This document shows positions 1-64,000 of a stretch of 64,000 nt of DNA, in pieces (the first letter of the stretch is position 1; every line of letters starts with the position of its first letter). Below the pieces are notes generated by a model. That model was not told the DNA's origin, did no database searches, and was given only the letters and a program-made list of their open reading frames with translations. Source of the DNA: an uncultured Dehalococcoidia bacterium (lineage in GTDB: Bacteria > Chloroflexota > Dehalococcoidia > DSTF01 > RBG-16-68-14); assembly GCA_964406605.1 (NCBI GenBank), contig CAYOSF010000014.1, forward strand, positions 5,095 to 69,094, in the 5' to 3' direction. Position numbers and translations under genes: made by a program.

Positions 1-9
1 ACCGGTCTT

Positions 10-170
10 GTAGGGGCAGGCCCCTGCGCCTGCCCTTCCCTGGGTAGGCCCGGGCACCCGGGCCAGATACGAAATGCGCGTGCGCGCAGACAGAATGCCA
101 TGATCCTGCGAAACAGATTTGCCCCCGCACCAGCCACGAACCTCGTCGGGGCACCCCCCTGTGGGTGCCC
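10..170 (+). repeat. Cluster of GTAG/GTCG-type REP-like palindromes
   Basis: GTAG-GGGCAGGC-ccctgc-GCCTGCCC (10-35); GTAG followed by GGCCCGGG/CCCGGGCC hairpin (44-64); GTCG-GGGCACCC-ccctgt-GGGTGCCC (145-170). Intergenic, downstream of the acyl-CoA dehydrogenase gene. Confidence 0.6.
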
Positions 171-353
171 AACGCCCTTCTCGGGCCTGCCGGCGCACCA
201 AACAATCAAACAGGGCCTGGAAGAAACGCCCGTGACGAATACGAAAGGATCGATCACAGATGAAACAATCAGACCCCGCCTTGGGCCGCGTCGCTCCGGG
301 CCCTCTGCAAAGGCCGCCATGTCACCCCGTAGGCGCCTGCGACCGTTCCCATG

Positions 354-373
354 CCCCAGCCTTCAGGCTGGGG
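354..373. repeat. Perfect hairpin resembling an IS200/IS605 subterminal palindrome
   Basis: CCCCAGCC-TTCA-GGCTGGGG, 21 bp downstream of the ACAD stop; no transposase nearby. Confidence 0.4.
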
Positions 374-394
374 TGCCGTTTCCTCCGGCCCCCG

Positions 395-1627
395 CTATCC
401 GCCCGGCTCGTCCAGCAGCTCCCGCGCTCCCGACAGCGCGAGCACGTCGTTCGCCCCGTCCTCGATGAGCGCCGCCCGCGCGTCCCGCAGCAGTTGCTCC
501 ACCAGCACGCCCTTGGCCAGACCCATGCCCCCATGCAGTTGCACCGCGTCGGACGCCACCTCGAACGCGGCCTGCGTGCAGTAGACCTTGGCCGCCATCG
601 AGTAGTGATGCGTTGGCAGGCCGCTGGCCAGGCGCGCGTTCGCCTTGCGCGAGATAGCATCGGCCGCCTGGACCTTCATGAACATGTCGAACAGCTTGCG
701 CTGCACCAACTGATGCTGCGCGATGGGCACGCCGCCCTGCACCCGTTGCTGTGCGTAGGCCAGCGCCTCCTCGAACCCGGCACGGGTCACGCCGGCGAAC
801 GTCGCGCTCATCAGCGCGTTCGCTGCCGCAAAGATGTTGTTGGACAGGACCGAGTACGCCGGCGGCTCGATCAGCATGTAGTGCCCCGGTATGCGAACGT
901 CGTCGAAGAAGATCTCACCCTGGTTGAGGGCCCGCTGGCCGAGCTTGTTCAGCGGCTTGCCCTTCGAGACGCCCGGCAGGTTCGACGGCACCAGCGCGAT
1001 GCCGGTGCCGTTCATGCCCAAGGCCGGATCGACACACACGTACACCAGCGCGTGCGTGGCGATTGTCCCGTTGGACACCCAGGCGGATTTCTGGCCGTTG
1101 ATCACCCACTCGTCGCCGTCTTTGTGCGCCCTACAGCCGAGGTGCACGTCCGGACGGGCGTGCTCGCCCACCGGCAGGATGGTGTCGGAGCCGTGCTCCG
1201 GCTCCGTCCCCGCCCAGCAGCCGATGTGCTTCCCTTCGCGGTCCTCCACGAACGGCATCACCACCTCGCGCATCAGGTCAGGGTGACCTCTCATAGCTGC
1301 GAAGCGGAACGGCATGGTCGCGACGGACAGGCTGATGGCGAGACCGCCGCTGCCCCATCCCATCTCCTCAGAGACGACATACTGATCGCCGGGACCGAGG
1401 TTGCCGCCGCCCAGCTCCTCCGGGAACCCACGCAGATGGTACTCCGCCTGGTAGGCCGTCTTGAACACATCCCGCAGCCGGGATCCCGGGGCGATCACCT
1501 CGTCCGGGGAGAGCGCGTCCAGCTCCATGCTCGCCGGCCGGAGCACCTCTTCGGCGAAGCGATGCGTCTCCTGCTTGAGCGTGATCTGCTCAGGTGTCAG
1601 GTGGTAGGTGTCGGGCGCGTACGGCAT
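395..1627 (-). CDS. Acyl-CoA dehydrogenase
   Basis: CWAGTEPEHGSD, WVINGQKSAWVSNG, KLGQRALNQGEIFFDDVRIP, QRVQGGVPIAQHQLVQ, VQLHGGMG and IEDGAND motifs. Confidence 0.95.
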   Translation of the reverse strand: MPYAPDTYHLTPEQITLKQETHRFAEEVLRPASMELDALSPDEVIAPGSRLRDVFKTAYQAEYHLRGFPEELGGGNLGPGDQYVVSEEMGWGSGGLAISLSVATMPFRFAAMRGHPDLMREVVMPFVEDREGKHIGCWAGTEPEHGSDTILPVGEHARPDVHLGCRAHKDGDEWVINGQKSAWVSNGTIATHALVYVCVDPALGMNGTGIALVPSNLPGVSKGKPLNKLGQRALNQGEIFFDDVRIPGHYMLIEPPAYSVLSNNIFAAANALMSATFAGVTRAGFEEALAYAQQRVQGGVPIAQHQLVQRKLFDMFMKVQAADAISRKANARLASGLPTHHYSMAAKVYCTQAAFEVASDAVQLHGGMGLAKGVLVEQLLRDARAALIEDGANDVLALSGARELLDEPGG

Positions 1628-1658
1628 GGCCGTGACCTCCTCTCGATGAGAGCTCTCC

Positions 1659-2711
1659 TCAGACGCCGATCTCTACGACGATCCGCTCGGGGTCTCCCTC
1701 CTTCGTCCGCAGCAGCTCCAGGCCCGCTGCCACCTCATCGAGGCGGAGCCGATGTGAGATGGACGCACCGATGTCGATCTTGCCTTCCGCCTCGAGTCGC
1801 AGGACTTCGGCCAGGTCATCCACATGCGACGCGAAGCTTCCGAGCACGCTGAGCCCGCGCAGCCCAAAGGCGACCAGTGGCAGATCGATGCGCGGCGGCT
1901 GCATGCAGACACCAACCAGGACCAGCCTGCCGCTGGGGGCCAACGCGCTGACCGCGCTGGCGACCACCTCTGGCCTGCCGACGCATTCGAGCGCAAGGTC
2001 GGCGCCACCGCCTGTCGTCTCCTGTACGAGCGCCGCCGTATCCTCTCCCGGCACGGCGAGCACCGTGTCCGTCGCGCCACGCGCCGAGGCCCGTTTCAGC
2101 GCCGTCTCGGAGACGTCCACCGCCACCACCTGGGCGGCGCCCAGAACCGCCGCGAGACCCACCGCCTGGCTGCCGAGCCCTCCCACGCCGAAGACGGCGA
2201 CCCGGTCCCTGGGCGTGAGCCCGCCCCGACAGGTGAGCGCGTGGTAGGGCGTCGCCACACAGTCGGTCGCGACAGCCGCCGCCTCGAGCGACACAGCGTC
2301 CGGCACCCTCACGAGACAGTCGCTGGGCACCCGAATGGCCTCGGCGAACGCTCCATCGATGTGCAGGCCCGGCGCCCGGATCGACGCACAGCTCATGGGG
2401 TGTCCTGAAAGACAGTCTCGACACGTTCCACAGCCGCTCCCGAGATGGAGCGCCACGCGGTCCCCCGGCTCCCAATCCGCTACCCCCGGGCCGACCGATT
2501 CGATCACGCCTGCGGGCTCGTGTCCCATCGTGATGGGCATGGTCGGGAGCGGCACGTCTTCCATGAAGTGCAGATCCGAGCCACAGATCCCGCAGGCGGC
2601 CACCCGGACGACGACTTCGCCGCGACCGGGCTCGGGATAGGGAACCTCCTCTATTCGCACCGGCTTTCCGATGCCGTGGAGGCGTGCCGCAAGCATGGTC
2701 CGGCCGCTCAA
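1659..2711 (-). CDS. Zn-dependent alcohol dehydrogenase (MDR family)
   Basis: CGICGSDLH, GHE, structural Zn CGTCRDC..C, GVGGLG Rossmann motif. TTG start overlaps the upstream TGA; alternative ATG at 2696. Confidence 0.93.
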   Translation of the reverse strand: MSGRTMLAARLHGIGKPVRIEEVPYPEPGRGEVVVRVAACGICGSDLHFMEDVPLPTMPITMGHEPAGVIESVGPGVADWEPGDRVALHLGSGCGTCRDCLSGHPMSCASIRAPGLHIDGAFAEAIRVPSDCLVRVPDAVSLEAAAVATDCVATPYHALTCRGGLTPRDRVAVFGVGGLGSQAVGLAAVLGAAQVVAVDVSETALKRASARGATDTVLAVPGEDTAALVQETTGGGADLALECVGRPEVVASAVSALAPSGRLVLVGVCMQPPRIDLPLVAFGLRGLSVLGSFASHVDDLAEVLRLEAEGKIDIGASISHRLRLDEVAAGLELLRTKEGDPERIVVEIGV

Positions 2712-3445
2712 GCTACCTGCTCCTTCCGCGTGATCCGCTTCAGCACCTCGCCCGCGGGGATTGTGTTATCGGAGAGCATCACGATCATGGGGCCCTCGGT
2801 GTCGGGCACCAGGTCGGCGATGGGATCGAGGTCGGAGGGCTCACAGCGCACCGTTGCCCGGCCTACCTCCTGCTCGCGCGGAACGATCTCGATCTGGGTC
2901 TTCGTGATCTCCTCGATCGCGATGCCGCCAGCCGGGTCCGGGATCAGCTTGTAGTTGATCGCCGGGGCGCCAGCCGCCGGGCCTCGTGCAGCAGCCCCCT
3001 CGCCGGGCATCGGCCCCTGGACCGTGCCCTCAACCGTCAGGATCGTCTTGCCCCAGCGGGTCACCGATCCGTGGACGCGGTCGCCTTCGCGCTCCCACTC
3101 GACCTGCGCCAGCTTCTTGGGGAACCCAGCGATCTCGCGACCGGGGATCAGCGCCTCGTCCGTCGTCACGTAAATGTAGGGCACGTAGTTGCCCAGCGTG
3201 CCATCGACGCGAACGGGCACCAGCACGACGAGCTCCTTGAACGGGTGCGCGAACTCTGTTTGCGGGTAGCTGAGCAGCGTGATCAACCCCGACCCGTCGG
3301 CGGGCTCCATGCCCGGTGGCAGAATGCGCGCCACCGCTCCGGAACGCGGCGCGAACGGGAAGACGGCCATCCGCACCCCCTGCCACTTGTGAGGCAGCTC
3401 GGGGAAGACGGGCGCGGACCAGGGCATGCTGATGGGCTGAGTCAT
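2708..3445 (-). CDS. Acetoacetate decarboxylase family protein
   Basis: LPPGMEP, YVPYIYVTTDEALIPGREIAGFPKKLA (Schiff-base Lys motif) and INYKLIPD. Confidence 0.88.
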   Translation of the reverse strand: MTQPISMPWSAPVFPELPHKWQGVRMAVFPFAPRSGAVARILPPGMEPADGSGLITLLSYPQTEFAHPFKELVVLVPVRVDGTLGNYVPYIYVTTDEALIPGREIAGFPKKLAQVEWEREGDRVHGSVTRWGKTILTVEGTVQGPMPGEGAAARGPAAGAPAINYKLIPDPAGGIAIEEITKTQIEIVPREQEVGRATVRCEPSDLDPIADLVPDTEGPMIVMLSDNTIPAGEVLKRITRKEQVA

Positions 3446-3540
3446 GGATCATCCTCCTCGGACGGCTCGATGGCGACGCCTCCAGATGGGCTATCGCCAT
3501 GGCATTCCTCTCCCTCCACAGGCGATCTGCGTCGAGGAAA

Positions 3541-5100
3541 CTAGACGTTGTGGGCTTCGCGGTCCCAGGTGTTGGGACCCACTCCGTCGCCTTTCAGGCT
3601 GCTCTTCTGGACGCGATGAGTTCCCGTCTTCGGCAATGCGTCGCGGAACTCGATGTAGCGGGGAACCATGAACCGAGCCATCCGCTCCTCGCAGTGACGG
3701 ATCAGGTCCTCTGGCGCGAGCGTCTCGCCCTCCTTCAGCACCACGACGGCCATCACGTCGTCCTCACCGAGATCCGAGGGAACTCCGAACACCGCAGATT
3801 CTAGGATCGCTGGGTGGCTGTCGATCCCGCGCTCGACCTCCCAGGAGGAGATGTTCTCACCGCGGCGTCGCAGCGAATCCGTCTTGCGGTCCACGAAATA
3901 GAGATTGCCCTCTTCGTCGGCGTAGACAAGGTCGCCGGTGTGGAACCAGCCGTCTTGGATCTTGGCGTTGCTGGCCTCTTCGTTCTTGTAGTACTCCACA
4001 CGCCGGCGCCTGGCGTCGTCCACCTCGAAGAGGAGCTCACCGGGTTGCCCTGGAGCCACCTCGCGGCCCTGGTCATCGACGATGCGGATCGGGGTGGGCG
4101 GCTTGCCGATCGATCCCTTCGGCGAGTTCCCGATGTTGACGACGCTGAACCCACCGCCGTCGACGGCCGCATATCCCTCGACGATGTGCACCCCGAAGCG
4201 CTTCTCGAACTCGGCCCAGACCGAGGCGGGGCAGGCCGCGCTGATGACCAGGCGTACCGGGTTCTCCGCGTCGTTGGGCCGCTCTGGCTGCTTCATCAGG
4301 ATAGGAATCATGGCCCCCAGCGCGTTGAAGGTTGTGACTCCGTAGCGCCGGATCTCGTCCCAGAAGCGGCTGGCCGAGAAGCGGCGCGAGAGAGCCATCG
4401 GAAAGCCCATGGCGAGTGCCCGCATCGTAGTCAACTGAAGAGCATTGGCGTGGAAGAGCGGCAGACAGGTGTAGAGCACACTGTCGGGGTCCAGCGTCCC
4501 ACCGAGCAGCCGAACGCCGACGACATTCATCGCCCTGTAGCGGCTGACCACACCCTTGGGCGCGCCGGTCGTTCCCGAAGTGTACAGGATCACAGAGATC
4601 GCATCCTCTTCGATCTCTGCCTCGGGGTCCGCATCGGACGCCGCCATCAGCTCGGCGAGCGGCAGCCAGTCTTCCGGCACCGCTGCCTCGGCTGCATCGA
4701 TGATGATCCGGCTCAGCTTGGGGAGCGAGCTGAAAACAGCCTGGACCGCATCGACGTAGTCGGCGTGACAGACCAGAATGGACGAATCTGAGTGATCCAC
4801 CACGTGCCGCAGACCCTCTCCCTTAAGCGCGACATTCACCGGGACGGCATAAGCGCCGAGCTTCTGGACGGCAAAGTACACGAAGAGCCACTCGGGGCAG
4901 TTCGGCATCATGATCGCGACGCCGACGCCCGTCTTCACGCCGAGGGCGGCCAGACCGTTGGCGGCACGGTTCACCTGCCGGTTGAGTTCGGCAAAGCTGA
5001 TGACGCGATCTTCGAAGTAGAGGAAGGGCTTGTCGCCCAAGGCCTTTGCCTGCGCTTCGATGAGCGCTCTGAGCGTCGTGGGTTCGTCTGCCATCGGCAT
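3541..5100 (-). CDS. ATP-dependent acyl-CoA ligase (CaiC-like AMP-binding protein)
   Basis: YTSGTTGAPKG, LPLFHANA, WFHTGDL, DRKTDSLRRRGENIS and LPKTGTHRVQK. Start trimmed to MPMADEP (5100, or 5094). Confidence 0.93.
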   Translation of the reverse strand: MPMADEPTTLRALIEAQAKALGDKPFLYFEDRVISFAELNRQVNRAANGLAALGVKTGVGVAIMMPNCPEWLFVYFAVQKLGAYAVPVNVALKGEGLRHVVDHSDSSILVCHADYVDAVQAVFSSLPKLSRIIIDAAEAAVPEDWLPLAELMAASDADPEAEIEEDAISVILYTSGTTGAPKGVVSRYRAMNVVGVRLLGGTLDPDSVLYTCLPLFHANALQLTTMRALAMGFPMALSRRFSASRFWDEIRRYGVTTFNALGAMIPILMKQPERPNDAENPVRLVISAACPASVWAEFEKRFGVHIVEGYAAVDGGGFSVVNIGNSPKGSIGKPPTPIRIVDDQGREVAPGQPGELLFEVDDARRRRVEYYKNEEASNAKIQDGWFHTGDLVYADEEGNLYFVDRKTDSLRRRGENISSWEVERGIDSHPAILESAVFGVPSDLGEDDVMAVVVLKEGETLAPEDLIRHCEERMARFMVPRYIEFRDALPKTGTHRVQKSSLKGDGVGPNTWDREAHNV

Positions 5101-5126
5101 CACCTCAGCGTTCGTTGAATCTCTCT

Positions 5127-6359
5127 CTAGCGTGTGAGAATCGTTACGCACATTGAGGCCGCTCCGTTTCCCACCACGCCGCCTCCGTTGTGTGCCAGAG
5201 CGGCCGTCACGCCTTCGACCTGTCGCTCCCCACACCGCCCCTGCAACTGCTCCGTGAGCTCGACGATCTGGGCGACACCGGTGGCGCCCACGGGATGACC
5301 CTTGCGGAGCAGGCCGCCGGAGGTGTTCACGGGCACGCGGCCCCCAAGCCTTGTGGCTCCCTCTTCGATGAGCCTCCCCGACTCGCCGCTGCGGCACAGA
5401 CCGATCGACTCGTAGGCCAAAAGCTCGCCGATGGCGGAGGCGTCGTGGAGCTCGATGACTCCTATGTCCTCGGGACCGACACCGGCCTCCTCGCGTGCTT
5501 CTTCTGCGCACAGCCTGGCGGAATCCGACTCCCCCGGGTCGCCGTCCCACCCGGAGTGGAGAACGCTGGAAACCACGCGCACCGGGTTCTTGCAACCCAG
5601 TTCGCCCGCCTTGCGCTCGCTGACCACCACGGCGGCCGCCGCACCGTCGCCGATCGGTGAACACATCGGTCGCGTGAGTGGCTCGACGATCATCGGCGCT
5701 CCAAGCACGTCCTCGACGGTCAACACCTCGCGGAACTGGGCCCGCGGGTTGAGGCTCCCGTGCAGCGAGTTCTTCGCCGAGACTCCGGCCAACTGCTCCA
5801 CGGTCGTCCCGTACCGCGCCATGTGGGCCCGCGCAACGTTGGCATAGAAGTCCATGGCGACCGACCGCTTGTCACCTCCGTTGCCACTCCTGGGCGCCCC
5901 TCCGGCTGATGGTTCGTGCGCAGCAAACATGGCGAGCGCCGACTCGATCGCCTCGACATCCATTCCGCCTCGCAGCGCCAGGAAGGTCCTCTGCTTGTCT
6001 GGGTGGTAGAGCTTCTCCACGCCCAGAGCGAGGACCACATCGTAGCACCCGGTAGAGACCATGGCGCAGGCCTGATAGAACGCGGTGGAGCCGCCGCCAC
6101 AGGCGTTCTCGACATTGATGACGGGAATCCGCCCGATGCCCATCGGACGCAGGATGACCTGTCCGCGAATGCACTCCTGTCCGGTGATCAGACCGGCCAT
6201 CGCGTTGCTGACGTAGGCCGCCTCGATGGCGGCCGCACCGACGCCCGCGTCTTTGAGCGCCGCCCCGACTGCCTCCGCACCGAGGGCCTTGAGCCCCGTG
6301 TCCATGTGCTTCCCGAACCGGGTCATGCCGACGCCGGCCACGATCGCCTTCATTCGCAT
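5127..6359 (-). CDS. Thiolase family protein (SCP-x / lipid-transfer type)
   Basis: GVGMTRFGKH, NVENACGGGSTA, CSPIGDGAAA, ELHDA and NTSGGLLRKGHPVGATG. Start trimmed to MRMKAIV after an AGGAG SD. Confidence 0.92.
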   Translation of the reverse strand: MRMKAIVAGVGMTRFGKHMDTGLKALGAEAVGAALKDAGVGAAAIEAAYVSNAMAGLITGQECIRGQVILRPMGIGRIPVINVENACGGGSTAFYQACAMVSTGCYDVVLALGVEKLYHPDKQRTFLALRGGMDVEAIESALAMFAAHEPSAGGAPRSGNGGDKRSVAMDFYANVARAHMARYGTTVEQLAGVSAKNSLHGSLNPRAQFREVLTVEDVLGAPMIVEPLTRPMCSPIGDGAAAAVVVSERKAGELGCKNPVRVVSSVLHSGWDGDPGESDSARLCAEEAREEAGVGPEDIGVIELHDASAIGELLAYESIGLCRSGESGRLIEEGATRLGGRVPVNTSGGLLRKGHPVGATGVAQIVELTEQLQGRCGERQVEGVTAALAHNGGGVVGNGAASMCVTILTR

Positions 6360-6375
6360 GCCCTTCTCCTTTCTG

Positions 6376-9162
6376 CTAGCGCTCGGCACTCTCCATGCGG
6401 TCCCGCTCGCCCTCGAAGGGCTCACAGGAGACGTTGACGCAGCGGTCGAAAGGCACCGGCTGCCACTCGATGGGACTGTGGTAGAGGTGCCCGTAGTCTC
6501 CCGCCAGGTGCAGCCACTTCACCATGCCGGGCTCGACCTCGTTGGAGCCGTTGCCGCCCGGGAACAGGAAACCCTCGAAACCGTTGTAGACCGTGAGAGC
6601 GTCGGGACGCTGTGCGGGGCTGGTGCGAGCGGGCGCCACGAACTCGCCTACGTCGTTCCAGACCCGCACCAGCGCATCGTCAGCGATCCCGCTGTTGCGT
6701 GCGACGGCATCGTTGATCAGCACGAAGGGCTTGCCGCGATGCGTCTCCATCATCAACGGATTGGTCATGTTCATAGCATGGATGCTCCAGCGGGCGTGGC
6801 CGCCGGAGAGACGGAACGGGTGGTTGCCGCCCATCGAGGGTGGCTCCTTGTGACACGGCAGATCCTCCCCGGCTTCCCGGTACCAGGGGTGGTCGATCAG
6901 GAACTGGGCACGCCGGGTGAGCGTCGGATAAGGGTGACCCAGTTCGATGTGGTTGCGCAACGGTGAGTGCGTCTCGTTTCGCGGGAACGGAGAGGCGTTA
7001 GCCCTCAGCAGGGCGATGAAGGCCCAGTCATTGTAGTGGCTGTAGCCCTTCTCACGGAAGGTCTCGAGCGTGGTTCCAGGCGGCATGTTACCGAAAGCCA
7101 CCGAATCCGCGAGCATTTCCCGGGCGACGCTCTCACCGTCGATGAGCGTTCCCTTGAGCGTGAAGAGGTCCCACAGCTCGTCGTAGCGGCGCCATCCCCC
7201 GCTGCGGTGCTGGAAGCCCTCCAGACCGCGCTCTTTGGCCCGCTCGGCGATCTTCTTCAGGAGCCCACCGAGCGCCTCCCACTCGCCCCGGGACTCTCCG
7301 TAGGGCGGCACCACGGCATGAGACATGGACAGGATGAAGGGCCAGGGCGTCGGCATGCTGAAGGCGGCCTTCTCGTAGTGCTGAGTGGCGGGCAGCACGA
7401 TGTCTGCGTAGAGCGCCGTCTGCGACATGCGGTAGTCCATGCACACGATCTTGGTCAGCTTTGGCCAGAGATTGCGGAGCAGGGCGTTCTTGCCGCCCCG
7501 CGTCCGCCGGAGCGTGTTGCCCCCTACCTCGAGCAGTACACGCGGCGGCTTGGTGGCGGCGATCTCGGCCGCCGGGTCCCAGGCCCTCGACCCCACTGCC
7601 TCCTGATAGTACTGATCGAAGTCGCGCGGCATGCTCGCGTCGCTCCAGTCGCGGTTGTTCCAACGCTCGCGATAGCCGGCGTGCGTGTACCAGAAGAAGG
7701 CCGGCGGTAGCATCATGCCGCTGCCAACGGTGCGCATGATCACGCGGTCTGCCAGTTCACCGGTCAGAGTGGGATCCTGCTCTATCAACTGCTCGCGGAC
7801 AACCTGGGCACCTTTCCGCAGCGCCTTTCCCGCCTCGACACCGGCTTCGGTCTTGGCCATCGCTATCGAGCCGCCGTCGAACATGAACGAACACCAGCTA
7901 CCCACGCCGGCGCCCTTCTTGCCCCAGTTCCCGGTCAGCCCAAAGAGCAGCAGAATGGCCCGGTCCATGAGGTCACCGTGGTAGTACTTGGAGATGCCCA
8001 CCCCGACGCTCAAGCGGGTCTTTCGGGACGCCATCTTGCGCGCGAGCAGCCGAATGGCGTCGGGGTGTGCCTCGCAGATCTCGCTGGCTCGCTCCGGTGT
8101 GTAGTGCGCGTCCAGCATGCGTCGGAGACGCGCGAACAACGGTTCGACGGGGATCCGCCCGGCGTCGAGTGTCTCGACTTCCACTGTTCCCTCTGCAAGG
8201 GGCTCAAAATCCAGCAACAGATTGGCGGGATCGGCCGGAACCACACCCCTTTCGGGATGAAACTGGTAGAAGCGGTCGTCACGCCCATCCCGTTCGACGT
8301 GACCCTGGCGCAGGTACTGCCCGGTGTCGGTGCGGACCAGCAGCGAGAGATCGGTCTGCGAGGCGGCGAAGCTCCAGTCCACCAGTCCCTCGGATATGAC
8401 GACCTGGCAGGCGGCCAGAGCCAGGGCGGCATCGGTGCCGTGGCGCACCGGGATGTGGTAGTCGACATGGCTGTGCGAGGGGCTCACGTCCGTGGAGATC
8501 AGGAAGACTTCCGCGCCTCGGTATCGCGCCTCGGTCATGTAGTGGAACCACGGGACGTTCGTATACGCAGGGTTCGAGTGCCAGATCAGAATGAGATCGG
8601 AGTGGAAGGTGTCGTCGTTGGAATGCGCGAAGGAGGACTTGCCGAAGGTCTGCTGATAGCCGGCGTGGAAGTCATTGATGGTGGCGTTCACGTCCAAGAC
8701 CTGTCCGCCAAGAACGCCCACGAAGCGCGAGCTCGGCCCGGTGGTCACGATCTGGGGACTCAGCTCGTGCACGAGGGACTCGGGGCCGACCTCCTCGATG
8801 GCGTCGACGATGGCGTCGGCAACCTCGGTCAGCGCCGCGTCCCAGGAGATGCGTTCCCAGCGCCCCTCGCCGCGCTCACCGGCGCGGCGCAGCGGGTACT
8901 TGATCCGATCCGGCGCCTCCATCTCCAGACTCCAGGCCAGCCCCTTCTGACAGATCATCGGGTTCATGTCGGGGACGCCGGACTCGACCTGCTCGCGCAC
9001 GCCCGCGGCCTCCTCCCGCACCACCCTGCCATCCTTGACCAGCACGTAGATCGGGCAGTCTCCCGGCACACAGTTCACGCAGTGGGTGCCGAAATGCGCC
9101 TCGTCCCACTCCTGTTCGACACGGCTGCGCTGGCGCTCCTCCGTCCGGTTTGGGCGGCTCAT
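6376..9162 (-). CDS. Type II DMSO-reductase-family molybdoenzyme alpha subunit (EbdA/S25dA-like), paralog 1
   Basis: FS0 motif GTHCVNCVPGDC...NPMICQKG, Mo-ligand region DVNATINDF, KYYHGDL, GNWGKKG, YPTLTRRAQF, GHARWSIH. ATGA overlap with the beta-subunit stop; no twin-Arg leader. Confidence 0.93.
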   Translation of the reverse strand: MSRPNRTEERQRSRVEQEWDEAHFGTHCVNCVPGDCPIYVLVKDGRVVREEAAGVREQVESGVPDMNPMICQKGLAWSLEMEAPDRIKYPLRRAGERGEGRWERISWDAALTEVADAIVDAIEEVGPESLVHELSPQIVTTGPSSRFVGVLGGQVLDVNATINDFHAGYQQTFGKSSFAHSNDDTFHSDLILIWHSNPAYTNVPWFHYMTEARYRGAEVFLISTDVSPSHSHVDYHIPVRHGTDAALALAACQVVISEGLVDWSFAASQTDLSLLVRTDTGQYLRQGHVERDGRDDRFYQFHPERGVVPADPANLLLDFEPLAEGTVEVETLDAGRIPVEPLFARLRRMLDAHYTPERASEICEAHPDAIRLLARKMASRKTRLSVGVGISKYYHGDLMDRAILLLFGLTGNWGKKGAGVGSWCSFMFDGGSIAMAKTEAGVEAGKALRKGAQVVREQLIEQDPTLTGELADRVIMRTVGSGMMLPPAFFWYTHAGYRERWNNRDWSDASMPRDFDQYYQEAVGSRAWDPAAEIAATKPPRVLLEVGGNTLRRTRGGKNALLRNLWPKLTKIVCMDYRMSQTALYADIVLPATQHYEKAAFSMPTPWPFILSMSHAVVPPYGESRGEWEALGGLLKKIAERAKERGLEGFQHRSGGWRRYDELWDLFTLKGTLIDGESVAREMLADSVAFGNMPPGTTLETFREKGYSHYNDWAFIALLRANASPFPRNETHSPLRNHIELGHPYPTLTRRAQFLIDHPWYREAGEDLPCHKEPPSMGGNHPFRLSGGHARWSIHAMNMTNPLMMETHRGKPFVLINDAVARNSGIADDALVRVWNDVGEFVAPARTSPAQRPDALTVYNGFEGFLFPGGNGSNEVEPGMVKWLHLAGDYGHLYHSPIEWQPVPFDRCVNVSCEPFEGERDRMESAER

Positions 9163-10220
9163 GGCTGCTTTGCTCTTGCGGCCTCTACGACGGCGGGCTC
9201 CTTCCCGAAGGGGCCGAAGAGCGTCTTCCACTGATAGACGATCAGCGTGTCGAGCAGCTCCGAGCTGCCTCCGCCACGCGCCCGCTCGATCTCGCGGCGC
9301 AGCGTCGCCAGCGCCTCGTGCACGCCCGGCCCGAACAGCGACTCCAGATACTCCGGCGGGATGCGCATGGTCTCGGTATCGATCGAGCGGTCATCGCGCA
9401 GCCGGTAAGGCGAGAGGGGAGGTACATAGAAGACGTTGGGCTCGGTACCGACCTCCGGGTGGAGGGGCAGGGCGACCTTCCACTCGTACACCAGCCTGTG
9501 GATCGGGCCGCCCTCGTCGCCGAGCACGCCCACGAAGACGCACCGGCCCGGACAGTTTCGCGCGCAGACCGGGGCCACTCCCTCCTCGAGCCGTGGGAAA
9601 CAGAGATTGCAGTGCTGCGCCACGCCCCGCGCCTGGTTGAAGTAGACCTTCTTGTAGGGACACCCCCGCATGCACTCTCGCGACCCCTGGCAGAGGTCCT
9701 CGTCGCGGAGCACGATCCCGTCCTCCTCGCGCTTGTACATCGCCCCCGACGGACAGGCCTCGACACAGGCCGGGCGCGCGCAGTGGTTGCAGATGCGTGG
9801 CAGGTAGAAGAAGTAGGCGTTCGGGAACTCGCCCCCACCTTGGTCCTCGTCCCAGTTCGGACCCCAGGTGGGCGGACCGCCCTCGGCGGTGGTGGGCTTC
9901 AGGTGCACGGACTGGGCCTTGCCCCCAAAGAACACTTCCTCCTTGTTGAACTGCCAGCCGCCTCCGAACTCCTCCAGCGTCGGTTCGCGTCCCAGCACCA
10001 GCTCGCCGCCGCGATAGCCGCCTCCCATCTGCTCCCAGTCCCGCGGCGCGCCGCGACCGGGCATGGTGTTGACCGTGCACCACCACTGGTGCGCCTCGCC
10101 CTCCTCACGGGTCCAGAGCATCTTGCAGGCCACGCTGCAACTCTGGCATCCCATGCACTTGTTCAGGTCAAAGACCATCGCCACCTGGTTCGGCCTGCTT
10201 GCGGGCATTGTGGTGGTCAC
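9159..10220 (-). CDS. Fe-S beta subunit (NarH/EbdB-like) of the molybdoenzyme
   Basis: MVFDLNKCMGCQSCSVACK, YLPRICNHCARPACVEACP, CPYKKVYFN, CNLCFPR, LPLHPEVGTEPNVFYVPP. GTG start overlaps the TetR TGA. Confidence 0.93.
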   Translation of the reverse strand: MTTTMPASRPNQVAMVFDLNKCMGCQSCSVACKMLWTREEGEAHQWWCTVNTMPGRGAPRDWEQMGGGYRGGELVLGREPTLEEFGGGWQFNKEEVFFGGKAQSVHLKPTTAEGGPPTWGPNWDEDQGGGEFPNAYFFYLPRICNHCARPACVEACPSGAMYKREEDGIVLRDEDLCQGSRECMRGCPYKKVYFNQARGVAQHCNLCFPRLEEGVAPVCARNCPGRCVFVGVLGDEGGPIHRLVYEWKVALPLHPEVGTEPNVFYVPPLSPYRLRDDRSIDTETMRIPPEYLESLFGPGVHEALATLRREIERARGGGSSELLDTLIVYQWKTLFGPFGKEPAVVEAARAKQP

Positions 10221-10921
10221 CGCGCCCGCCCCTCGCTCGACCGCTCTCCCAGTCGGGGGTGTGCTCCGGTGGGACGCACCGTCGCACCCTCGTACACGGG
10301 CAGAGGCCGTCTGGCGATCTCGGCCGCTTCCTCCTCCGGCAGGCCAAGCAACCGCAGCAGGTTCCGAGCCAGCAGGCAATCCGCGTCGTCCGGCACTTCG
10401 CCCTTCAGCCGGGCCTGCATCACGCCGAGTATGGCTCCCGCGATCATGGCGAGCGTCGTTACCTCGTTGTCGCTGATGAAGCGGCCCGTGCTCAGCCCGA
10501 GACCCAGGTCTCGCAGCAGACGGTGGCCGAGCGCCGACCATAGCTCCTGGATGTAGATACCAGCACGCACGACGAACGAGCCCCAGACTGGGTCGTCGTC
10601 GACCATCCGGATGGTGAGCCGCGCGCTCGCGGCGAACACTTCGGCCACGTCGGTCATGTCCGCGGTCAGCCGGTCCAGGATCTGTCCGTGGGTCTCCACG
10701 GTCTCACTGACCACCGCCTGAAACAGATCCTCCCTCGAGTCGAAGTGGTTGTAGAAGGAGCCCACGCCGACATCGGCTTCCTCAGTTATCTCGCTGATCG
10801 GCACGGCCTCTATCGTCCCCCGGGAAGCGATGATCCGTCGCGCGGCAGCGACAAGGCGCCCCCGCGTCTCCCGACGCCGGCGTGCGCCGCGATCCATTCT
10901 CGCAACTGCTATCTGGGTCAT
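10217..10921 (-). CDS. TetR/AcrR family transcriptional regulator
   Basis: RRRRETRGRLVAAA...ISEITEEADVGVGSFYNHFDSREDL HTH; first gene of the operon. Confidence 0.93.
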   Translation of the reverse strand: MTQIAVARMDRGARRRRETRGRLVAAARRIIASRGTIEAVPISEITEEADVGVGSFYNHFDSREDLFQAVVSETVETHGQILDRLTADMTDVAEVFAASARLTIRMVDDDPVWGSFVVRAGIYIQELWSALGHRLLRDLGLGLSTGRFISDNEVTTLAMIAGAILGVMQARLKGEVPDDADCLLARNLLRLLGLPEEEAAEIARRPLPVYEGATVRPTGAHPRLGERSSEGRAR

Positions 10922-10947
10922 GCTCCTGCTCCGGTGCAGTCGACGGT

Positions 10948-10976
10948 ATTGTGACGGAATCTTCAAATATGTGCAA
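10948..10976 (-). promoter_or_regulatory. Sigma70-like promoter with overlapping imperfect palindrome (candidate TetR operator)
   Basis: Minus strand TTGCAC-N17-CACAAT. TGACG-GAAT-CTTCA (10952-10965) is one mismatch from a perfect palindrome. Confidence 0.5.
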
Positions 10977-11210
10977 GGCGTCATTTCTCGGTCGCTTCGG
11001 GATGACACGAGGGATCGGACTGGGACCAGAGGGCATCGATGGCCGGCTGCGACTTGTCGTTACTGGATGATGGGAGCCAGACGGGGCGGCATCACGCGGA
11101 ACGTCCATCGGCTGCCGTCTCGTTGATCCTCTCGCTCTCGCCCCCAATAATGGCAGGAACAAGGATGGCTGATGCGCCAAAAGGCGCCGACGAGCGAGGA
11201 AAGCACGACG

Positions 11211-12935
11211 ATGACGACGAAGAACTACTGGCGCCGGTTTCAGCATGAGCGCATCTCGCGGAGGCGCCTGCTGCGTGCGGCGGGCACCGGCGCGGCCGGG
11301 CTGACGGTGGCGGCAGCCTGCGGCGGGGGCGACGGAGACGGCAACAAGACTCCGGCGGGGGGCGGGACCCCCACGACGGGCGCGACGCCTGCGGCCGGGA
11401 CGCCCAAGCGCGGTGGTCGCTACAAGGCCCCGACGCCCGTCGATTGGGGAACGCTCGACCCAGCGACCAGTGTCGGCGGGTTCACCGCCATAGCCGCCCG
11501 CATCTACAATGGGCTACTCGACCGGTCCAGGACGAACCCTGATTGGTGGTTCTTCGACCTGGCGGAGACGATGGAGCAGCCCGACGACGAGAACTATATC
11601 TTCAACCTACGTACGGGCGTCAAGATCGCCCCCAACGACTACGGCATCGAGGAACGGGATATGGATGCTTTCGACGCCAAGGTCTGGCAGGACCGCATCG
11701 CCGAGGACGAAGGCGCCGGGCTGCGCTCCTTCACTGAGCCGTGGCTGAACTCGTACGAGGCGTCCGAGGCGCAGACCTTCATCTTGAAGAGCACCGGCCC
11801 CTACGCCTACTTCACCTTCCACACCGGCCCTCCCGGCGGCGGCTCGATCCCACCGCGCGAGTTCTGGGAGCGGGGAGTGAGCCTTGCCGACGGCGGTGTT
11901 GGAGGGGGCCCCTACACTATCCAGCCCGACTCCTATCAGGAGACCGGCGGCATCAGCCTGGACCGCAACCCCAACTACTACCGCACCGACGAGAACAACG
12001 ACAACGCGCAGCTCCCCTACTGGGACGGGATAGACGTCGCCCGCATCACCGACCGTCTGGCGAGGCGGACCGCCTTCCAGGACGCTCAGATCTATCAGTA
12101 CGGCGCTGCGGACAAGGCCGAGCGGGACGAGCTTCTCCGGCAGAAGCCCGACTACTTCGTCATCGAAGAGCCGATCAACACCTTCATCTCATTCACCATG
12201 AACCCCACGCGATCGCCCTGGGACGACGAGCGGATCCGCAAGGCGGCCAACTTCGCTCTCAACCGGCAGGAGTTCGCCGACCGCATCTTCGGTGAGGGCG
12301 GAGCGAAGCCGGACGGGCTGGTGCACTGGCCGATGGGCGCCTTCGCGCTCGATCCAGCGGAGCTGGAGGAGCTCCAGCCCTACGATCCTCAGCGCGCGCG
12401 AGATCTGATCAAGGACGCGACCGGGGAGGACACGATCAAGATCAAGGTCATGTACCCGACCGGCGTGGACATCTTCTTCCACGCCGAGCACCTGCCCATC
12501 TGGCAACAGCAGATGCGGAATGCGGGCTTCGAGTTGGACGAGGAGGCGCTGGACTTTGGCTCGTGGCTGAGCCGGTACACGACGGTTGACTACGACTCGT
12601 CGTTGGCGCTCAACCAAATCTATGAGCTTGCCGACGGCGCGTTGAAATGGCAGCACTCCCTGGGGCCGCAGGGCAACGGCAACTACGGTATCGGCATCGG
12701 AAAATTCTACCCGGAGATAGACGATGCGATCCAGAACTCGAAGCAGACCGCTGATCTGGATGTGGCAGCCGAGCGGGTGCGGGAGGTGCAGCGCCTCTGC
12801 TACGAGAAGGGGCCGGCTTTCCTCCCGATTGTGAGCTGGATCGAATACTCGATGGGCCAGCCCTTCGTCAAGAATGTCACCCCGGGCCTGGGGAACGCGG
12901 GACAGTACCTCAACGACATGTGGCTGGACCTGTAG
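11211..12935 (+). CDS. ABC transporter substrate-binding protein (family 5, OppA/DppA-like), Tat-exported lipoprotein
   Basis: SRRRLLRAAG twin-Arg leader, AAACGGG lipobox, PKRGG, TLDP, NPNYY, PWDDERIRKAANFALNRQ. Confidence 0.9.
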   Translation: MTTKNYWRRFQHERISRRRLLRAAGTGAAGLTVAAACGGGDGDGNKTPAGGGTPTTGATPAAGTPKRGGRYKAPTPVDWGTLDPATSVGGFTAIAARIYNGLLDRSRTNPDWWFFDLAETMEQPDDENYIFNLRTGVKIAPNDYGIEERDMDAFDAKVWQDRIAEDEGAGLRSFTEPWLNSYEASEAQTFILKSTGPYAYFTFHTGPPGGGSIPPREFWERGVSLADGGVGGGPYTIQPDSYQETGGISLDRNPNYYRTDENNDNAQLPYWDGIDVARITDRLARRTAFQDAQIYQYGAADKAERDELLRQKPDYFVIEEPINTFISFTMNPTRSPWDDERIRKAANFALNRQEFADRIFGEGGAKPDGLVHWPMGAFALDPAELEELQPYDPQRARDLIKDATGEDTIKIKVMYPTGVDIFFHAEHLPIWQQQMRNAGFELDEEALDFGSWLSRYTTVDYDSSLALNQIYELADGALKWQHSLGPQGNGNYGIGIGKFYPEIDDAIQNSKQTADLDVAAERVREVQRLCYEKGPAFLPIVSWIEYSMGQPFVKNVTPGLGNAGQYLNDMWLDL

Positions 12936-13006
12936 AGCGGCCCCACCGGCCGGGACAGGTCGCCTTCGCGCCTGCTGACGCTCTGGTTTGTCGCCGCCGT
13001 CGCTTG

Positions 13007-13975
13007 TTACCCGGCGCCCGTCCCGCAGTCGTGGCGGTACGAGTCTATCACGTGAAGAATATCGTCAACGAGGATCTGCCCGCTCGGTGGACCCAGCCTC
13101 CACGGCTCCTTTGCCGTCTCCGGGATGGCGGTCCGGTCGTACTTCTCGTCGTAGCCCGGGTCACCCTCTCGCAGGAAGTAGTGGTTCACCAGAAGCAGCA
13201 CGTCGTCGATGCGATTCTTCCCGTCGTTCGTCGGGTTGAAGTAGTCCCACGGGTTGTGCGGGTCACGTCGGCCGCCGAGTTTCTCGTCGAAGCCATTCTC
13301 ATTCACGTCCGGGCAGCCATCGTTGTCGTCGTCCGGATCGGCGCTGTTGGGCACCGTATCCCCGTCCGTATCGCCGTCCGGCGCCTTGGTGGGCATCGGC
13401 GTGGCCGTGGGTCTCGGCGTCCCATCCTCGCACTTGATGACCAGCACATCCGGACCGGACTCTACCTGGGTCGATCCCTTGTCGTCGATGACCAGCGTGT
13501 CAGCTGTGGAGTGTGTCAGGCTGACGCTACCATCTGCATCACATCTGAAGCTGCCTGTCGCGACGACCCCCGTGTACGTGGAGAAGGGTTCGCCAATGCC
13601 GATCGAGCAGCCCACCGACTCCCAATCAGGGCCGTAAGCATTCGCACAAAACAGGCCGTCCGGCCACACCATGTCAATCAGGCCGTTGGGCGTCACACCG
13701 TCGTAGGCAACGGTAACAGCCACGGCTTCGTATGCCCCATTCGGCAGAGCCGAGACACCCTCGAGAATCACCTTGACAGTGAAGTCCGTATCCACAGGGA
13801 TGTAGCACTTGTCGTAGCCGCGGGAGGTGTCACAATCCCCGACGGCTATCGAGAAGTCCACGGCCTCCGTTTGGGCCTCGATGGCGCTCCTGTGTCCCCA
13901 GGTGAAGACCACCACAACCATCACAGCAACGGCCATCACCGCGCCCAGAACCACCAGGTTTCGTCGCGATCGCAT
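13007..13975 (-). CDS. Secreted surface protein with C-terminal Ca-binding dockerin-like (flexitail-type) domain
   Basis: Signal peptide, beta-rich domain, PTATP linker, DTDGDTVPNSADPDDDNDGCPD, GGRRDPHNPWDYFNPTNDGKNRIDD, GPPSGQILVDDIL..HDC. Confidence 0.7.
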   Translation of the reverse strand: MRSRRNLVVLGAVMAVAVMVVVVFTWGHRSAIEAQTEAVDFSIAVGDCDTSRGYDKCYIPVDTDFTVKVILEGVSALPNGAYEAVAVTVAYDGVTPNGLIDMVWPDGLFCANAYGPDWESVGCSIGIGEPFSTYTGVVATGSFRCDADGSVSLTHSTADTLVIDDKGSTQVESGPDVLVIKCEDGTPRPTATPMPTKAPDGDTDGDTVPNSADPDDDNDGCPDVNENGFDEKLGGRRDPHNPWDYFNPTNDGKNRIDDVLLLVNHYFLREGDPGYDEKYDRTAIPETAKEPWRLGPPSGQILVDDILHVIDSYRHDCGTGAG

Positions 13976-14168
13976 GCCACACCTCCCGCCTGCGGTCGGT
14001 GATGGGCTGCCCGCCGTGCGGGACACGCGCCCGCCACTGACCACCAGCTCCGTACGCGGCGATCCTAGCGTGCCAGGGACGGCTTGTCAACAAGCACTTG
14101 TTGCCTACCGGCACAGCTCGTAACGGCAGCCTCGAGGCCGAAGCCTGTGGCTATAGGACAGGATGGCG

Positions 14169-16025
14169 TCACACCACCGCCGGCTCGGCCGTACCGGTAC
14201 CGAATTGGCGCATGAACAGCTCATAGTACCGCCCGCGCGCGGCCATCAGCTCGTCGTGGTTGCCCTGCTCCACCATCACGCCACTCTCTAGGAAGTAGAT
14301 GCGGTCCACGTTGCGGATGGTCGAGAGGCGGTGCGCGACGATGAAGACCGTGCGGCCCTCCATCAGCTCGGCCAGACCATCCAGGAAGTCCGCCTCGGTA
14401 TGGAGGTCGAGGGCGGATGTCGGCTCATCGAGCAGCAGGATCGGCGCGTCCTTGAGGAACGCCCTCGCGATCGAAATGCGCTGCTGCTGCCCAACGGAGA
14501 GCTTGACGCCGCGTTCGCCCACTTCGGTCTCGTACTTGGCAGGCAACTCCTGGACGAACGCGTCGGCGCGAGCCGCCCGGGCCGCCGCCTCAACCGCTTC
14601 CGCACTCGCGTCGAGACGCCCATAGAGGATGTTCTCGCGTACCGTCGCCGAGAAGAGCAACGGCTCCTGCGGCACCATGCTCACCAGGTCACGCAGCGAC
14701 GCGATCTTCAGCCGCCGGACGTCCACATCGTCTATCTCGACCGAGCCGCCCGTGACGTCGTAGAGTCGCGGCATGAGGTTGAGGATCGTCGTCTTGCCGG
14801 AGCCGGTCTCCCCGACAATGGCGATCTTCTCGCCCTTGCGCGCCTCGAAATCGATGCGCTCCAGCACGGGCCGGCCGGCATCGTACTCGAACCGCACCTG
14901 CCGGAAAGCGACGCCGCGCTCCAGGGCGGGCTTCTCGACGGCGTCCGGCGCCTCCCGGATGTCCGGCGTCTCGTCCAGCACCTGGAACGCCCGCCCAACA
15001 CCGACAACAGCGTCCTGGAACGGGCCGTAAACGAACATGATCTGGTTCATCATCTGGTAGATGCTCTGCATGTAGGTGACGAAGACCCATAGAGCCCCTA
15101 CCGTGAGCGGTCCGTCGACGACCCGGTAGGCCGCGAAGAGGAGCACCGATGCCGTACCCAGCCCCGTGATCGCCACGGTGGCCACGTTCAGCACCTGCTC
15201 CGCAAGGCGGAAGCGCAACTGGGCCCGCACGAAGTTCATGCTTGTTCCCGCGAAGCGCTCCCGCTCCCGGCCCTCGCGACCGAAGACCTGCACCGCACGG
15301 ATTGCACCCATCGTCTGCTCGATGAGCGAGGTCAGGCGGCTCATGTGTTCCCGGCTCTCCTGCGAGGCACGCTGGATGCGGCCGGTCAGCCGGTGGATCG
15401 CGAAGAATAGCAACGGCAGCACGCCGAGCGAAACGATGGTGAGCCACGGGTCCAGCAGCAGCATGAGCGCGATCATCACCAGCAGCCGGAAGATCAGCGC
15501 CGACCACGTCTGGACGCCGAAGATCATCACTTCCTGGATGCCGCGGGCGTCGTTGATGGCGCGCCAGATGCTGTCGCCGACCGATTGGCCGGAGTGGTAG
15601 CGAAGCGACAGCGTCCGCATGTGCCCGACGATCCGCGAACGGAGCGTGTGGATCATCAAGAGCGCCGTCCGCGCGATGACGTAATAGCTGCCGGCGTTGA
15701 TCAGCACCCCACCGACCGTGATCGCGAGATACGTCGCCGCCAGCCAGCCCGCTGCCACGAACTTCTCTCTGTTCGTCTGGGTGACCACCTCGCCCAGCGG
15801 CCCCAGGTCCAGCCGGTCGCTGGCAAGCACGCCGTCTATGAGAAACTTGATCGGCCATGGCATGAAGGCGACCAACAGCGAGCCGCACATCAGCAGCACC
15901 ACGCTCAACCCGACGCCGCCACGGAACTCCCCGATGTACGAGATGATCCGGCGGTAGACGTGGGCGACCGGCGCCTCCGTCCCTTCTGGGCCGAGCGGCG
16001 CGTTCGGATCGAACAGGCGAGTCAC
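14169..16025 (-). CDS. ABC exporter, fused permease/ATPase (MsbA-like)
   Basis: About 6 TM segments, GETGSGKT, LSVGQQQRISIARA, LLLDEPTSALD. Confidence 0.95.
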   Translation of the reverse strand: MTRLFDPNAPLGPEGTEAPVAHVYRRIISYIGEFRGGVGLSVVLLMCGSLLVAFMPWPIKFLIDGVLASDRLDLGPLGEVVTQTNREKFVAAGWLAATYLAITVGGVLINAGSYYVIARTALLMIHTLRSRIVGHMRTLSLRYHSGQSVGDSIWRAINDARGIQEVMIFGVQTWSALIFRLLVMIALMLLLDPWLTIVSLGVLPLLFFAIHRLTGRIQRASQESREHMSRLTSLIEQTMGAIRAVQVFGREGRERERFAGTSMNFVRAQLRFRLAEQVLNVATVAITGLGTASVLLFAAYRVVDGPLTVGALWVFVTYMQSIYQMMNQIMFVYGPFQDAVVGVGRAFQVLDETPDIREAPDAVEKPALERGVAFRQVRFEYDAGRPVLERIDFEARKGEKIAIVGETGSGKTTILNLMPRLYDVTGGSVEIDDVDVRRLKIASLRDLVSMVPQEPLLFSATVRENILYGRLDASAEAVEAAARAARADAFVQELPAKYETEVGERGVKLSVGQQQRISIARAFLKDAPILLLDEPTSALDLHTEADFLDGLAELMEGRTVFIVAHRLSTIRNVDRIYFLESGVMVEQGNHDELMAARGRYYELFMRQFGTGTAEPAVV

Positions 16026-16029
16026 AGCG

Positions 16030-17241
16030 TCACCAGTAGGCCAAATCCGTGTACGGCCTGGTCAGCTTCACGTTCAAGTCTCTTGCCGCGCCGATCGGCT
16101 GCCAGTAGATCGGGCGGGCCTCCGTCACCGGCTCGTAGCTCGCGAGCGACTCCACCACCGAAGGCAGGAACTGGAGCGGCGCCATGAGCTGGCCGCGACC
16201 GAGACTGTGGGTCACGCCAATAAGATAGCCGACGAGCCGCGCCATCGCGTCCTCCCGACCCTCCGCGCAGCCGAAGTCCATGAGCGCCGTGTTCTCGATA
16301 ACACGCTTCTCGCCGGTCTTCCTGTGGCGCCAAACCTCGCGCATGTGCTTGCCTTTGTCCCAGAGCCCCGCACAGGCGACGATTCGTCCGCCCTCCTCGA
16401 GCACGTAGTAGTCCTGCCAGCCGTAGACCGGCACCCAGAAGTCCGGCTTTGGCCCCCAGAACGAATCGTCCAGCTTCCCCTGCAGGTGCTCGACGGTATA
16501 GGGGCGGAACAGGTCCAGGCCCCGGTGAGTCCTGTTGATCAGCGCCACGCAGCGCCGGACATCAGATCGACGCGAGGGCCTGATGCCATCGGCCTCGCCC
16601 TCGAAAGGACAACACGCGAAGCAATGGATGCTGGCCGTGGTGCCCCGCCGGCTCCGGCGGCGACGGTAGTAGTACGTGGCCAGGGCCTCCCAGCCCAGGG
16701 CGCGTCGGGGTACCGTGCGCAACAGACGGCCCAGTCCCTGTCCTCTGGCGTCCGTCCGGGTCCTCCATGCCGACTCGATCTGGACGGTGACGCGCTTCCC
16801 CCCGACCAGCGTGTTCCTCGCCGAGTGCACGATCGCCGCCAGGATGGCCCCTCGGTCCTCGGCCACCTGGATGCTCACGTTCTCCTGCAGCCGGAATTGG
16901 GCAAAGGCGTACGGGCTGCGTTCCACCGTCACCTCCCACTCGCCGTCGTTCTCGGGCGAGTGGGCGTAGAGCTCGGCGAGCGCCTCGTCGTCGCCCCACG
17001 TCGCCTCCCGGACCCGCAGCGTGCCGCTGATCAGCCGTTCGCGCCGGTCGAGGTCCCGCTGAATCCTCTTGAGCGCTCCCTGGCCTCGCCTCAGCCAGCG
17101 ACCGACGTCGGCGCGGCGCACTCGGAGCTCGTACGCCCGCTCGAGCACCGGTTCGGGCCAGCCATGCTCTCGCCAGGCTGCACGCACCGCATCCGGTATC
17201 TCCCCCGGCCGCTCGAAGATCGAGCGATCGCCGGCCATCAC
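16030..17241 (-). CDS. Putative tandem GNAT-fold protein
   Basis: LRVREATWGDDEALAELY, acyl-CoA-binding-like WRTRTDARGQGLG, second repeat IRPSRRSDVRRCVALIN...GRIVACAGLWD. GGAGG SD; GTG at 17241 or ATG at 17238. Confidence 0.6.
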   Translation of the reverse strand: MMAGDRSIFERPGEIPDAVRAAWREHGWPEPVLERAYELRVRRADVGRWLRRGQGALKRIQRDLDRRERLISGTLRVREATWGDDEALAELYAHSPENDGEWEVTVERSPYAFAQFRLQENVSIQVAEDRGAILAAIVHSARNTLVGGKRVTVQIESAWRTRTDARGQGLGRLLRTVPRRALGWEALATYYYRRRRSRRGTTASIHCFACCPFEGEADGIRPSRRSDVRRCVALINRTHRGLDLFRPYTVEHLQGKLDDSFWGPKPDFWVPVYGWQDYYVLEEGGRIVACAGLWDKGKHMREVWRHRKTGEKRVIENTALMDFGCAEGREDAMARLVGYLIGVTHSLGRGQLMAPLQFLPSVVESLASYEPVTEARPIYWQPIGAARDLNVKLTRPYTDLAYW

Positions 17242-17259
17242 TTACCTCCCAGGAAACCT

Positions 17260-17290
17260 GCGAGCCCGCCTCCTCAGGAAGCGGGCTCGC
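17260..17290 (-). terminator. 14-bp GC-rich hairpin between the leader ORF and the GNAT-like gene (weak U-tract)
   Basis: Minus strand GCGAGCCCGCTTCC-TGA-GGAGGCGGGCTCGC followed by AGGTTT. Confidence 0.5.
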
Positions 17291-17314
17291 GCAATCTACT
17301 CTATGTAACTTCCG

Positions 17315-17410
17315 TCAGAAACGCCCGCTTCGTCCCCAGTCGCCACCGCTCCGGCCGCATGGAACCAGCAACCGTGGGCGTGGGTGGGAGTACCTTGAGC
17401 CATCTGCCAT
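17315..17410 (-). CDS. Candidate 31-aa leader or precursor peptide MADGSRYSHPRPRLLVPCGRSGGDWGRSGRF
   Basis: GAGG SD 7 nt before ATG, directly downstream of a TTGACG-N17-TAGGAT promoter; below the ORF-track cutoff. Confidence 0.45.
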   Translation of the reverse strand: MADGSRYSHPRPRLLVPCGRSGGDWGRSGRF

Positions 17411-17436
17411 ATCGATACCTCTTAGCGTGCTCCACT

Positions 17437-17465
17437 ATCCTACGCGGAGCATGGCCGCTCGTCAA
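17437..17465 (-). promoter_or_regulatory. Sigma70-like promoter
   Basis: TTGACG (17465-17460), 17-nt spacer, TAGGAT (17442-17437). Confidence 0.6.
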
Positions 17466-17510
17466 GTGCGCGATCTGCCGACCGGCGACGACCGACGCGA
17501 GTTCTGCGTC

Positions 17511-20363
17511 TCAGGCTGAGCCCGTCTGCGCGACAAGTGCTCGACTGCCTGATGCCGGGCGAGGCCGCCTGTTCTCTCCCAGCTTCTGGACGTCCACGCG
17601 CACCGCCCGGTCCACCGGCGTCGGCTGCCACTGCAGAGGCCAGTAGCGTAGGTGGCCGTAGCCGCCCGCCAGGTGCAGCCACTTCACCATCCCCGGCTCC
17701 ACGTCCATCGAGCCCCGCCAGCCCCGGAACTGGTACGGGTCCCAGCCGTTGTAGCAGATCACCTGCCCCGGCCTGACCGAAGGCGATAGCTTCACCGGTA
17801 CCAGGAAGTCCCCCGCATCGTTGTAGACCCGCACCTCCTCGTCGTCCTCGATGCCCCGCGCCTGCGCGTCCACCGGGCTCATCACCAGGTGCGGCCGTCC
17901 CCGGTGCGTCTGCAGCAGCATCCGGTTCGCGATGTTGATGGAGTGGATGCTCCAGCGGTTGTGGCCTGAGGTCATGGCGAAGGGGTAGTCGCCGCCCATC
18001 TTCGGGTTCTCCTTGTGGGTGGGGAACCCCTCGCCCGCCTCCAGGAACCAGGGGTGGTCGATGTAGAACTGGGCGCGGCGGGTGAGCGTCGGGTACGGCA
18101 GCTTCTTCTGGGTGTGCCAGGTCGAGTGGACGAATGTCTCGTCCGGCTTGATGTCGCTGGCTTGATTCGCGTCCATTACGGAAAGACCCAGGTGCGTGAA
18201 GCGCCGGTATCCATCTCTTTTCAGCGTTGACAGCGTCGTGTCCTCCGGCAGGGATCCGGCGGCAACACCGTCGCGCACCATCTCGCCGGCCATCCGCTCC
18301 TCCGTGGCAAGGGCGCCCCCTAGCGTGAGTTGGTCGTGCAGTCCCCGCAACGAACGGGCATTGCCCTGGCCGTCGGCGTACTCCTTGAGACCTCGCGCTC
18401 GTGCGCGCTGTTCCAGCTTCGTGGCCAGGAGCAGTGATATCTCCCACTCGGTCTTCGCATCGCCCGGCGGCTTCGCCGACTGCTCCGTGTGGATGAGCAA
18501 CAGCATGTGGGGCGTCGACATGTGGAAACCCGACGACTCGTACTCGTTGGCTACAGGCAGCACGATGTCCGACCAGCGCGCCGTGGTGCTCATGCGCCAA
18601 TCGAGTGTCACCACTTTGTTCAGCTTCGGCCACAGGTGGCGCAGCAGTTGTGTCCCTCCCCCGCGCACCCGCCGCAGGGTGTTGCCGGCGACATTGAACA
18701 GCACGCGCGGGCGGGTCTTCGGCGCGGGCCGGGCGACGCCTTGCCACCACCCCTTGTCCACCGCCTCCCGGAAGTACTCGTCGAAGGGACGCTTCATGGC
18801 GGGGTCGCCCCACTCGCGGTTGTTCCATCGCTCGCGGTAGCCGCAGTGGTGGTACCAGAAGAATGCCGGCGGGATGAGGAGGAGGCTCCCCGCAGACGCG
18901 GCCCGGCAGGCCATCTCGATGCCCGCCATCTCCTCGGTCCAGGTGGTATCGGCGCTCTTCACTTCGGCCAGCATGTTCGCGTAGACGCCCAGGACCGTCT
19001 TCGTCGCGCGCCGGCCCGGCCGGCCCTTCCGGGCCACGATGCCGGGCCCGTCGAAGAAACCCACGGACCAGCAGCCCACTCCTGTCCCCTTGCGCCCCCA
19101 GTTTCCGGTCAACCCGAGGAGCAGGAGGATCGACCGAAGCATCAGGTCCGCGTGGTAGTACTTGAGCGACGTGCCGCCCGCCCAGACCTGCGTCCGCTTC
19201 TGGGCCGCCTTACGCCCCAGCGACCGTATCGCATCCGGATGAACGCCGCAGATCTTCGAGGCCTTCTCCGGTGTGTAGCTGCGGTTCAGATGCTGCCGCA
19301 GCAGCTCGAACGCAGACGCGACCGTCACCCGCGAGCCGTCCTTCAGACGCACGCGGTGCCGTCCCTCCAAAGCCGGCTTCACCTTCCCCCACCGCAGCGT
19401 TCCCTTTGGTGCGGCCGCCAGGCGGCGCTTCTCCGTGTCCCAGGCATAGAACTGCTCGTCCGAGCCGCCTTCCTTGAGATCGGATTCCCGCAGGAATCGC
19501 CCGGTATCGAGACGCACGAGCAGCGGGAGGTCCGTCTGCTCCTTCACGAACCGCTCGTTATAGATTCCCTCCTCGATGATCACCTGCGAGGCGGCGAGCG
19601 CCCAGGCCGCGTCGGTCCCCGTGCGCACCGGGTAGTAGTAATCGGCCTGGATGTGCGATGGGCTGCAGTCCGGGGCGAACAGCACAACCTCTGTCCCCTG
19701 GTAGCGGGACTCGACGGTGTAGTGCGACGTCGCGATGACGGTGTAGACCGGATTGGCCTGGAATATGATCAGAAGCTCCGTATGAAAGGCATCGTCCAGG
19801 CTGCTGCAGACGTTGAACTTGCCGAAGGTGAGGTAGATGCCCGGGCTGAAATCGTTGATCTCCGCGTTGACGTCCGTCGTCAGGCCGCCGAGCATGTTCA
19901 TCAGCCGCCCGTGGCCGGAGCCGGTCCACGTGCCGCCCTCGGCGCCCATCGCGGTGATGATCGACTCAGGCCCGACCTCCTCGATGGCGTCGAGCAGCGC
20001 GTCTGCGACCTCGGTGACCGCCGTGTCCCAGGAGATCTCCTCCCACTTCCCTTCACCCCGCTTGCCCACGCGTCGGAGTGGGTGAAGCACCCGCTCCTGG
20101 CCGTACAGAGTGCGGCTCCAGGCCACGCCCTTCTGACAGCCCATCGGGTTGTAGTCCGGCACGCCCTCCTCGATCATCTTGAACGTGCCGGCCTGCTCCT
20201 CCCGCACGACCTTGCCGTCGCGGACATAGACGCGCATCGGGCAGTTGCCGGGGTAGCAGTCGACGCAATGGGTCCCCCAGTGGACCTCATCCCAGGACCA
20301 CCTGTCACGGTAGGCATCCGTCCACGACCCCGCTGCACCTCGCCCTCTGACTCGCGGTTTCAT
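17511..20363 (-). CDS. Type II DMSO-reductase-family molybdoenzyme alpha subunit (EbdA/S25dA-like), paralog 2, orphan
   Basis: WGTHCVDCYPGNC...YNPMGCQKG, DVNAEINDF, KYYHADL, YPTLTRRAQFYIDH, GHNRWSIH. Start trimmed to MKPRVRG after GAGGAGG; no Tat motif. Confidence 0.93.
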   Translation of the reverse strand: MKPRVRGRGAAGSWTDAYRDRWSWDEVHWGTHCVDCYPGNCPMRVYVRDGKVVREEQAGTFKMIEEGVPDYNPMGCQKGVAWSRTLYGQERVLHPLRRVGKRGEGKWEEISWDTAVTEVADALLDAIEEVGPESIITAMGAEGGTWTGSGHGRLMNMLGGLTTDVNAEINDFSPGIYLTFGKFNVCSSLDDAFHTELLIIFQANPVYTVIATSHYTVESRYQGTEVVLFAPDCSPSHIQADYYYPVRTGTDAAWALAASQVIIEEGIYNERFVKEQTDLPLLVRLDTGRFLRESDLKEGGSDEQFYAWDTEKRRLAAAPKGTLRWGKVKPALEGRHRVRLKDGSRVTVASAFELLRQHLNRSYTPEKASKICGVHPDAIRSLGRKAAQKRTQVWAGGTSLKYYHADLMLRSILLLLGLTGNWGRKGTGVGCWSVGFFDGPGIVARKGRPGRRATKTVLGVYANMLAEVKSADTTWTEEMAGIEMACRAASAGSLLLIPPAFFWYHHCGYRERWNNREWGDPAMKRPFDEYFREAVDKGWWQGVARPAPKTRPRVLFNVAGNTLRRVRGGGTQLLRHLWPKLNKVVTLDWRMSTTARWSDIVLPVANEYESSGFHMSTPHMLLLIHTEQSAKPPGDAKTEWEISLLLATKLEQRARARGLKEYADGQGNARSLRGLHDQLTLGGALATEERMAGEMVRDGVAAGSLPEDTTLSTLKRDGYRRFTHLGLSVMDANQASDIKPDETFVHSTWHTQKKLPYPTLTRRAQFYIDHPWFLEAGEGFPTHKENPKMGGDYPFAMTSGHNRWSIHSINIANRMLLQTHRGRPHLVMSPVDAQARGIEDDEEVRVYNDAGDFLVPVKLSPSVRPGQVICYNGWDPYQFRGWRGSMDVEPGMVKWLHLAGGYGHLRYWPLQWQPTPVDRAVRVDVQKLGENRRPRPASGSRALVAQTGSA

Positions 20364-20699
20364 CTCGCCTCCTCTCAAGCCACCGGCGGCCCGTCTCCGA
20401 TGCCACGCACTCCGCCGGCGTGGCGCGATGACGGCCCAAGGGTAGTGATTTTGCTCTGCGGCGTCAAACGGCGCGAACGATGAAGCGGCAGGCGGCATAC
20501 GGCCAGACATCACGCCGAGTGCCGCCCATATCAAAGCGAAACCCCGTTGCCGGCACGCTGGCTGGATGAGCTCGCGCGCCACGGATGCCGGCCTTCTAAC
20601 GCATTTGCCCGCTGGTCGAGCGCCTGCTATAGCACTCGCAGACCCCATTCAGCCTCGCCATTGACCGCGTTGGTGGGGCAGGGGTACCCCACGAAAGGA

Positions 20700-22013
20700 G
20701 TGCAGCTGCTCTTCGGCAAGGCCTCGCGCCCCGGCCGGCCGGCAGGAAGGAACCGGCCGTTCTACGGCTGGGTCATCGTCGGCGTGGCGGTGATCGTATC
20801 TTTATGTCAAGTCAGCTTCTTCAATCCAGTCCTCGGTGTCTTCTTCGAGCCGCTGAGCAAGGAGTTCGGCTGGAACCGGGCCACCATGTCGGCGGCCATC
20901 ACCATCGGCAGCATCGGCGGGGCGGTCATTTCCCCCCTGATCGGACGGATCATCGACCGCTGGGGCTCGCGGCTGGTGGTGGCCTTCGGCAGCGCGCTCT
21001 GGGGGGTCTGCCTCCTGGCCCTGGCATTCACGCCGGCTCTGTGGTGGTTCTACCTCTTCTACGGTGCGGGCCGGACGACGGCGACGGGGGCCACCAGCCT
21101 GGGAACGACCGTCACCGTGTCGAATTGGTTCGTCAGGAACCGTGGATTCGCTCTCGGAGTCATGCTCCTGGGCAATCGCGCCGGCATGGCCCTCCTGCCC
21201 CTGGCGGTGCAGCTCGTTCTGCTGGTGTCGAGCTGGCGGACTGCCTGGGCAATGATGGCCATCATGGTCCTGTCCCTATCTGTGCTGCCCAGCCTGCGGT
21301 TCCTTCGCCGCCGTCCCGAAGACATGGGCCTGCTGCCGGACGGCGCGGCCAGTGAGGCCGAAGCGGCCGAGATGTCCGTGGCGACCGCCGCCGAATCGGA
21401 GGAGCAGTGGACCCTGCGGGAGGCGCTCCGGACGCCCGCCCTGTGGTTGCTCACGCTGGCCACTTCCCAGATATTCATGGTGGGGGCCGCCATCAACCTC
21501 CACCAGATGCCCCATCTGGTAGACCAGGGTCTGTCCTCGACCCTGGCCGTGGGAGTGGTGAGCACGTTCGCGGTCTTCGGGGGCATCGGGGGCCTGCTCG
21601 GCGGGGTGGTGCAGCGCCGCCTTGGCGCCCGGTGGACCCTGGCGGCCTCTCTGGCAGCCGCGGCCTCGGGCATCGTGCTGCTGATCCACGCGGACAACCC
21701 AGGGCTCGCCTATCTGTACGGCGTCTGGTACGGGCTCGTGTTCGGGTCGGTCGTCACCATGATGCAGGTGGTGTACGCGGAGTACTTCGGCCGCGACTCC
21801 CTGGGCAGCATCCGAGGGGCGGTGGCGCCCATTCAGATGACCTTCAACGCCACTGGACCGCTGCTCGCAGGCTGGGCCTTCGACGTCGCGGGAGACTACA
21901 CGCGGATCTTCTGGATCTACGCGGGATTGCTGCTCCTTGCGTCGTTCTGGATGGTCATTGCGCGACGGCCCCGGCGGCCTGTCGCAGAGTCTGATGTAAG
22001 TCGAGGAAGCTGA
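20700..22013 (+). CDS. MFS transporter (OFA/MCT-like)
   Basis: FYGWVIV, GRIIDRWGSR motif A, NWFVRNRGFALG, EYFGRDSLGSIRG, about 12 TMs; GTG start after AAGGA. Confidence 0.9.
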   Translation: MQLLFGKASRPGRPAGRNRPFYGWVIVGVAVIVSLCQVSFFNPVLGVFFEPLSKEFGWNRATMSAAITIGSIGGAVISPLIGRIIDRWGSRLVVAFGSALWGVCLLALAFTPALWWFYLFYGAGRTTATGATSLGTTVTVSNWFVRNRGFALGVMLLGNRAGMALLPLAVQLVLLVSSWRTAWAMMAIMVLSLSVLPSLRFLRRRPEDMGLLPDGAASEAEAAEMSVATAAESEEQWTLREALRTPALWLLTLATSQIFMVGAAINLHQMPHLVDQGLSSTLAVGVVSTFAVFGGIGGLLGGVVQRRLGARWTLAASLAAAASGIVLLIHADNPGLAYLYGVWYGLVFGSVVTMMQVVYAEYFGRDSLGSIRGAVAPIQMTFNATGPLLAGWAFDVAGDYTRIFWIYAGLLLLASFWMVIARRPRRPVAESDVSRGS

Positions 22014-22384
22014 GCGCAGCCACAGCCTGCCGCCTCCCCAGCGAGCGGTGTGGTCCGGCGATGGCTGGACGCTTCTCCCTGCGGGCCACCAAAGTAAGGG
22101 TGAAAGCACAGCACCGCAGTGCGTGTTCAACGCTCAGCGCATATGAGCGAGCGGGGAAGGAGGCCATCCCGCAACGGCCAGGAGCCGGCACGCTGGGTCC
22201 CAAGCATGTGGCAGGACAGACACAGCAGGTGGTACCGTTCGTGAAAACAGACCCACTCGCCGACACCAAAGGCATCCGCGGAGGAGCCGCGCCGAAGAGA
22301 CACGGACCGCCGGAATGCTGTCAAGGTACGGAGCGATTCGACGCCAGGGGTAGAGACGCCGACACAGGGAGAAGGAGCCCCACG

Positions 22385-23416
22385 GTGGAACAGACGCCCT
22401 CAGATGTCTTCTTCACGCCGCGAGATGACGGCTACCTAAGGCAGCTCCGAGAGGAGGAGGGCTTCTGGGACGAGCACGAGCAAACGCTGAGTTCCAGGCC
22501 GCCGCCCCCCGCTCTCCAGAGCTACTTCAATGAGCAAATGACCGGGGATCCGAACCGTGAGTGGTTTGAAACGATCGCGGACTACGGTGATTTCCAGCAC
22601 GGTTGCGTGCTCGGGGCCGGACCTGGCTTCGTGGAGACCCACTTGTTGGCCAAGCACCCCCAGCTACACCTGATAATCCGCGACATCAGCCGAGGCGCAC
22701 TCGAACGACTCCACACCCTGCTTGAGCGCGACTTCCCGGGGCGATCGGAAACTCAGCAGATCGACCTCAACTTCGTGGAACTCCCCGCCGACGCGTACGA
22801 TCTCGTCGTCGCTCGGTCGACGATGCACCACATCCTGAATCTCGAGCATCTGGCGTACCAGACAAATCGCAGCCTGACCGCCGATGGCTACTTCTTCATG
22901 CAGGACGTGGTGTGCGAATCTCGCTTCCAGTTCAGCAAAGAGAAGAAGCGCCTCTTCGAAGCGTTCGTCGAGGGGACGTGGGATAGCCACGACTCCAAAC
23001 CGAAGTTCCGCTGGCCGGATCGTGACAATTGGGCCTTCAGTCCGTTCGAATGCGCACGCTCGGATGAGATTCTAGAGATCTGCGGCCGTTACTTGGAGAC
23101 GGTATCAGTGCGGACGGCGGGGGCGCTGGCGACCTCGAACCTGTGGGTCGACCAGCCCGGATTCCTCCCACCCCCGGGAGACAGCCGTGCGCGGGCCCTG
23201 ATACGCGCATTAAGACACGCCGCGTCACGCATGCGGCGCAGAATGCTCGGCCCACGACTTGACGTTGAGCTTGCACGATCTCGGGAGAACCTGCTGTTCA
23301 GCATGGACAGAATCGTCAGCGAAACAGGATACCTGACACCGTTCCTCGCGTTCGCTATCTACCGGCGCCGCGCAGCAGCGCCAGGCCCCGATCTGGGCAA
23401 CGCGGAGCCCCTCTAG
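22385..23416 (+). CDS. Class I SAM-dependent methyltransferase
   Basis: VLGAGPG motif I, DIS, DLNFVELPADAYDLVVARSTMHHI; start after AAGGAG. Confidence 0.8.
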   Translation: MEQTPSDVFFTPRDDGYLRQLREEEGFWDEHEQTLSSRPPPPALQSYFNEQMTGDPNREWFETIADYGDFQHGCVLGAGPGFVETHLLAKHPQLHLIIRDISRGALERLHTLLERDFPGRSETQQIDLNFVELPADAYDLVVARSTMHHILNLEHLAYQTNRSLTADGYFFMQDVVCESRFQFSKEKKRLFEAFVEGTWDSHDSKPKFRWPDRDNWAFSPFECARSDEILEICGRYLETVSVRTAGALATSNLWVDQPGFLPPPGDSRARALIRALRHAASRMRRRMLGPRLDVELARSRENLLFSMDRIVSETGYLTPFLAFAIYRRRAAAPGPDLGNAEPL

Positions 23417-23496
23417 CCTGCCCCACGGCCCACAGGGTCGCCGTCCGTTGTACACTGGGGGCGTTCGCATCGGACGCAGCACAGAGGAGGACAGAG

Positions 23497-24903
23497 ATGG
23501 TGCAGGACCTGGCTACTCGCAGCTACTGGCTCGGGCTGGACGAGTACGAACCCGACGCCCCGTTGGAGGGCGAGATGCAGGCCGATGTTGTCATCGTCGG
23601 CGGCGGCTTCAGCGGGCTATGGACTGCCTACCACCTTCTCAAGGCCGACCCAGCCATGACGGTGGTCGTTATCGAGGGGAGCGCCGTCGGCTACGGCGCC
23701 TCCGGGCGCAACGGCGGCTTCGCCATGACACTCCTGCACCGGAGCCTGCAGGACCTGGTCGATGCCGTAGGCGCGGATGAAGCGAAGGCGCTTCACCTCG
23801 GATCCGCTGAGGCGGTCCGCAACATCGGCAGCGTCTGTGAGGCCGAGGGGATCAATGCCGACCTGCAGCCCAACGGTATCCTGACCGTCGCCAACAACCC
23901 GCTCCAGGACGAGCACATCACGCGCGAGCTGGAAACGGCGCAGCGGCTTGGGCTGAGCGGCTTCCAGTTCCTCGAGAAGGATGAGGTCCAGGCGGCGGTG
24001 CACTCGGAGACGTTCCGGTGCGCGCTCCGGGAGGAGACCTGCACCCTCCTCAACCCGGCCCGCCTTGCTCGAGGGCTCAAGGAGGCCGTCATCCGTGCGG
24101 GGGGCCGCGTCTTCGAGCAGACGCCGATGGACCGCTTCGACGAGACCAACGGAGGCGTCACCGTCCTTACGCCGAAGGGCAAGATCACTGCTCAGCGCAC
24201 CCTCCTCGCCACGAACGCGTACAGCTCCCGCATCCCCGCCCTGAGCAAGCACGTGATGCCGTTCTACTCGTACATTCTGCTCAGTGATCCCCTGACGGAG
24301 GAGCAATGGTCGCGGGTGGGCTGGGCCGGCCGCGAAGGCATGGAGGACCGCCGGGTGTTCCTCCACTACTTCCGCCCGACGGTGGACGGCCGCCTCATGT
24401 GGGCCGGCCGCGACGCCCCCTATCGACCCAACGGACCCGATCCCAAGTACGACCGCGACGATCGCGTCTTTGGTCGACTGGAGGAAAGCTTCGCCTGGAC
24501 CTTCCCGCAGCTCAGCGATGTGAGCTTCCCGCACCGCTGGGGCGGCCCGATCGGGATCACCGGCACCTTCGTGCCCTGCGCCGGCTGGTTGAAGGGCGAG
24601 CGCGTCGCCTACGCCTTCGGCTTCAACGGCCACGGCGTCTCCAACACCAACCTCGTGGCGATGGCGATGCGCGACCTCATCCTGGGTCGCGATACCGATT
24701 ACACCCGACTCGCGATCATCGGCAAGAAGCCCATCGATCTCGGCCCGCGGTTACTGCGCGACCCCATGGTGCGCGCCAGCGTCGACTACCAGATCCGCCA
24801 GGACGACCTCGGGCAACCAGTGAAGCCTCCCCTCCTTGCCCGCTTGATGGAACGCATCGCCCCGGCCACCCAGAGCATGCGCAAGGACGGCGAGGACAAG
24901 TAG
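23497..24903 (+). CDS. FAD-dependent oxidoreductase (DadA/PuuB-like amine oxidase)
   Basis: SYWL, DVVIVGGGFSGLWTA, GASGRNGG, LNPARLARGL, WGGPIG, GFNGHGV. Confidence 0.9.
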   Translation: MVQDLATRSYWLGLDEYEPDAPLEGEMQADVVIVGGGFSGLWTAYHLLKADPAMTVVVIEGSAVGYGASGRNGGFAMTLLHRSLQDLVDAVGADEAKALHLGSAEAVRNIGSVCEAEGINADLQPNGILTVANNPLQDEHITRELETAQRLGLSGFQFLEKDEVQAAVHSETFRCALREETCTLLNPARLARGLKEAVIRAGGRVFEQTPMDRFDETNGGVTVLTPKGKITAQRTLLATNAYSSRIPALSKHVMPFYSYILLSDPLTEEQWSRVGWAGREGMEDRRVFLHYFRPTVDGRLMWAGRDAPYRPNGPDPKYDRDDRVFGRLEESFAWTFPQLSDVSFPHRWGGPIGITGTFVPCAGWLKGERVAYAFGFNGHGVSNTNLVAMAMRDLILGRDTDYTRLAIIGKKPIDLGPRLLRDPMVRASVDYQIRQDDLGQPVKPPLLARLMERIAPATQSMRKDGEDK

Positions 24904-24937
24904 CGACCTCGAAATCAAGGGCCCACAGGAGGCAGGC

Positions 24938-26188
24938 ATGGTCTACGATCTGTCCAAGTCCTACGAGATGCTCGAACGCGCCGCGCGCGTCATCCCTGGC
25001 GGCGTCTACGGCCCGCGGTCGCCGCGCTTTGCCACCTTCGGCGACTTCCCGGTGTTCGCCCGCAGCGCCCGCGGCTGTCGCATCACGGACATCGACGGCA
25101 ACGAGTACATCGACTTCATGTGCGCGTTCGGCCCAATCGTACTCGGCTACAACCATCCCGCGGTGCAGCAGGCGGCGATGGGCCAGGAGGAGCAGGTCAA
25201 CACATCCAGCATCTCGATCGACCGCATGGTCGAGCTGGCGGAGACGCTGATAGCGCGCTTCCCGTTCGCCGGCTGGTCCATGTTCGCCAAGAACGGATCG
25301 GACGTGACCACGCTTGCCACCCGAGTGGCCCGGGCGAACACCGGGCGCATGAAGCTGCTCGTGGCCGCCGAGGCTTATCACGGTGTCGATCCCTGGGCGG
25401 TGCCCGGCGGCGCAGGCGTGCCCCCTGCTCACCGGAGCGAGCGCGACGAGTTCATCTGGAACGACGTGCCGAGCGTCCACGCCGCCTTCGACCGGAACAA
25501 GGGCGACGTCGCGGCGGTGATGATCTGCCCGCTCAAGCATGACGCGACCGAAGCCGTCGAGGACCCTTCCCAGGAGTTCCTCGCGGCGATCAACGAGCGC
25601 GTTGCAGGAGAGAGCGCCCTGTTGATCATCGACGACGTCCGCTGCGGCTTCCGCCTGCATCCGTCGGGCGCGTCGCACCTTCGATACGGCTTGGAGCCCG
25701 ACGTGGTCTGCTTCGGTAAGGCGATCGCCAACGGCCATCCCATCTCGGTGCTGGTCGGCCGCGAGGACCTGCGCGAGACGGCCAAATCGCTCTTCTTCAG
25801 CGCCACGCACTTCTTCGCCGCCGCGCCCATGGCCGCTGCCCTAGCGACGATGGCGGCCTATGACGCCGAGGGCGCGTTCGAACAGATGCGGAGCGCCGGC
25901 CGCACGCTCCGGGAAGGGATCAGCGGGGCCGCGGCGAAGGCGGGCGTCGGCATCCGCTACACCGGCCCGGACACAATGCCCTACCTGGTCTTCGAGGACG
26001 ACCCGAAGTTGAGCCGCGTTCGTCGCTTCTCGGGCCTGGCGGCCCGGCGCGGCGTGATCTTCCACCCGCACCACAACTGGTTCCTCTCCGCCGCCCACAC
26101 GCCGGACGACGTCGCGCAGGCCGTGGCCGTCGCGGAGGAGTGCTTCGACCTGGTGGCAAAGGAGATCGCGGCCGGCGAGCTGGAGTAG
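24938..26188 (+). CDS. Class III PLP aminotransferase (GSA-aminomutase-like)
   Basis: IPGGV, DIDGNEYIDFMCAFGPIVLGYNHP, KNGSD, DDVRCGFR, FGKAIANGHP. Confidence 0.9.
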   Translation: MVYDLSKSYEMLERAARVIPGGVYGPRSPRFATFGDFPVFARSARGCRITDIDGNEYIDFMCAFGPIVLGYNHPAVQQAAMGQEEQVNTSSISIDRMVELAETLIARFPFAGWSMFAKNGSDVTTLATRVARANTGRMKLLVAAEAYHGVDPWAVPGGAGVPPAHRSERDEFIWNDVPSVHAAFDRNKGDVAAVMICPLKHDATEAVEDPSQEFLAAINERVAGESALLIIDDVRCGFRLHPSGASHLRYGLEPDVVCFGKAIANGHPISVLVGREDLRETAKSLFFSATHFFAAAPMAAALATMAAYDAEGAFEQMRSAGRTLREGISGAAAKAGVGIRYTGPDTMPYLVFEDDPKLSRVRRFSGLAARRGVIFHPHHNWFLSAAHTPDDVAQAVAVAEECFDLVAKEIAAGELE

Positions 26189-26302
26189 CGGGGTTCCGGC
26201 GCCTGGCACCGCGCTCCACCCGTAGATCGGGAGGGCGCGCGAGGGCCGGGCCTCGAGGTGTCGCGCCACGCCTCAGCGACAACGACCACGCAAGGGCCAA
26301 AG

Positions 26303-26509
26303 ATGGACTGCACCAACGAGATGACCACGAGGCTGGAAGAGGGGCCTCATGGCAACGTCATAGAGGTAACGGTCTTCACGTGTCCGCTGCCGGCACAGCT
26401 CTGCGCCAACAGCGAACCGCACGCGCCACACGATTGGGTGAGCCCGAAAGGGCAGCTAGTGCACTGCGTCGGCGTGCTGGAGGAAGAGGACGACGATGCG
26501 CCCGGGTAG
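26303..26509 (+). CDS. Small Cys/His-rich hypothetical protein (possible Zn finger)
   Basis: CPLPAQLCANSEPHAPHDW...VHCVG with an acidic tail. Confidence 0.5.
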   Translation: MDCTNEMTTRLEEGPHGNVIEVTVFTCPLPAQLCANSEPHAPHDWVSPKGQLVHCVGVLEEEDDDAPG

Positions 26510-26567
26510 CCAGCGTCTAGGCCCACCACCGGCTACCGTGCAGCGCTCGTCGTTGCAGGGAGCGATA

Positions 26568-26771
26568 TCAGGAGGCGGCTCGGCCGGGTAGGCGGCTGCC
26601 GGCTTCCTTGGCCATGCGATCAGCTTCGCCGATCGCATGCGGCGTGTGCGGCCCAGCCCCAGGACCTGACATTGCGGACTGGCCCGCGCGGATCTGCTGC
26701 CGGACGCTCAGAACGGCGTAGGTGAGGGCGTCGAGCGCCTGGATGATGCGCTCGTACTGCTCGTCATTCAT
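26568..26771 (-). CDS. Small hypothetical protein
   Basis: GGAGG SD before MNDEQYERIIQALDALTYAVL, an amphipathic helix. Confidence 0.55.
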   Translation of the reverse strand: MNDEQYERIIQALDALTYAVLSVRQQIRAGQSAMSGPGAGPHTPHAIGEADRMAKEAGSRLPGRAAS

Positions 26772-26883
26772 CGTGCACCTCCCACCAGGTATGTCGGCCA
26801 CAGTGTGGCGTCCCGCCAGGCGTCCACACACCTCGGCCTAAGGCCCGACTCCTGATCGCCCACCCGACCCAGGACCTAAGCCA

Positions 26884-26910
26884 GTACCGGCCGCTCCCGC
26901 ACGGTCCCTT
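26884..26910. repeat. Direct repeat copy 1, duplicating the ABC-F 3' end
   Basis: GTACCGGCCGCTCCCGCACGGTCCCTT; 26/27 identical to 28453-28479. Confidence 0.85.
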
Positions 26911-27018
26911 TCTCTAGGAGGTTCCGCCCAACTCAGTCCGGCTGAGATGAATCCCGGTTTGCTGGCCCTGGGCCGCAGTGGGTAGCATGTCATTGGCGCA
27001 TGTCGGCACCGCGGGATC

Positions 27019-28374
27019 ATGAAACCTGAAGAACCCTCCGAGCCGGATAACTCCCTTTCAGCTGACGCCACCCGCTTGGCCATTCCTATCTCCGCGCGTC
27101 TGACAAGCGACGAGCAGTTCCGCGGATACCTGGAGACCTTGGTCTCCCTCTTGCAGCGCAGCCGCGACTCGCGGAATGACGCTCACGAACTGCTGGGAGT
27201 GCAGGTTGATATGGCGAACTTCCTCCTTTCCAGTCAGGAAGCACAAAAGCGGCTTGAGGCAGAACTGGACCGAACTCCCTCCCACGCATCGCGCGAACGG
27301 AAGGAGTTGAAGGTGCTGATTGGCGTCTGCAAGCGTCTCCAGGGAATCGTTAGGCAGATCGCGGACGGCATAGCGTGGCGTTCACTGGCCTACGACCGAC
27401 CCGTTCTCCACCTCCTCGCCTTGAAGCCACACACAGGTCACATGGATCGATCAACAGCGATCACGGAATTCGCGCAGGCGGAGACGCACGTAGCTAGGAC
27501 CAGCGACCGTGTGGTTCTGAACGACCTGACGAACTTCCTGCGATACGGTGACTTCACGTCGGTGGGCGCTGACGGTGTGAGGATTCATGAAGTGAAGGCT
27601 GGGCGGGGAGCAGCGAAGAGCGGGCGCGCGACCAGGCAGAAGCGGAGGACGGCGGAAGTTCTTGAGTTCATAGAGCGGGGATTCACCAGGACAGAGGAAG
27701 GGTTGCGACGAATAGTCCTCCTTGATACGCAGCCGGTTTCGCATCTAGCGGCCGTAAAGAGCCTCCTTCGGGCTGCGCGGGAAGATGGCGCAGCCGAGGC
27801 GAGACTTAGCGACTGCCTGGCGGTGCAGGTCTTCGAAACCAGCGTGATGGCTGACGAGTTCGACCGCCCAAGCGCGGAGCGTCGAGCCCGGATCCACAAC
27901 CCATTCGAGCACTCGAGGGACGCAAGAGTGTTTGACACTCTCAAGCTGTTCACTCGGTTCACCTGGAACGTTGCGCCGTATTCGGTGTTTCCCATTACGG
28001 CTGACGATTCCCTGGCCATCATGACGGGAAGGTTGTGGTTGATCAGCTACTTCAACCTAGGAAACCTAGTCCGGTGCCTACGGCGACGCAATCTCCTTGT
28101 CAAGCCACCGACAAAGGAAGGATACGCCAACCTGCGAGGTCTGTTGCCTGGACAAATCGCGCGACGCGAACTGGACAACCCCTTGATGGTCTCGCGCGGG
28201 CGGCCACACCCCGTCCTGAAGATCCCCATCGCGTCTCTGACTCGCCTCTTCTATGAGTTCCTGGATGAGGAATCGTTTGCGGATGGCATCGAGGAAGAGC
28301 TAGATCTCCCAGACATCGACGAGCCGACATTTCTTCACACGGCGTTCCGCGCAGAGGCGCAACTCTGGGACTAG
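27019..28374 (+). CDS. Hypothetical protein with coiled coil and PD-(D/E)XK-like motif
   Basis: Long ORF; NDLTNFLRYGDFTSVGADGVRIHEVKAG; more A/T-ending codons than the flanking genes. Confidence 0.65.
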   Translation: MKPEEPSEPDNSLSADATRLAIPISARLTSDEQFRGYLETLVSLLQRSRDSRNDAHELLGVQVDMANFLLSSQEAQKRLEAELDRTPSHASRERKELKVLIGVCKRLQGIVRQIADGIAWRSLAYDRPVLHLLALKPHTGHMDRSTAITEFAQAETHVARTSDRVVLNDLTNFLRYGDFTSVGADGVRIHEVKAGRGAAKSGRATRQKRRTAEVLEFIERGFTRTEEGLRRIVLLDTQPVSHLAAVKSLLRAAREDGAAEARLSDCLAVQVFETSVMADEFDRPSAERRARIHNPFEHSRDARVFDTLKLFTRFTWNVAPYSVFPITADDSLAIMTGRLWLISYFNLGNLVRCLRRRNLLVKPPTKEGYANLRGLLPGQIARRELDNPLMVSRGRPHPVLKIPIASLTRLFYEFLDEESFADGIEEELDLPDIDEPTFLHTAFRAEAQLWD

Positions 28375-28444
28375 AGAACGATGGTCACCACAGACCGGCC
28401 GCGCAAGCAGCGTCTTGGTTGCGCTCCCTGGTCCATCGCGCACC

Positions 28445-30073
28445 TCACACCCGTACCGGCCGCTCACGCACGGTCCCTTCTTCGATATGAAGCGCGCTGG
28501 AGGCGTATGCCTCGACGAAGAAGCGGTCGTGGCTCACCACCAGCACCGTCCCCTCGAACGTCTCCAGCGCCTCCTCAAACGCTTCCCGCGACGCGATATC
28601 CAGGTGGTTCGTCGGCTCGTCGAGGAGCAGCAGGTTGACCCCCTGCAGCGCCAGCTTCGCCAGCGCCAGCCTCGCCCGCTGTCCGAAGCTCAGCTTGGCG
28701 GCCGGCGTGCGCACGTCTGCGGCGGTGAACAGGTAGTGGTGGAGGAAGCGGCGGAGCTCGCCCTCGTCCATCCTCGCAACCGGCCGCAGCGTCTCGACCG
28801 GATTGAGCGTCGGGTCCAGGCCCTCGTGTCCTTGCGCCAAGAGCGCGGGACGCACCCCCGCACCGATCCGGACCCGGCCGGCCTCCGGCCGTAGCTCGCC
28901 TACGATGGCGCGGAGAAGCGTCGTCTTTCCGCTGCCGTTCGGCCCCAGCAGCGCCACCCGCTCGCCGTAGCGCAGGCCGAAGTCGGCGTCCCGAAGGAGC
29001 GTCCGGCCTCCCACGCTCAAACACAGACTCTCGACCGAGAGCACGTCGTCCCCGGAGCGTGCGGCGGCCGGGACCTGCGGCCGGAGACGTGCCTCGCGCT
29101 TCGGGCGCTCCACACGTTCCTCGGAGTCCAGGAACCGCTCCAGCCTGCGTTCGGTCGTCTTCGCGTGGCGGGCGATGCGGGCCGCCCGCTTGCGATAGTG
29201 AAAATGGATGGTGGTGTTCTCGATCCGTTGCGCCCACTGCTTCAACCGCCGGATCTGGTCCCTGATCTGCCGTTCCTGTCTCTGCTGCTGGCCGTATGCC
29301 GCCCGCTGCCTCGCCAGCTCCCGCTCCTTTGCCTCCAGGAACGCCGCGTACGAACCGCCGAAGGAGCGCCAGCCGCCCCCTTCGGGCGCCAGCTCCAGGA
29401 GCGACGTGGGGATCCTCGCGAGAAGAGCGCGGTCGTGCGTGACCAGGACCAGCGCTCCCTTGAAATCGGCGAGCCAGTCCTCGAGCGCCTCGATCCCCTC
29501 CAGATCCAGGTGGTTGGTGGGCTCGTCCAGCAGCAGGACATCCGGCCGTTGCGACAGCAGCCGCGCCAGGCCGAGCCGCGTCTGCTCGCCGCCGCTGAGC
29601 GATGCGACCGGCCGGTCTCGTTCGACCGAGCCGAGTCCCCACTCATGAAGCAGCGGCTCGGTACCCATCTCGATCTTCTTCGCGACTCCGGCCAGCTCGT
29701 CCAGCGCCGAGGCATAGGCCTCCGAGAGCGAAGCCGGCGCGTCCTCCTGCCGCGCGATCAGGCCGGCGAGCCGGTTCACCTCGCACTCCAGTTCGCGCTT
29801 TCGGTCGAGCTCCGGGATGGCCGTATCGAGCCGGAGGTCCGGCTGGTCGTCGTAGCCTTGCGGCAGGTAACCGAGCTGAAGTGAGGGCGGCGACAGCGCC
29901 ACCCGGCCGGCGTCGGGCGTCTCGATCCCCACCACGATCCGAAGCAGCGTGCTCTTGCCGCAGCCGTTTGGGCCGAACACGGCCAGCCGCTCGCCGGCGT
30001 TGACGACGAACGACAGGTCACACAGGACCTCCTTGTCGCCGTACGACTTGCTGATGTTGTGCACCTGCAGCAT
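28445..30073 (-). CDS. ABC-F family ATPase, probable ribosomal protection (ARE) type
   Basis: Two NBDs (GPNGCGKS / GPNGSGKT; LLLDEPTNHLD twice), no TM, long interdomain linker QWAQRIENTTIHFHYRKRAARIARHAK. Confidence 0.92.
   Translation of the reverse strand: MLQVHNISKSYGDKEVLCDLSFVVNAGERLAVFGPNGCGKSTLLRIVVGIETPDAGRVALSPPSLQLGYLPQGYDDQPDLRLDTAIPELDRKRELECEVNRLAGLIARQEDAPASLSEAYASALDELAGVAKKIEMGTEPLLHEWGLGSVERDRPVASLSGGEQTRLGLARLLSQRPDVLLLDEPTNHLDLEGIEALEDWLADFKGALVLVTHDRALLARIPTSLLELAPEGGGWRSFGGSYAAFLEAKERELARQRAAYGQQQRQERQIRDQIRRLKQWAQRIENTTIHFHYRKRAARIARHAKTTERRLERFLDSEERVERPKREARLRPQVPAAARSGDDVLSVESLCLSVGGRTLLRDADFGLRYGERVALLGPNGSGKTTLLRAIVGELRPEAGRVRIGAGVRPALLAQGHEGLDPTLNPVETLRPVARMDEGELRRFLHHYLFTAADVRTPAAKLSFGQRARLALAKLALQGVNLLLLDEPTNHLDIASREAFEEALETFEGTVLVVSHDRFFVEAYASSALHIEEGTVRERPVRV
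28453..28479. repeat. Direct repeat copy 2, inside the ABC-F 3' end
   Basis: GTACCGGCCGCTCACGCACGGTCCCTT, encoding ...GTVRERPV on the minus strand. Confidence 0.85.
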
Positions 30074-30091
30074 GAGACACCTCGAAACGAC

Positions 30092-30119
30092 AAAAGGCCA
30101 CGAGCCTCGCTCGTGGCCT
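30092..30119 (-). terminator. Intrinsic terminator in the ABC-F leader (attenuator)
   Basis: Minus strand AGGCCACGAGC-GAG-GCTCGTGGCCT followed by TTTGTCGTTT, about 20 nt upstream of the ABC-F ATG. Confidence 0.8.
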
Positions 30120-30246
30120 CGGGGCAGTGGCCTGTTTTCGGTTCGTTACGTCCTAGACTCTGGGTCTCCGTAACCGGAGCGGAGCAACACTCTGCATGGC
30201 GCGCCCGCATGGGATACGCCGTCTGCTCCGCTTCTCATTGCCCCGG

Positions 30247-30267
30247 CTACTAGCGCATTGCCTCCTC
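30247..30267 (-). promoter_or_regulatory. Minimal uORF Met-Arg-stop-stop with strong SD
   Basis: Minus strand GAGGAGG-CA-ATG-CGC-TAG-TAG; extended -10 TGcTATCCT at 30297-30289. Confidence 0.6.
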
Positions 30268-30332
30268 GTCCCTACTGTTGTCGGTCTCAGGATAGCACAT
30301 GGAGTCAAGGGGTCAGTGCGGATCGTGGTCCT

Positions 30333-33119
30333 CTACCTCGCCCGCTCCACCTCGACGCGCACGGCGCGCTCGTTGGGGACCGGCTGCCACTCGAACGACC
30401 AATAGCGCAGGTGGCCGTAGCCGCCTGCGAAGCCCAGCCACTTCACCAGGCCCGGCTCCACGTCCTCGGCCCCCTGCCAGCGGGCGAACTGGTACGGCTC
30501 CCAGCCGTTGTACATCACCACCAGCCCCGGCGCGACGCCCGGCGCCAGCCGCGCGTGCACGCGGTACCGGCCGACATCGTTGTGAACGGTGACCGGGTCA
30601 TCGTCCGCTATGCCGCGGGCGACGGCGTCGCCCGGGTTCAGGAACACGAAGGGATGCCCTCGGTGGGTGGCGAGCATCAGCCGGTTCACCTGGTTGGTCG
30701 AGTGGCTGCTCCAGCGGTTGTGGCCGCTGATCAGCCGCAGCGGGTAGTCGCCTCCCTGTTCGGGCGGGGGCTTGTGGCAGGGCAGTTCCTCGCCCGCCTC
30801 CAGGAACCACGGATGCTCGATGTAGAACTGTGCCCGCCGCGACAGCGTCGGGTAAGGCTGTAGTCGCTCGACGTGGTTGCGGAACGGCGTCAGGGTCTCG
30901 TTCGGGGATGGGTCGGCGGCCTGCGTGAGCCCATAGGGCGAGATGCCCCAGGACAGGAATCGCATGAATCCGCGCTCTCGCATGGTCTCCATCGTCGTGC
31001 CGGGCGGCAGGTTACCGGCGACGACCGTGTCGGTCACCATCTCCTCGGCCACCTGCTCGGCGGTGAGGACGGCGCCGCCCTTGCTCAGCGACTGGAACAG
31101 GCCGGCGATGCGACGTGTCTGTCCCGACGCGTCGACGAACTCCTCGATCCCGCGGGCCGCGGCGCGCTCCTCGAGCTTCCGCGCAAGCGCCAGGGCGATC
31201 TCCCACTCGCTCTTCGACTCGCCCGCCGGCGGCACGGCGCGGTCGGAGAAAGTGATCCCCATCGACCGCGGCATCGGCATCTGGAACGACGCTTTCTCGT
31301 AATGCTGCGCCGCCGGCAGCACGACGTCCGAGTGCATCGCCGTAGTGGACATGCGCCAGTCGCCGGTGACGACCAGCTTCAGCTTGGGCCACAACTCCCT
31401 CAGCAGCAGCCGCTGGCCGCCGCGCGTCCGCCGCAGGAAGTTGCCGCCGCACTCAACGAGCACGCGGGGCTCCACGTCCGCCGCGGGCCGGGCCGACGGC
31501 CACCACCCCGACTCTTCGGCCTCCCGCACGTACTCGTCGAACGTCCGCTTCATCGACGGATCGGTCCACCGACGCCAGCGCTCCGCGTGGCCGGTGTGCC
31601 GGTGCCAGAAGAAGGCGGGAGGCGACGAGCCGCCGCCCTGCCCCAGGCGCTGCGACAGCTCGACGGATGCGATCTCGTCCGTCATCGTCGGATCCTCGGC
31701 CCGGATGGCATCGACCATCGCGCGGCGGGCGGCCAGGACTTGGCGGGCCGCCTCGGGGCCGGCGGCGGGCTTCATGCCGAATACGAACGCCCCGTCGAAG
31801 CCGGCCACCGCCCACTGGTGAAAGCCGGTCCCTTTGCGGCCCCAGTTGCCGGTGAGGCCCGCGAGGAGCGCGTAGGAGCGCTGGATCAGGTCGCCGTGGA
31901 AGTACTTGCCGGAGGTCAGTCCCAGCAGGAAATTCGTGCGCCGCGCCGCCACCTTCCTGGCCAGCGATCGCACGACGTCCGGGTGGACGCCGCACAGCTC
32001 GGGCGCGCGCTCCGGCGCGTAGTCCGCCAGCCGCTCGCGGAGCGCCTCGAACACAGGCCGCACCCGCACCGTCGACCCGTCCGCCAGCGTGACGTCCCGT
32101 TCTCCCTCCAGTGCCGGCTCGACTCCGTTCGTATCAAGCGTCCCGCGGGGCGCCTCCACCGGTCTTCCGGTCCGCTCGTCCAGCCAGTAGAGCTGCGCTC
32201 CGCTACCTCCGTCCTGCATGTCCGATGCTCTCAAGTATCGGCCCGTATCGCGGCGCAGGAGCAGCGGCAGATCGGTCTGGCGCAGGACGAACTCGGGGTC
32301 GAACAGCCCCTCGTCCAGCACGACGCGACACAGGCAGAGCGCAAGCGCCGCGTCACAGCCGGCCCGGACGGGCACGTACCGGTCGGCGTGTGTTGCCGAC
32401 GGCGAGCAGTCCGGCGCAATTGTCACCACCTCGCAGCCCTGATAGCGGGCCTCCGCGATGAAGTGGTACTGCGTGATCCAGGTGTAGACGGGGTTGGCGC
32501 AGGCGATAAGAATCAGCTCCGAGTGGAACCAGTCGTCCGCGCTGGCCATCGAGTTGAACTTGCCGAAGGTGAGGTAGAGACCGGGCCCAAAGTCGTTGAT
32601 GTTGGCGTTGACGTCGGTCTGCACCGCTCCCAGGTGCCCGAAGACAGAGCCGAACAACGTGGTCGCCAGGAGGCCGCCTTGGGCCGGCGTCCCCTCGTAG
32701 ATGATGGAATCCGGTCCCGCCTCTTGGAGCGCGTCCAGGAGGCCGTCCGCCACGACACTCAGGGCCTCGTCCCAGGACACCCGCCTCCAGCGGCCACCTC
32801 CCCGCTCTCCATCCCGGAGCAGCGGACACAGCACCCGCTCCGGCGCATCCAGCATCCGGCTCCAGGCGACGCCCTTCTGGCAGCCGCTGGGGTTCATGTC
32901 CGGCACGCCCTCCTCGACCGTGTCGAACACGCCGGACTGCTCCTCGCGGACGACCCGATCGCCCACGATGTACGCCTTGAACGGACACGCCTCCGGGTAG
33001 CAATCGACGCAGTGCGTCACCGAGGCGACGCGCTCCCACTTCCACATGTCGCGGTAGCGATCGAACGTCGTCCGCACGTCGACGGACTTCGATATTCGGG
33101 ATAGCTGTTTCTTGCTCAA
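30333..33119 (-). CDS. Type II DMSO-reductase-family molybdoenzyme alpha subunit (EbdA/S25dA-like), paralog 3, orphan
   Basis: VTHCVDCYPEAC...MNPSGCQKG, DVNANINDF, KYFHGDL, YPTLSRRAQFYIEH, GHNRWSSH. TTG start after GGAGG; no Tat motif. Confidence 0.93.
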   Translation of the reverse strand: MSKKQLSRISKSVDVRTTFDRYRDMWKWERVASVTHCVDCYPEACPFKAYIVGDRVVREEQSGVFDTVEEGVPDMNPSGCQKGVAWSRMLDAPERVLCPLLRDGERGGGRWRRVSWDEALSVVADGLLDALQEAGPDSIIYEGTPAQGGLLATTLFGSVFGHLGAVQTDVNANINDFGPGLYLTFGKFNSMASADDWFHSELILIACANPVYTWITQYHFIAEARYQGCEVVTIAPDCSPSATHADRYVPVRAGCDAALALCLCRVVLDEGLFDPEFVLRQTDLPLLLRRDTGRYLRASDMQDGGSGAQLYWLDERTGRPVEAPRGTLDTNGVEPALEGERDVTLADGSTVRVRPVFEALRERLADYAPERAPELCGVHPDVVRSLARKVAARRTNFLLGLTSGKYFHGDLIQRSYALLAGLTGNWGRKGTGFHQWAVAGFDGAFVFGMKPAAGPEAARQVLAARRAMVDAIRAEDPTMTDEIASVELSQRLGQGGGSSPPAFFWHRHTGHAERWRRWTDPSMKRTFDEYVREAEESGWWPSARPAADVEPRVLVECGGNFLRRTRGGQRLLLRELWPKLKLVVTGDWRMSTTAMHSDVVLPAAQHYEKASFQMPMPRSMGITFSDRAVPPAGESKSEWEIALALARKLEERAAARGIEEFVDASGQTRRIAGLFQSLSKGGAVLTAEQVAEEMVTDTVVAGNLPPGTTMETMRERGFMRFLSWGISPYGLTQAADPSPNETLTPFRNHVERLQPYPTLSRRAQFYIEHPWFLEAGEELPCHKPPPEQGGDYPLRLISGHNRWSSHSTNQVNRLMLATHRGHPFVFLNPGDAVARGIADDDPVTVHNDVGRYRVHARLAPGVAPGLVVMYNGWEPYQFARWQGAEDVEPGLVKWLGFAGGYGHLRYWSFEWQPVPNERAVRVEVERAR

Positions 33120-33259
33120 GCGCACCTCCAACGGCCGATGGCTCCGAGCGCCCTCTTTCAAGACGCGGACATGGTATCACCGCAGGCCCGCCAGCGGTGG
33201 GGACACGGCGGCAACGGACGCCAAGCGGCCAACCTGGCGTTTCTCCGGCAGATCCTGGA

Positions 33260-33308
33260 TGACAAGTCGCTGCTATACTTGCGTGACAAGATGCTGCATA
33301 CTAGTATG
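33260..33308. repeat. Tandem imperfect direct repeat plus 12-bp palindrome in a divergent promoter region
   Basis: TGACAAGTCGCTGCTATACT (33260-33279) and TGACAAGATGCTGC-ATACT (33284-33302); CATACTAGTATG (33297-33308). Confidence 0.65.
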
Positions 33309-33525
33309 TAAACCTGTGGCCAGTGCCGAGCGGCCGGTCTCAAGGTTCCTGGCAGATCCGCTCGGGTTCGGCTTTGAAGGTTCGCAGGCCGGGTGCTAGG
33401 ACAGGTACCCGTCTTGTAGCCCAGGATGGGGCTGGCCTTTCCGCGTGGACCGCGCGGGCGGGGCAGCAAGCAGGGCGATGGCCGAGGGAATTCGGCCATG
33501 CGGCCCGGAGGGAGATGACGATCGC

Positions 33526-34113
33526 ATGACAACTGTGGACAAGTTGCCGGCCTTGGCCAAGAAGGGCCTCACCCAAGCGGAAGCGGCCAGGAAGTTGGGC
33601 GTTTCTCGGCAGCGCGTGAGTCAACTCGTGGCCAAACTCCGTCTGAAGTTCAGAACCTATGCTCGACCCGTGAAGACAGCCCGCCTGGCCGCGCTCGCGA
33701 AGCGGGGGCTGACACAGACGGAGACCGCCAAGCAGCTCGGGGTGTCTCAGCAGCGCGTCAGCAAACTGGCCTCAGAGCACGGCATCACCTTCTCGCCGCT
33801 GTCGATGAGGCCGAGGGCTCCTACCACCAAGCTCGGAAAGGTGATGCAGGGGGCAAGGCTGAAGCACGGCTACAGCTACACGAAGCTCGCCGCCCTATCG
33901 GGCCTTGACCGCCACCACATCACCGCCATCGAGGTGGGGCGCGTGAAGCGGCCTACCCCCAGAACGCTGCGTTCGCTGGCGAAGTGCCTCCGGCCCCACA
34001 CGTCCTATGCGGACCTCGCGAAGGCCGCCCAGGCCAAGGACGGCACGGGCCGCCGGGCAGCCAGCAAGAAGAGGCAGCGCACCGGCTCTCGCACGAGGAA
34101 AGCGAAGCGGTAG
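33526..34113 (+). CDS. Triple helix-turn-helix DNA-binding protein (2 tandem HTH repeats plus Xre HTH)
   Basis: LAKKGLTQAEAARKLGVSRQRVSQL and LAKRGLTQTETAKQLGVSQQRVSKL repeats; GYSYTKLAALSGLDRHHITAIEVGRVKRPT; basic tail. Confidence 0.8.
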   Translation: MTTVDKLPALAKKGLTQAEAARKLGVSRQRVSQLVAKLRLKFRTYARPVKTARLAALAKRGLTQTETAKQLGVSQQRVSKLASEHGITFSPLSMRPRAPTTKLGKVMQGARLKHGYSYTKLAALSGLDRHHITAIEVGRVKRPTPRTLRSLAKCLRPHTSYADLAKAAQAKDGTGRRAASKKRQRTGSRTRKAKR

Positions 34114-34134
34114 GGTCTTACCCCGACGAGACGC

Positions 34135-34824
34135 TCAAACCAGCTCGGCCTGAACGGCTTCCGACAGCAGGTCCGGGTCGTCGTTCCGAACGTTGTTCAC
34201 TCGCTTCGAGACCGGCTTCGCCGCGAGCAGCTCGTTGGGTGCCGGGACGAGGAGCGCCTGAAGCCGCTCCGCGTCGGTGTGCCCTGAGAACATCCACTCG
34301 TCAGCTTTCTCATCCGGCAGAATGACCGGCATCCGGTCATGGAAGCGCCCGACAGCGTCGTTCGCATCGGTGGTGATGATGGTGAACGTGGGCTCCCACT
34401 GGTCCGGCTCCGGTTGCCACGACTCATAGAGCCCAGCGAACAGGATCAGGCCCCCGTCCGGCCGGTGAAACCAGAGCGGCTGCCGCGCGCCCTTCCGCCC
34501 GGCCCACTCGAAGAAGCCGTCTGCCGGCACGACACAGCGCCGCTTCTTGAACGCGTCGCGGAAGGCGGGACGCCGCCCCACGGTCTCTGCCCGTGCGTTG
34601 ATCTGCTTGGGCCCCTCGTTCCGGTCCTTCGCCCAGTGGTTGATCAAGCCCCACCGCGCTTGCAGAACGGCGCGGTCTTCGTGCTCCATCCGCAGCACCA
34701 GGTGAGTCTGGCCGGGCGCGATGTTGTAGCGAGGCCGGTAGTCCCGCAGCGCCTCGGCCGGCACGCCGAGCTCGGCAGCCAGTTCGTCGGCTTCCCGCCT
34801 GGTGAGGGTGAAGCGACCACACAT
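34135..34824 (-). CDS. SOS response-associated peptidase (SRAP/YedK, abasic-site protection)
   Basis: N-terminal MCGRF, RYNIAP, INARAET, RRCVVPADGFFEW, HDRMPVIL. Confidence 0.95.
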   Translation of the reverse strand: MCGRFTLTRREADELAAELGVPAEALRDYRPRYNIAPGQTHLVLRMEHEDRAVLQARWGLINHWAKDRNEGPKQINARAETVGRRPAFRDAFKKRRCVVPADGFFEWAGRKGARQPLWFHRPDGGLILFAGLYESWQPEPDQWEPTFTIITTDANDAVGRFHDRMPVILPDEKADEWMFSGHTDAERLQALLVPAPNELLAAKPVSKRVNNVRNDDPDLLSEAVQAELV

Positions 34825-34909
34825 CCCACTCGAGTGTACCAGGGCCAGGGTGAAGGAGACTACGTTTTGCTGCCCGGAGGCACGGGGCGCCCCGGTGTTC
34901 GGCGCGCGC

Positions 34910-36793
34910 CTAGCGGCCCACGACACTCGGCCGTGGCGACAACCGACGTTCCGCAAGTAGTCCGGCGGTCCACGAACCTGGGAACCAACCCACGACGCTC
35001 TTGACCAGGGCGAACCGCGGCAAGCTAGCCGCAATGCGGAGGTCCGTGGCCTTCGCGGCAACGATTGCGAGAGCGGCGGCCAGCGCCGGTGTCGCGAGGT
35101 TCACGCCGACGACTGCGACCGGTATCAGGAAGAACAATACGGACGGCACCGCAACGGCGAAGACATCGCGCCGGTAGGCCACCAGGAGCGCCGCGGGCAG
35201 CAGCAGAATCTGGAGGTCCTGTATGTGGATGTGCGGGCTGGTGAGGATGGTCGCGGTCGCCAGGGCAAGCGCCGGTCGGGAGCCGTCGTCCAGGCGATCG
35301 CAGCGGCGCCACACGTGGACCGCCGCCATCAGCGTGGCGACCGTCGCGACGCCGGACAACACCAGGGAAGTCGGCCGTGAGACGCCCGGGAGCGCCGCCG
35401 CGAGGAACGAGGCCCAGCCGTACATGTGCGCCCTGTCCACGCCGTATTCCGCCTGCCAGCTCAGGCTTTCGAGGATCAGAGTTGGATACGAGACGAACGT
35501 CACATCGGGGCCGACCAGCGCCACCGATGCGGCTCCCAGGATTGCGGCTCCCGCCGCGTACCCACCCAGAGCCCGCCAACGGCGCGTCGCGACCAGATAG
35601 ACGATGGGCACAAGTGCCAGGTGGGGCTTGATGAGAGATGCTGCCAGCACCAGCCCGGCGGGAGCTTCGCGGCCGCCCTTCAGCAGCCTGTAGAAGAGCA
35701 CCCATGAGAGAAGCACCAGAGATGAGAGCTGGCCGTAGAGCAGGGACCAGAATACCGGGAACGACGCCAGCGCCGCGAGCACGAAGACCAGGGCCCAGCG
35801 TCGAGGCACCCGCCTAAGCTCCGGCAGCAGCAATGCGACAGACGCAAAGACGGCCAGGGCACTGATGGCAAACCAGAGCGCCTGAGCCCGTCCGTACGGC
35901 AGGTGAGCCAGCGGCTCGAACAAGCCGGCCACGAACGGCGGATTGAGGTACACGAGTCCGTTGTGCAGTCCAGCCGGGCGGCCGAGTATCTCCCGTTCCC
36001 GTGCCGCCACAGTGTCCGGTTCGTAGAGCAAGTGGCCGAGATCGTCTCGGACCAGGGAGCCCGCCGCGTAGAAAGCGACAATGTCCTCGCGCTGATCCGC
36101 CCCACGGCCGTCCCAGCCATCGATCACACGGACGATCAGATAGCCCCAAAGCCCGATCGCCAGGAAGGCGAGGGCTGCGGCGAGCGCGTACGGAACTGCC
36201 AAGCGGGCCCGCGAGAGGGTCTGCGCGAGGATGAGGCGATCCGGCGACGCCGACACGGCCTTTTTCCGGGTCCGGCCCCAGATCACTCGTGAGTCCCAGA
36301 ACCAGTTCCAGACGAAGGCGACCAGCGTGCCTAGTGTGGCTGCCACGTACGGCTCAATGCCGAAGTGGCCGCTGAGGACATTGACGCCAACCGTGAGGAT
36401 GCCAAAGGTCGAGACGGCGGACTTGATATGGAACTGGGTCAGTCGCCGCCACCAGCTACCGGTCGCGGAAAGCTCCCGAAACGTCCAGCAGCCATGGATG
36501 CAGAAGACGGCGAGGATGGACGCCTCCGCCGCCACCAGCGTAGCTACCAGCAGGCGCGCGTCCGGCGCTACGAAGAGAGGCAGACGAGCGGTCGCGCCGG
36601 GCGGCGGGAGCAGTGGCAGAGCGCCCGACTGCCCGAAGAAGAGAACCGCCTGATACACGAGATAGCCCGCCGTTCCCGCAATGACGAACCGGGCGAACGT
36701 CGGCGCGGTTTGTGCCTGCTGGAGCGCCCGCCGCCACAGGTGTGACACTTCTGAGAACGTCTCGCGTCGCCTGAGTGCTCGAACGGCCACCAT
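34910..36793 (-). CDS. GtrA-like flippase domain fused to a GT87 (DUF2029) membrane glycosyltransferase
   Basis: N-terminus ARFVIAG..F..H..WTF..WNWFWDSRVIW; C-terminus DIVAFYAAG, YLNPPF, LLYGQLS, IKPHL, SPHIHIQD. Confidence 0.8.
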   Translation of the reverse strand: MVAVRALRRRETFSEVSHLWRRALQQAQTAPTFARFVIAGTAGYLVYQAVLFFGQSGALPLLPPPGATARLPLFVAPDARLLVATLVAAEASILAVFCIHGCWTFRELSATGSWWRRLTQFHIKSAVSTFGILTVGVNVLSGHFGIEPYVAATLGTLVAFVWNWFWDSRVIWGRTRKKAVSASPDRLILAQTLSRARLAVPYALAAALAFLAIGLWGYLIVRVIDGWDGRGADQREDIVAFYAAGSLVRDDLGHLLYEPDTVAAREREILGRPAGLHNGLVYLNPPFVAGLFEPLAHLPYGRAQALWFAISALAVFASVALLLPELRRVPRRWALVFVLAALASFPVFWSLLYGQLSSLVLLSWVLFYRLLKGGREAPAGLVLAASLIKPHLALVPIVYLVATRRWRALGGYAAGAAILGAASVALVGPDVTFVSYPTLILESLSWQAEYGVDRAHMYGWASFLAAALPGVSRPTSLVLSGVATVATLMAAVHVWRRCDRLDDGSRPALALATATILTSPHIHIQDLQILLLPAALLVAYRRDVFAVAVPSVLFFLIPVAVVGVNLATPALAAALAIVAAKATDLRIAASLPRFALVKSVVGWFPGSWTAGLLAERRLSPRPSVVGR

Positions 36794-36994
36794 CGTCTCC
36801 TCCTGCTCCGTCCCTCTATCGTCAACGCCACCGTACGCCGAAGCCGGGAGGCTGATAAGGCACGAATGCTCCAATTCGACCTGGTGCCGATCGCGCAACC
36901 TGGACTGGTACAGACGTACTACGAGGGGGGTACGAACGGGCGATTGACGGTCCCTTCCGGCCGCCGATACAGTAACGATCGATCGCTGAGGACC

Positions 36995-38281
36995 ATGATG
37001 GCCGCGCAGACGCTGGAGAGGGCGCGGGACGCGCGAACCGGGCTGCGTCGTTGGTGGGGACGCGAGCGGCCTACCGGCGTGGCCTTGTACCTGTTCGGCG
37101 TGCGTTGGGCGGCATGGGCCGTCGCCGCCTTCATCGTGATTCTGGACGTTGTGCCCAAGGCCAACGTGCAGCGAGAACCGGCGCTCCTCATGGGCACGCT
37201 TGTCCAGAGCGCCACAGCGACCCTCTACCTCCCCCTGCTCCGCCCGCGAGTGCGCGACCTGATCCAGCGGTCTATCGGACGCGAAGTCGACGACATCTTG
37301 ATAGTAAGCCTGCTGGACATGACACTCGCCCTTTGCATCGTCTTTCTCAGCGGCGGCTGGGAGAGCCCCTACTACCTCTTCGCGGTCGCTTCACTTCTCG
37401 TGCCGTCATCGATCCTCGGGCTTCGGAGCAACCTGGCACTCACCGGCGGCTTCGTCGGCGCCTACGTTGCGATTGTGTCGACGGCGGGACAGGGGACCGA
37501 TGGCCCGTGGCGCGGGGCTGAGCTGAACAACTTCGCGGTCTTCATCGCAATACCGTTCATCGTCGCCCTCGTCGTGCAGTTCTTCGGTTGGATGTCCCGA
37601 CAGTTGGCCGCGGAGCGCGAGACGGCGCGCCAGGTCCTGGAGGAGAACATCCGCCTGCAGCGGGAGCGCGAGGATCTGGCTGCGCAACAGGAGCGGCACC
37701 GGGTCGCGCGTGAGATCCACGACGGCATCGGCCAGTCGATCTACATGCTCTCACTGAACTTGGAGGCGGCCGCGGAGGCGGCCGCCGACCAGCCCGGCCT
37801 GGGGGAGCGCCTGCAGAGCCTGGTAGCGCTGGCGAAACAGACACTGCTGGAGGTGCGGTACTACATCTTCGATCTGAAGCCGCTGTTGGAGGGCCAGGCC
37901 GGCATCGCGGCGGCGCTGCGCAACCAGGTCCAAGAGTTCGGGACGGTCACCGGGCTGCCGGTATCGATAGAAGTAGAGGGCGAGGAGCGGAAGCTGTCCC
38001 TGGCCAAAGGTACAGCCCTCTATCGCATCGCCCAGGAGGCGCTGGCCAACACGTACCGCCACGCGAACGCATCGGAAGGACGGATACGTCTCGCCTTCGA
38101 CGCGGCAACCGTGACGCTGGAGGTGCGCGACGACGGCGACGGATTCCGGCCGGACGGTTCCGGCGGCCATGGCCTGGCCAACATCCGCCGACGGGTAGAG
38201 GAGCTTTCCGGTACGCTCACTATCGAGAGCGAACCCGGAAAGGGCACGGTGGTGCATGCCACCCTACCGGTGGAGGAGTGA
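36995..38281 (+). CDS. Membrane sensor histidine kinase (HisKA_3 / NarX-like)
   Basis: ERHRVAREIHDGIGQ, RIAQEALAN, DDGDGF, GHGLANI; about 6 TMs. Confidence 0.95.
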   Translation: MMAAQTLERARDARTGLRRWWGRERPTGVALYLFGVRWAAWAVAAFIVILDVVPKANVQREPALLMGTLVQSATATLYLPLLRPRVRDLIQRSIGREVDDILIVSLLDMTLALCIVFLSGGWESPYYLFAVASLLVPSSILGLRSNLALTGGFVGAYVAIVSTAGQGTDGPWRGAELNNFAVFIAIPFIVALVVQFFGWMSRQLAAERETARQVLEENIRLQREREDLAAQQERHRVAREIHDGIGQSIYMLSLNLEAAAEAAADQPGLGERLQSLVALAKQTLLEVRYYIFDLKPLLEGQAGIAAALRNQVQEFGTVTGLPVSIEVEGEERKLSLAKGTALYRIAQEALANTYRHANASEGRIRLAFDAATVTLEVRDDGDGFRPDGSGGHGLANIRRRVEELSGTLTIESEPGKGTVVHATLPVEE

Positions 38282-38940
38282 TGGGCGACATCCGGATTCT
38301 CGTCGTAGACGACCATGAAGTGGTGAGGACGGGACTGCGCACGCTGCTGGCCGATGCCGAAGGCTTGGTGTTCGCGGGCGAGGCAACCACCGCCGACGAG
38401 GCCGTCGCGCGGGCGCAGGCTATTCGTCCCGACCTGGTGCTGATGGATGTGCGGCTAGGGGCCGAGGGCGACGTTGGCGGGATCGAGGCGTGCCGTGAGA
38501 TCCGGAGCGCCCTACCGGAGACCCGCGTGCTCATGTTCTCCTCCTACGGAGAGCGCGAGGCGGTCGTCTCATCGATCATGGCGGGCGCGGCAGGCTATCT
38601 GACGAAGAACGTGGCGCGAGCCCAGCTCCTGGACGCGCTCCGAGCGGTGGCGAGAGGCGAGTCGCTGCTGGATTCCAAGGTGACGGCTCCCCTCCTCGAC
38701 CGGCTCAAGGAGCTCTCCGCCAGGGAAGAGCCTTCCGACGATCCGCTATCGCCGCGGGAGCGAGAGGTCCTGGCGCTGATTGCCCGCGGTCTGACGAATC
38801 GAGAGATCGCCGAGGAACTGACGATCAGCGAGCACACGGCGCGCAACCACGTGACCAGCATCCTCGACAAGCTGGGCCTCTCGCGGCGCGCGGAGGCGGC
38901 CGTCTACGCAGCCCGCCTCGGCCTGCTTCCGGAAGAATAG
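38278..38940 (+). CDS. NarL/FixJ-type response regulator
   Basis: VVDDHEVVR, LMDVRL, GYLTK, LSPREREVL LuxR HTH. Confidence 0.95.
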   Translation: MMGDIRILVVDDHEVVRTGLRTLLADAEGLVFAGEATTADEAVARAQAIRPDLVLMDVRLGAEGDVGGIEACREIRSALPETRVLMFSSYGEREAVVSSIMAGAAGYLTKNVARAQLLDALRAVARGESLLDSKVTAPLLDRLKELSAREEPSDDPLSPREREVLALIARGLTNREIAEELTISEHTARNHVTSILDKLGLSRRAEAAVYAARLGLLPEE

Positions 38941-38979
38941 GCGCCGGCCGAACGCGGACCCGGACCACGAAGGACGCTG

Positions 38980-39639
38980 CTACTTGAGGGTCTGGCCGAT
39001 CTCCTTGGCCAGGGCGTCCGCACCGGCGGGACTCTCTCCGGCGCTCACCGAGGCCAGGACAGGGATGCCCGGTAGCACGGCTGCCGGCGTCCACCGCTTC
39101 GCCTTCTCGTCCCAGCAGGCAATCCGTCGGTCGGTCACGACGACGTTCGTTGCTCCTCCATCATTGGACGCCAGGAGATCTCGATAGGCCGCCTGCACCT
39201 CTGGGCCATCGTAGAGCGCGTCGGCAGGTGGAACACGCGTCTCACGGTCCTCGTATTCCGGGAGCGTTCGGGCGCGGAAGCGCGCCTCCTCATGATCGAC
39301 CTCGCCGCGCAGGGGGAGCATCCGGTACTCCTGCTTCTCTGGGTCTCGGACGCGAGCCCAGGCCAGACGGCCGGCCAGAGCTGCGACAACGTCCCGCACC
39401 TCGCTTTGGGGCCGTCCTACCAGGGAGGACACGACCTCACCTCCTACCGCGCCGCCCAGGTGCTCGGCAAGCGCCGCAATGTCTACATCGACGGTTGAAC
39501 CGTCCACGTAGACACGCAGACCGGGCGCCTCTTTCGCCGCGCCCGCCTTGGCCGTCTCTCGAAGCTCCTTGGCGGGCACCTTCGGCAGGTAGATAGGCCG
39601 TGTGGAGATGGGGTTCTTGCGCTTTGGTCGTACTGCCAT
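38980..39639 (-). CDS. Hypothetical protein (resembles the N-terminal part of DUF6775 putative metallopeptidases)
   Basis: LYDGPEVQ, VVVTDRRIACWD and PVLASVS motifs; no HExxH seen. Confidence 0.5.
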   Translation of the reverse strand: MAVRPKRKNPISTRPIYLPKVPAKELRETAKAGAAKEAPGLRVYVDGSTVDVDIAALAEHLGGAVGGEVVSSLVGRPQSEVRDVVAALAGRLAWARVRDPEKQEYRMLPLRGEVDHEEARFRARTLPEYEDRETRVPPADALYDGPEVQAAYRDLLASNDGGATNVVVTDRRIACWDEKAKRWTPAAVLPGIPVLASVSAGESPAGADALAKEIGQTLK

Positions 39640-39643
39640 GCTC

Positions 39644-40375
39644 TCACTCCTTGACTTCGGTCGGTGCGGCTCCAGCGGGAGCAGAAGTCAGCTCCTGAAC
39701 CCGTTTGTTGGCCAGTCCCTCCGATGCCCAGTCCCCTCCTCGACACCGACCAGCCTTGATCGCTGCCACCACGTCTCGCTCGTCCTTGATCTCGTCTGCG
39801 AACACGGTGAAGCAAGCGGCCACGTCCATCAGGCGGTGCGTATCGCTGCCGCCGGTTGTCGGCAGGTCCAGACGCCGGGCCAGCTCGGCAGCCATCCGGC
39901 GCTGGGGCGCCGCTTCGAGCCCGCTGTGCACCTCCACGGCGTCGACCAGGCGTGGCCGGTAGCGCCCCGCCGTCTCCTCCCAGAACGCCTCGCCGGACCG
40001 CGCCTGCCGCGTGGTCGGGAGCGCAGCGCGGAAGGGGTGCGCGGCGACGATGACGCCGCCGGCCTCATCGACGTCAGCCCGAAGCTCCTCGAGCGTCGGG
40101 AGCCGGTTCCAGCGGCGCGGCCCCTCAAGCCCGAAGACCAGCATGTGCCCCACATCGGTATCCACCTCGACACCTCCGATGACCGCGAAACCGTGGCGCC
40201 GACGCAGCATTTCGATCTTCTCCGGGTCCCAGAGCTGGTTGTGCTCGGTGATCGCTATGCCGTCCAGTCCCCAGTGCCGGGCGCGTTTGATGAGGTCTGA
40301 CGGATCGAGGTGGCTGTCGCCGGACCCCCACCCGGTGTGGTTGTGGAGGTCGATGAGCATGCCCCGATCTGCCAC
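39644..40375 (-). CDS. PHP-domain metallohydrolase
   Basis: IDLHNHT, DGIAITEHN, GVEV..GHML, AAHPFR, GGSDTH. Confidence 0.92.
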   Translation of the reverse strand: MADRGMLIDLHNHTGWGSGDSHLDPSDLIKRARHWGLDGIAITEHNQLWDPEKIEMLRRRHGFAVIGGVEVDTDVGHMLVFGLEGPRRWNRLPTLEELRADVDEAGGVIVAAHPFRAALPTTRQARSGEAFWEETAGRYRPRLVDAVEVHSGLEAAPQRRMAAELARRLDLPTTGGSDTHRLMDVAACFTVFADEIKDERDVVAAIKAGRCRGGDWASEGLANKRVQELTSAPAGAAPTEVKE

Positions 40376-40391
40376 GTCTGCCGGGCGAGCG

Positions 40392-40967
40392 TCAGGCCCG
40401 TACTACCCTGAACTGACAGTATTCGTCAGCAGGCATGGTGGCGCCCATCGTGACGTTGACGTCGAACCCGAAATGCTTGAAGGCCACCTCGCACGCTGCA
40501 ACGCAGGCGGCCTTGCAGTGGAGCTGGTTCGCGAACTCCTCTCCGATGGTCTCCTGTATCGCCTTGAAGTAGCCGCAGAAGGGCATCTTGAAGACGAGGC
40601 CCTGCGCCCCATTCTCCACGATGGGCACGGTGTAGATCGGCTGCGTACTGAGATATGCGATCTCGATGTAGCGCTGGGAGAGGAAGGGGAACCTAAGCTC
40701 CTCAATGCCCTCGGCCGCCTCTTTCAGCACTTCGAACGTGCGGTCCGGGTGCTGTTCGCCGACCTCCAGGACGCGCTCCATCCAACGGCGGCCGAAATCG
40801 CCGAAGAACGCAGCGGCCTGCGCCTCGTCAGGCACGCCGCCGGGGCTGTCGCCGGCGATCTTCTGGAGCTCTCCGCGCAGCACATCCGGGCCGAACTCCT
40901 GCTCCAACTGCTGCACCATCTCCTCCGCCAGGTCCCACGAGCGGCTCTTCGTATCGGTAGCGGTCAT
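40392..40967 (-). CDS. Hypothetical protein with V4R-like C-terminal Cys pattern
   Basis: KMPFCGYF, LHCKAAC, EYCQFRV; ATGA-coupled to the upstream ferredoxin. Confidence 0.6.
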   Translation of the reverse strand: MTATDTKSRSWDLAEEMVQQLEQEFGPDVLRGELQKIAGDSPGGVPDEAQAAAFFGDFGRRWMERVLEVGEQHPDRTFEVLKEAAEGIEELRFPFLSQRYIEIAYLSTQPIYTVPIVENGAQGLVFKMPFCGYFKAIQETIGEEFANQLHCKAACVAACEVAFKHFGFDVNVTMGATMPADEYCQFRVVRA

Positions 40968-41242
40968 GCCGGCACCCCCTCGGGCATCGCGACGGTGAGG
41001 GCATCCGCGGGACAAACCTCGACGCACTTCATGCAGCCGGTGCACTTGTCGCGGTAGGTGGCTGTCAGCACGTAGGCGCCCGGCTCCTTCTTGTCGGTCA
41101 GCTCGCCGCGGACCATCTTCACGGTATGAACCATGAAGACGGCGGGCGGGCAGATCCGGAGGCAGCGCTTGCAGTCGAACGGAGTGGTGCAGCGCTCCCG
41201 GTCGATGGTGATGACAGGGTTGACTGGGTTCATGGCCGTCAT
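40964..41242 (-). CDS. 2x[4Fe-4S] ferredoxin
   Basis: CTTPFDCKRCLRICP and CTGCMKCVEVCP. Confidence 0.9.
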   Translation of the reverse strand: MTAMNPVNPVITIDRERCTTPFDCKRCLRICPPAVFMVHTVKMVRGELTDKKEPGAYVLTATYRDKCTGCMKCVEVCPADALTVAMPEGVPA

Positions 41243-41252
41243 TCCTCCGTCT

Positions 41253-42089
41253 CTACCAAACCTGCTGGAGGGCCACGTACTGCTTCCGCGGCACCAAGTC
41301 GATCGCCTTGCGGTTGCAGGCGGTCATGCAGAGCCCGCAGCCGAAGCACACCATCGGGTCGATGTTGGGCTTGTCGATCGTGGACTCGTACTTAAGGGCG
41401 TTGAACTGGCACCGGCCTAGGCATTCGCCGCAGCCGTTGCACTTCTCGTAATCCACTTCGCAGATGTACTCGCCCTTCACCAATTGGTAGTTGAGGCCGT
41501 AGTCGACGCGCATCCGGATGGGACCGCAGTCCGGGTAGTCACAGTTGCAGAGGCCGCCGATGAAGTCGCCGCCCTCCTGCATCAAGATGTGGACCATGCC
41601 TCGCTGGTCCCAGTACTCAAGCCACTCCGCGGCCTGCTTCGGGCTCAAGAACTCGACGCCACCACGATAGCGCTCCGGCCAGCGTTCCCACTTGAACATG
41701 CCGGTGCCCAGGCCCATGCAACTGAACTCGTTGACGTTGTTCTCTTCCTCACCCCGCGTGTTCTTGCGGCAGATGCAGTGCATGATGCCTATTGGCGTCC
41801 CGACGTCCTGCAGCAGTTCGATGCAGTCTTGCAGCGGCGCCACTTGGGTGCCCGGCCGGGTGGCATGGCGCTCGTTGAGCTTCTTGATGATCTGGGAATA
41901 GGTATCCAGGTCGCCGTCCGCCTTCGCCTGGATTGCCTCGTTCAGACCGGGGCCGAGGCTCTGCGCGTCGCCTCTGAACGCGCTCCTCTTGGCGTCGGGC
42001 TCCCGGAGCTTGTACATCCGGTTGGCGTAGTTCTTCGGGTGCTTGTACCAGACGGTGCCGTCGCCGAGCCAATCGCACATTCGACACAT
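41253..42089 (-). CDS. 4Fe-4S dicluster-domain protein with Cys-rich N-terminal domain
   Basis: MCRMC, HCICRK, LCNCDYPDC, CNGCGECLGRCQF, CFGCGLCMTAC. Confidence 0.88.
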   Translation of the reverse strand: MCRMCDWLGDGTVWYKHPKNYANRMYKLREPDAKRSAFRGDAQSLGPGLNEAIQAKADGDLDTYSQIIKKLNERHATRPGTQVAPLQDCIELLQDVGTPIGIMHCICRKNTRGEEENNVNEFSCMGLGTGMFKWERWPERYRGGVEFLSPKQAAEWLEYWDQRGMVHILMQEGGDFIGGLCNCDYPDCGPIRMRVDYGLNYQLVKGEYICEVDYEKCNGCGECLGRCQFNALKYESTIDKPNIDPMVCFGCGLCMTACNRKAIDLVPRKQYVALQQVW

Positions 42090-42442
42090 AGGCCAGCGCC
42101 TCCTTCCCTCTGCTGGAGCCGGGCCGGGATCATGCCCCCCGGGGCACCGGCCTCGTCTCAATGCGGAAGTGAGATTTGCTACAGGCTACACGCGCGCCCG
42201 GCAGGCGGGCAAGAGCCGAACGGCACGTTCGGGCTGTGTACCGGGCCGGGCAGACCATCCATGGCCACCGGGCTGCACGCACCTGGCAGTGCCAACGAGG
42301 AATTCGTTTCGCAAAAACGCCCTTTTTCTGCATATGCCGATTAGCATTTGGTAGGGCGCTATTCAGGTCCGGGCGCCACATTAGCACATGCGTTCGGACG
42401 GCGCAAGTGCTTCATGGCTTGCGAACCGGCGCGATCAGTAGC

Positions 42443-43501
42443 TCACCCACCTGCGGCTCCGCGGCTGCGGGCCCTGATGAAGACGACGACGCCGACCACC
42501 ACCACCAGACCAAGCCCCGCGGCCAACACGTACCACCACGCCGAGATGCCCCCTCCGCCGTCTTCTTCCGCGCCACCGCCGCCGGCCTCTGTCGGCGCGA
42601 CGGCCGTCTCCGCAGCCGTGCCCGTCGGCTCCAAAGCGGTCTCCCGGGGCGTGCTCGTCGGTCCTTCCTCCGCTGCCGCGGCGGGGATGTCACCGCACGC
42701 CACGTGCGTGTTGGGGTCGTCGCGCGATTGCTGGACGTTGACCGCGAGGTTGCCGGTCTGCAGATCGCTCAGCGGCACGTCGAGCACCGTCGCAGATATG
42801 CCCCCTCTGGCATCCTGCAGGGCGTACGCCACAGCCCCCAACTCGGCGCAGGAGCCTTCGTGGATGCTGACGGGCTGCGGCACGCCCTCGGGACCGGGCA
42901 TGGAGAGCGAGACCGTGACGGCCGTCCGGTCGCCGAATCCCAGCAGTTGCGCCCAACCCGGTATCTGACCGGTCGGGTGATCGGGCGCCAACTGCACGGA
43001 GACCGTGTTGGCTCCCACCTCAGCGAGGAAAGCGGCAGTCTCGGAGTCGCTCACGTCGAAATCGAACCGCTGCTGCGCGATCTTGTCGCCGCTCAGCTCA
43101 ACGAGGTAGGACGAGACGAACCTCTCCGCCCCCGCCCCGCGTACCATGTCCGATTCGATCTGGGCGGAACCGGTCACCATGCTGCCGGAGACCTCTGAGC
43201 TGACGATCGTGATGTGAATGTTGTCGGCAACGTAGAACTCCACCGCGTTTCGGATGGCGCCCTTGCCGCCGCACTCGACCGGCGCGCACGGAACGATACC
43301 GGCGAAAACGGCGCCGTCAGCGTAGAGCTCCATCACGGCATCCACGTCGCCGCGGTTAAAGGCGTCGACACCCTGGTTGAGAATATCGGCCGGGTCTGCC
43401 TGGGCCGACGCCGGACTGGCGCCGTCCCGCAGCCCCCAAGCGCCCGCGAGGAGCACCACTGCTACCAGCGACGCCGTGAGCGTGAGGATTCCTGTACGCA
43501 T
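42443..43501 (-). CDS. Exported membrane-anchored protein: SnoaL/NTF2 domain, Cu/Zn-SOD-like beta domain and C-terminal TM
   Basis: Signal peptide, DAFNRGDVDAVMELYADGAVF, QPVSIHEGSC...VACGDI, WWYVLAAGLG..RARSR. Confidence 0.7.
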   Translation of the reverse strand: MRTGILTLTASLVAVVLLAGAWGLRDGASPASAQADPADILNQGVDAFNRGDVDAVMELYADGAVFAGIVPCAPVECGGKGAIRNAVEFYVADNIHITIVSSEVSGSMVTGSAQIESDMVRGAGAERFVSSYLVELSGDKIAQQRFDFDVSDSETAAFLAEVGANTVSVQLAPDHPTGQIPGWAQLLGFGDRTAVTVSLSMPGPEGVPQPVSIHEGSCAELGAVAYALQDARGGISATVLDVPLSDLQTGNLAVNVQQSRDDPNTHVACGDIPAAAAEEGPTSTPRETALEPTGTAAETAVAPTEAGGGGAEEDGGGGISAWWYVLAAGLGLVVVVGVVVFIRARSRGAAGG

Positions 43502-43783
43502 GACCTTCTGCCTCCTGCTGTCACAAGACACGCCCCCCCGGCGCGACCGCATCCTACACAGTCGCAGTCTGAGCGACAAGCCGTCGCGGAATCGCGAGCC
43601 GGCTTCGAGGTACTGCCGGCGCAAGCGACCGGCCTGCTCACCGCTCTCAGCATACCGCGCGTGCGCACGGGCTGTTGAAGGAGCACCGAGGATCTGGGTA
43701 TCGTAGCTCACGAGGTGGGAACGCCATGAACGAACAGAGCGAGGCCAAGAGCAGAAGCTCCGACGGATGAAGGGAGGCTACGG

Positions 43784-44578
43784 ATGAAGATCAGCGCGAA
43801 CGGGATCCAGCAAAGCTACGAGCTGGCCGGGCAGGGAACCTGCCTGGTACTGATCCACGGGGCGGGCGACAACCTCCATATGTGGTGGGAGCAGGTGCCG
43901 GTGCTGTCGGAGCGGTTCCGGGTGCTCACCTACGACGTGCGCGGCTTCGGGGAGACCGAGTTCCCGGAGTCCGAGATAAGCATGGACCTGCTGGGCGACG
44001 ACCTGTACGAGCTGCTGCGCGCCCTCGATATCGACGGCGCGTACGTGCTTGGCTACTCGATGGGCGGGCGCATCGGGCTCCAGGTCGCCCTGCAACACCC
44101 CGAGATGGTGAAGGCGCTCGTCCTGGCCAACAGCGGCGTGGGCGCCGCCCCGCGCCGGCCCGACGCGGAGGAGCGGCGGCGCGCCATGGTCTCGATGCTG
44201 GAGGCCGGAGACATCGAGGCGATATCCGAGCAGATGGCGGTGAACTCGTTTTCGCCCGGCTTCAAGGAGCGCAACCCGAAGCAGTTCCAGCGCTACAAGG
44301 ACGTGAAGCTGCGCAACGACCCGGGCGGGTTCGCTCGGTTGTGGGGAGCGATGGGCACGGCCTCGCCGCCCGCGCTGGGCGACCTCACCTGCCGGGTCCT
44401 GATCATTGCGGGCGACAAGGACGGCTACATGCCGCTGGAGGGAGCGCGGGCCTCCCAGGCCGCCATCCCGGGCAGTCGTCTGGAGATCCTGCCCACCGGC
44501 CACGCCGCCGCCATCGAGGCGCCGGAGGACTTCAACCGGATCGTGCTGGAGTTCTTGGCGGGTGTGGAAAGCGGGTAG
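43784..44578 (+). CDS. Alpha/beta fold hydrolase
   Basis: LIHG, YDVRGFG, GYSMGG nucleophile elbow, GDKD, GH. Confidence 0.93.
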   Translation: MKISANGIQQSYELAGQGTCLVLIHGAGDNLHMWWEQVPVLSERFRVLTYDVRGFGETEFPESEISMDLLGDDLYELLRALDIDGAYVLGYSMGGRIGLQVALQHPEMVKALVLANSGVGAAPRRPDAEERRRAMVSMLEAGDIEAISEQMAVNSFSPGFKERNPKQFQRYKDVKLRNDPGGFARLWGAMGTASPPALGDLTCRVLIIAGDKDGYMPLEGARASQAAIPGSRLEILPTGHAAAIEAPEDFNRIVLEFLAGVESG

Positions 44579-44653
44579 GGCTCACGGCCCCATGGCCAAG
44601 GTGGGTGAGCGAGAACTGGTATTGTGAAACGGCCCTTCTCGAGTTTGGCCAGA

Positions 44654-45484
44654 TTAGGCCAAGTCTCTGGATTTCAGCAGATCCACTACGGTGTCCACTA
44701 TCGTGGATGACTTGTAGACGATGCCGAGATCAAGCATTTCTCTGGTGGTTACTACGGGCACGTTGGCGGCCGGGATCGATACGAAGTCTATCTTGCCGTG
44801 CTCTTTTCGAAAGGCCACCTCCGCTATCATGCCCAGCAAGAGTACACGGGTCCCGAAACGGAAGCCCTTCTTCGTCGAGTAACCTCCTGTGTTGCAGATG
44901 AGCACCGGACTGCCGCTGGACCCCGGAAACACTGACGCGTCCACCAGGAAGACGGGCTGTCCACCATAGTCCAACTGTGGGGGCGTCGCCGTGGTGCCTC
45001 TCCGGGCTATCGGCATGAGGTTATGCGTGTCGTAGATACCGCTTGGGTAGCCTACGAACAGAACTTCCTCGATGGCGTCCAGCTCACTGATCTGATCACG
45101 GCTGGGAACCAGGGAGTTAGGCAGCATTCTGAGGAAGAGGCTTTTCCCTTCAGCATGTGCCTTCTCCACGATCGGGGCGATAGGCATGACCGCAACATCG
45201 ATGGTCCCTTCGGGGTGCCCATGCCATGCCGAGGTCACATCTTCGAGCGTGACGTCAAGCCGCTCTCCGATTTTCGGCTGGCTGCCTTCTCTCAGCGTGA
45301 AGAAGAACCGCACTTGCTTGGCCTCGGCCAACACATGCTTGTTTGTGACAAGGACGGGCAGCATCTTCCCGTTCCACTCGTACTGGAATAGGAACGCGGT
45401 GGCGGTTCCTAGGCCGCTAGGACCGGTAACTTCCAGTCTGATTGTGCTGAAGAAGATCTGTTCATGAGGTGTTGTGACTTGCAT
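44654..45484 (-). CDS. Trypsin-like serine protease without signal peptide
   Basis: VTNKHV, IDVAV and DASVFPGSSGSPV catalytic-triad motifs. Confidence 0.88.
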   Translation of the reverse strand: MQVTTPHEQIFFSTIRLEVTGPSGLGTATAFLFQYEWNGKMLPVLVTNKHVLAEAKQVRFFFTLREGSQPKIGERLDVTLEDVTSAWHGHPEGTIDVAVMPIAPIVEKAHAEGKSLFLRMLPNSLVPSRDQISELDAIEEVLFVGYPSGIYDTHNLMPIARRGTTATPPQLDYGGQPVFLVDASVFPGSSGSPVLICNTGGYSTKKGFRFGTRVLLLGMIAEVAFRKEHGKIDFVSIPAANVPVVTTREMLDLGIVYKSSTIVDTVVDLLKSRDLA

Positions 45485-45564
45485 GCTACTCCCTTCTCAA
45501 CCCCTCCCTCATTTCCCCAGCGTGCTGGATGGCGAGTCAGGGCTGCGATTCTTTTCCGCTTCGC

Positions 45565-45588
45565 GGCGAGGCTGAAGGCCTCGCCTAC
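45565..45588 (-). repeat. GTAG-type REP-like hairpin
   Basis: Minus strand GTAG-GCGAGGC-cttca-GCCTCGCC. Confidence 0.6.
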
Positions 45589-45602
45589 GAAGAGAGGCCA
45601 CG

Positions 45603-45689
45603 TCACTCGGCCGCGTGCTGGAGCGCGGGGTGGAGCTGGAGGCCGAACCCGTCTGCCATGCGGGTGAGGTAGTTAGAGATGCCAGCCAT
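45603..45689 (-). CDS. Candidate 28-aa sORF MAGISNYLTRMADGFGLQLHPALQHAAE
   Basis: GGAGG SD with 6-nt spacing; TATACT -10 candidate at 45734-45729. Confidence 0.35.
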   Translation of the reverse strand: MAGISNYLTRMADGFGLQLHPALQHAAE

Positions 45690-45737
45690 GTCGCGCCTCC
45701 ACCGCGGTGAAAAGAATGTCGCGCGGCCAGTATAGCG

Positions 45738-45762
45738 AAAGGGCCGAACCGAAGTCCGGCCC
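45738..45762 (-). terminator. Intrinsic terminator-like hairpin with UUCG tetraloop
   Basis: Minus strand GGGCCGGAC-TTCG-GTTCGGCCC-TTT. Confidence 0.65.
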
Positions 45763-45803
45763 CTGCCACTGACACCCTATTGTACCGCAGACGGGGAAAT
45801 GAT

Positions 45804-45866
45804 GGAGGCGCGGCTTTCCAGCCGCGCCCGCGTCCGACAGATCCGAGGCTTGAAAGCCTCGGCTAC
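45804..45866. repeat. Inverted REP doublet (GGAG-type on +, GTAG-type on -)
   Basis: GGAG-GCGCGGCT-ttcc-AGCCGCGC on plus and GTAG-CCGAGGCT-ttca-AGCCTCGG on minus. Confidence 0.6.
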
Positions 45867-45870
45867 GGCG

Positions 45871-46050
45871 CTACGGGTCGTCCTCTTGTCGGATCAGCCG
45901 GTCCAATTCGGCCGGATCCATCCGCTTGACCATTGCCTCGACCTTTCGGTCATGCCGCCTATCATTCGACTGTCGAGAGTCCTTCCTGCGTCCATACTGC
46001 TTGAGGAAGTGCTGGACTCGATCCGAGAGATTGGTTCTGCGGTTGGCCAC
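45871..46050 (-). CDS. 59-aa small charged hypothetical protein (missed by the ORF track)
   Basis: GTG start 16 nt past the nadA stop; MANRRTNLSDRVQHFLKQYGRRKDSRQSNDRRHDRKVEAMVKRMDPAELDRLIRQEDDP. Confidence 0.65.
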   Translation of the reverse strand: MANRRTNLSDRVQHFLKQYGRRKDSRQSNDRRHDRKVEAMVKRMDPAELDRLIRQEDDP

Positions 46051-46065
46051 AGCTCCCGATTCCCC

Positions 46066-47274
46066 CTAGACGATCTCCAGCATGCGGTCGAGCGCTACCT
46101 TCGCCCAGCGCTTGGTCTCCTCCGGGACGACGATGCGGTTCACCACCTCGCCCCGGGCCAAGCTCTCGACCGCCCAGCAGAGGTAGGCCGGGTGGACGCG
46201 GTACATGGTCGAGCACGGGCAGACGACGGGGTCCAGGCAGAAGACGGTCTTGTCCGGGTTCTCCTTGGCCAGACGGCTCACCAGGTTGATCTCGGTGCCG
46301 ACGCCCCAGATGCTGCCCGGCGGCGACTCCGTCACCTTTCGCACGATCAGCTCCGTCGAGCCGTCGTAGTCGGCCGCCTGCACCACGTCCATGCGGCACT
46401 CGGGGTGGACGACGATCCGCACGTCCGGGAAGCGCTCCCGGGCGTCCTCGATCTGGTCGACGGTGAAGCGCTGGTGGACCGAGCAGTGGCCCTGCCAGAG
46501 GAGCGCCCGGCCTCGCTCGACATCGGCGTCGCTCATGCCGCCCAGCGAGCCGTAGGGCCTGGTGTAGTCCCACATCGGCATCTCGTCGAGCGGGATGCCC
46601 ATCCTGAGCGCGGTGTTGCGGCCCAGGTGCTGGTCGGGGAAGAAGAAGACTCGCCGGTTCTGCCGGAAGGCCCACTCGAGCACCTTGCCTGCGTTGCTGG
46701 AGGTGCAAACCGCCCCGCCGCGCTCGCCCACGAACGCCTTCAGCGTCGCCGCCGAGTTGATGTAGGTGATGGGCACGATCTCGCCAGCGATGCCCGCTTC
46801 CTCCAGCTCCGCCCAGGCCGCGTAGACGTCCTCGGGCTCGGCCATGTCAGCCATCGAGCAGCCGGCGGCCAGGTTCGGCAGCACCACCTGCTGGTGAGGC
46901 GCGCTCAGGATGTCGGCCGCCTCGGCCATGAAGTGGACGCCGCAGAAGACGGTGTAGTCCGCCTCCTCGTGCCCGGCGGCCCACTGCGAGAGCTTGAGCG
47001 AGTCGCCCCGGTAGTCGGCGAACTGAATGATGTCCTCGCGCTGGTAGTGGTGGCCGAGGACGATGCAGCGCGAGCCGAGCCGCTCCCGCGCGACCCGGAT
47101 GCGCTCGATGATCTCGGGCGCCCGCAGGTCCCAGTATTCGACCGGGATGTCCTGCTGCCAGTGGCCGAACGCGCGTTCCTGGCTGAGCGAGACCGTTTCG
47201 AGGCTGTCGCCCTCGCAGACGATGTCGGCGGGCGGGGCGACCCGTTGGGGAGTTGGGGCGCTGGCTGTAGTCAT
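46066..47274 (-). CDS. nadA: Quinolinate synthase
   Basis: LGHHYQRE, FCGVHFMAE, AGCSMADM, TYINS, CTSSNA, PDQHLG, CSVH, HPEC, CPCSTM. Confidence 0.97.
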   Translation of the reverse strand: MTTASAPTPQRVAPPADIVCEGDSLETVSLSQERAFGHWQQDIPVEYWDLRAPEIIERIRVARERLGSRCIVLGHHYQREDIIQFADYRGDSLKLSQWAAGHEEADYTVFCGVHFMAEAADILSAPHQQVVLPNLAAGCSMADMAEPEDVYAAWAELEEAGIAGEIVPITYINSAATLKAFVGERGGAVCTSSNAGKVLEWAFRQNRRVFFFPDQHLGRNTALRMGIPLDEMPMWDYTRPYGSLGGMSDADVERGRALLWQGHCSVHQRFTVDQIEDARERFPDVRIVVHPECRMDVVQAADYDGSTELIVRKVTESPPGSIWGVGTEINLVSRLAKENPDKTVFCLDPVVCPCSTMYRVHPAYLCWAVESLARGEVVNRIVVPEETKRWAKVALDRMLEIV

Positions 47275-47301
47275 GAGGTACTCCGTTCCAGAACGGACGA
47301 A

Positions 47302-47322
47302 TTAGTGTACTAGTTACACTAA
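47302..47322. promoter_or_regulatory. 21-bp palindrome, NrtR-type operator upstream of nadA
   Basis: TTAGTGTA-CTAGT-TACACTAA, containing the GT-N7-AC core. Confidence 0.75.
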
Positions 47323-47373
47323 CTCTAGCACAGTGCGATGCCAGTCGTCAACCAGTCCCAGAGTGCGACATTA

Positions 47374-47400
47374 TGTCACCCTGAGCGAAGCAAAGGGTCT
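47374..47400 (+). repeat. TGTC-type REP-like element
   Basis: TGTCACCCTGAGCGAAGCAAAGGGTCT resembles the widespread GTCA.CCTGAGCGAAGCGAAGG.TCT repeat; its inverted partner is decayed. Confidence 0.5.
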
Positions 47401-47634
47401 CGCTCTCCTGAAAGAGCGTCAGACTCCTCTCGCCGCAGGGGGCGGGACAGCGTGCCTCGGAATGGCACCGGGTGGAGCGGTGGAGCGCGTGCGCGCCTCC
47501 AACGGAGGCTCCCGCCTGGCCGACCTGATGGTCATTCGCGAAATAGGTCGACCTCAAGACCGTCGCCCAAGACATGGGCTATTCTGTCCATGACCATAAG
47601 GTCGATCCCCACGAACGTTCGGATGGGGAACCAG

Positions 47635-48117
47635 TCAGCGCAGATCTTCGCGCCACCAGCCGGTCTGTCCCGGCATCTCCTCCACACCGACCGTGATGGA
47701 CCCGACGTTGCCCGCGCCTCGCTCCGCAAGCGCGTCCCGCAGCCGCCCTCCGATCCACTCTGCCAGCCGCTCCGCTGTGGTGTTGTCGATGGGCAGCGCT
47801 ACCACGTCCGACTTCGGGAGCACCCAGCCGCGCTCCCCGAAGCGTACCTTCCAGTTGCTATCTCCCTCGTCGATCTCCAGCAGCCTGCTGTCGCGCTGGA
47901 GGAGGAACTTGTGATCCAGCTCCCGGCAGATGTCGCGTGTCATCGACTTCAGCGCGGAGAAATCGATCACCCAGCCGTCCTCCGTCAGCTCGCCCTCCAC
48001 CTCGACGGAGACCTCATAGTTGTGGCCGTGCAGCGGCTCGCAGCGGCCCTCGTACGTCGCGAAGTGGCCCGCGGCGAAGCGCAGCGTGTTCCCTTCTACG
48101 ATGACCTTATGCGCCAT
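47635..48117 (-). CDS. queD: 6-carboxytetrahydropterin / 6-pyruvoyl-tetrahydropterin synthase family
   Basis: FAAGHF, CEPLHGHNY, VIDF, LDHKFL, TTAERLA. Confidence 0.85.
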   Translation of the reverse strand: MAHKVIVEGNTLRFAAGHFATYEGRCEPLHGHNYEVSVEVEGELTEDGWVIDFSALKSMTRDICRELDHKFLLQRDSRLLEIDEGDSNWKVRFGERGWVLPKSDVVALPIDNTTAERLAEWIGGRLRDALAERGAGNVGSITVGVEEMPGQTGWWREDLR

Positions 48118-48155
48118 GACTTCCTCCAGACGGACCCACCGTTCCGATTCAATGG

Positions 48156-49421
48156 CTACAGAGTGGGCACCGGCGCCTCCGGGCGTTGGCGAGTCGGAGC
48201 ACGCTCGCTCAGCCGCCATATGGCGATCGGCAGTGACGCGGCTACCAGAACGAAGCACGCGAGCATCAAGAAGACAGACCCGGTGCCCCACCGGTCCGCG
48301 AAGAAACCGGCGAGCGTTCCCGCCACCGAGCCGATGCCGAAGGCGGCAAAGAACGAAACACCGTAGTTGCGGCCGATCGCGGCCCGCGGCGAGTAGTCCG
48401 CGATGAGGCCGGTGTAGATCGGCTGACCGCTGAAGTTGGCGAAGACGAAGAACCAGGCGAAGAGCACCAACGGCAGGCCGCTCGTGAGCCCCACCAAGAG
48501 CAGGCACGGCGCCATGCTGAACGTCAGCGGCACGGCCAGCCGTTCCAGCCGGTATCGCTCCGAGAGCATGCCGCCGAAGAGCTGTCCCATCGCTCCCCCC
48601 AGCAGTGCAACCGTCGTCAGCGCACCGGCCCATGTCGTAGCAGACGCGCCGAACCAGGAGACGTGAACGTTGTCCTCTATGTGGGTGGGCAGGAACGTGA
48701 TGCTGCCTCGATAGACGAAACCGTTGAGGATGAAGACGCCGTAGACGAGAAGCAGCGGCACGAGCGCGCGCAGCCCGCCCGCAGCCGGTTCGGCGGCAAG
48801 TCCCGGCTGCGCGTCGCCCTCATCATCGACTGCAACGGCCACAGGAGCCGTTTCCGGTGTGGACGCTGCGGGCCACTCGAGACGCACCAGGCGCAGCGAG
48901 ACGGCCATCGCCGCGGTGAGGACGGCGAGGAGCACGTACGCCCATCGCCAATCCGCGGCTTCGGCCACGCCGACCGCAACAACCGGAGTGGCCGCGACGC
49001 CCAGGTTGCCGAGCACGCCGTGCCAGCCCAGGGCGAGCCCTCGCTGCTCCGGCGCCCGCGCGATGAAGGAGATGCCCGCAGGGTGGTAGAGGCCGATGCT
49101 CAGGCCCAGCAAGGCCAGGAACAGGCCGAGCACGACGGGGTTCGGCGACGTGGCCACCAGCAGCGAGGCGCCCGCCGCCATCGCGAAGGCGATCGTGAGC
49201 ACGCGCTGGCTCCCCAGCCTATCGACGAGCACGCCGGACGGCAGGGCGGTAAGTCCGAACGTGAAGGCGAAACCGTTGGCGATGATCCCCAGGGCGAAGA
49301 GGGTCACGCCGAACTCGTCCCCGATGCGGGTGAGGAGGGCGGCGTACGTCAGCTCAGTCGCGTGGATGAGCGCATGCGCGGTCGAGATGTACGCCACCAT
49401 GCCCGCCTGTCGGGGTCTCAA
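48156..49421 (-). CDS. MFS transporter (Fsr-like)
   Basis: AHALIH, GVLVDRLGSQR, LYHPAG, GWHGVLGNLG, about 12 TMs; start 49421 (TTG) or 49400. Confidence 0.88.
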   Translation of the reverse strand: MRPRQAGMVAYISTAHALIHATELTYAALLTRIGDEFGVTLFALGIIANGFAFTFGLTALPSGVLVDRLGSQRVLTIAFAMAAGASLLVATSPNPVVLGLFLALLGLSIGLYHPAGISFIARAPEQRGLALGWHGVLGNLGVAATPVVAVGVAEAADWRWAYVLLAVLTAAMAVSLRLVRLEWPAASTPETAPVAVAVDDEGDAQPGLAAEPAAGGLRALVPLLLVYGVFILNGFVYRGSITFLPTHIEDNVHVSWFGASATTWAGALTTVALLGGAMGQLFGGMLSERYRLERLAVPLTFSMAPCLLLVGLTSGLPLVLFAWFFVFANFSGQPIYTGLIADYSPRAAIGRNYGVSFFAAFGIGSVAGTLAGFFADRWGTGSVFLMLACFVLVAASLPIAIWRLSERAPTRQRPEAPVPTL

Positions 49422-49646
49422 GACGAACGCACCTCCGAAGTCATCATGGGATACAGATTGACTATTGCGTGCGGCGTGGCGGGTGTCAAATGGAGCGGCG
49501 GCTCCGCTTGTCCGCCCTTTCCAGCCCCTGATAGAATGGAGCCCCTAGAGCGGTCGGGCTGAGCCCCACCGAAGCAGCCCTGGAGCGCGCATCCCCGTGA
49601 TCCCTTCCCGTACAAACGCCCGCCGGCCCTGCCACGAGGGCAAGCC

Positions 49647-50762
49647 GTGAGCGGTGCCTTCATGGGCCGGGCGCTGGAGCTGGCCGGCGAAGTCCAGGGC
49701 CGGACCAGCCCGAACCCCGCCGTGGGCGCGGTCGTCGTCAAGGACGGGCGCGTCGTCGGGGAAGGCGCCACCGAACCGCCCGGCGGCCGTCACGCCGAGA
49801 TCGTCGCGCTGGACGCCGCCGGCGACGCGGCGCGGGGCGCGACGCTGTACGTCACGTTGGAGCCGTGCTGCCATCAAGGCCGGACGCCACCCTGCACGGA
49901 CGCCATTCTGCGCGCGGAGGTCGCCGAGGTACGCTTCTCGCACGTGGATCCGGATGCGAACGTGGCCGGAAAGGGCCAAGCACAACTCGAAGCAGCAGGC
50001 GTCCGCGTCGTCGCCGGAGAGGGCGAGACGGAGGCGCGTCGCGTCAATGAGGCGTACCTGAAGCACCGCCAGAGCGGCCTGCCCTTCGTCATGGCCAAGT
50101 TCGCCTGCAGCCTGGACGGCAAGATCGCGGCCACCAGCGGCGACTCCCGGTGGGTGAGCGGGCCTGACACGCTCGCCTGGTCCCATCGCCTCCGCACGCG
50201 CATCGACGCCATCGCCGTGGGCGTGAGCACCATCCTGGTGGACGACCCGCAGCTCACCGCCCGGATCGAGGACTCCGACGGGGGAAGCCGGCTCGCCGAG
50301 CGACAGCCGCTCCGGGTCATCCTCGATTCGCGCGGCCGGACGCCGCGCGAGGCGAAGGCTCTGGCCTGCGGGGCGCCCACCCTCGTCGCCACCACCGGGG
50401 CATCATCCGAAGCCTGGCGCCGCGGAATCGAGGAGACGGGCGGTAAGGTCGCCGTACTCCCGGCCGATGAATCGGACCGGGTCGACCTGCCTGCCCTGCT
50501 GGGGTTGCTCGGCAGGTCGGACGTGCTGACGCTGCTGGTCGAGGGCGGCGGCGTCCTGCTCGGCTCGTTCTTCGACCAGAGGCTGGTCGACAAGGTACAC
50601 GCCGTGGTCGCGCCGATGATCATCGGCGGAGGAACGGCCCCGACCGCCGTCGCCGGGCAAGGAGCGACCCGCATGGCCGATGCACTGCGGCTGAAAGACG
50701 TGGCGGTCGAACAGCTAGGAGAGGACGTATTGGTGACCGGATACCCGGCGGATAGGGCGTAG
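49647..50762 (+). CDS. ribD: Riboflavin biosynthesis deaminase/reductase
   Basis: SPNPAVGAV, HAE, TLEPCCHQGRTPPC, SLDGKIA, VEGGG. Confidence 0.97.
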   Translation: MSGAFMGRALELAGEVQGRTSPNPAVGAVVVKDGRVVGEGATEPPGGRHAEIVALDAAGDAARGATLYVTLEPCCHQGRTPPCTDAILRAEVAEVRFSHVDPDANVAGKGQAQLEAAGVRVVAGEGETEARRVNEAYLKHRQSGLPFVMAKFACSLDGKIAATSGDSRWVSGPDTLAWSHRLRTRIDAIAVGVSTILVDDPQLTARIEDSDGGSRLAERQPLRVILDSRGRTPREAKALACGAPTLVATTGASSEAWRRGIEETGGKVAVLPADESDRVDLPALLGLLGRSDVLTLLVEGGGVLLGSFFDQRLVDKVHAVVAPMIIGGGTAPTAVAGQGATRMADALRLKDVAVEQLGEDVLVTGYPADRA

Positions 50763-50781
50763 GCCCGGAAAGGAGACGGAG

Positions 50782-51642
50782 GTGCCATTCTTCTTCAGCG
50801 TGGTTCCGGAGTACAAGAGGTTGGTTCACTTTCGATTTGGGAAGCTCGTTGGAAAGGGCGAGAAGGGACCCGGCTTCATCTTCCCCTTGTGGCCCATCAT
50901 CGACCAGGTAGTCAGTGTCGACCTGCGTGAGGACGTACTGGACGTGGAGCCGCAGACCTGCATCACCCAGGACAACGCGCCGGTGTCGGTCGACATGCTG
51001 GTCTACCTCAGGGTCGTCCAGCCTGTTGAGTCTGTGGTGAAGGTAGAGAACTTCATGTGGGCCGCCCGCGGGATGGCCATCACCACCCTGCGCGCCGTGG
51101 TCGGCGACATCATCCTGGACGACGTGCTGGCCAAGCGGGACCAGATCAACGCCACGATGCAGGTCAAGCTGGACGAAGTGACCGACCGCTGGGGCGTCAA
51201 GGTCATGGCCGTCGAGATCAAGGAGATTACGCCGCCCCGCGACATCCAGGACGCGATGAGCCGACAGATGTCCGCCGAGCGCAACCGGCGCGCGGCCGTC
51301 CTGGATGCGGAAGGGCAGCGCGAGGCCGCGATCAAGGTGGCCGAGGGGAACAAGCAAGCCGCGATCCTCAATGCGGAGGGCGAGAAGCAGTCGGCCATAC
51401 TCCATGCTGAAGGAAGACGGCAGGCCGCCATGCTGGAGGCGGAGGGGTACGCCGCCGCGCTCACCAAGATACATGAGGTGGCCCGGGGCGTGGACCCGAA
51501 CACCATGGGGCTTCAATACTTGGAGATGATGAAGGGGCTCGCCTCGAGCGAGGCCAGCAAGTGGATCGTGCCCACGGAGTTGACGCAGTTCATCTCCGCC
51601 TTTGCCCAGAACACCGGGAAGTCCGGGGACGGGCAGCAGTAG
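50782..51642 (+). CDS. SPFH/Band 7 (QmcA/stomatin-like) protein
   Basis: VDLRE, ITQDNAPVSVD, TTLRAVVG, WGVKVMAVEIKEITPP, QMSAERNRRA, repeated AEG. Confidence 0.92.
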   Translation: MPFFFSVVPEYKRLVHFRFGKLVGKGEKGPGFIFPLWPIIDQVVSVDLREDVLDVEPQTCITQDNAPVSVDMLVYLRVVQPVESVVKVENFMWAARGMAITTLRAVVGDIILDDVLAKRDQINATMQVKLDEVTDRWGVKVMAVEIKEITPPRDIQDAMSRQMSAERNRRAAVLDAEGQREAAIKVAEGNKQAAILNAEGEKQSAILHAEGRRQAAMLEAEGYAAALTKIHEVARGVDPNTMGLQYLEMMKGLASSEASKWIVPTELTQFISAFAQNTGKSGDGQQ

Positions 51643-51657
51643 AGAGGACAACGACGC

Positions 51658-52248
51658 GTGTTTACCGGCATCATCGAGGAGATAGGAACCATCCGGGAGG
51701 CGCAGACCGGCAGGCTGGTCATCAACGCCGAAAAGGTGCTCGAGAGCGCGAAGCTGGGCGACAGCATCGCCGTCAATGGCGTGGACCTCACCTGCGCCGA
51801 GCGAGATGACACCAGCTTCCTCGTCAACGTCATGCCGGAGACGTACCGCCGCACCAACCTGAGCGACCTGAAGCCGGGCGATCTCGTGAACCTGGAGCGC
51901 GCTCTGACGCTGGCCGACCCGTTGGGCGGGCACCTGGTCCGCGGCGTGGTGGAGGCTACCGGCACCCTGGAATCGCTCACGCCGGAGGCGGACGCCATCA
52001 TCGCGACGTACCAGGCTCCCCCGGAGATCCTCCGCTACGCGGTTGTGAAAGGCCCCATCACGGTCGACGGAACGAGCCTCACCGTCATCGACAAAACGGA
52101 GGACACATTCGCCGTTTCCCTGGTGGAGTACACCCAGGAGCACACCAATCTCACTCGCCGGAGTCCGGGAGATCGGGTAAACTTGGAGACGGATATCATC
52201 GCGCGCTACGTCGAGCAGCTCCTGCAAGAGCGGCCGTGGGTGAAGTGA
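51658..52248 (+). CDS. ribE: Riboflavin synthase (alpha chain)
   Basis: N-terminal MFTGIIEE, VNLERAL, GGHLV, KGPITVDGTSLTV. Confidence 0.96.
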   Translation: MFTGIIEEIGTIREAQTGRLVINAEKVLESAKLGDSIAVNGVDLTCAERDDTSFLVNVMPETYRRTNLSDLKPGDLVNLERALTLADPLGGHLVRGVVEATGTLESLTPEADAIIATYQAPPEILRYAVVKGPITVDGTSLTVIDKTEDTFAVSLVEYTQEHTNLTRRSPGDRVNLETDIIARYVEQLLQERPWVK

Positions 52249-52287
52249 CGGCGACGGGATCCACGGGCCCATAAGCCGTCTAGGACA

Positions 52288-53538
52288 ATGACCATGACGA
52301 AACACCAGGGTTCGCAATCCAAGGGCCTGGCCACCATCGAGGAGGCCATCGAGGAATACCGCGAGGGACGCTTCGTCGTCATCATCGACAACGAAGAGCG
52401 TGAGAACGAAGGTGACCTAACGCTCCCCGCGCAGTTCGTAACGCCCGAGGCGATCAACTTCATGTCCAAGTATGGCCGCGGCCTCATCTGCGTGCCCATG
52501 ACGAGGGAACGCGTCGAGCAGCTTGGCATCCCAATGATGGTCAGCCGGAACGACTCCCACTTCGGCACTCCCTTCACCGTGTCCGTCGAGGCGCGATCGG
52601 GTGTAAGTACCGGCATCTCGGCGGCGGACCGCTCGCGCACGGTGCAGGTGCTGATCGATCCCAAGAGCCGGCCGGAAGATCTGGTCATGCCCGGCCACAT
52701 GTTCCCGTTGCGCGCCCGCGAAGGCGGCGTCCTGGTACGGGCGGGCCAAACGGAGGCGGTCATCGACATGTGCAAGCTAGCCGGGCTGTACCCCGCCGGC
52801 GTCGTGTGCGAGATCATGAAGCGGGACGGCACCATGGCGCGCCTGCCGGACCTGCGGCGCTTCGTTACCCGACACGGGCTAAAGATCATCAGCGTCGACC
52901 AGCTCATCGCCTACCGCAAGCAGAATGAAAAGCTGGTGCGGAGGGTGACGGAGACCGTACTGCCCACCGAGTATGGCGAATGGCGGGCCATCGCCTACAG
53001 AAGCTCCATCGATGCCGACGAGCACGTCGCGCTGGTCATGGGTGACGTCTCCACGCCGGAGCCGGTGCTCGTGCGCGTGCACAGCCAGTGCCTGACCAGC
53101 GATGTGTTCGGCAGCCAACGGTGCGACTGCGGCGAGCAGCTCCGCTCCTCGATGCGCATGATTGAGCGGGAAGGTCGGGGCGTGGTGGTATACATGCGTC
53201 AGGAAGGCCGGGGCATCGGCCTGCACAACAAGCTGAAGGCGTACGCTCTCCAGGATGAAGGCCTGGACACGGTGGAGGCGAACGTGGCCCTCGGCTTCCC
53301 TGCCGACCGGCGTGACTATGGTATCGGCATGCAGATCCTGGTCGACCTGGGGCTGCGCGACGTCCGGATCCTGACCAACAACCCGGCAAAGCGAGCCGGA
53401 CTGGAAGGCTACGGTCTGCGGCTGGTGGAGCGAGTTCCCATCATCACCAAGCCAAACGCGCACAACGTTCGCTACCTAGAGACAAAGCGCAAGAAGCTGG
53501 GCCACGAGCTGGATCCTCCCGTGGAAGGAAGCCTGTAG
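52288..53538 (+). CDS. ribBA: Bifunctional DHBP synthase / GTP cyclohydrolase II
   Basis: ERENEGDL, TGISAADR, RVHSQCLTSDVFGSQRCDCG, QEGRGIGL, TNNPAK. Confidence 0.97.
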   Translation: MTMTKHQGSQSKGLATIEEAIEEYREGRFVVIIDNEERENEGDLTLPAQFVTPEAINFMSKYGRGLICVPMTRERVEQLGIPMMVSRNDSHFGTPFTVSVEARSGVSTGISAADRSRTVQVLIDPKSRPEDLVMPGHMFPLRAREGGVLVRAGQTEAVIDMCKLAGLYPAGVVCEIMKRDGTMARLPDLRRFVTRHGLKIISVDQLIAYRKQNEKLVRRVTETVLPTEYGEWRAIAYRSSIDADEHVALVMGDVSTPEPVLVRVHSQCLTSDVFGSQRCDCGEQLRSSMRMIEREGRGVVVYMRQEGRGIGLHNKLKAYALQDEGLDTVEANVALGFPADRRDYGIGMQILVDLGLRDVRILTNNPAKRAGLEGYGLRLVERVPIITKPNAHNVRYLETKRKKLGHELDPPVEGSL

Positions 53539-53547
53539 ATCGCGGCA

Positions 53548-54021
53548 ATGGGCACGACCTTCCAAGGTGAGCTGAAGGGAGACGGTCTGCGACTGGCGCT
53601 CGTCGTCTCACGCTTCAACGAGGTGGTGACCTCGCGGCTTCTCGCCGGGGCGCGCAGCGCCCTGGAGCGGCACGGCGTGCGAGAGGAGGACGTGGACGTC
53701 GCGTGGGTGCCCGGCTCCTTCGAGCTGCCGATGGCCGCTCATCGCCTCGCAGAGAGCCACCGCTATGACGCCCTGGTCTGCCTGGGCACCGTCATTCGCG
53801 GCGAGACGCCTCATTTCGAGTTCATCGCGGCGGAGGCGGCCCGCGGCATCGGGCAGGCTGCGCGAGACACGGGCGTGCCCATCACCTTCGGGGTGCTCAC
53901 CCCGAACACGCTGGAGCAGGCATTGGAGCGGGCCGGCGGCAAGGTGGGCAACAAGGGGTACGACGCCGCGGTGAATGCCATCGAGATGGCAAACCTCGTA
54001 CGCCAGCTCAGGCCGGACTAG
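53548..54021 (+). CDS. ribH: 6,7-dimethyl-8-ribityllumazine synthase
   Basis: [26 protein letters not shown]. Confidence 0.97.
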
Positions 54022-54133
54022 CGCACCTCTAGTGCGCCCCACGGCCTTTCCATGAAAGCGCCGACAGTGGTACGCTGGGCATCTAGCCCTCATCCGGAAT
54101 CGCGGGGTGCGTATCGGACAGGAGGCCGCCGAC

Positions 54134-54553
54134 ATGACTCGTACCGTTGATCGCCCTCAGACGACTGACGACGACCACGAAGAACTGTGGGAGCACGTGG
54201 ATGGCGAGAGCCCGGACAGGGCGACCCGCCAGGCGCTGAACCTGGCCCATCGCGCCACTGAGAAATTCCCAGATCTGGTCCGTCGCTACAGCACGTTTGC
54301 CGGACGAGCCGCGGTCGTGTCCGGCGCTCTGATGGCGCTCGCCGGCGTGGCCGTCGCCCGCCGTGCCCGGCGCGGGCAGCAGCCCGAGGAGATCTTGGAG
54401 CAGATCACGCCGGAGGAGATCGAGCAGGCTGCGAACGTGACCAGCAGGCACAACCGGTGGTGGCGTATGATCGTGCGCATCGCGCGTCGGCGGCGCGACT
54501 CAGAAGACGAATCCAGCGGGCCCTCAGACGACGAGCAGTCCAGCTCGCCCTGA
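54134..54553 (+). CDS. Hypothetical membrane-associated protein
   Basis: AGGAGG SD; one hydrophobic segment AAVVSGALMALAGVAVA. Confidence 0.65.
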   Translation: MTRTVDRPQTTDDDHEELWEHVDGESPDRATRQALNLAHRATEKFPDLVRRYSTFAGRAAVVSGALMALAGVAVARRARRGQQPEEILEQITPEEIEQAANVTSRHNRWWRMIVRIARRRRDSEDESSGPSDDEQSSSP

Positions 54554-54564
54554 CGAGACGACGC

Positions 54565-54984
54565 TTGGCATCCGAACGCGGGGCGAGCCGTTCCCAGCCA
54601 GAACCCCGGCTGCTCTCCCTCGCCGTCCGCTTGGGGATCAACGCCGCAGCGCTGTGGCTGGCGGCTCAGTGGGTGCGCGGTTTCGAGATCGACGGGTGGC
54701 AGTCGCTGGTGGCGACAGCCGCCATATTCGCGGTCGTCAACACCTTCGTCAAGCCGGTAGCCCAACTGCTTGGCCTACCGATCACCTGCCTCACACTGGG
54801 CCTTTTCATTCTGGTGGTCAACGCCGCCATGCTGGCCCTGGCCGTGTGGATAGCCGGGCAATTCAATCTGGATGTGAAGATCGACGGGTTCCTGGCGGCG
54901 CTACTCGCAGCGCTGCTGGTGAGCGTCGCCAGCGGGGTGCTGAACCTTCTCGTAGGGCGGCCGGTGCGGCGCGCCCTCAGGTGA
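54565..54984 (+). CDS. YvlD-like 4-TM membrane protein (phage holin superfamily IV)
   Basis: INAAALWLAA, VNTFVKPV..LPITCLTLGLF.LVVNA..L, GF.AALL; start uncertain. Confidence 0.85.
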   Translation: MASERGASRSQPEPRLLSLAVRLGINAAALWLAAQWVRGFEIDGWQSLVATAAIFAVVNTFVKPVAQLLGLPITCLTLGLFILVVNAAMLALAVWIAGQFNLDVKIDGFLAALLAALLVSVASGVLNLLVGRPVRRALR

Positions 54985-55228
54985 CCTTGTACACCACGTC
55001 GCCGTCGCGACAACGGTCCGGCACCTTGATGCCGATGGCGTCGCCTGCCTTCGCCTCCTGCACCTGCTCGTGCTCGATCTGCATTGAATCGACGGGCTGT
55101 TCCAGGTCGGTGGTGTGGCCCTTGATATGGATGGTATCCCCCACCCGGAGTGTTCCCTCCACGTCGATGCCAGCGACACCGATCCGAGCGAAGTAGTCCT
55201 TCACGACTCCGACGCGTTCCTCAGGCAT
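54977..55228 (-). CDS. Small EF-Tu domain II-like protein (translation elongation factor-like)
   Basis: VGVVKDYFARIGVA, LRVGDTIHIKGHTTD, SMQIEH, GIKVPDRCRDGDVVYKV; AGGAGG SD. Confidence 0.85.
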   Translation of the reverse strand: MPEERVGVVKDYFARIGVAGIDVEGTLRVGDTIHIKGHTTDLEQPVDSMQIEHEQVQEAKAGDAIGIKVPDRCRDGDVVYKVT

Positions 55229-55535
55229 GGTGGGCCTCCTGCTCCCTGTGGTGGAGGGATTGTAGCACCAGGGGGCCGGCGGACTCAACGCCGGCGCGGC
55301 CAGCCACGGCGGGCCCCACATCCTATGAGCCTCCACACGACGGACAACCTCGCAGAACCGCCTGCTCGACGAAGCGAGCGGTCGGCGGCGTTGGAGCGGC
55401 GGCTGGCTGAATTCGGATTGGCGATGCCGGGCTTGGATGCAGTAGAATGGGCGCGCGCATGTGCCGGTGACAGCCGGTTGGCCGGCGCGCATTCCCATGC
55501 GGCTGATCGTGGTTGGGAAGGGGAGAGTCCGTGCA

Positions 55536-58349
55536 ATGGCGAAGAACCGCACTTCTGCGAAATCCAGGGCGATGGCGTCTTCTAAGCGGCCAGCCCGCAA
55601 GAGGACACCGCAGGATGTAGCGCTGCGCGAATCCGAGGAGAAGTGGCGATCCATCCTTGAGAATGTCCGCGATTTCATCTTCCTCTTGGGCCCTGATCTG
55701 AAGATCCGGTATATCAACCGCACCCTACCGGGCTTGGAACGGGAAGACGTCATCGGCAAGAACGCCCTCGACTACGTTCCGCCCGAGCGTCACGATGTCG
55801 CGCGAGCAGCGCTGCAGCGGGTCCTGCAGGAGGGCAGGACCGAGACCTACGAGACCGTCGGTGCCGGGCCGCGCGGCGAGCAAGCATGGTATTCCACCCG
55901 CCTCGGACCCGCCAGGCTGAACGGGGAAATCGTCGCGGCGGTGTGTGTCGCCACCGACATTACTGAGCACCATCGGGCAAGGGAAGTGCTGCAAAGCAGG
56001 AATAGGATCGCCGACATCTTCCTCACCGTCCCCGACGAGCGAATGTACGGAGATGTGCTCCAGGTCATCCTTGACGTGATGGAAAGCCAGCATGGCGCCT
56101 TCGGATTCATCGATGAGAACGGCGCCATTGTCTTCCCCTCTATGACCAGAGACATCTGGGAGCAGTGCCAGGTTCCGGACAAGGACATCGTGTTCCCGCG
56201 TGAGACGTGGGGCGGCATCTGGGGCCGGGCACTCACCGAGAAGCGCAGCCTGTATTCCAACGGGCCGCTAAACGTGCCCGAAGGACACATACCCGTGTGC
56301 AGGGCGCTGAGCGTGCCCATCACCCATCGCAAAGAGGTCATCGGACTTCTCCTGGTCGGGAACAAGGCGACGGACTATGAGAACAAGGACCGAGAACTGC
56401 TGGAAACCATCGCCGTGCACATAGCTCCGGTGCTGAATGCGAGGTTGGAGAGAGAAAGACAGGAGGCAAAGCGCCATCAGGCGGAGGCGGCCCTGCGGGA
56501 GAGCGAGGAACGCTACCGGACCCTGTTCGAGAAGGATCCGGATGGCGTCGCCCTGGTCATTGACGGGAAGATAGCCGTATGCAATCCCGGCTTGGCCGAA
56601 CTAGTCGGCCGTTCTCCGGGCGAAGTAGAGGGACGCTCTCCCACCTCGCTGGTAGTCCCAGGCGAACGAAAGCGGGCCGGCGAGCGAATCAGGGAACTCA
56701 TGCAGGGGGGCCCCGAGTACCGCTCAGAGTACCGGCTTCTGGCCAAGGGTCGGAGCGCCGTGCCGGTGGAGGTCCTGGCACGACAGATCCAGTACGACAA
56801 CCGGCCGGCGCTGCTTGTCATCATCCGCAATATCAGCGCCCGCAAGGAAGCCGAAAGGGCGTTGGTCGAGAGCGAAGAGAAATGGCATTCCCTGGTCGAG
56901 AACGCACACGACTTCATCTTCCTCGTGGACCGAGACCTGAAGATCCAGTACATCAACCACACCGTACCGGGCCTGGAACGCGATGGAGTTATCGGCAGGA
57001 GCATCTTCGACTACATAACTCCCGAGTATCACGACGTGGCTCGCAAGGCCGTCAGACGGGTCTTCCGAACGGGAGGATTCCAGACTTACGAGAACAAAGG
57101 CACTGGACCGAACGGTGAGGAGGCTTGGTATTCGGCACGGCTCGGACCGGTCGAGTTCGGTGGTAGAGTTGTCGCAGTGGCGTACGTTGCAACCGACATG
57201 ACATCGCGCAGGCTGACGGAGGAGGCGCTACGGGACAACGAGCAGCGTCTGCGCACCCTGGTCACAAACGCCCCCGTGATACTGTTTGCCGTTGACTGCA
57301 ACGGTGTGTTCACGGCAGCAGAGGGGAAAGGGATGAGTCTCGTGGGGCTCCGTCCGGAGGAACACGTGGGACGCTCCATCTTCGAACTGTACGGTAACGT
57401 TGCCGCGGTGACTGACGCCGCGCGCCGCGCGTTGGGTGGCGAAGCGTTCACGACGATCGTTGAGTTGCGGATGTCCACGTTCGAGGCTCACGTCACCCCG
57501 ATTCGAGATGGGGATGGGGAGATCACGGGCGCAATCGCCGTCGCCACGGACATCACGGCGCGTAGGCGTGCGGAGCAAGAAATCCAACTCCTGCAGAGCA
57601 CGACGCAGGCGATAAGCCAGGCGCAGGACTTCAATGCGGCTTTGGAGGTCGCGCTGGCCAAGATGTGTGAGGCGACGGCGTGTGACTTCGGCGAGGCGTG
57701 GGTTCCTCGCGCGGACGGGAGGGGTCTGGAATGCTGCCCGGCCTGGGACGCCAGGACCAAGGGCCTGGAGCGATTCAGGCAGGCGAGCGAACTCGTCACG
57801 TTCTCACCCGGCGTCGGCCTGCCCGGCCGGGTCTGGTCCTCGAAGGTGCCGCAGTGGGTCCAAGACATCTCTACAGCCAAGGACGAGCCGTTTCCCAGGG
57901 TCCAAGGTGCGGCGGACGTCGGGCTCAAGGCGGCCTTGGCCGTCCCTATCATGGCGGAGGGACAAGTGCTCGCCGTTCTCGAGTTCCTCATGCAGGAATC
58001 TCGCGAAGAGGACAAGCGACTTGTCGACCTCATTTCGGCGGTAGCGGCGCAGTTGGGTTCAATCGTCATTCGGAAGCGGGCCGAGGACGCGCTGCGAATG
58101 GCGCGGGGCGAGCTGGAGCGCCGCGTGCAACGCCGCATGCGACGGAAGAACCCCTACCGGCTAAGTCTTCGCGAGTTCACCATCCTGCACCTGGTTGCGG
58201 TGGGACGCACGGACAAAGAGATCGGCGAGCAGCTAGAGATCAGCCATCTCACGGTCCACAAGCACGTGGCAAACCTCCTCACCAAGATAGGCGCCAAGTC
58301 TCGTACCGAGGCCAGCGTCCGCGCGATCCGCGAGGGCCTGCTCGACTAG
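55536..58349 (+). CDS. One-component regulator PAS-GAF-PAS-PAS-PAS-GAF-LuxR HTH
   Basis: Repeated ESEE..Y/W..L.E linkers and ATDIT/ATDMT PAC ends; two GAF domains; C-terminal LSLREFTILHLVAVG..TVHKHVANLLTK. Confidence 0.9.
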   Translation: MAKNRTSAKSRAMASSKRPARKRTPQDVALRESEEKWRSILENVRDFIFLLGPDLKIRYINRTLPGLEREDVIGKNALDYVPPERHDVARAALQRVLQEGRTETYETVGAGPRGEQAWYSTRLGPARLNGEIVAAVCVATDITEHHRAREVLQSRNRIADIFLTVPDERMYGDVLQVILDVMESQHGAFGFIDENGAIVFPSMTRDIWEQCQVPDKDIVFPRETWGGIWGRALTEKRSLYSNGPLNVPEGHIPVCRALSVPITHRKEVIGLLLVGNKATDYENKDRELLETIAVHIAPVLNARLERERQEAKRHQAEAALRESEERYRTLFEKDPDGVALVIDGKIAVCNPGLAELVGRSPGEVEGRSPTSLVVPGERKRAGERIRELMQGGPEYRSEYRLLAKGRSAVPVEVLARQIQYDNRPALLVIIRNISARKEAERALVESEEKWHSLVENAHDFIFLVDRDLKIQYINHTVPGLERDGVIGRSIFDYITPEYHDVARKAVRRVFRTGGFQTYENKGTGPNGEEAWYSARLGPVEFGGRVVAVAYVATDMTSRRLTEEALRDNEQRLRTLVTNAPVILFAVDCNGVFTAAEGKGMSLVGLRPEEHVGRSIFELYGNVAAVTDAARRALGGEAFTTIVELRMSTFEAHVTPIRDGDGEITGAIAVATDITARRRAEQEIQLLQSTTQAISQAQDFNAALEVALAKMCEATACDFGEAWVPRADGRGLECCPAWDARTKGLERFRQASELVTFSPGVGLPGRVWSSKVPQWVQDISTAKDEPFPRVQGAADVGLKAALAVPIMAEGQVLAVLEFLMQESREEDKRLVDLISAVAAQLGSIVIRKRAEDALRMARGELERRVQRRMRRKNPYRLSLREFTILHLVAVGRTDKEIGEQLEISHLTVHKHVANLLTKIGAKSRTEASVRAIREGLLD

Positions 58350-58449
58350 CCGCTTCCCGAACCCTTTCCGAGATCGCGCGAACGCCGCGCGCCGGGTGCG
58401 ATCCCCTGGAGCGATCAACACGAGACCTGATCGCCTCATGGCTCGGAGC

Positions 58450-58495
58450 TTGACATCGAGACGCTCGTGACTCTACGATTAGAACACAGATTCTA
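58450..58495 (+). promoter_or_regulatory. dinB promoter with LexA (SOS) box
   Basis: TTGACA-N18-TACGAT followed by TAGAAC-ACAG-ATTCTA (58480-58495), one mismatch from AGAAC-N4-GTTCT. Confidence 0.8.
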
Positions 58496-58511
58496 AACAT
58501 CAGGCAAGACC

Positions 58512-59756
58512 ATGAACCGGGCTCGGACGATCATGCACGTCGATCTAGATGCCTTCTTCGTGGCCGTGGAGCAGGCCCGTGACCCGGCGCTCAGGGGCCA
58601 GCCGGTAATCGTCGGCGGCGATCCGGACGGGCGGGGAGTGGTCTCGACGGCCTCCTACGAGGCGCGCGCATTCGGCATCGGTTCAGGCATGGCGCTCGCC
58701 ACCGCCAGGCGTCTCTGCCCGCATGCCGTGTTTCTACGAGGTGACTTCGGGGCGTACCGGCGGGTATCCCAGCGTTTCCACAGCATCCTCCGAGACTACT
58801 CGCCGCTGGTGGAATCGGCGGGGCTGGACGAAGCCTTCCTCGACCTCACGGGTTGCGAGCCCATCATCGAGGCCCAGTGCGGCCCGATACCTCCGGGAAC
58901 ATCCGCGCCGGGAGAATGGGCGCGGGCGGCCGGGGAGTCCATACGCGGCCGCGTGCGCGATCAGCTATCGCTCACCGCCTCGGTGGGCATCGCGAGCGGC
59001 AAATCCCTAGCGAAGATCGCCTCGGACGCGGCAAAGCCGGACGGCCTGCTGGCGGTGCCTGCGGGGACCGAGGCGACGTTCCTGGCGCCGAGGCCGGTGC
59101 GGGACCTGCCGGGCCTGGGGCCGAAGGCGGAGACGGAGTTGACCCGACTGGGCGTGCGCACGTTGGGCCAGCTTGCGGCCATGCCCGACGACCGGCTGCG
59201 GCGCCTCTTCGGCAAGTGGGGGCCGGTGCTGGGTGAGCGAGCCCGCGGACAGGACCCAACGCCCGTCGCAGGTGAGCGCGAGGTGGCAAAGTCGGTCAGC
59301 CGGGAGGGGACGTTCGCACAGGACATCGATGACGTATCGACGTTGCGGGCATCGCTGCGCAGCTACGCCGAGCGCATGGGAGCGGACCTGCGGCGTACGG
59401 GGCGGCGGGCACGGTGCGTCACACTGAAGCTACGCTACGGTGACTTCAGCACCATTACCAGGAGCCGGACGCTCGAGCGCCCCACCCTTGCGGACGAGGA
59501 GCTGTACCGGACCGCGGCCGTTCTACTGGACGAAGCTCTCGCCCGGGACGGACGGGCGGTGCGCCTCATCGGGCTGGGCGCCTCGCAACTCGTGGACGAC
59601 GCCGTGCAGGTGGGCCTCTTCGACGAGCGCGAGCTTCCCGCCGACGAGCTGCTGCGCAGCATGGACCGGCTGCGGGCCAAGTACGGCCGCCGCGCCGTCG
59701 AAACGGGCCTCACGTTCTTCGAACAACACGGCGGCTCGTCCGATCCGGAACCCTAG
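58512..59756 (+). CDS. dinB: DNA polymerase IV (Y-family)
   Basis: HVDLDAFFVAVE, STASYEAR, LDEAFLD, AKIASDAAKPDG, TLKLRYGDF. Confidence 0.96.
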   Translation: MNRARTIMHVDLDAFFVAVEQARDPALRGQPVIVGGDPDGRGVVSTASYEARAFGIGSGMALATARRLCPHAVFLRGDFGAYRRVSQRFHSILRDYSPLVESAGLDEAFLDLTGCEPIIEAQCGPIPPGTSAPGEWARAAGESIRGRVRDQLSLTASVGIASGKSLAKIASDAAKPDGLLAVPAGTEATFLAPRPVRDLPGLGPKAETELTRLGVRTLGQLAAMPDDRLRRLFGKWGPVLGERARGQDPTPVAGEREVAKSVSREGTFAQDIDDVSTLRASLRSYAERMGADLRRTGRRARCVTLKLRYGDFSTITRSRTLERPTLADEELYRTAAVLLDEALARDGRAVRLIGLGASQLVDDAVQVGLFDERELPADELLRSMDRLRAKYGRRAVETGLTFFEQHGGSSDPEP

Positions 59757-59857
59757 CGGACCGCAGTACTCTCGTGCCAGACGGCGCTGAGCGGCGCTGG
59801 CGGCCCGTCCGGTGACTGGCTGATAATGTAGGGGCCGGCAGGTCCGCTAGATGTACC

Positions 59858-60049
59858 ATGGCCACACCAGCACTTAAGCCCGGTACGCTCCCTTCGCCGG
59901 AGCTGCTGCGTCAGGCACGGCGGTTGGAGACCCGCGCCCGCCGCGGGTCGCTGGCCTCGGCAAGAGCAGACGTGGTGGAGAATTCCACGGGCGTCTTCTA
60001 CGTGGCACCCGTCGCCTCGTACTTCCAGGCGCGAGCTGGAAGACGGTGA
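59858..60049 (+). pseudogene. Possible DUF58 remnant with a large in-frame internal deletion
   Basis: N-terminus PELLRQARRLETRARR joined to a C-terminus-like ADVVENSTG..YVAPVASYFQARAGRR; GTGA-coupled to the next gene. Confidence 0.45.
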
Positions 60050-60822
60050 TGATGAGGCGGGCATCTCTGGTGACGGTCGCGGTCGTGGCGAGCATCGTCG
60101 CGCTGACCTCGCCGGCCCGGACGCAGGCGACGTTCGATGCAACGCTGGAGCCCGCGCGAGCGACCGCAGGCGACCACCTCACTCTGACCATCACTGCCCA
60201 TCGTTCGTCCGAAGCGCGTCTGGAGGTGCCAAGCTCCCCGGATGAGCCCGAGCCGCTGAACCCAGCCGAACCACGTGATCTCAAGGAGCCTCTACAGGCC
60301 TCGTTAGGTGGAGTGCCCTCCTGGGTCTTGGGGGCGCTGTTCATGGCGGGGTTCGTGTGCGTCAGTGTCCTCACGATCGTGTTCGCCCGAGTGCCGGCGC
60401 GAGGGTCGCCGCCGCCGTTCCAGTCCCCCGCAGCACCCAATGAACCGCCTGACGAGGTTGCCAGACGAGAGTTGGACGCCATCGCCGCCTCCGGCCATCT
60501 CGACCGGGGAGAACTCGCCGAGTACTACCAGCGCATGGCGGCCTGCCTTCGCCAGTATCTTGCGGATCGGTTCGACGTGCCGGCTGTCGCCATGATGCCG
60601 CAGGAACTGCAATCCGGGCTGGAAGCGCTCGACATCGATCAATTGCCGATCCGGTTGGCCGTCAACATCCTCCAGCAGAGCCAGGCCGTGCAATTCGAGG
60701 GCCACGAACCGACGCGCGATCGGGCGGAATCCGACCTGTCCGCAGCGCACGAGATCGTTAGGCTTACGGGCCGGCTCGAGCCGTCCGAGCGAGCCGGCAA
60801 CCAAGCGCGGACGCGGCCATGA
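60046..60822 (+). CDS. Bat-operon-associated membrane protein (DUF4381/BatD-like), possibly shortened
   Basis: Signal peptide, ATAGDHLTLTITA, RDLKEP, one TM, PDEVARRELDAI..YYQRMAACLRQYLADRFDVPA. Confidence 0.65.
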   Translation: MMMRRASLVTVAVVASIVALTSPARTQATFDATLEPARATAGDHLTLTITAHRSSEARLEVPSSPDEPEPLNPAEPRDLKEPLQASLGGVPSWVLGALFMAGFVCVSVLTIVFARVPARGSPPPFQSPAAPNEPPDEVARRELDAIAASGHLDRGELAEYYQRMAACLRQYLADRFDVPAVAMMPQELQSGLEALDIDQLPIRLAVNILQQSQAVQFEGHEPTRDRAESDLSAAHEIVRLTGRLEPSERAGNQARTRP

Positions 60823-60942
60823 GCATGCACCAATGGCAGCGGCGCTGGCCGAGGTTAGAGAGGAGCTGAACCGCCGACTACAGATCAGCCAGGCCGGCGC
60901 GGGGTCAGACCAGCCAGAGAGGCCGGATTACTGAGGCAAGAG

Positions 60943-61179
60943 ATGGCAGAGGATTGGGTTGTTGTGCAGGTGGCACCTGACCATCTCACTGCGGAGATGC
61001 GGGTAGCGTTCCTGCGACAGCAAGGCGTACCGGCGAGGATCAAGGCTTCGGACGCGGTCTCGTTCCTGGGGACATCCCCCTTCGGCTGCAGAGTGCTGGT
61101 GCCGAGGGACCGGCTGGACGAAGCGGAGGCCCTCCTGGCGGACGAGTTTGGAGACGAGGAGCCGCCGGAGCCGGCGTGA
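60943..61179 (+). CDS. DUF2007 family putative signal-transducing protein
   Basis: WVVV..A.D...AEM...FL...GVPA....RVLVPRDRLDEAEALL. Confidence 0.8.
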   Translation: MAEDWVVVQVAPDHLTAEMRVAFLRQQGVPARIKASDAVSFLGTSPFGCRVLVPRDRLDEAEALLADEFGDEEPPEPA

Positions 61180-61299
61180 GGAAGATCGGGCGGTTGACCC
61201 TATCCGGGTCGGCGGCTAGCATACCGTTCAACGCGTCCAGCGCCGACCCAACGACGACCGCGCTGAATCGGAGAGCGCCGGAAGGAATGGGAGCGTATC

Positions 61300-62494
61300 G
61301 TGCTCGACCTGGCCTGGAAGAACATGTGGCAGCGCAAGCTGCGCACGACCCTCACTCTGCTGGGCATCGCGGTGGGCCTGGAGCTGGTGATCCTGATGAC
61401 GGCCATCCTCGATTTCACGGAGCGGAGCATGGACGCCGAACTGGCCAAGTACGCCGGCGCGGGGCAGATGTTCGTGACGTCGCAGACGCTCGAGGGATCC
61501 ACCGGGCAGGAGTTCCCTCCCATCAATAGCACCCTTAGCGAGGAGATCGCGGACAGGATCGTCGCCGAGCTTGGGGGCCGGGTCGACGCATCCAAGACGA
61601 CGCCGGTACTGTTCCGGGAGCTGGCCGGGTCGCCGTATCCGAACGCGCCGTCGGAGGCACTGGCGGTCGGTGTGCACTACGACAAGATACGGGCGTATAT
61701 CGGCGATGAGGCAGAGATCGATCCCGACGGCTATCCGGAAGGCGATCCGCGGCTGGAGGAAGGAGTCCTCGAGTTCTCCGGCCCCGAGGCGGAGGAGGTG
61801 ATCCTGGGCGACATGGCAGCGGGCGTCTTCGATGACGCCATGGTGGGCAGCGAGATCACTGTGGCGGGCCAGTCGTTGCTCGTGGTGGGCCGTATCCAGG
61901 GGAAGGACCTGTTCGATCGGGTGGCCTCCAACCCCGTTCTGATGCCCCTCAAGACTGCCCAGGAGATCTTCCAGCAACCCGCTTCTGTGTCCGCGCTGCT
62001 GATCACCGCGCCCGAGCCTCAGGCGGTCTCTCAGCTCGCGGAGACGATCAGGCGGCAGGAGCCGGACCTGGCCGTCGTCACCGAAGCGGAGATTGCGCAG
62101 AGCCTGAGCGATGCTCTTGCCGGCGAGCGCACGTTCTTCAGGACCATCAACTGGACGGTCTACATCGTAGCCGCGATAGTCGTGGCCATCGTGATGGTGA
62201 TGGCCGTATCCGAGCGAACGAGAGAGATCGGGACCCTGCGGGCGATCGGCTCCAGCCGGGCGCTCGTCCTGGCCACCATCGTTGTCGAGGCGGCCTTCAT
62301 CGGCCTGCTCGGTGGCCTGGTCTCCATCCCGGTGGCCTTCGTGCTGGACATCCTTGTCGGCTTCGGCCTGAGAGAGGTGGTCGAGGTCGCGAGCCTGGTG
62401 CGGGTGATACTCCTGGTCACAGCACTCTCGGGGGTGGCGGCGCTGCTACCGGCCTGGCGCGCCACCAGGATCAGCCCTGTCGAGGCACTCCGCT

Positions 62495-62502
<8 letters not shown>
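61300..62502 (+). CDS. ABC transporter permease (MacB/FtsX-like)
   Basis: AWKNMWQRKLRTTLTLLGIAVG, AVSERTREIGTLRAIG, PAWRATRISPVEALRYE. Confidence 0.93.
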
Positions 62503-63208
<706 letters not shown>

Positions 63209-63276
63209 CCACGAAGGTGTAAGCACAGTTCCCGAGCGGCCCTTACCCGTGCCGTCCAGATGCCGGTCTACGGCGC

Positions 63277-63711
63277 CTACTCGCCTGCGATGTATCCCCG
63301 GTGGGCCCGGTAGTGCTGCGCACCGTCGGCGCGACCGATCGCCTCGACCTCCGCGTCCCAGCGGTCGGGTGGGACAGCCTCGATGGCATCGATCCGATGC
63401 TCGAACGCCGCCCGGGCCCGCTGCCGCGCTTCGGCAAGGCTGAGGGCGCTGTCCTCCTGCTGCCAGCGGGCGTTGACCTCGTCGTCGGTGCCCTCAAGCC
63501 TGGGATGCGAGCGGCCGGCAAGGTGTGCCCCGAGGCGCGCGGTCGAATGCTCGATCCAGCGCGCAAGGTGGGCATAGACGTCGCGGCTGGTCCAGTCCGG
63601 CGAGTTCGGGTCATGGAGCGAGCCCTCCGGGTGCGCCTCGAGGACGGCGACGAGCGCCTCCCACTCGGCACGATCCTCGCGGAGCATCTCCGCGACCGCC
63701 TCGGCGTCCAT
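63277..63711 (-). CDS. DinB/YfiT-like four-helix protein (MDMPI N-terminal / ClbS-like)
   Basis: WTSRDVYAHLARW, DEVNARW, HYRAH. Confidence 0.75.
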   Translation of the reverse strand: MDAEAVAEMLREDRAEWEALVAVLEAHPEGSLHDPNSPDWTSRDVYAHLARWIEHSTARLGAHLAGRSHPRLEGTDDEVNARWQQEDSALSLAEARQRARAAFEHRIDAIEAVPPDRWDAEVEAIGRADGAQHYRAHRGYIAGE

Positions 63712-63729
63712 CAGCTCGCCACCAACGCG

Positions 63730-64000
63730 CTAGACGGCGACGCCTTCCTGGCGCAGCAGCTTCCTCTTCATCGGCAGGCCGCCGCCGAAACCGCCCAGCC
63801 CGCCGTCCGAGCCCACGACGCGATGGCAGGGGATGAGGAGCGGGATCGGGTTAGAGCCGACAGCCTGCCCGACGGCGCGGGCGGCGCCTGGCCGCCCCAC
63901 CCGACGCGCCAGCTCGCCGTACGGGATGGTGCTGCCGTGCGGTATCGAGAGCATCGCCTTCCACACCGAGCGCTGGAACGGCGTACCGCCGATCAGCCGC
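63730..64000 (-). CDS. ogt: Methylated-DNA-protein-cysteine methyltransferase, 5'-partial (runs off the window)
   Basis: [38 protein letters not shown]. Confidence 0.93.

Follow-up and report, generated by a model that had tools for sequence, protein, structure and literature searches.

A single nuclease-like gene of foreign composition lies between direct repeats at the 3' end of an ABC-F gene in an uncultured Dehalococcoidia bacterium

How does a solitary gene come to lie between two copies of the 3' end of its neighbour when no integrase stands beside it? This question is raised by a locus in the window, which here means the whole stretch of 64,000 nucleotides that was analysed from an uncultured Dehalococcoidia bacterium. 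The neighbour is an ABC-F gene on the minus strand (28445..30073) encoding a ribosomal-protection-like protein of 542 amino acids, which matched Pfam ABC_tran twice, ABC_tran_Xtn, and NCBIfam NF000355 (406 bits, cut-off 380). A repeat search returned a left copy at 26881-26910 and a right copy at 28450-28479 with 28 of 30 bases equal (93%), and weak similarity continues for about 8 bases further. The repeat score was 25, as compared with a maximum of 13.5 among 30 shuffles of the flanks. When up to 3 mismatches were allowed, the 27-mer at the core of the repeat (26884-26910 and 28453-28479, 26 of 27 bases equal) had two forward copies and no reverse copy in the 4,006,322-base (4.0 Mb) assembly, and its reversed control pattern had no occurrence in the whole assembly. 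The copies are 1,539 bp apart and abut the insert on both sides, with a G+C of 0.57-0.61 inside the insert versus 0.67-0.72 outside.

The only ORF with homologues between the repeat copies is 27019-28374, which we call the cargo gene. Its leader, the non-coding left insert end of 108 bp (26911..27018), had no detectable sigma-70-like site, and the non-coding right insert end of 75 bp (28375..28449) had no terminator-like or Rfam match; the latter gives the ABC-F gene its present stop TGA (28445-28447). A promoter and terminator scan of the locus did no better than shuffles, and Rfam gave no match within 25500-30500. This insert, DNA of foreign composition with one gene, sits right where the ABC-F gene ends.

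The right repeat copy lies within the working ABC-F reading frame and holds about the last 12 codons of the gene, while RV-TGA (28445-28453) stands at or past the repeat edge. On the left, a displaced and probably native ABC-F 3' end (26876..26911, minus strand, TAG at 26876-26878) is severed from the gene and has an in-frame stop 7 codons upstream. The original prediction of a single-gene insertion that duplicates the ABC-F 3' end was supported, with an insert of foreign composition: the repeat coordinates and the 26/27 identity were reproduced, the mismatch is synonymous in the minus-strand ABC-F frame (CGG/CGT, Arg), and there are indeed two alternative C-termini, EKGTVRERPVLA-stop on the left and EEGTVRERPVRV-stop on the right. 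Both copies stop at one and the same codon position. Directly downstream of the displaced end is a small ORF of native composition without any family match (26568..26831, minus strand), whose likely start, placed by eye, is an ATG near 26773 behind GGAGGTG. This ORF is the original neighbour of the ABC-F gene, now parted from it by the insert.

Comparison with orthologues indicates which end is native. Because the closest ABC-F relative (P0235, 89% identical and of equal length) ends ...GTVREQQILA, the left copy probably represents the native end, now displaced, and the present RV-stop tail probably arrived with the cassette. Of the 14 full-length orthologues listed that are more distant, 6 end in LRV, which resembles the present RV end, and others in LRL, LRP or LRA; the orthologues in genomes G002 and G034 share 69% of their amino acids with the ABC-F protein. 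Both window copies contain ERPV, where P0235 has EQQI and others have EYPL and similar, which suggests a donor close to the host. The insertion would have changed the two C-terminal residues of the host's ribosomal-protection-like ABC-F protein and parted its gene from the former downstream neighbour.

The cargo gene (plus strand) encodes a protein of 451 amino acids with no match in Pfam, NCBIfam or PADLOC (PADLOC 2.0, none at E <= 1) and only an E 0.1 match in PHROG, in agreement with the predicted insert without an integrase. The AlphaFold model of the protein (pLDDT 92, pTM 0.91) comprises an N-terminal helical bundle (residues about 17-132), a minimal PD-(D/E)xK-like nuclease core (residues about 144-220, with E150, D178, E191, K193 and Q207), and a C-terminal alpha/beta part without a recognised fold (residues 222-451). 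The five core residues are invariant or nearly so in 52 family sequences, in which the motif D-x12-E-x-K lies on a restriction-endonuclease-like core, and the invariant residues of the family include no conserved Tyr or Ser nucleophile. The model has D178 ahead of strand 179-183 and E191-x-K193 after strand 186-190, so that the cargo shows the PD-(D/E)xK signature, which belongs to the second and third strands of the core sheet, with a Glu in the preceding helix.

When residues 138-221 were submitted to VIA-align, the restriction-endonuclease fold made up most of the top 50 rows and 8 of the 10 top solved chains. Examples are 3fov (Z 5.8, rmsd 2.8, 68 aligned), VRR_NUC 4qbn (Z 5.5) and Hjc 1gef (Z 5.3), with further matches to FAN1, TnsA 1t0f (Z 4.6), FokI and Vsr; all Z values for this segment were under 8 and are weak structural scores. 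The whole-protein comparison was dominated by the N-terminal helical bundle (Z <= 8). Foldseek gave no match at E <= 0.001, the PDB sequence and profile search returned nothing, and the ESM Atlas search returned unnamed clusters only. The assignment to nucleases of the PD-(D/E)xK type is based on the motif and on these weak structural scores. We infer that the protein most likely acts alone as a restriction-like or defence nuclease and that its gene moves from genome to genome.

The cargo gene had been called an orphan, which proved wrong: one search found 92 homologous clusters, and an exhaustive search (E <= 0.001) found 525 representative clusters, defined at 50% identity, of proteins of about 450 amino acids. 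The family is patchy, being present in 4 of 301 genomes of the class. The source genome and 5 other genomes checked each had one full copy, and one of those 5 also had a distant partial match. The G+C of the family gene was below that of both flanks at 24 of 31 loci, and family ORFs that are 87-90% identical occur in unrelated contexts, with homology stopping within about 20 nt of the ORF. The family was not found in 72,556 plasmids, 50,697 phages or viral contigs. Among 32 family loci searched with PADLOC there was no constant defence partner, and clear defence-model matches in neighbours were seen at 5 loci only (L021, L035, L038, L041 and L048). None of 112 other family loci adjoined an ABC-F gene, and the idea of the ABC-F gene as a dedicated attB found no support. 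The family behaves like an accessory gene that is mobile and present in single copy.

At least six other family loci are also bracketed by unique direct repeats of 21-200 bp, namely L057 (21/21), L098 (24/27), L032 (31/35), L116 (41/45), L075 (80 nt at 96%) and L024 (200 nt at 98%). The repeats of L116, L057 and L024 contain tRNA 3' ends (tRNA-Asn 34 nt, tRNA-Trp 21 nt and tRNA-Arg 37 nt, respectively), those of L024 and L116 extend 163 and 11 nt past the tRNA, and at these loci the cargo gene adjoins and converges with the intact tRNA. The units in the window, L032, L116 and L057 are tight, with the gene taking up the stretch from one repeat to the other. It is the sole gene between repeats in at least five independent units from different phyla with different targets, and in 5 of 6 units it keeps one position and one orientation with respect to the target. 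The tRNA 3'-end repeats of L116, L057 and L024 and the constant convergent order resemble classical integrase att sites, a likeness that runs counter to the explanation favoured below.

Most family loci, about 68 of 76, have no flanking repeat. With a reach of 2.5 kb, flanking repeats were found at 8 of 76 family loci versus 19 of 400 controls, and the tight configuration was found at 4 of 74 family loci versus 6 of 600 random ORFs of the source genome (p = 0.017), these controls being raw ORFs from a different genome set. The enrichment of flanking repeats around the family is modest. A tRNA or tmRNA lay within 300 nt at 5 non-redundant loci (L024 with the overlapping contig L029, L027, L046, L057 and L116), which is not clearly above the rate for any gene. 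L020 was left out as a unit, its 26-nt flanking repeat being a GTGAAT-type simple repeat. The interrupted gene at L032 was considered as an integrase fragment (2955-3428, frame read by eye); this was unconfirmed, and Pfam gave nothing for ORF 2908-3552.

The best explanation for the locus, one that we hold tentatively and with slightly less than even confidence, is an integrase-less, homology-anchored capture of the class known as insertion with long target duplication. A one-gene cassette of 1,539 bp would have entered the extreme ABC-F 3' end without a cassette-encoded recombinase, on DNA that bore its own homologous last 11-12 ABC-F codons ending in RV-stop. Recombination within the roughly 30-bp homology would have joined the incoming copy to the ABC-F gene body, and the native LA-stop end, displaced by 1.57 kb, would persist as the left repeat. 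The most likely route would be capture of DNA from a close relative in which the cassette already stood behind the ABC-F gene, with a single crossover within the shared 3' end or upstream of it, and with an illegitimate or short-homology join at 26910/26911. We searched 41 related genomes, none of the same genus, with 5.1 kb of the locus. In tblastx against two ABC-F-bearing contigs of relatives, the matches listed outside the ABC-F gene were short and of low identity, of the kind that high-G+C genomes give by chance. Because no empty site, donor or excised circle was seen, we infer the direction and the route of the event. The three origins first suggested all keep some probability; an element-borne att-like copy and a homology-facilitated capture from a relative would both fit the imported RV-stop tail.

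How does homology-anchored capture compare with its rivals? That the repeat is a chance similarity or an assembly artefact is very hard to credit. The source assembly is a 29-contig metagenome draft, and we compared it with assembled contigs of X2-X5, four of the five related runs (X1 being the likely source). Record 3 of X2 spans 25808-26934 across the left repeat and record 12 of X3 spans 26886-27053, both without difference, so that the left junction and the insert are reproduced in independently assembled contigs of two other samples of the same study that both carry the insert; X4 and X5 gave only conserved ABC parts of other organisms. The right repeat is crossed by no contig from other samples (X2 lacks coverage of 28457-28517), which, like the draft state of the assembly, leaves the artefact some room, and among the joints listed for these contigs, which are not reads, none links about 26880-26910 to about 28450-28480. 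An artefact is further opposed by the score against the shuffles, by two genome copies as compared with none for the control, by exact runs of 13 bases that are too short to mislead a k=31 assembler, and by an intact conserved cargo ORF and an in-frame ABC-F end, which are unlike a chimera. A true target-site duplication, in which staggered breaks 30-34 bp apart were filled in and the copies diverged by two substitutions, is quite improbable. It would suit the repeat that abuts the insert on both sides and the native LA-stop reading that the left copy and left flank also yield, and long, variable duplications are described for restriction genes in the parts of Furuta et al. 2010 (Furuta, Abe and Kobayashi, PMC2853133) used here. 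However, the insert end would have to supply by chance a Val and an in-frame stop at the native stop position, and a Leu-to-Arg change would have to recreate the RV end common in distant orthologues. In addition, two differences in 30 bp imply an old event, yet the insert G+C is still 8-10 points below that of the host.

The search for mobility machinery bears on the two remaining rivals. The locus has att-like repeats that duplicate the target 3' end with the gene intact, and no integrase was found in or beside the unit (26140-28479). An insertion sequence or transposon was rejected, there being no transposase family, no inverted repeats and one full copy per genome; the score for terminal inverted repeats was no better than for shuffles in 5 units, which shared no end motifs. 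An integron cassette was also among the readings considered, with attC-like elements covered through the repeat and structure scans. The locus may instead be a non-autonomous minimal integrative element or stripped-down island, whose attP-like ABC-F copy on a circular cassette was joined to attB by a tyrosine or serine integrase acting in trans, in the manner of cis-mobilisable elements and satellites, a possibility that we consider rather unlikely. Duplication of a target 3' end with the gene restored is the hallmark of such integration, and a target-mimicking attP would account for the imported RV-stop tail and the equal stop position. The tRNA-Asn, tRNA-Trp and tRNA-Arg 3' parts in other repeats and the four tight units agree with it as well, and any of the 5 tyrosine recombinases of the source genome (PF00589 on contigs C2, C3, C4 and C5, not C14) could act in trans. 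Yet Phage_integrase had no match in 117 neighbour ORFs of 32 family loci, and no resident element shares this att site, since a third copy of the 27-mer is absent genome-wide. Repeat lengths of 21-200 nt that overrun the tRNA in L024 and L116 are also unlike a fixed core, and there is no target fidelity in the family (0 of 112 loci beside an ABC-F gene). An autonomous element, in which the 451-aa nuclease would itself cleave the target and bring about its integration and excision, so that the cassette would be a whole mobile element of a new kind, is improbable. In its favour are the sole gene in independent units across phyla and targets, its constant placement in 5 of 6 units, the near-identical ORFs in unrelated contexts, and the suggestion, in the parts of Furuta et al. 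used here (PMC2853133), that double-strand breakage by restriction enzymes underlies such insertions. Nevertheless, a hydrolytic PD-(D/E)xK site cannot alone carry out conservative recombination, and a conserved Tyr or Ser nucleophile is lacking, as are conserved ends and inverted repeats. The single full copy per genome, the many loci without a flanking repeat, the related proteins in different targets, and the absence of the family from the plasmids, phages and viral contigs also speak against it. By a similarly long stretch, the family protein of about 450 amino acids might be the integration enzyme of a minimal single-gene mobile element that needs no integrase; it would cleave a tRNA or protein gene at its 3' end, with an end-mimicking cassette then joined by annealing and repair.

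The insertion style is known, and the cargo family is new and widespread. The locus adds, from an uncultivated lineage of high G+C, a clean case of a nuclease gene inserted without an integrase and with the target 3' end duplicated, a phenomenon first described for restriction genes and of open mechanism ever since. It also reveals a large family of 525 clusters whose structure is confidently predicted, for which Pfam, NCBIfam and PADLOC have no model and no solved relative was found. Should the protein contribute to its own insertion, it would represent a new kind of DNA-integration activity; otherwise, it is a candidate stand-alone restriction or defence nuclease. Were it an integration enzyme, it would open a new enzymatic route to site-directed integration in Chloroflexota, Acidobacteriota and other uncultivated phyla.

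Several known systems resemble the locus in part. Free-standing homing endonuclease genes include a PD-(D/E)xK type, for example I-Ssp6803I. Like these, the cargo gene is a solitary nuclease ORF beside conserved genes, with 87-90% identical ORFs that have sharp boundaries in unrelated contexts, and the two have the fold class weakly in common (2ost_A, Z 3.8 in VIA-align). Unlike homing, which leaves no direct repeats, the insertion here is flanked by them, and the cargo protein is three times larger with extra domains, and no cognate target, intron or intein context is known for it. Integrase-mediated islands, satellites and cis-mobilisable elements insert at the 3' ends of tRNA or protein genes. 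The locus is like them in that the target 3' end is duplicated, the gene is completed by the element copy, tRNA 3' ends serve as sites at related loci, and the cargo gene adjoins the intact target. It departs from them in that no integrase was found within the unit, next to it or next to 32 related loci, in its size of only 1.5 kb, in repeats of varying length, and in a site that no second element of the genome uses. In natural transformation, homology-facilitated illegitimate recombination combines one homologous anchor with one illegitimate join. Anchored in the ABC-F gene, it would give a repeat that starts arbitrarily and ends where homology ends, at the stop codon, and copies that differ by donor-recipient divergence; for this organism, transformation has not been documented, nor has a donor.

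Insertion of restriction(-modification) genes with long target duplication was reportedly described by Nobusato et al. in 2000. In the parts of Furuta et al. 2010 on which we draw (PMC2853133), restriction genes of types I-IV lie in imperfect repeats of 46 bp to about 400 bp, the inserts have deviant G+C and no mobility gene, and some repeats overlap a gene 3' end, as in H. influenzae cases with 46-bp repeats (44/46) that overlap 15 or 2 bp of the gene end. The criteria given there are unique direct repeats of >30 bp, an insert of <20 kb, no mobility gene, both R and M genes, and a related genome whose empty site has a single repeat copy; the 30-bp limit divides long target duplication from site-specific recombination, and the same parts also hold tRNA-site cases with integrases. 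The insert in the window is <20 kb and has no mobility gene, its repeat of 27-34 bp is at the lower 30-bp limit of that paper, and it has no R and M pair. Unlike the inserts described there, it carries no methyltransferase (the nearest ORF with such a domain, 22061-23416, is 3.5 kb beyond the repeats), and its cargo falls in no recognised restriction family. The C-termini here also suggest that one copy was imported, unlike a duplication copied in place. Otherwise, as in the long target duplications of those parts of PMC2853133, a nuclease-type gene of deviant G+C lies, with no transposase or integrase, in a unique imperfect repeat at the 3' end of its neighbour, and repeats differ in length between cases, with a range of 21-200 nt in the cargo family.

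The cassette in the window lies between two direct-repeat copies (26881-26910 and 28450-28479) that are identical at 28 of 30 bases. The 27-mer of the original prediction (26884-26910 and 28453-28479) is indeed 26/27 identical, and the mismatch inside it is synonymous (CGT/CGG) as claimed. The right copy is the terminal part of an ABC-F gene on the minus strand (28445-30073), which encodes a protein of 542 amino acids with two ABC_tran domains and the ABC-F linker and scores 406 bits against the NCBI model NF000355, 'ribosomal protection-like ABC-F family protein' (cut-off 380). As had also been proposed, there are two alternative C-termini in the ABC-F frame: EEGTVRERPVRV-stop in the right copy and EKGTVRERPVLA-stop in the left, with the stop codon at the same position in both. 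The repeat scored 25, compared with a maximum of 13.5 among 30 shuffles of the flanks, and the 4.0-Mb assembly contains exactly two copies of the 27-mer, with up to 3 mismatches allowed, and none of its reversed control. The repeat is non-random, and a chance origin is dismissed. The left junction and the insert were reproduced with no differences in contigs assembled independently for two further samples from the same study, and the right repeat was spanned by no contig from other samples; that the arrangement is an artefact we regard as extremely improbable.

The G+C content of the 1,539-bp insert is 0.57-0.61, compared with 0.67-0.72 on either side. In agreement with the single gene originally described, the only credible gene between the copies is the cargo gene on the plus strand (27019-28374), which leaves non-coding ends of 108 and 75 bases. 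No terminal inverted repeats were found in the insert, and a search for RNA families returned no match in it. The reported lack of an integrase also held, as the insert encodes none and all five tyrosine recombinases in the genome are on other contigs. An insertion sequence was considered and rejected, with all three features (a transposase family, terminal inverted repeats and several copies per genome) failing. At 3.5 kb to the left of the insert, an ORF of 451 amino acids (22061-23416) with class I SAM-methyltransferase domains lies where the G+C is lowered once more (0.58-0.64); it may be a further acquired gene.

The closest relative of the ABC-F protein in the protein database (P0235) is 89% identical, has equal length and ends in ...YIEDGTVREQQILA. 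Judged by this C-terminus, the LA end of the left copy is common with the nearest relative, whereas the RV end of the right copy resembles the wider ABC-F family: among 14 listed more distant full-length orthologues, 6 end in LRV and the rest in LRL, LRP, LRA or LYL. The motif ERPV is common to both window copies and was found in none of the listed ABC-F relatives. Around two ABC-F orthologues of related genomes (69% amino acid identity), no synteny with the window was recognisable among the matches listed. The simplest reading of these C-termini would be that the left copy is the native end, displaced. The cassette would then have brought along a homologous ABC-F end from a close relative, with the crossover between the two repeat mismatches, and the native LA end would have been pushed aside and kept as the left copy. 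The last 156 bp of the ABC-F gene (28445-28600) have a G+C of 0.64, compared with 0.71-0.72 over the next 600 bp, which could reflect a donor-derived tract extending upstream of the repeat or a mere gene-end effect.

The insertion at the ABC-F gene end is real, horizontally acquired and single-gene; this part of the original interpretation stands, and the orphan status of the cargo does not. A word-indexed search returned 92 homologous clusters, at most 57% identical to the cargo, and an exhaustive search returned 525 representative clusters at E <= 0.001 (231 at 1e-10 and 34 at 1e-30), with full-length members of about 410-480 amino acids. The cargo itself had no match in Pfam, NCBIfam or PADLOC and matched PHROG only at E 0.1, and none of the 92 clusters contained a Pfam domain. 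According to record titles, the hosts of the 32 genomic family loci include Dehalococcoidia, Chloroflexia, Acidobacteriota, Binatia, Actinomycetota, Gemmatimonadaceae, Patescibacteria and Ignavibacteriales, among others. No description of the family was found in open-access papers and bioRxiv preprints, as judged from search listings. In a 52-member alignment, Q62, DGIAW116-120, R127, T171, D178, E191 and P320 are invariant, and E150, K193 and Q207 nearly so. The conserved residues spell E ... D-x12-E-x-K, the signature of restriction-endonuclease-like (PD-(D/E)xK) nucleases. The model that AlphaFold built with the family alignment is confident (pLDDT 92, pTM 0.91) and has three parts: a long bundle of helices (about 17-132), a small alpha/beta core and an additional alpha/beta part (222-451). 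In the core, D178 stands before one strand and E191-x-K193 after the following one. Foldseek with this model and a profile search of PDB sequences with the cargo returned no match. When residues 138-451 were used in an all-against-all structural alignment, residues 138-221 matched mostly restriction-endonuclease-fold chains (8 of the top 10 rows), and the matches, weak at Z 5.8 to 3.8, include RPA0323, VRR_NUC, Hjc resolvases, FAN1, NucS, TnsA, FokI, BsaWI, Vsr and I-Ssp6803I. Because of the PD-(D/E)xK motif and these weak fold matches, the cargo protein is probably a nuclease; of its three parts, the assignment covers the small core alone.

The family is sparse in the class, being present in 4 of 301 sampled genomes including the genome of the window, which has one full copy. 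Five other genomes also have one full copy each, one of them with an additional distant partial match. No member was found in 72,556 plasmids, 50,697 phage records or the viral contig collection. The G+C of the family gene is below that of both flanks in 24 of 31 evaluable genomic loci. Its neighbours are mixed: many loci have housekeeping genes around it, and 5 of 32 have clear defence genes (an Argonaute-associated TIR and nuclease, type I restriction with a KAP NTPase, a type III methyltransferase fragment, an MkoA-like helicase and a type IIG enzyme). No constant partner gene was found among the 32 loci, and none of 117 neighbour ORFs of family loci had a Phage_integrase domain. In three pairs of loci (L095:1546-2945 and L098:4014-5413; L107:1343-2614 and L126:1180-2454; L073:424-1744 and L084:4863-6183), the family ORFs are 87-90% identical in nucleotides and the similarity reaches at most about 20 nt past them, the contexts being otherwise unrelated even at the protein level. 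Conversely, three metagenome contigs of the same chromosomal locus (L055, L056 and L060) have flanks that are 93-96% identical around a family gene of 65-82% identity, with the divergence extending from close to the end of the preceding gene to about 70 nt past the stop codon. Both patterns would be typical of mobile or fast-evolving accessory genes.

The geometry of the window recurs at other family loci, where a unique direct repeat flanks the ORF on either side at a distance of a few tens to hundreds of bases. The repeat is 31/35 in L032 (spacing 1,593 nt), 41/45 in L116 (1,498 nt; 34 nt of a tRNA-Asn 3' end and 11 nt past it), 21/21 in L057 (1,845 nt; a tRNA-Trp 3' end, running on as a degenerate pseudo-tRNA), 24/27 in L098 (1,845 nt; the repeat of its relative L096 is longer and has gaps), 200 nt at 98% in L024 (3,063 nt; 37 nt of tRNA-Arg and 163 nt of flank) and 80 nt at 96% in L075 (2,866 nt; two additional small genes within). 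In the window, as in 5 of the 6 repeat-bracketed units, the target lies downstream of the cargo gene and is encoded on the other strand. When both copies had to lie no more than 450 nt from the ORF and the repeat had to score at least 34 bits, 4 of 74 non-redundant family loci, the window excluded, had such a repeat, compared with 6 of 600 random ORFs of 380-520 amino acids from the window's genome (Fisher p = 0.017); a small within-locus control gave 1/61. With a reach of 2.5 kb and E < 1e-5, the counts were 8/76 and 19/400, the latter background being composed of paralogues, dispersed repeats and one real tRNA island. The enrichment of flanking repeats around the family is real and modest, and most family loci have no such repeat.

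Several side observations concern these and similar repeats. In L057, the left tRNA-Trp 3' copy (809-911) is a pseudo-tRNA in which 54 nt of the tRNA are broken by two insertions. In L024, the tRNA-Arg(TCT) repeat (4198-4397 and 7261-7460) includes 163 nt of downstream flank, and the family gene is the only long ORF of the 3-kb unit; L024 and L029, two contigs of one MAG, end or start in the region of this 200-nt repeat, with an overlap that is 99.5% identical. In L115, a non-family control ORF (2054-3184) is bracketed by a 26/27 repeat starting GGTTCGAA, which resembles a tRNA T-loop; possibly this is a unit of the integrase type adjoining the family gene of that contig. Elsewhere in the window's genome, a perfect 57-nt direct repeat resembling a tRNA 3' end (contig C8, 99982-100038 and 104101-104157) surrounds a 4.06-kb stretch with a G+C of 0.616, compared with 0.634 (left) and 0.677 (right) in the 2-kb flanks, which is probably a classical tRNA-integrated islet. 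A 29-nt palindromic sequence flanking an ORF (C24, 8479-8507 and 10369-10397) has about 50 matches in the genome and resembles the dispersed repeats of a REP-like or CRISPR-like family. On C4, two adjacent ORFs of about 391 amino acids lie between the copies of a perfect 48-nt direct repeat (216474-216521 and 218994-219041), and the second ORF has a further repeat of its own on either side (74 nt at 89%). A tandem duplication could explain this arrangement, as could one more unit bounded by repeats.

Three routes give the anatomy of the window. The one that we tentatively favour, at close to an even chance, is homology-anchored capture from a relative, in which one homologous crossover would be combined with one illegitimate join. 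Such capture would account for a repeat with an arbitrary start that ends where the homology between donor and recipient ends, and the near-identical copies point to a closely related donor. Alternatively, an integrase acting in trans could have integrated a circular cassette site-specifically. The repeats at tRNA 3' ends and the tight, constant geometry of the repeat-bracketed units speak for this second route, but the test on the integrase itself fails, with no integrase gene in the unit, and we consider it rather unlikely. Capture is favoured because the repeat lengths in the family vary tenfold and extend past tRNA ends, because no integrase lies among the neighbours of the 32 family loci, and because target fidelity is absent, an ABC-F gene adjoining the family gene in none of 112 family loci.

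The third route, integration driven by the predicted nuclease of the cassette itself, appears improbable: the family is single-copy, its units have no conserved ends, many of its loci have no repeats, and the chemistry of a hydrolytic site also speaks against it. A plain target duplication by a staggered cut would also produce two copies, but the last bases of the insert must then give Val and an in-frame stop exactly at the native position, which is possible and unlikely, and a Leu-to-Arg change is additionally required; we hold this for very improbable.

The closest described phenomenon is 'insertion with long target duplication', reported for restriction-modification genes by Furuta, Abe and Kobayashi 2010 (PMC2853133). 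The cases described there span genes of types I-IV, solitary type IV enzymes included, and have unique, imperfect repeats from 46 bp (44/46) up to about 400 bp, which overlap a gene 3' end in two H. influenzae cases; the inserts have deviant G+C and no mobility gene. The authors ascribe the events to a shared property of restriction enzymes, such as double-strand breakage, and describe release and reinfection as unproven. Compared with the cases as described there, the window repeat sits at their 30-bp threshold, the insert is missing a methyltransferase and is known without an empty-site counterpart, and one of the copies appears imported. By analogy, the window insertion would belong to an already known, mechanistically unexplained kind of insertion. 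The novelty lies in the cargo, whose large, unannotated family of nuclease-like proteins turns up repeatedly with unique repeats on both sides, at the ends of tRNAs and genes.
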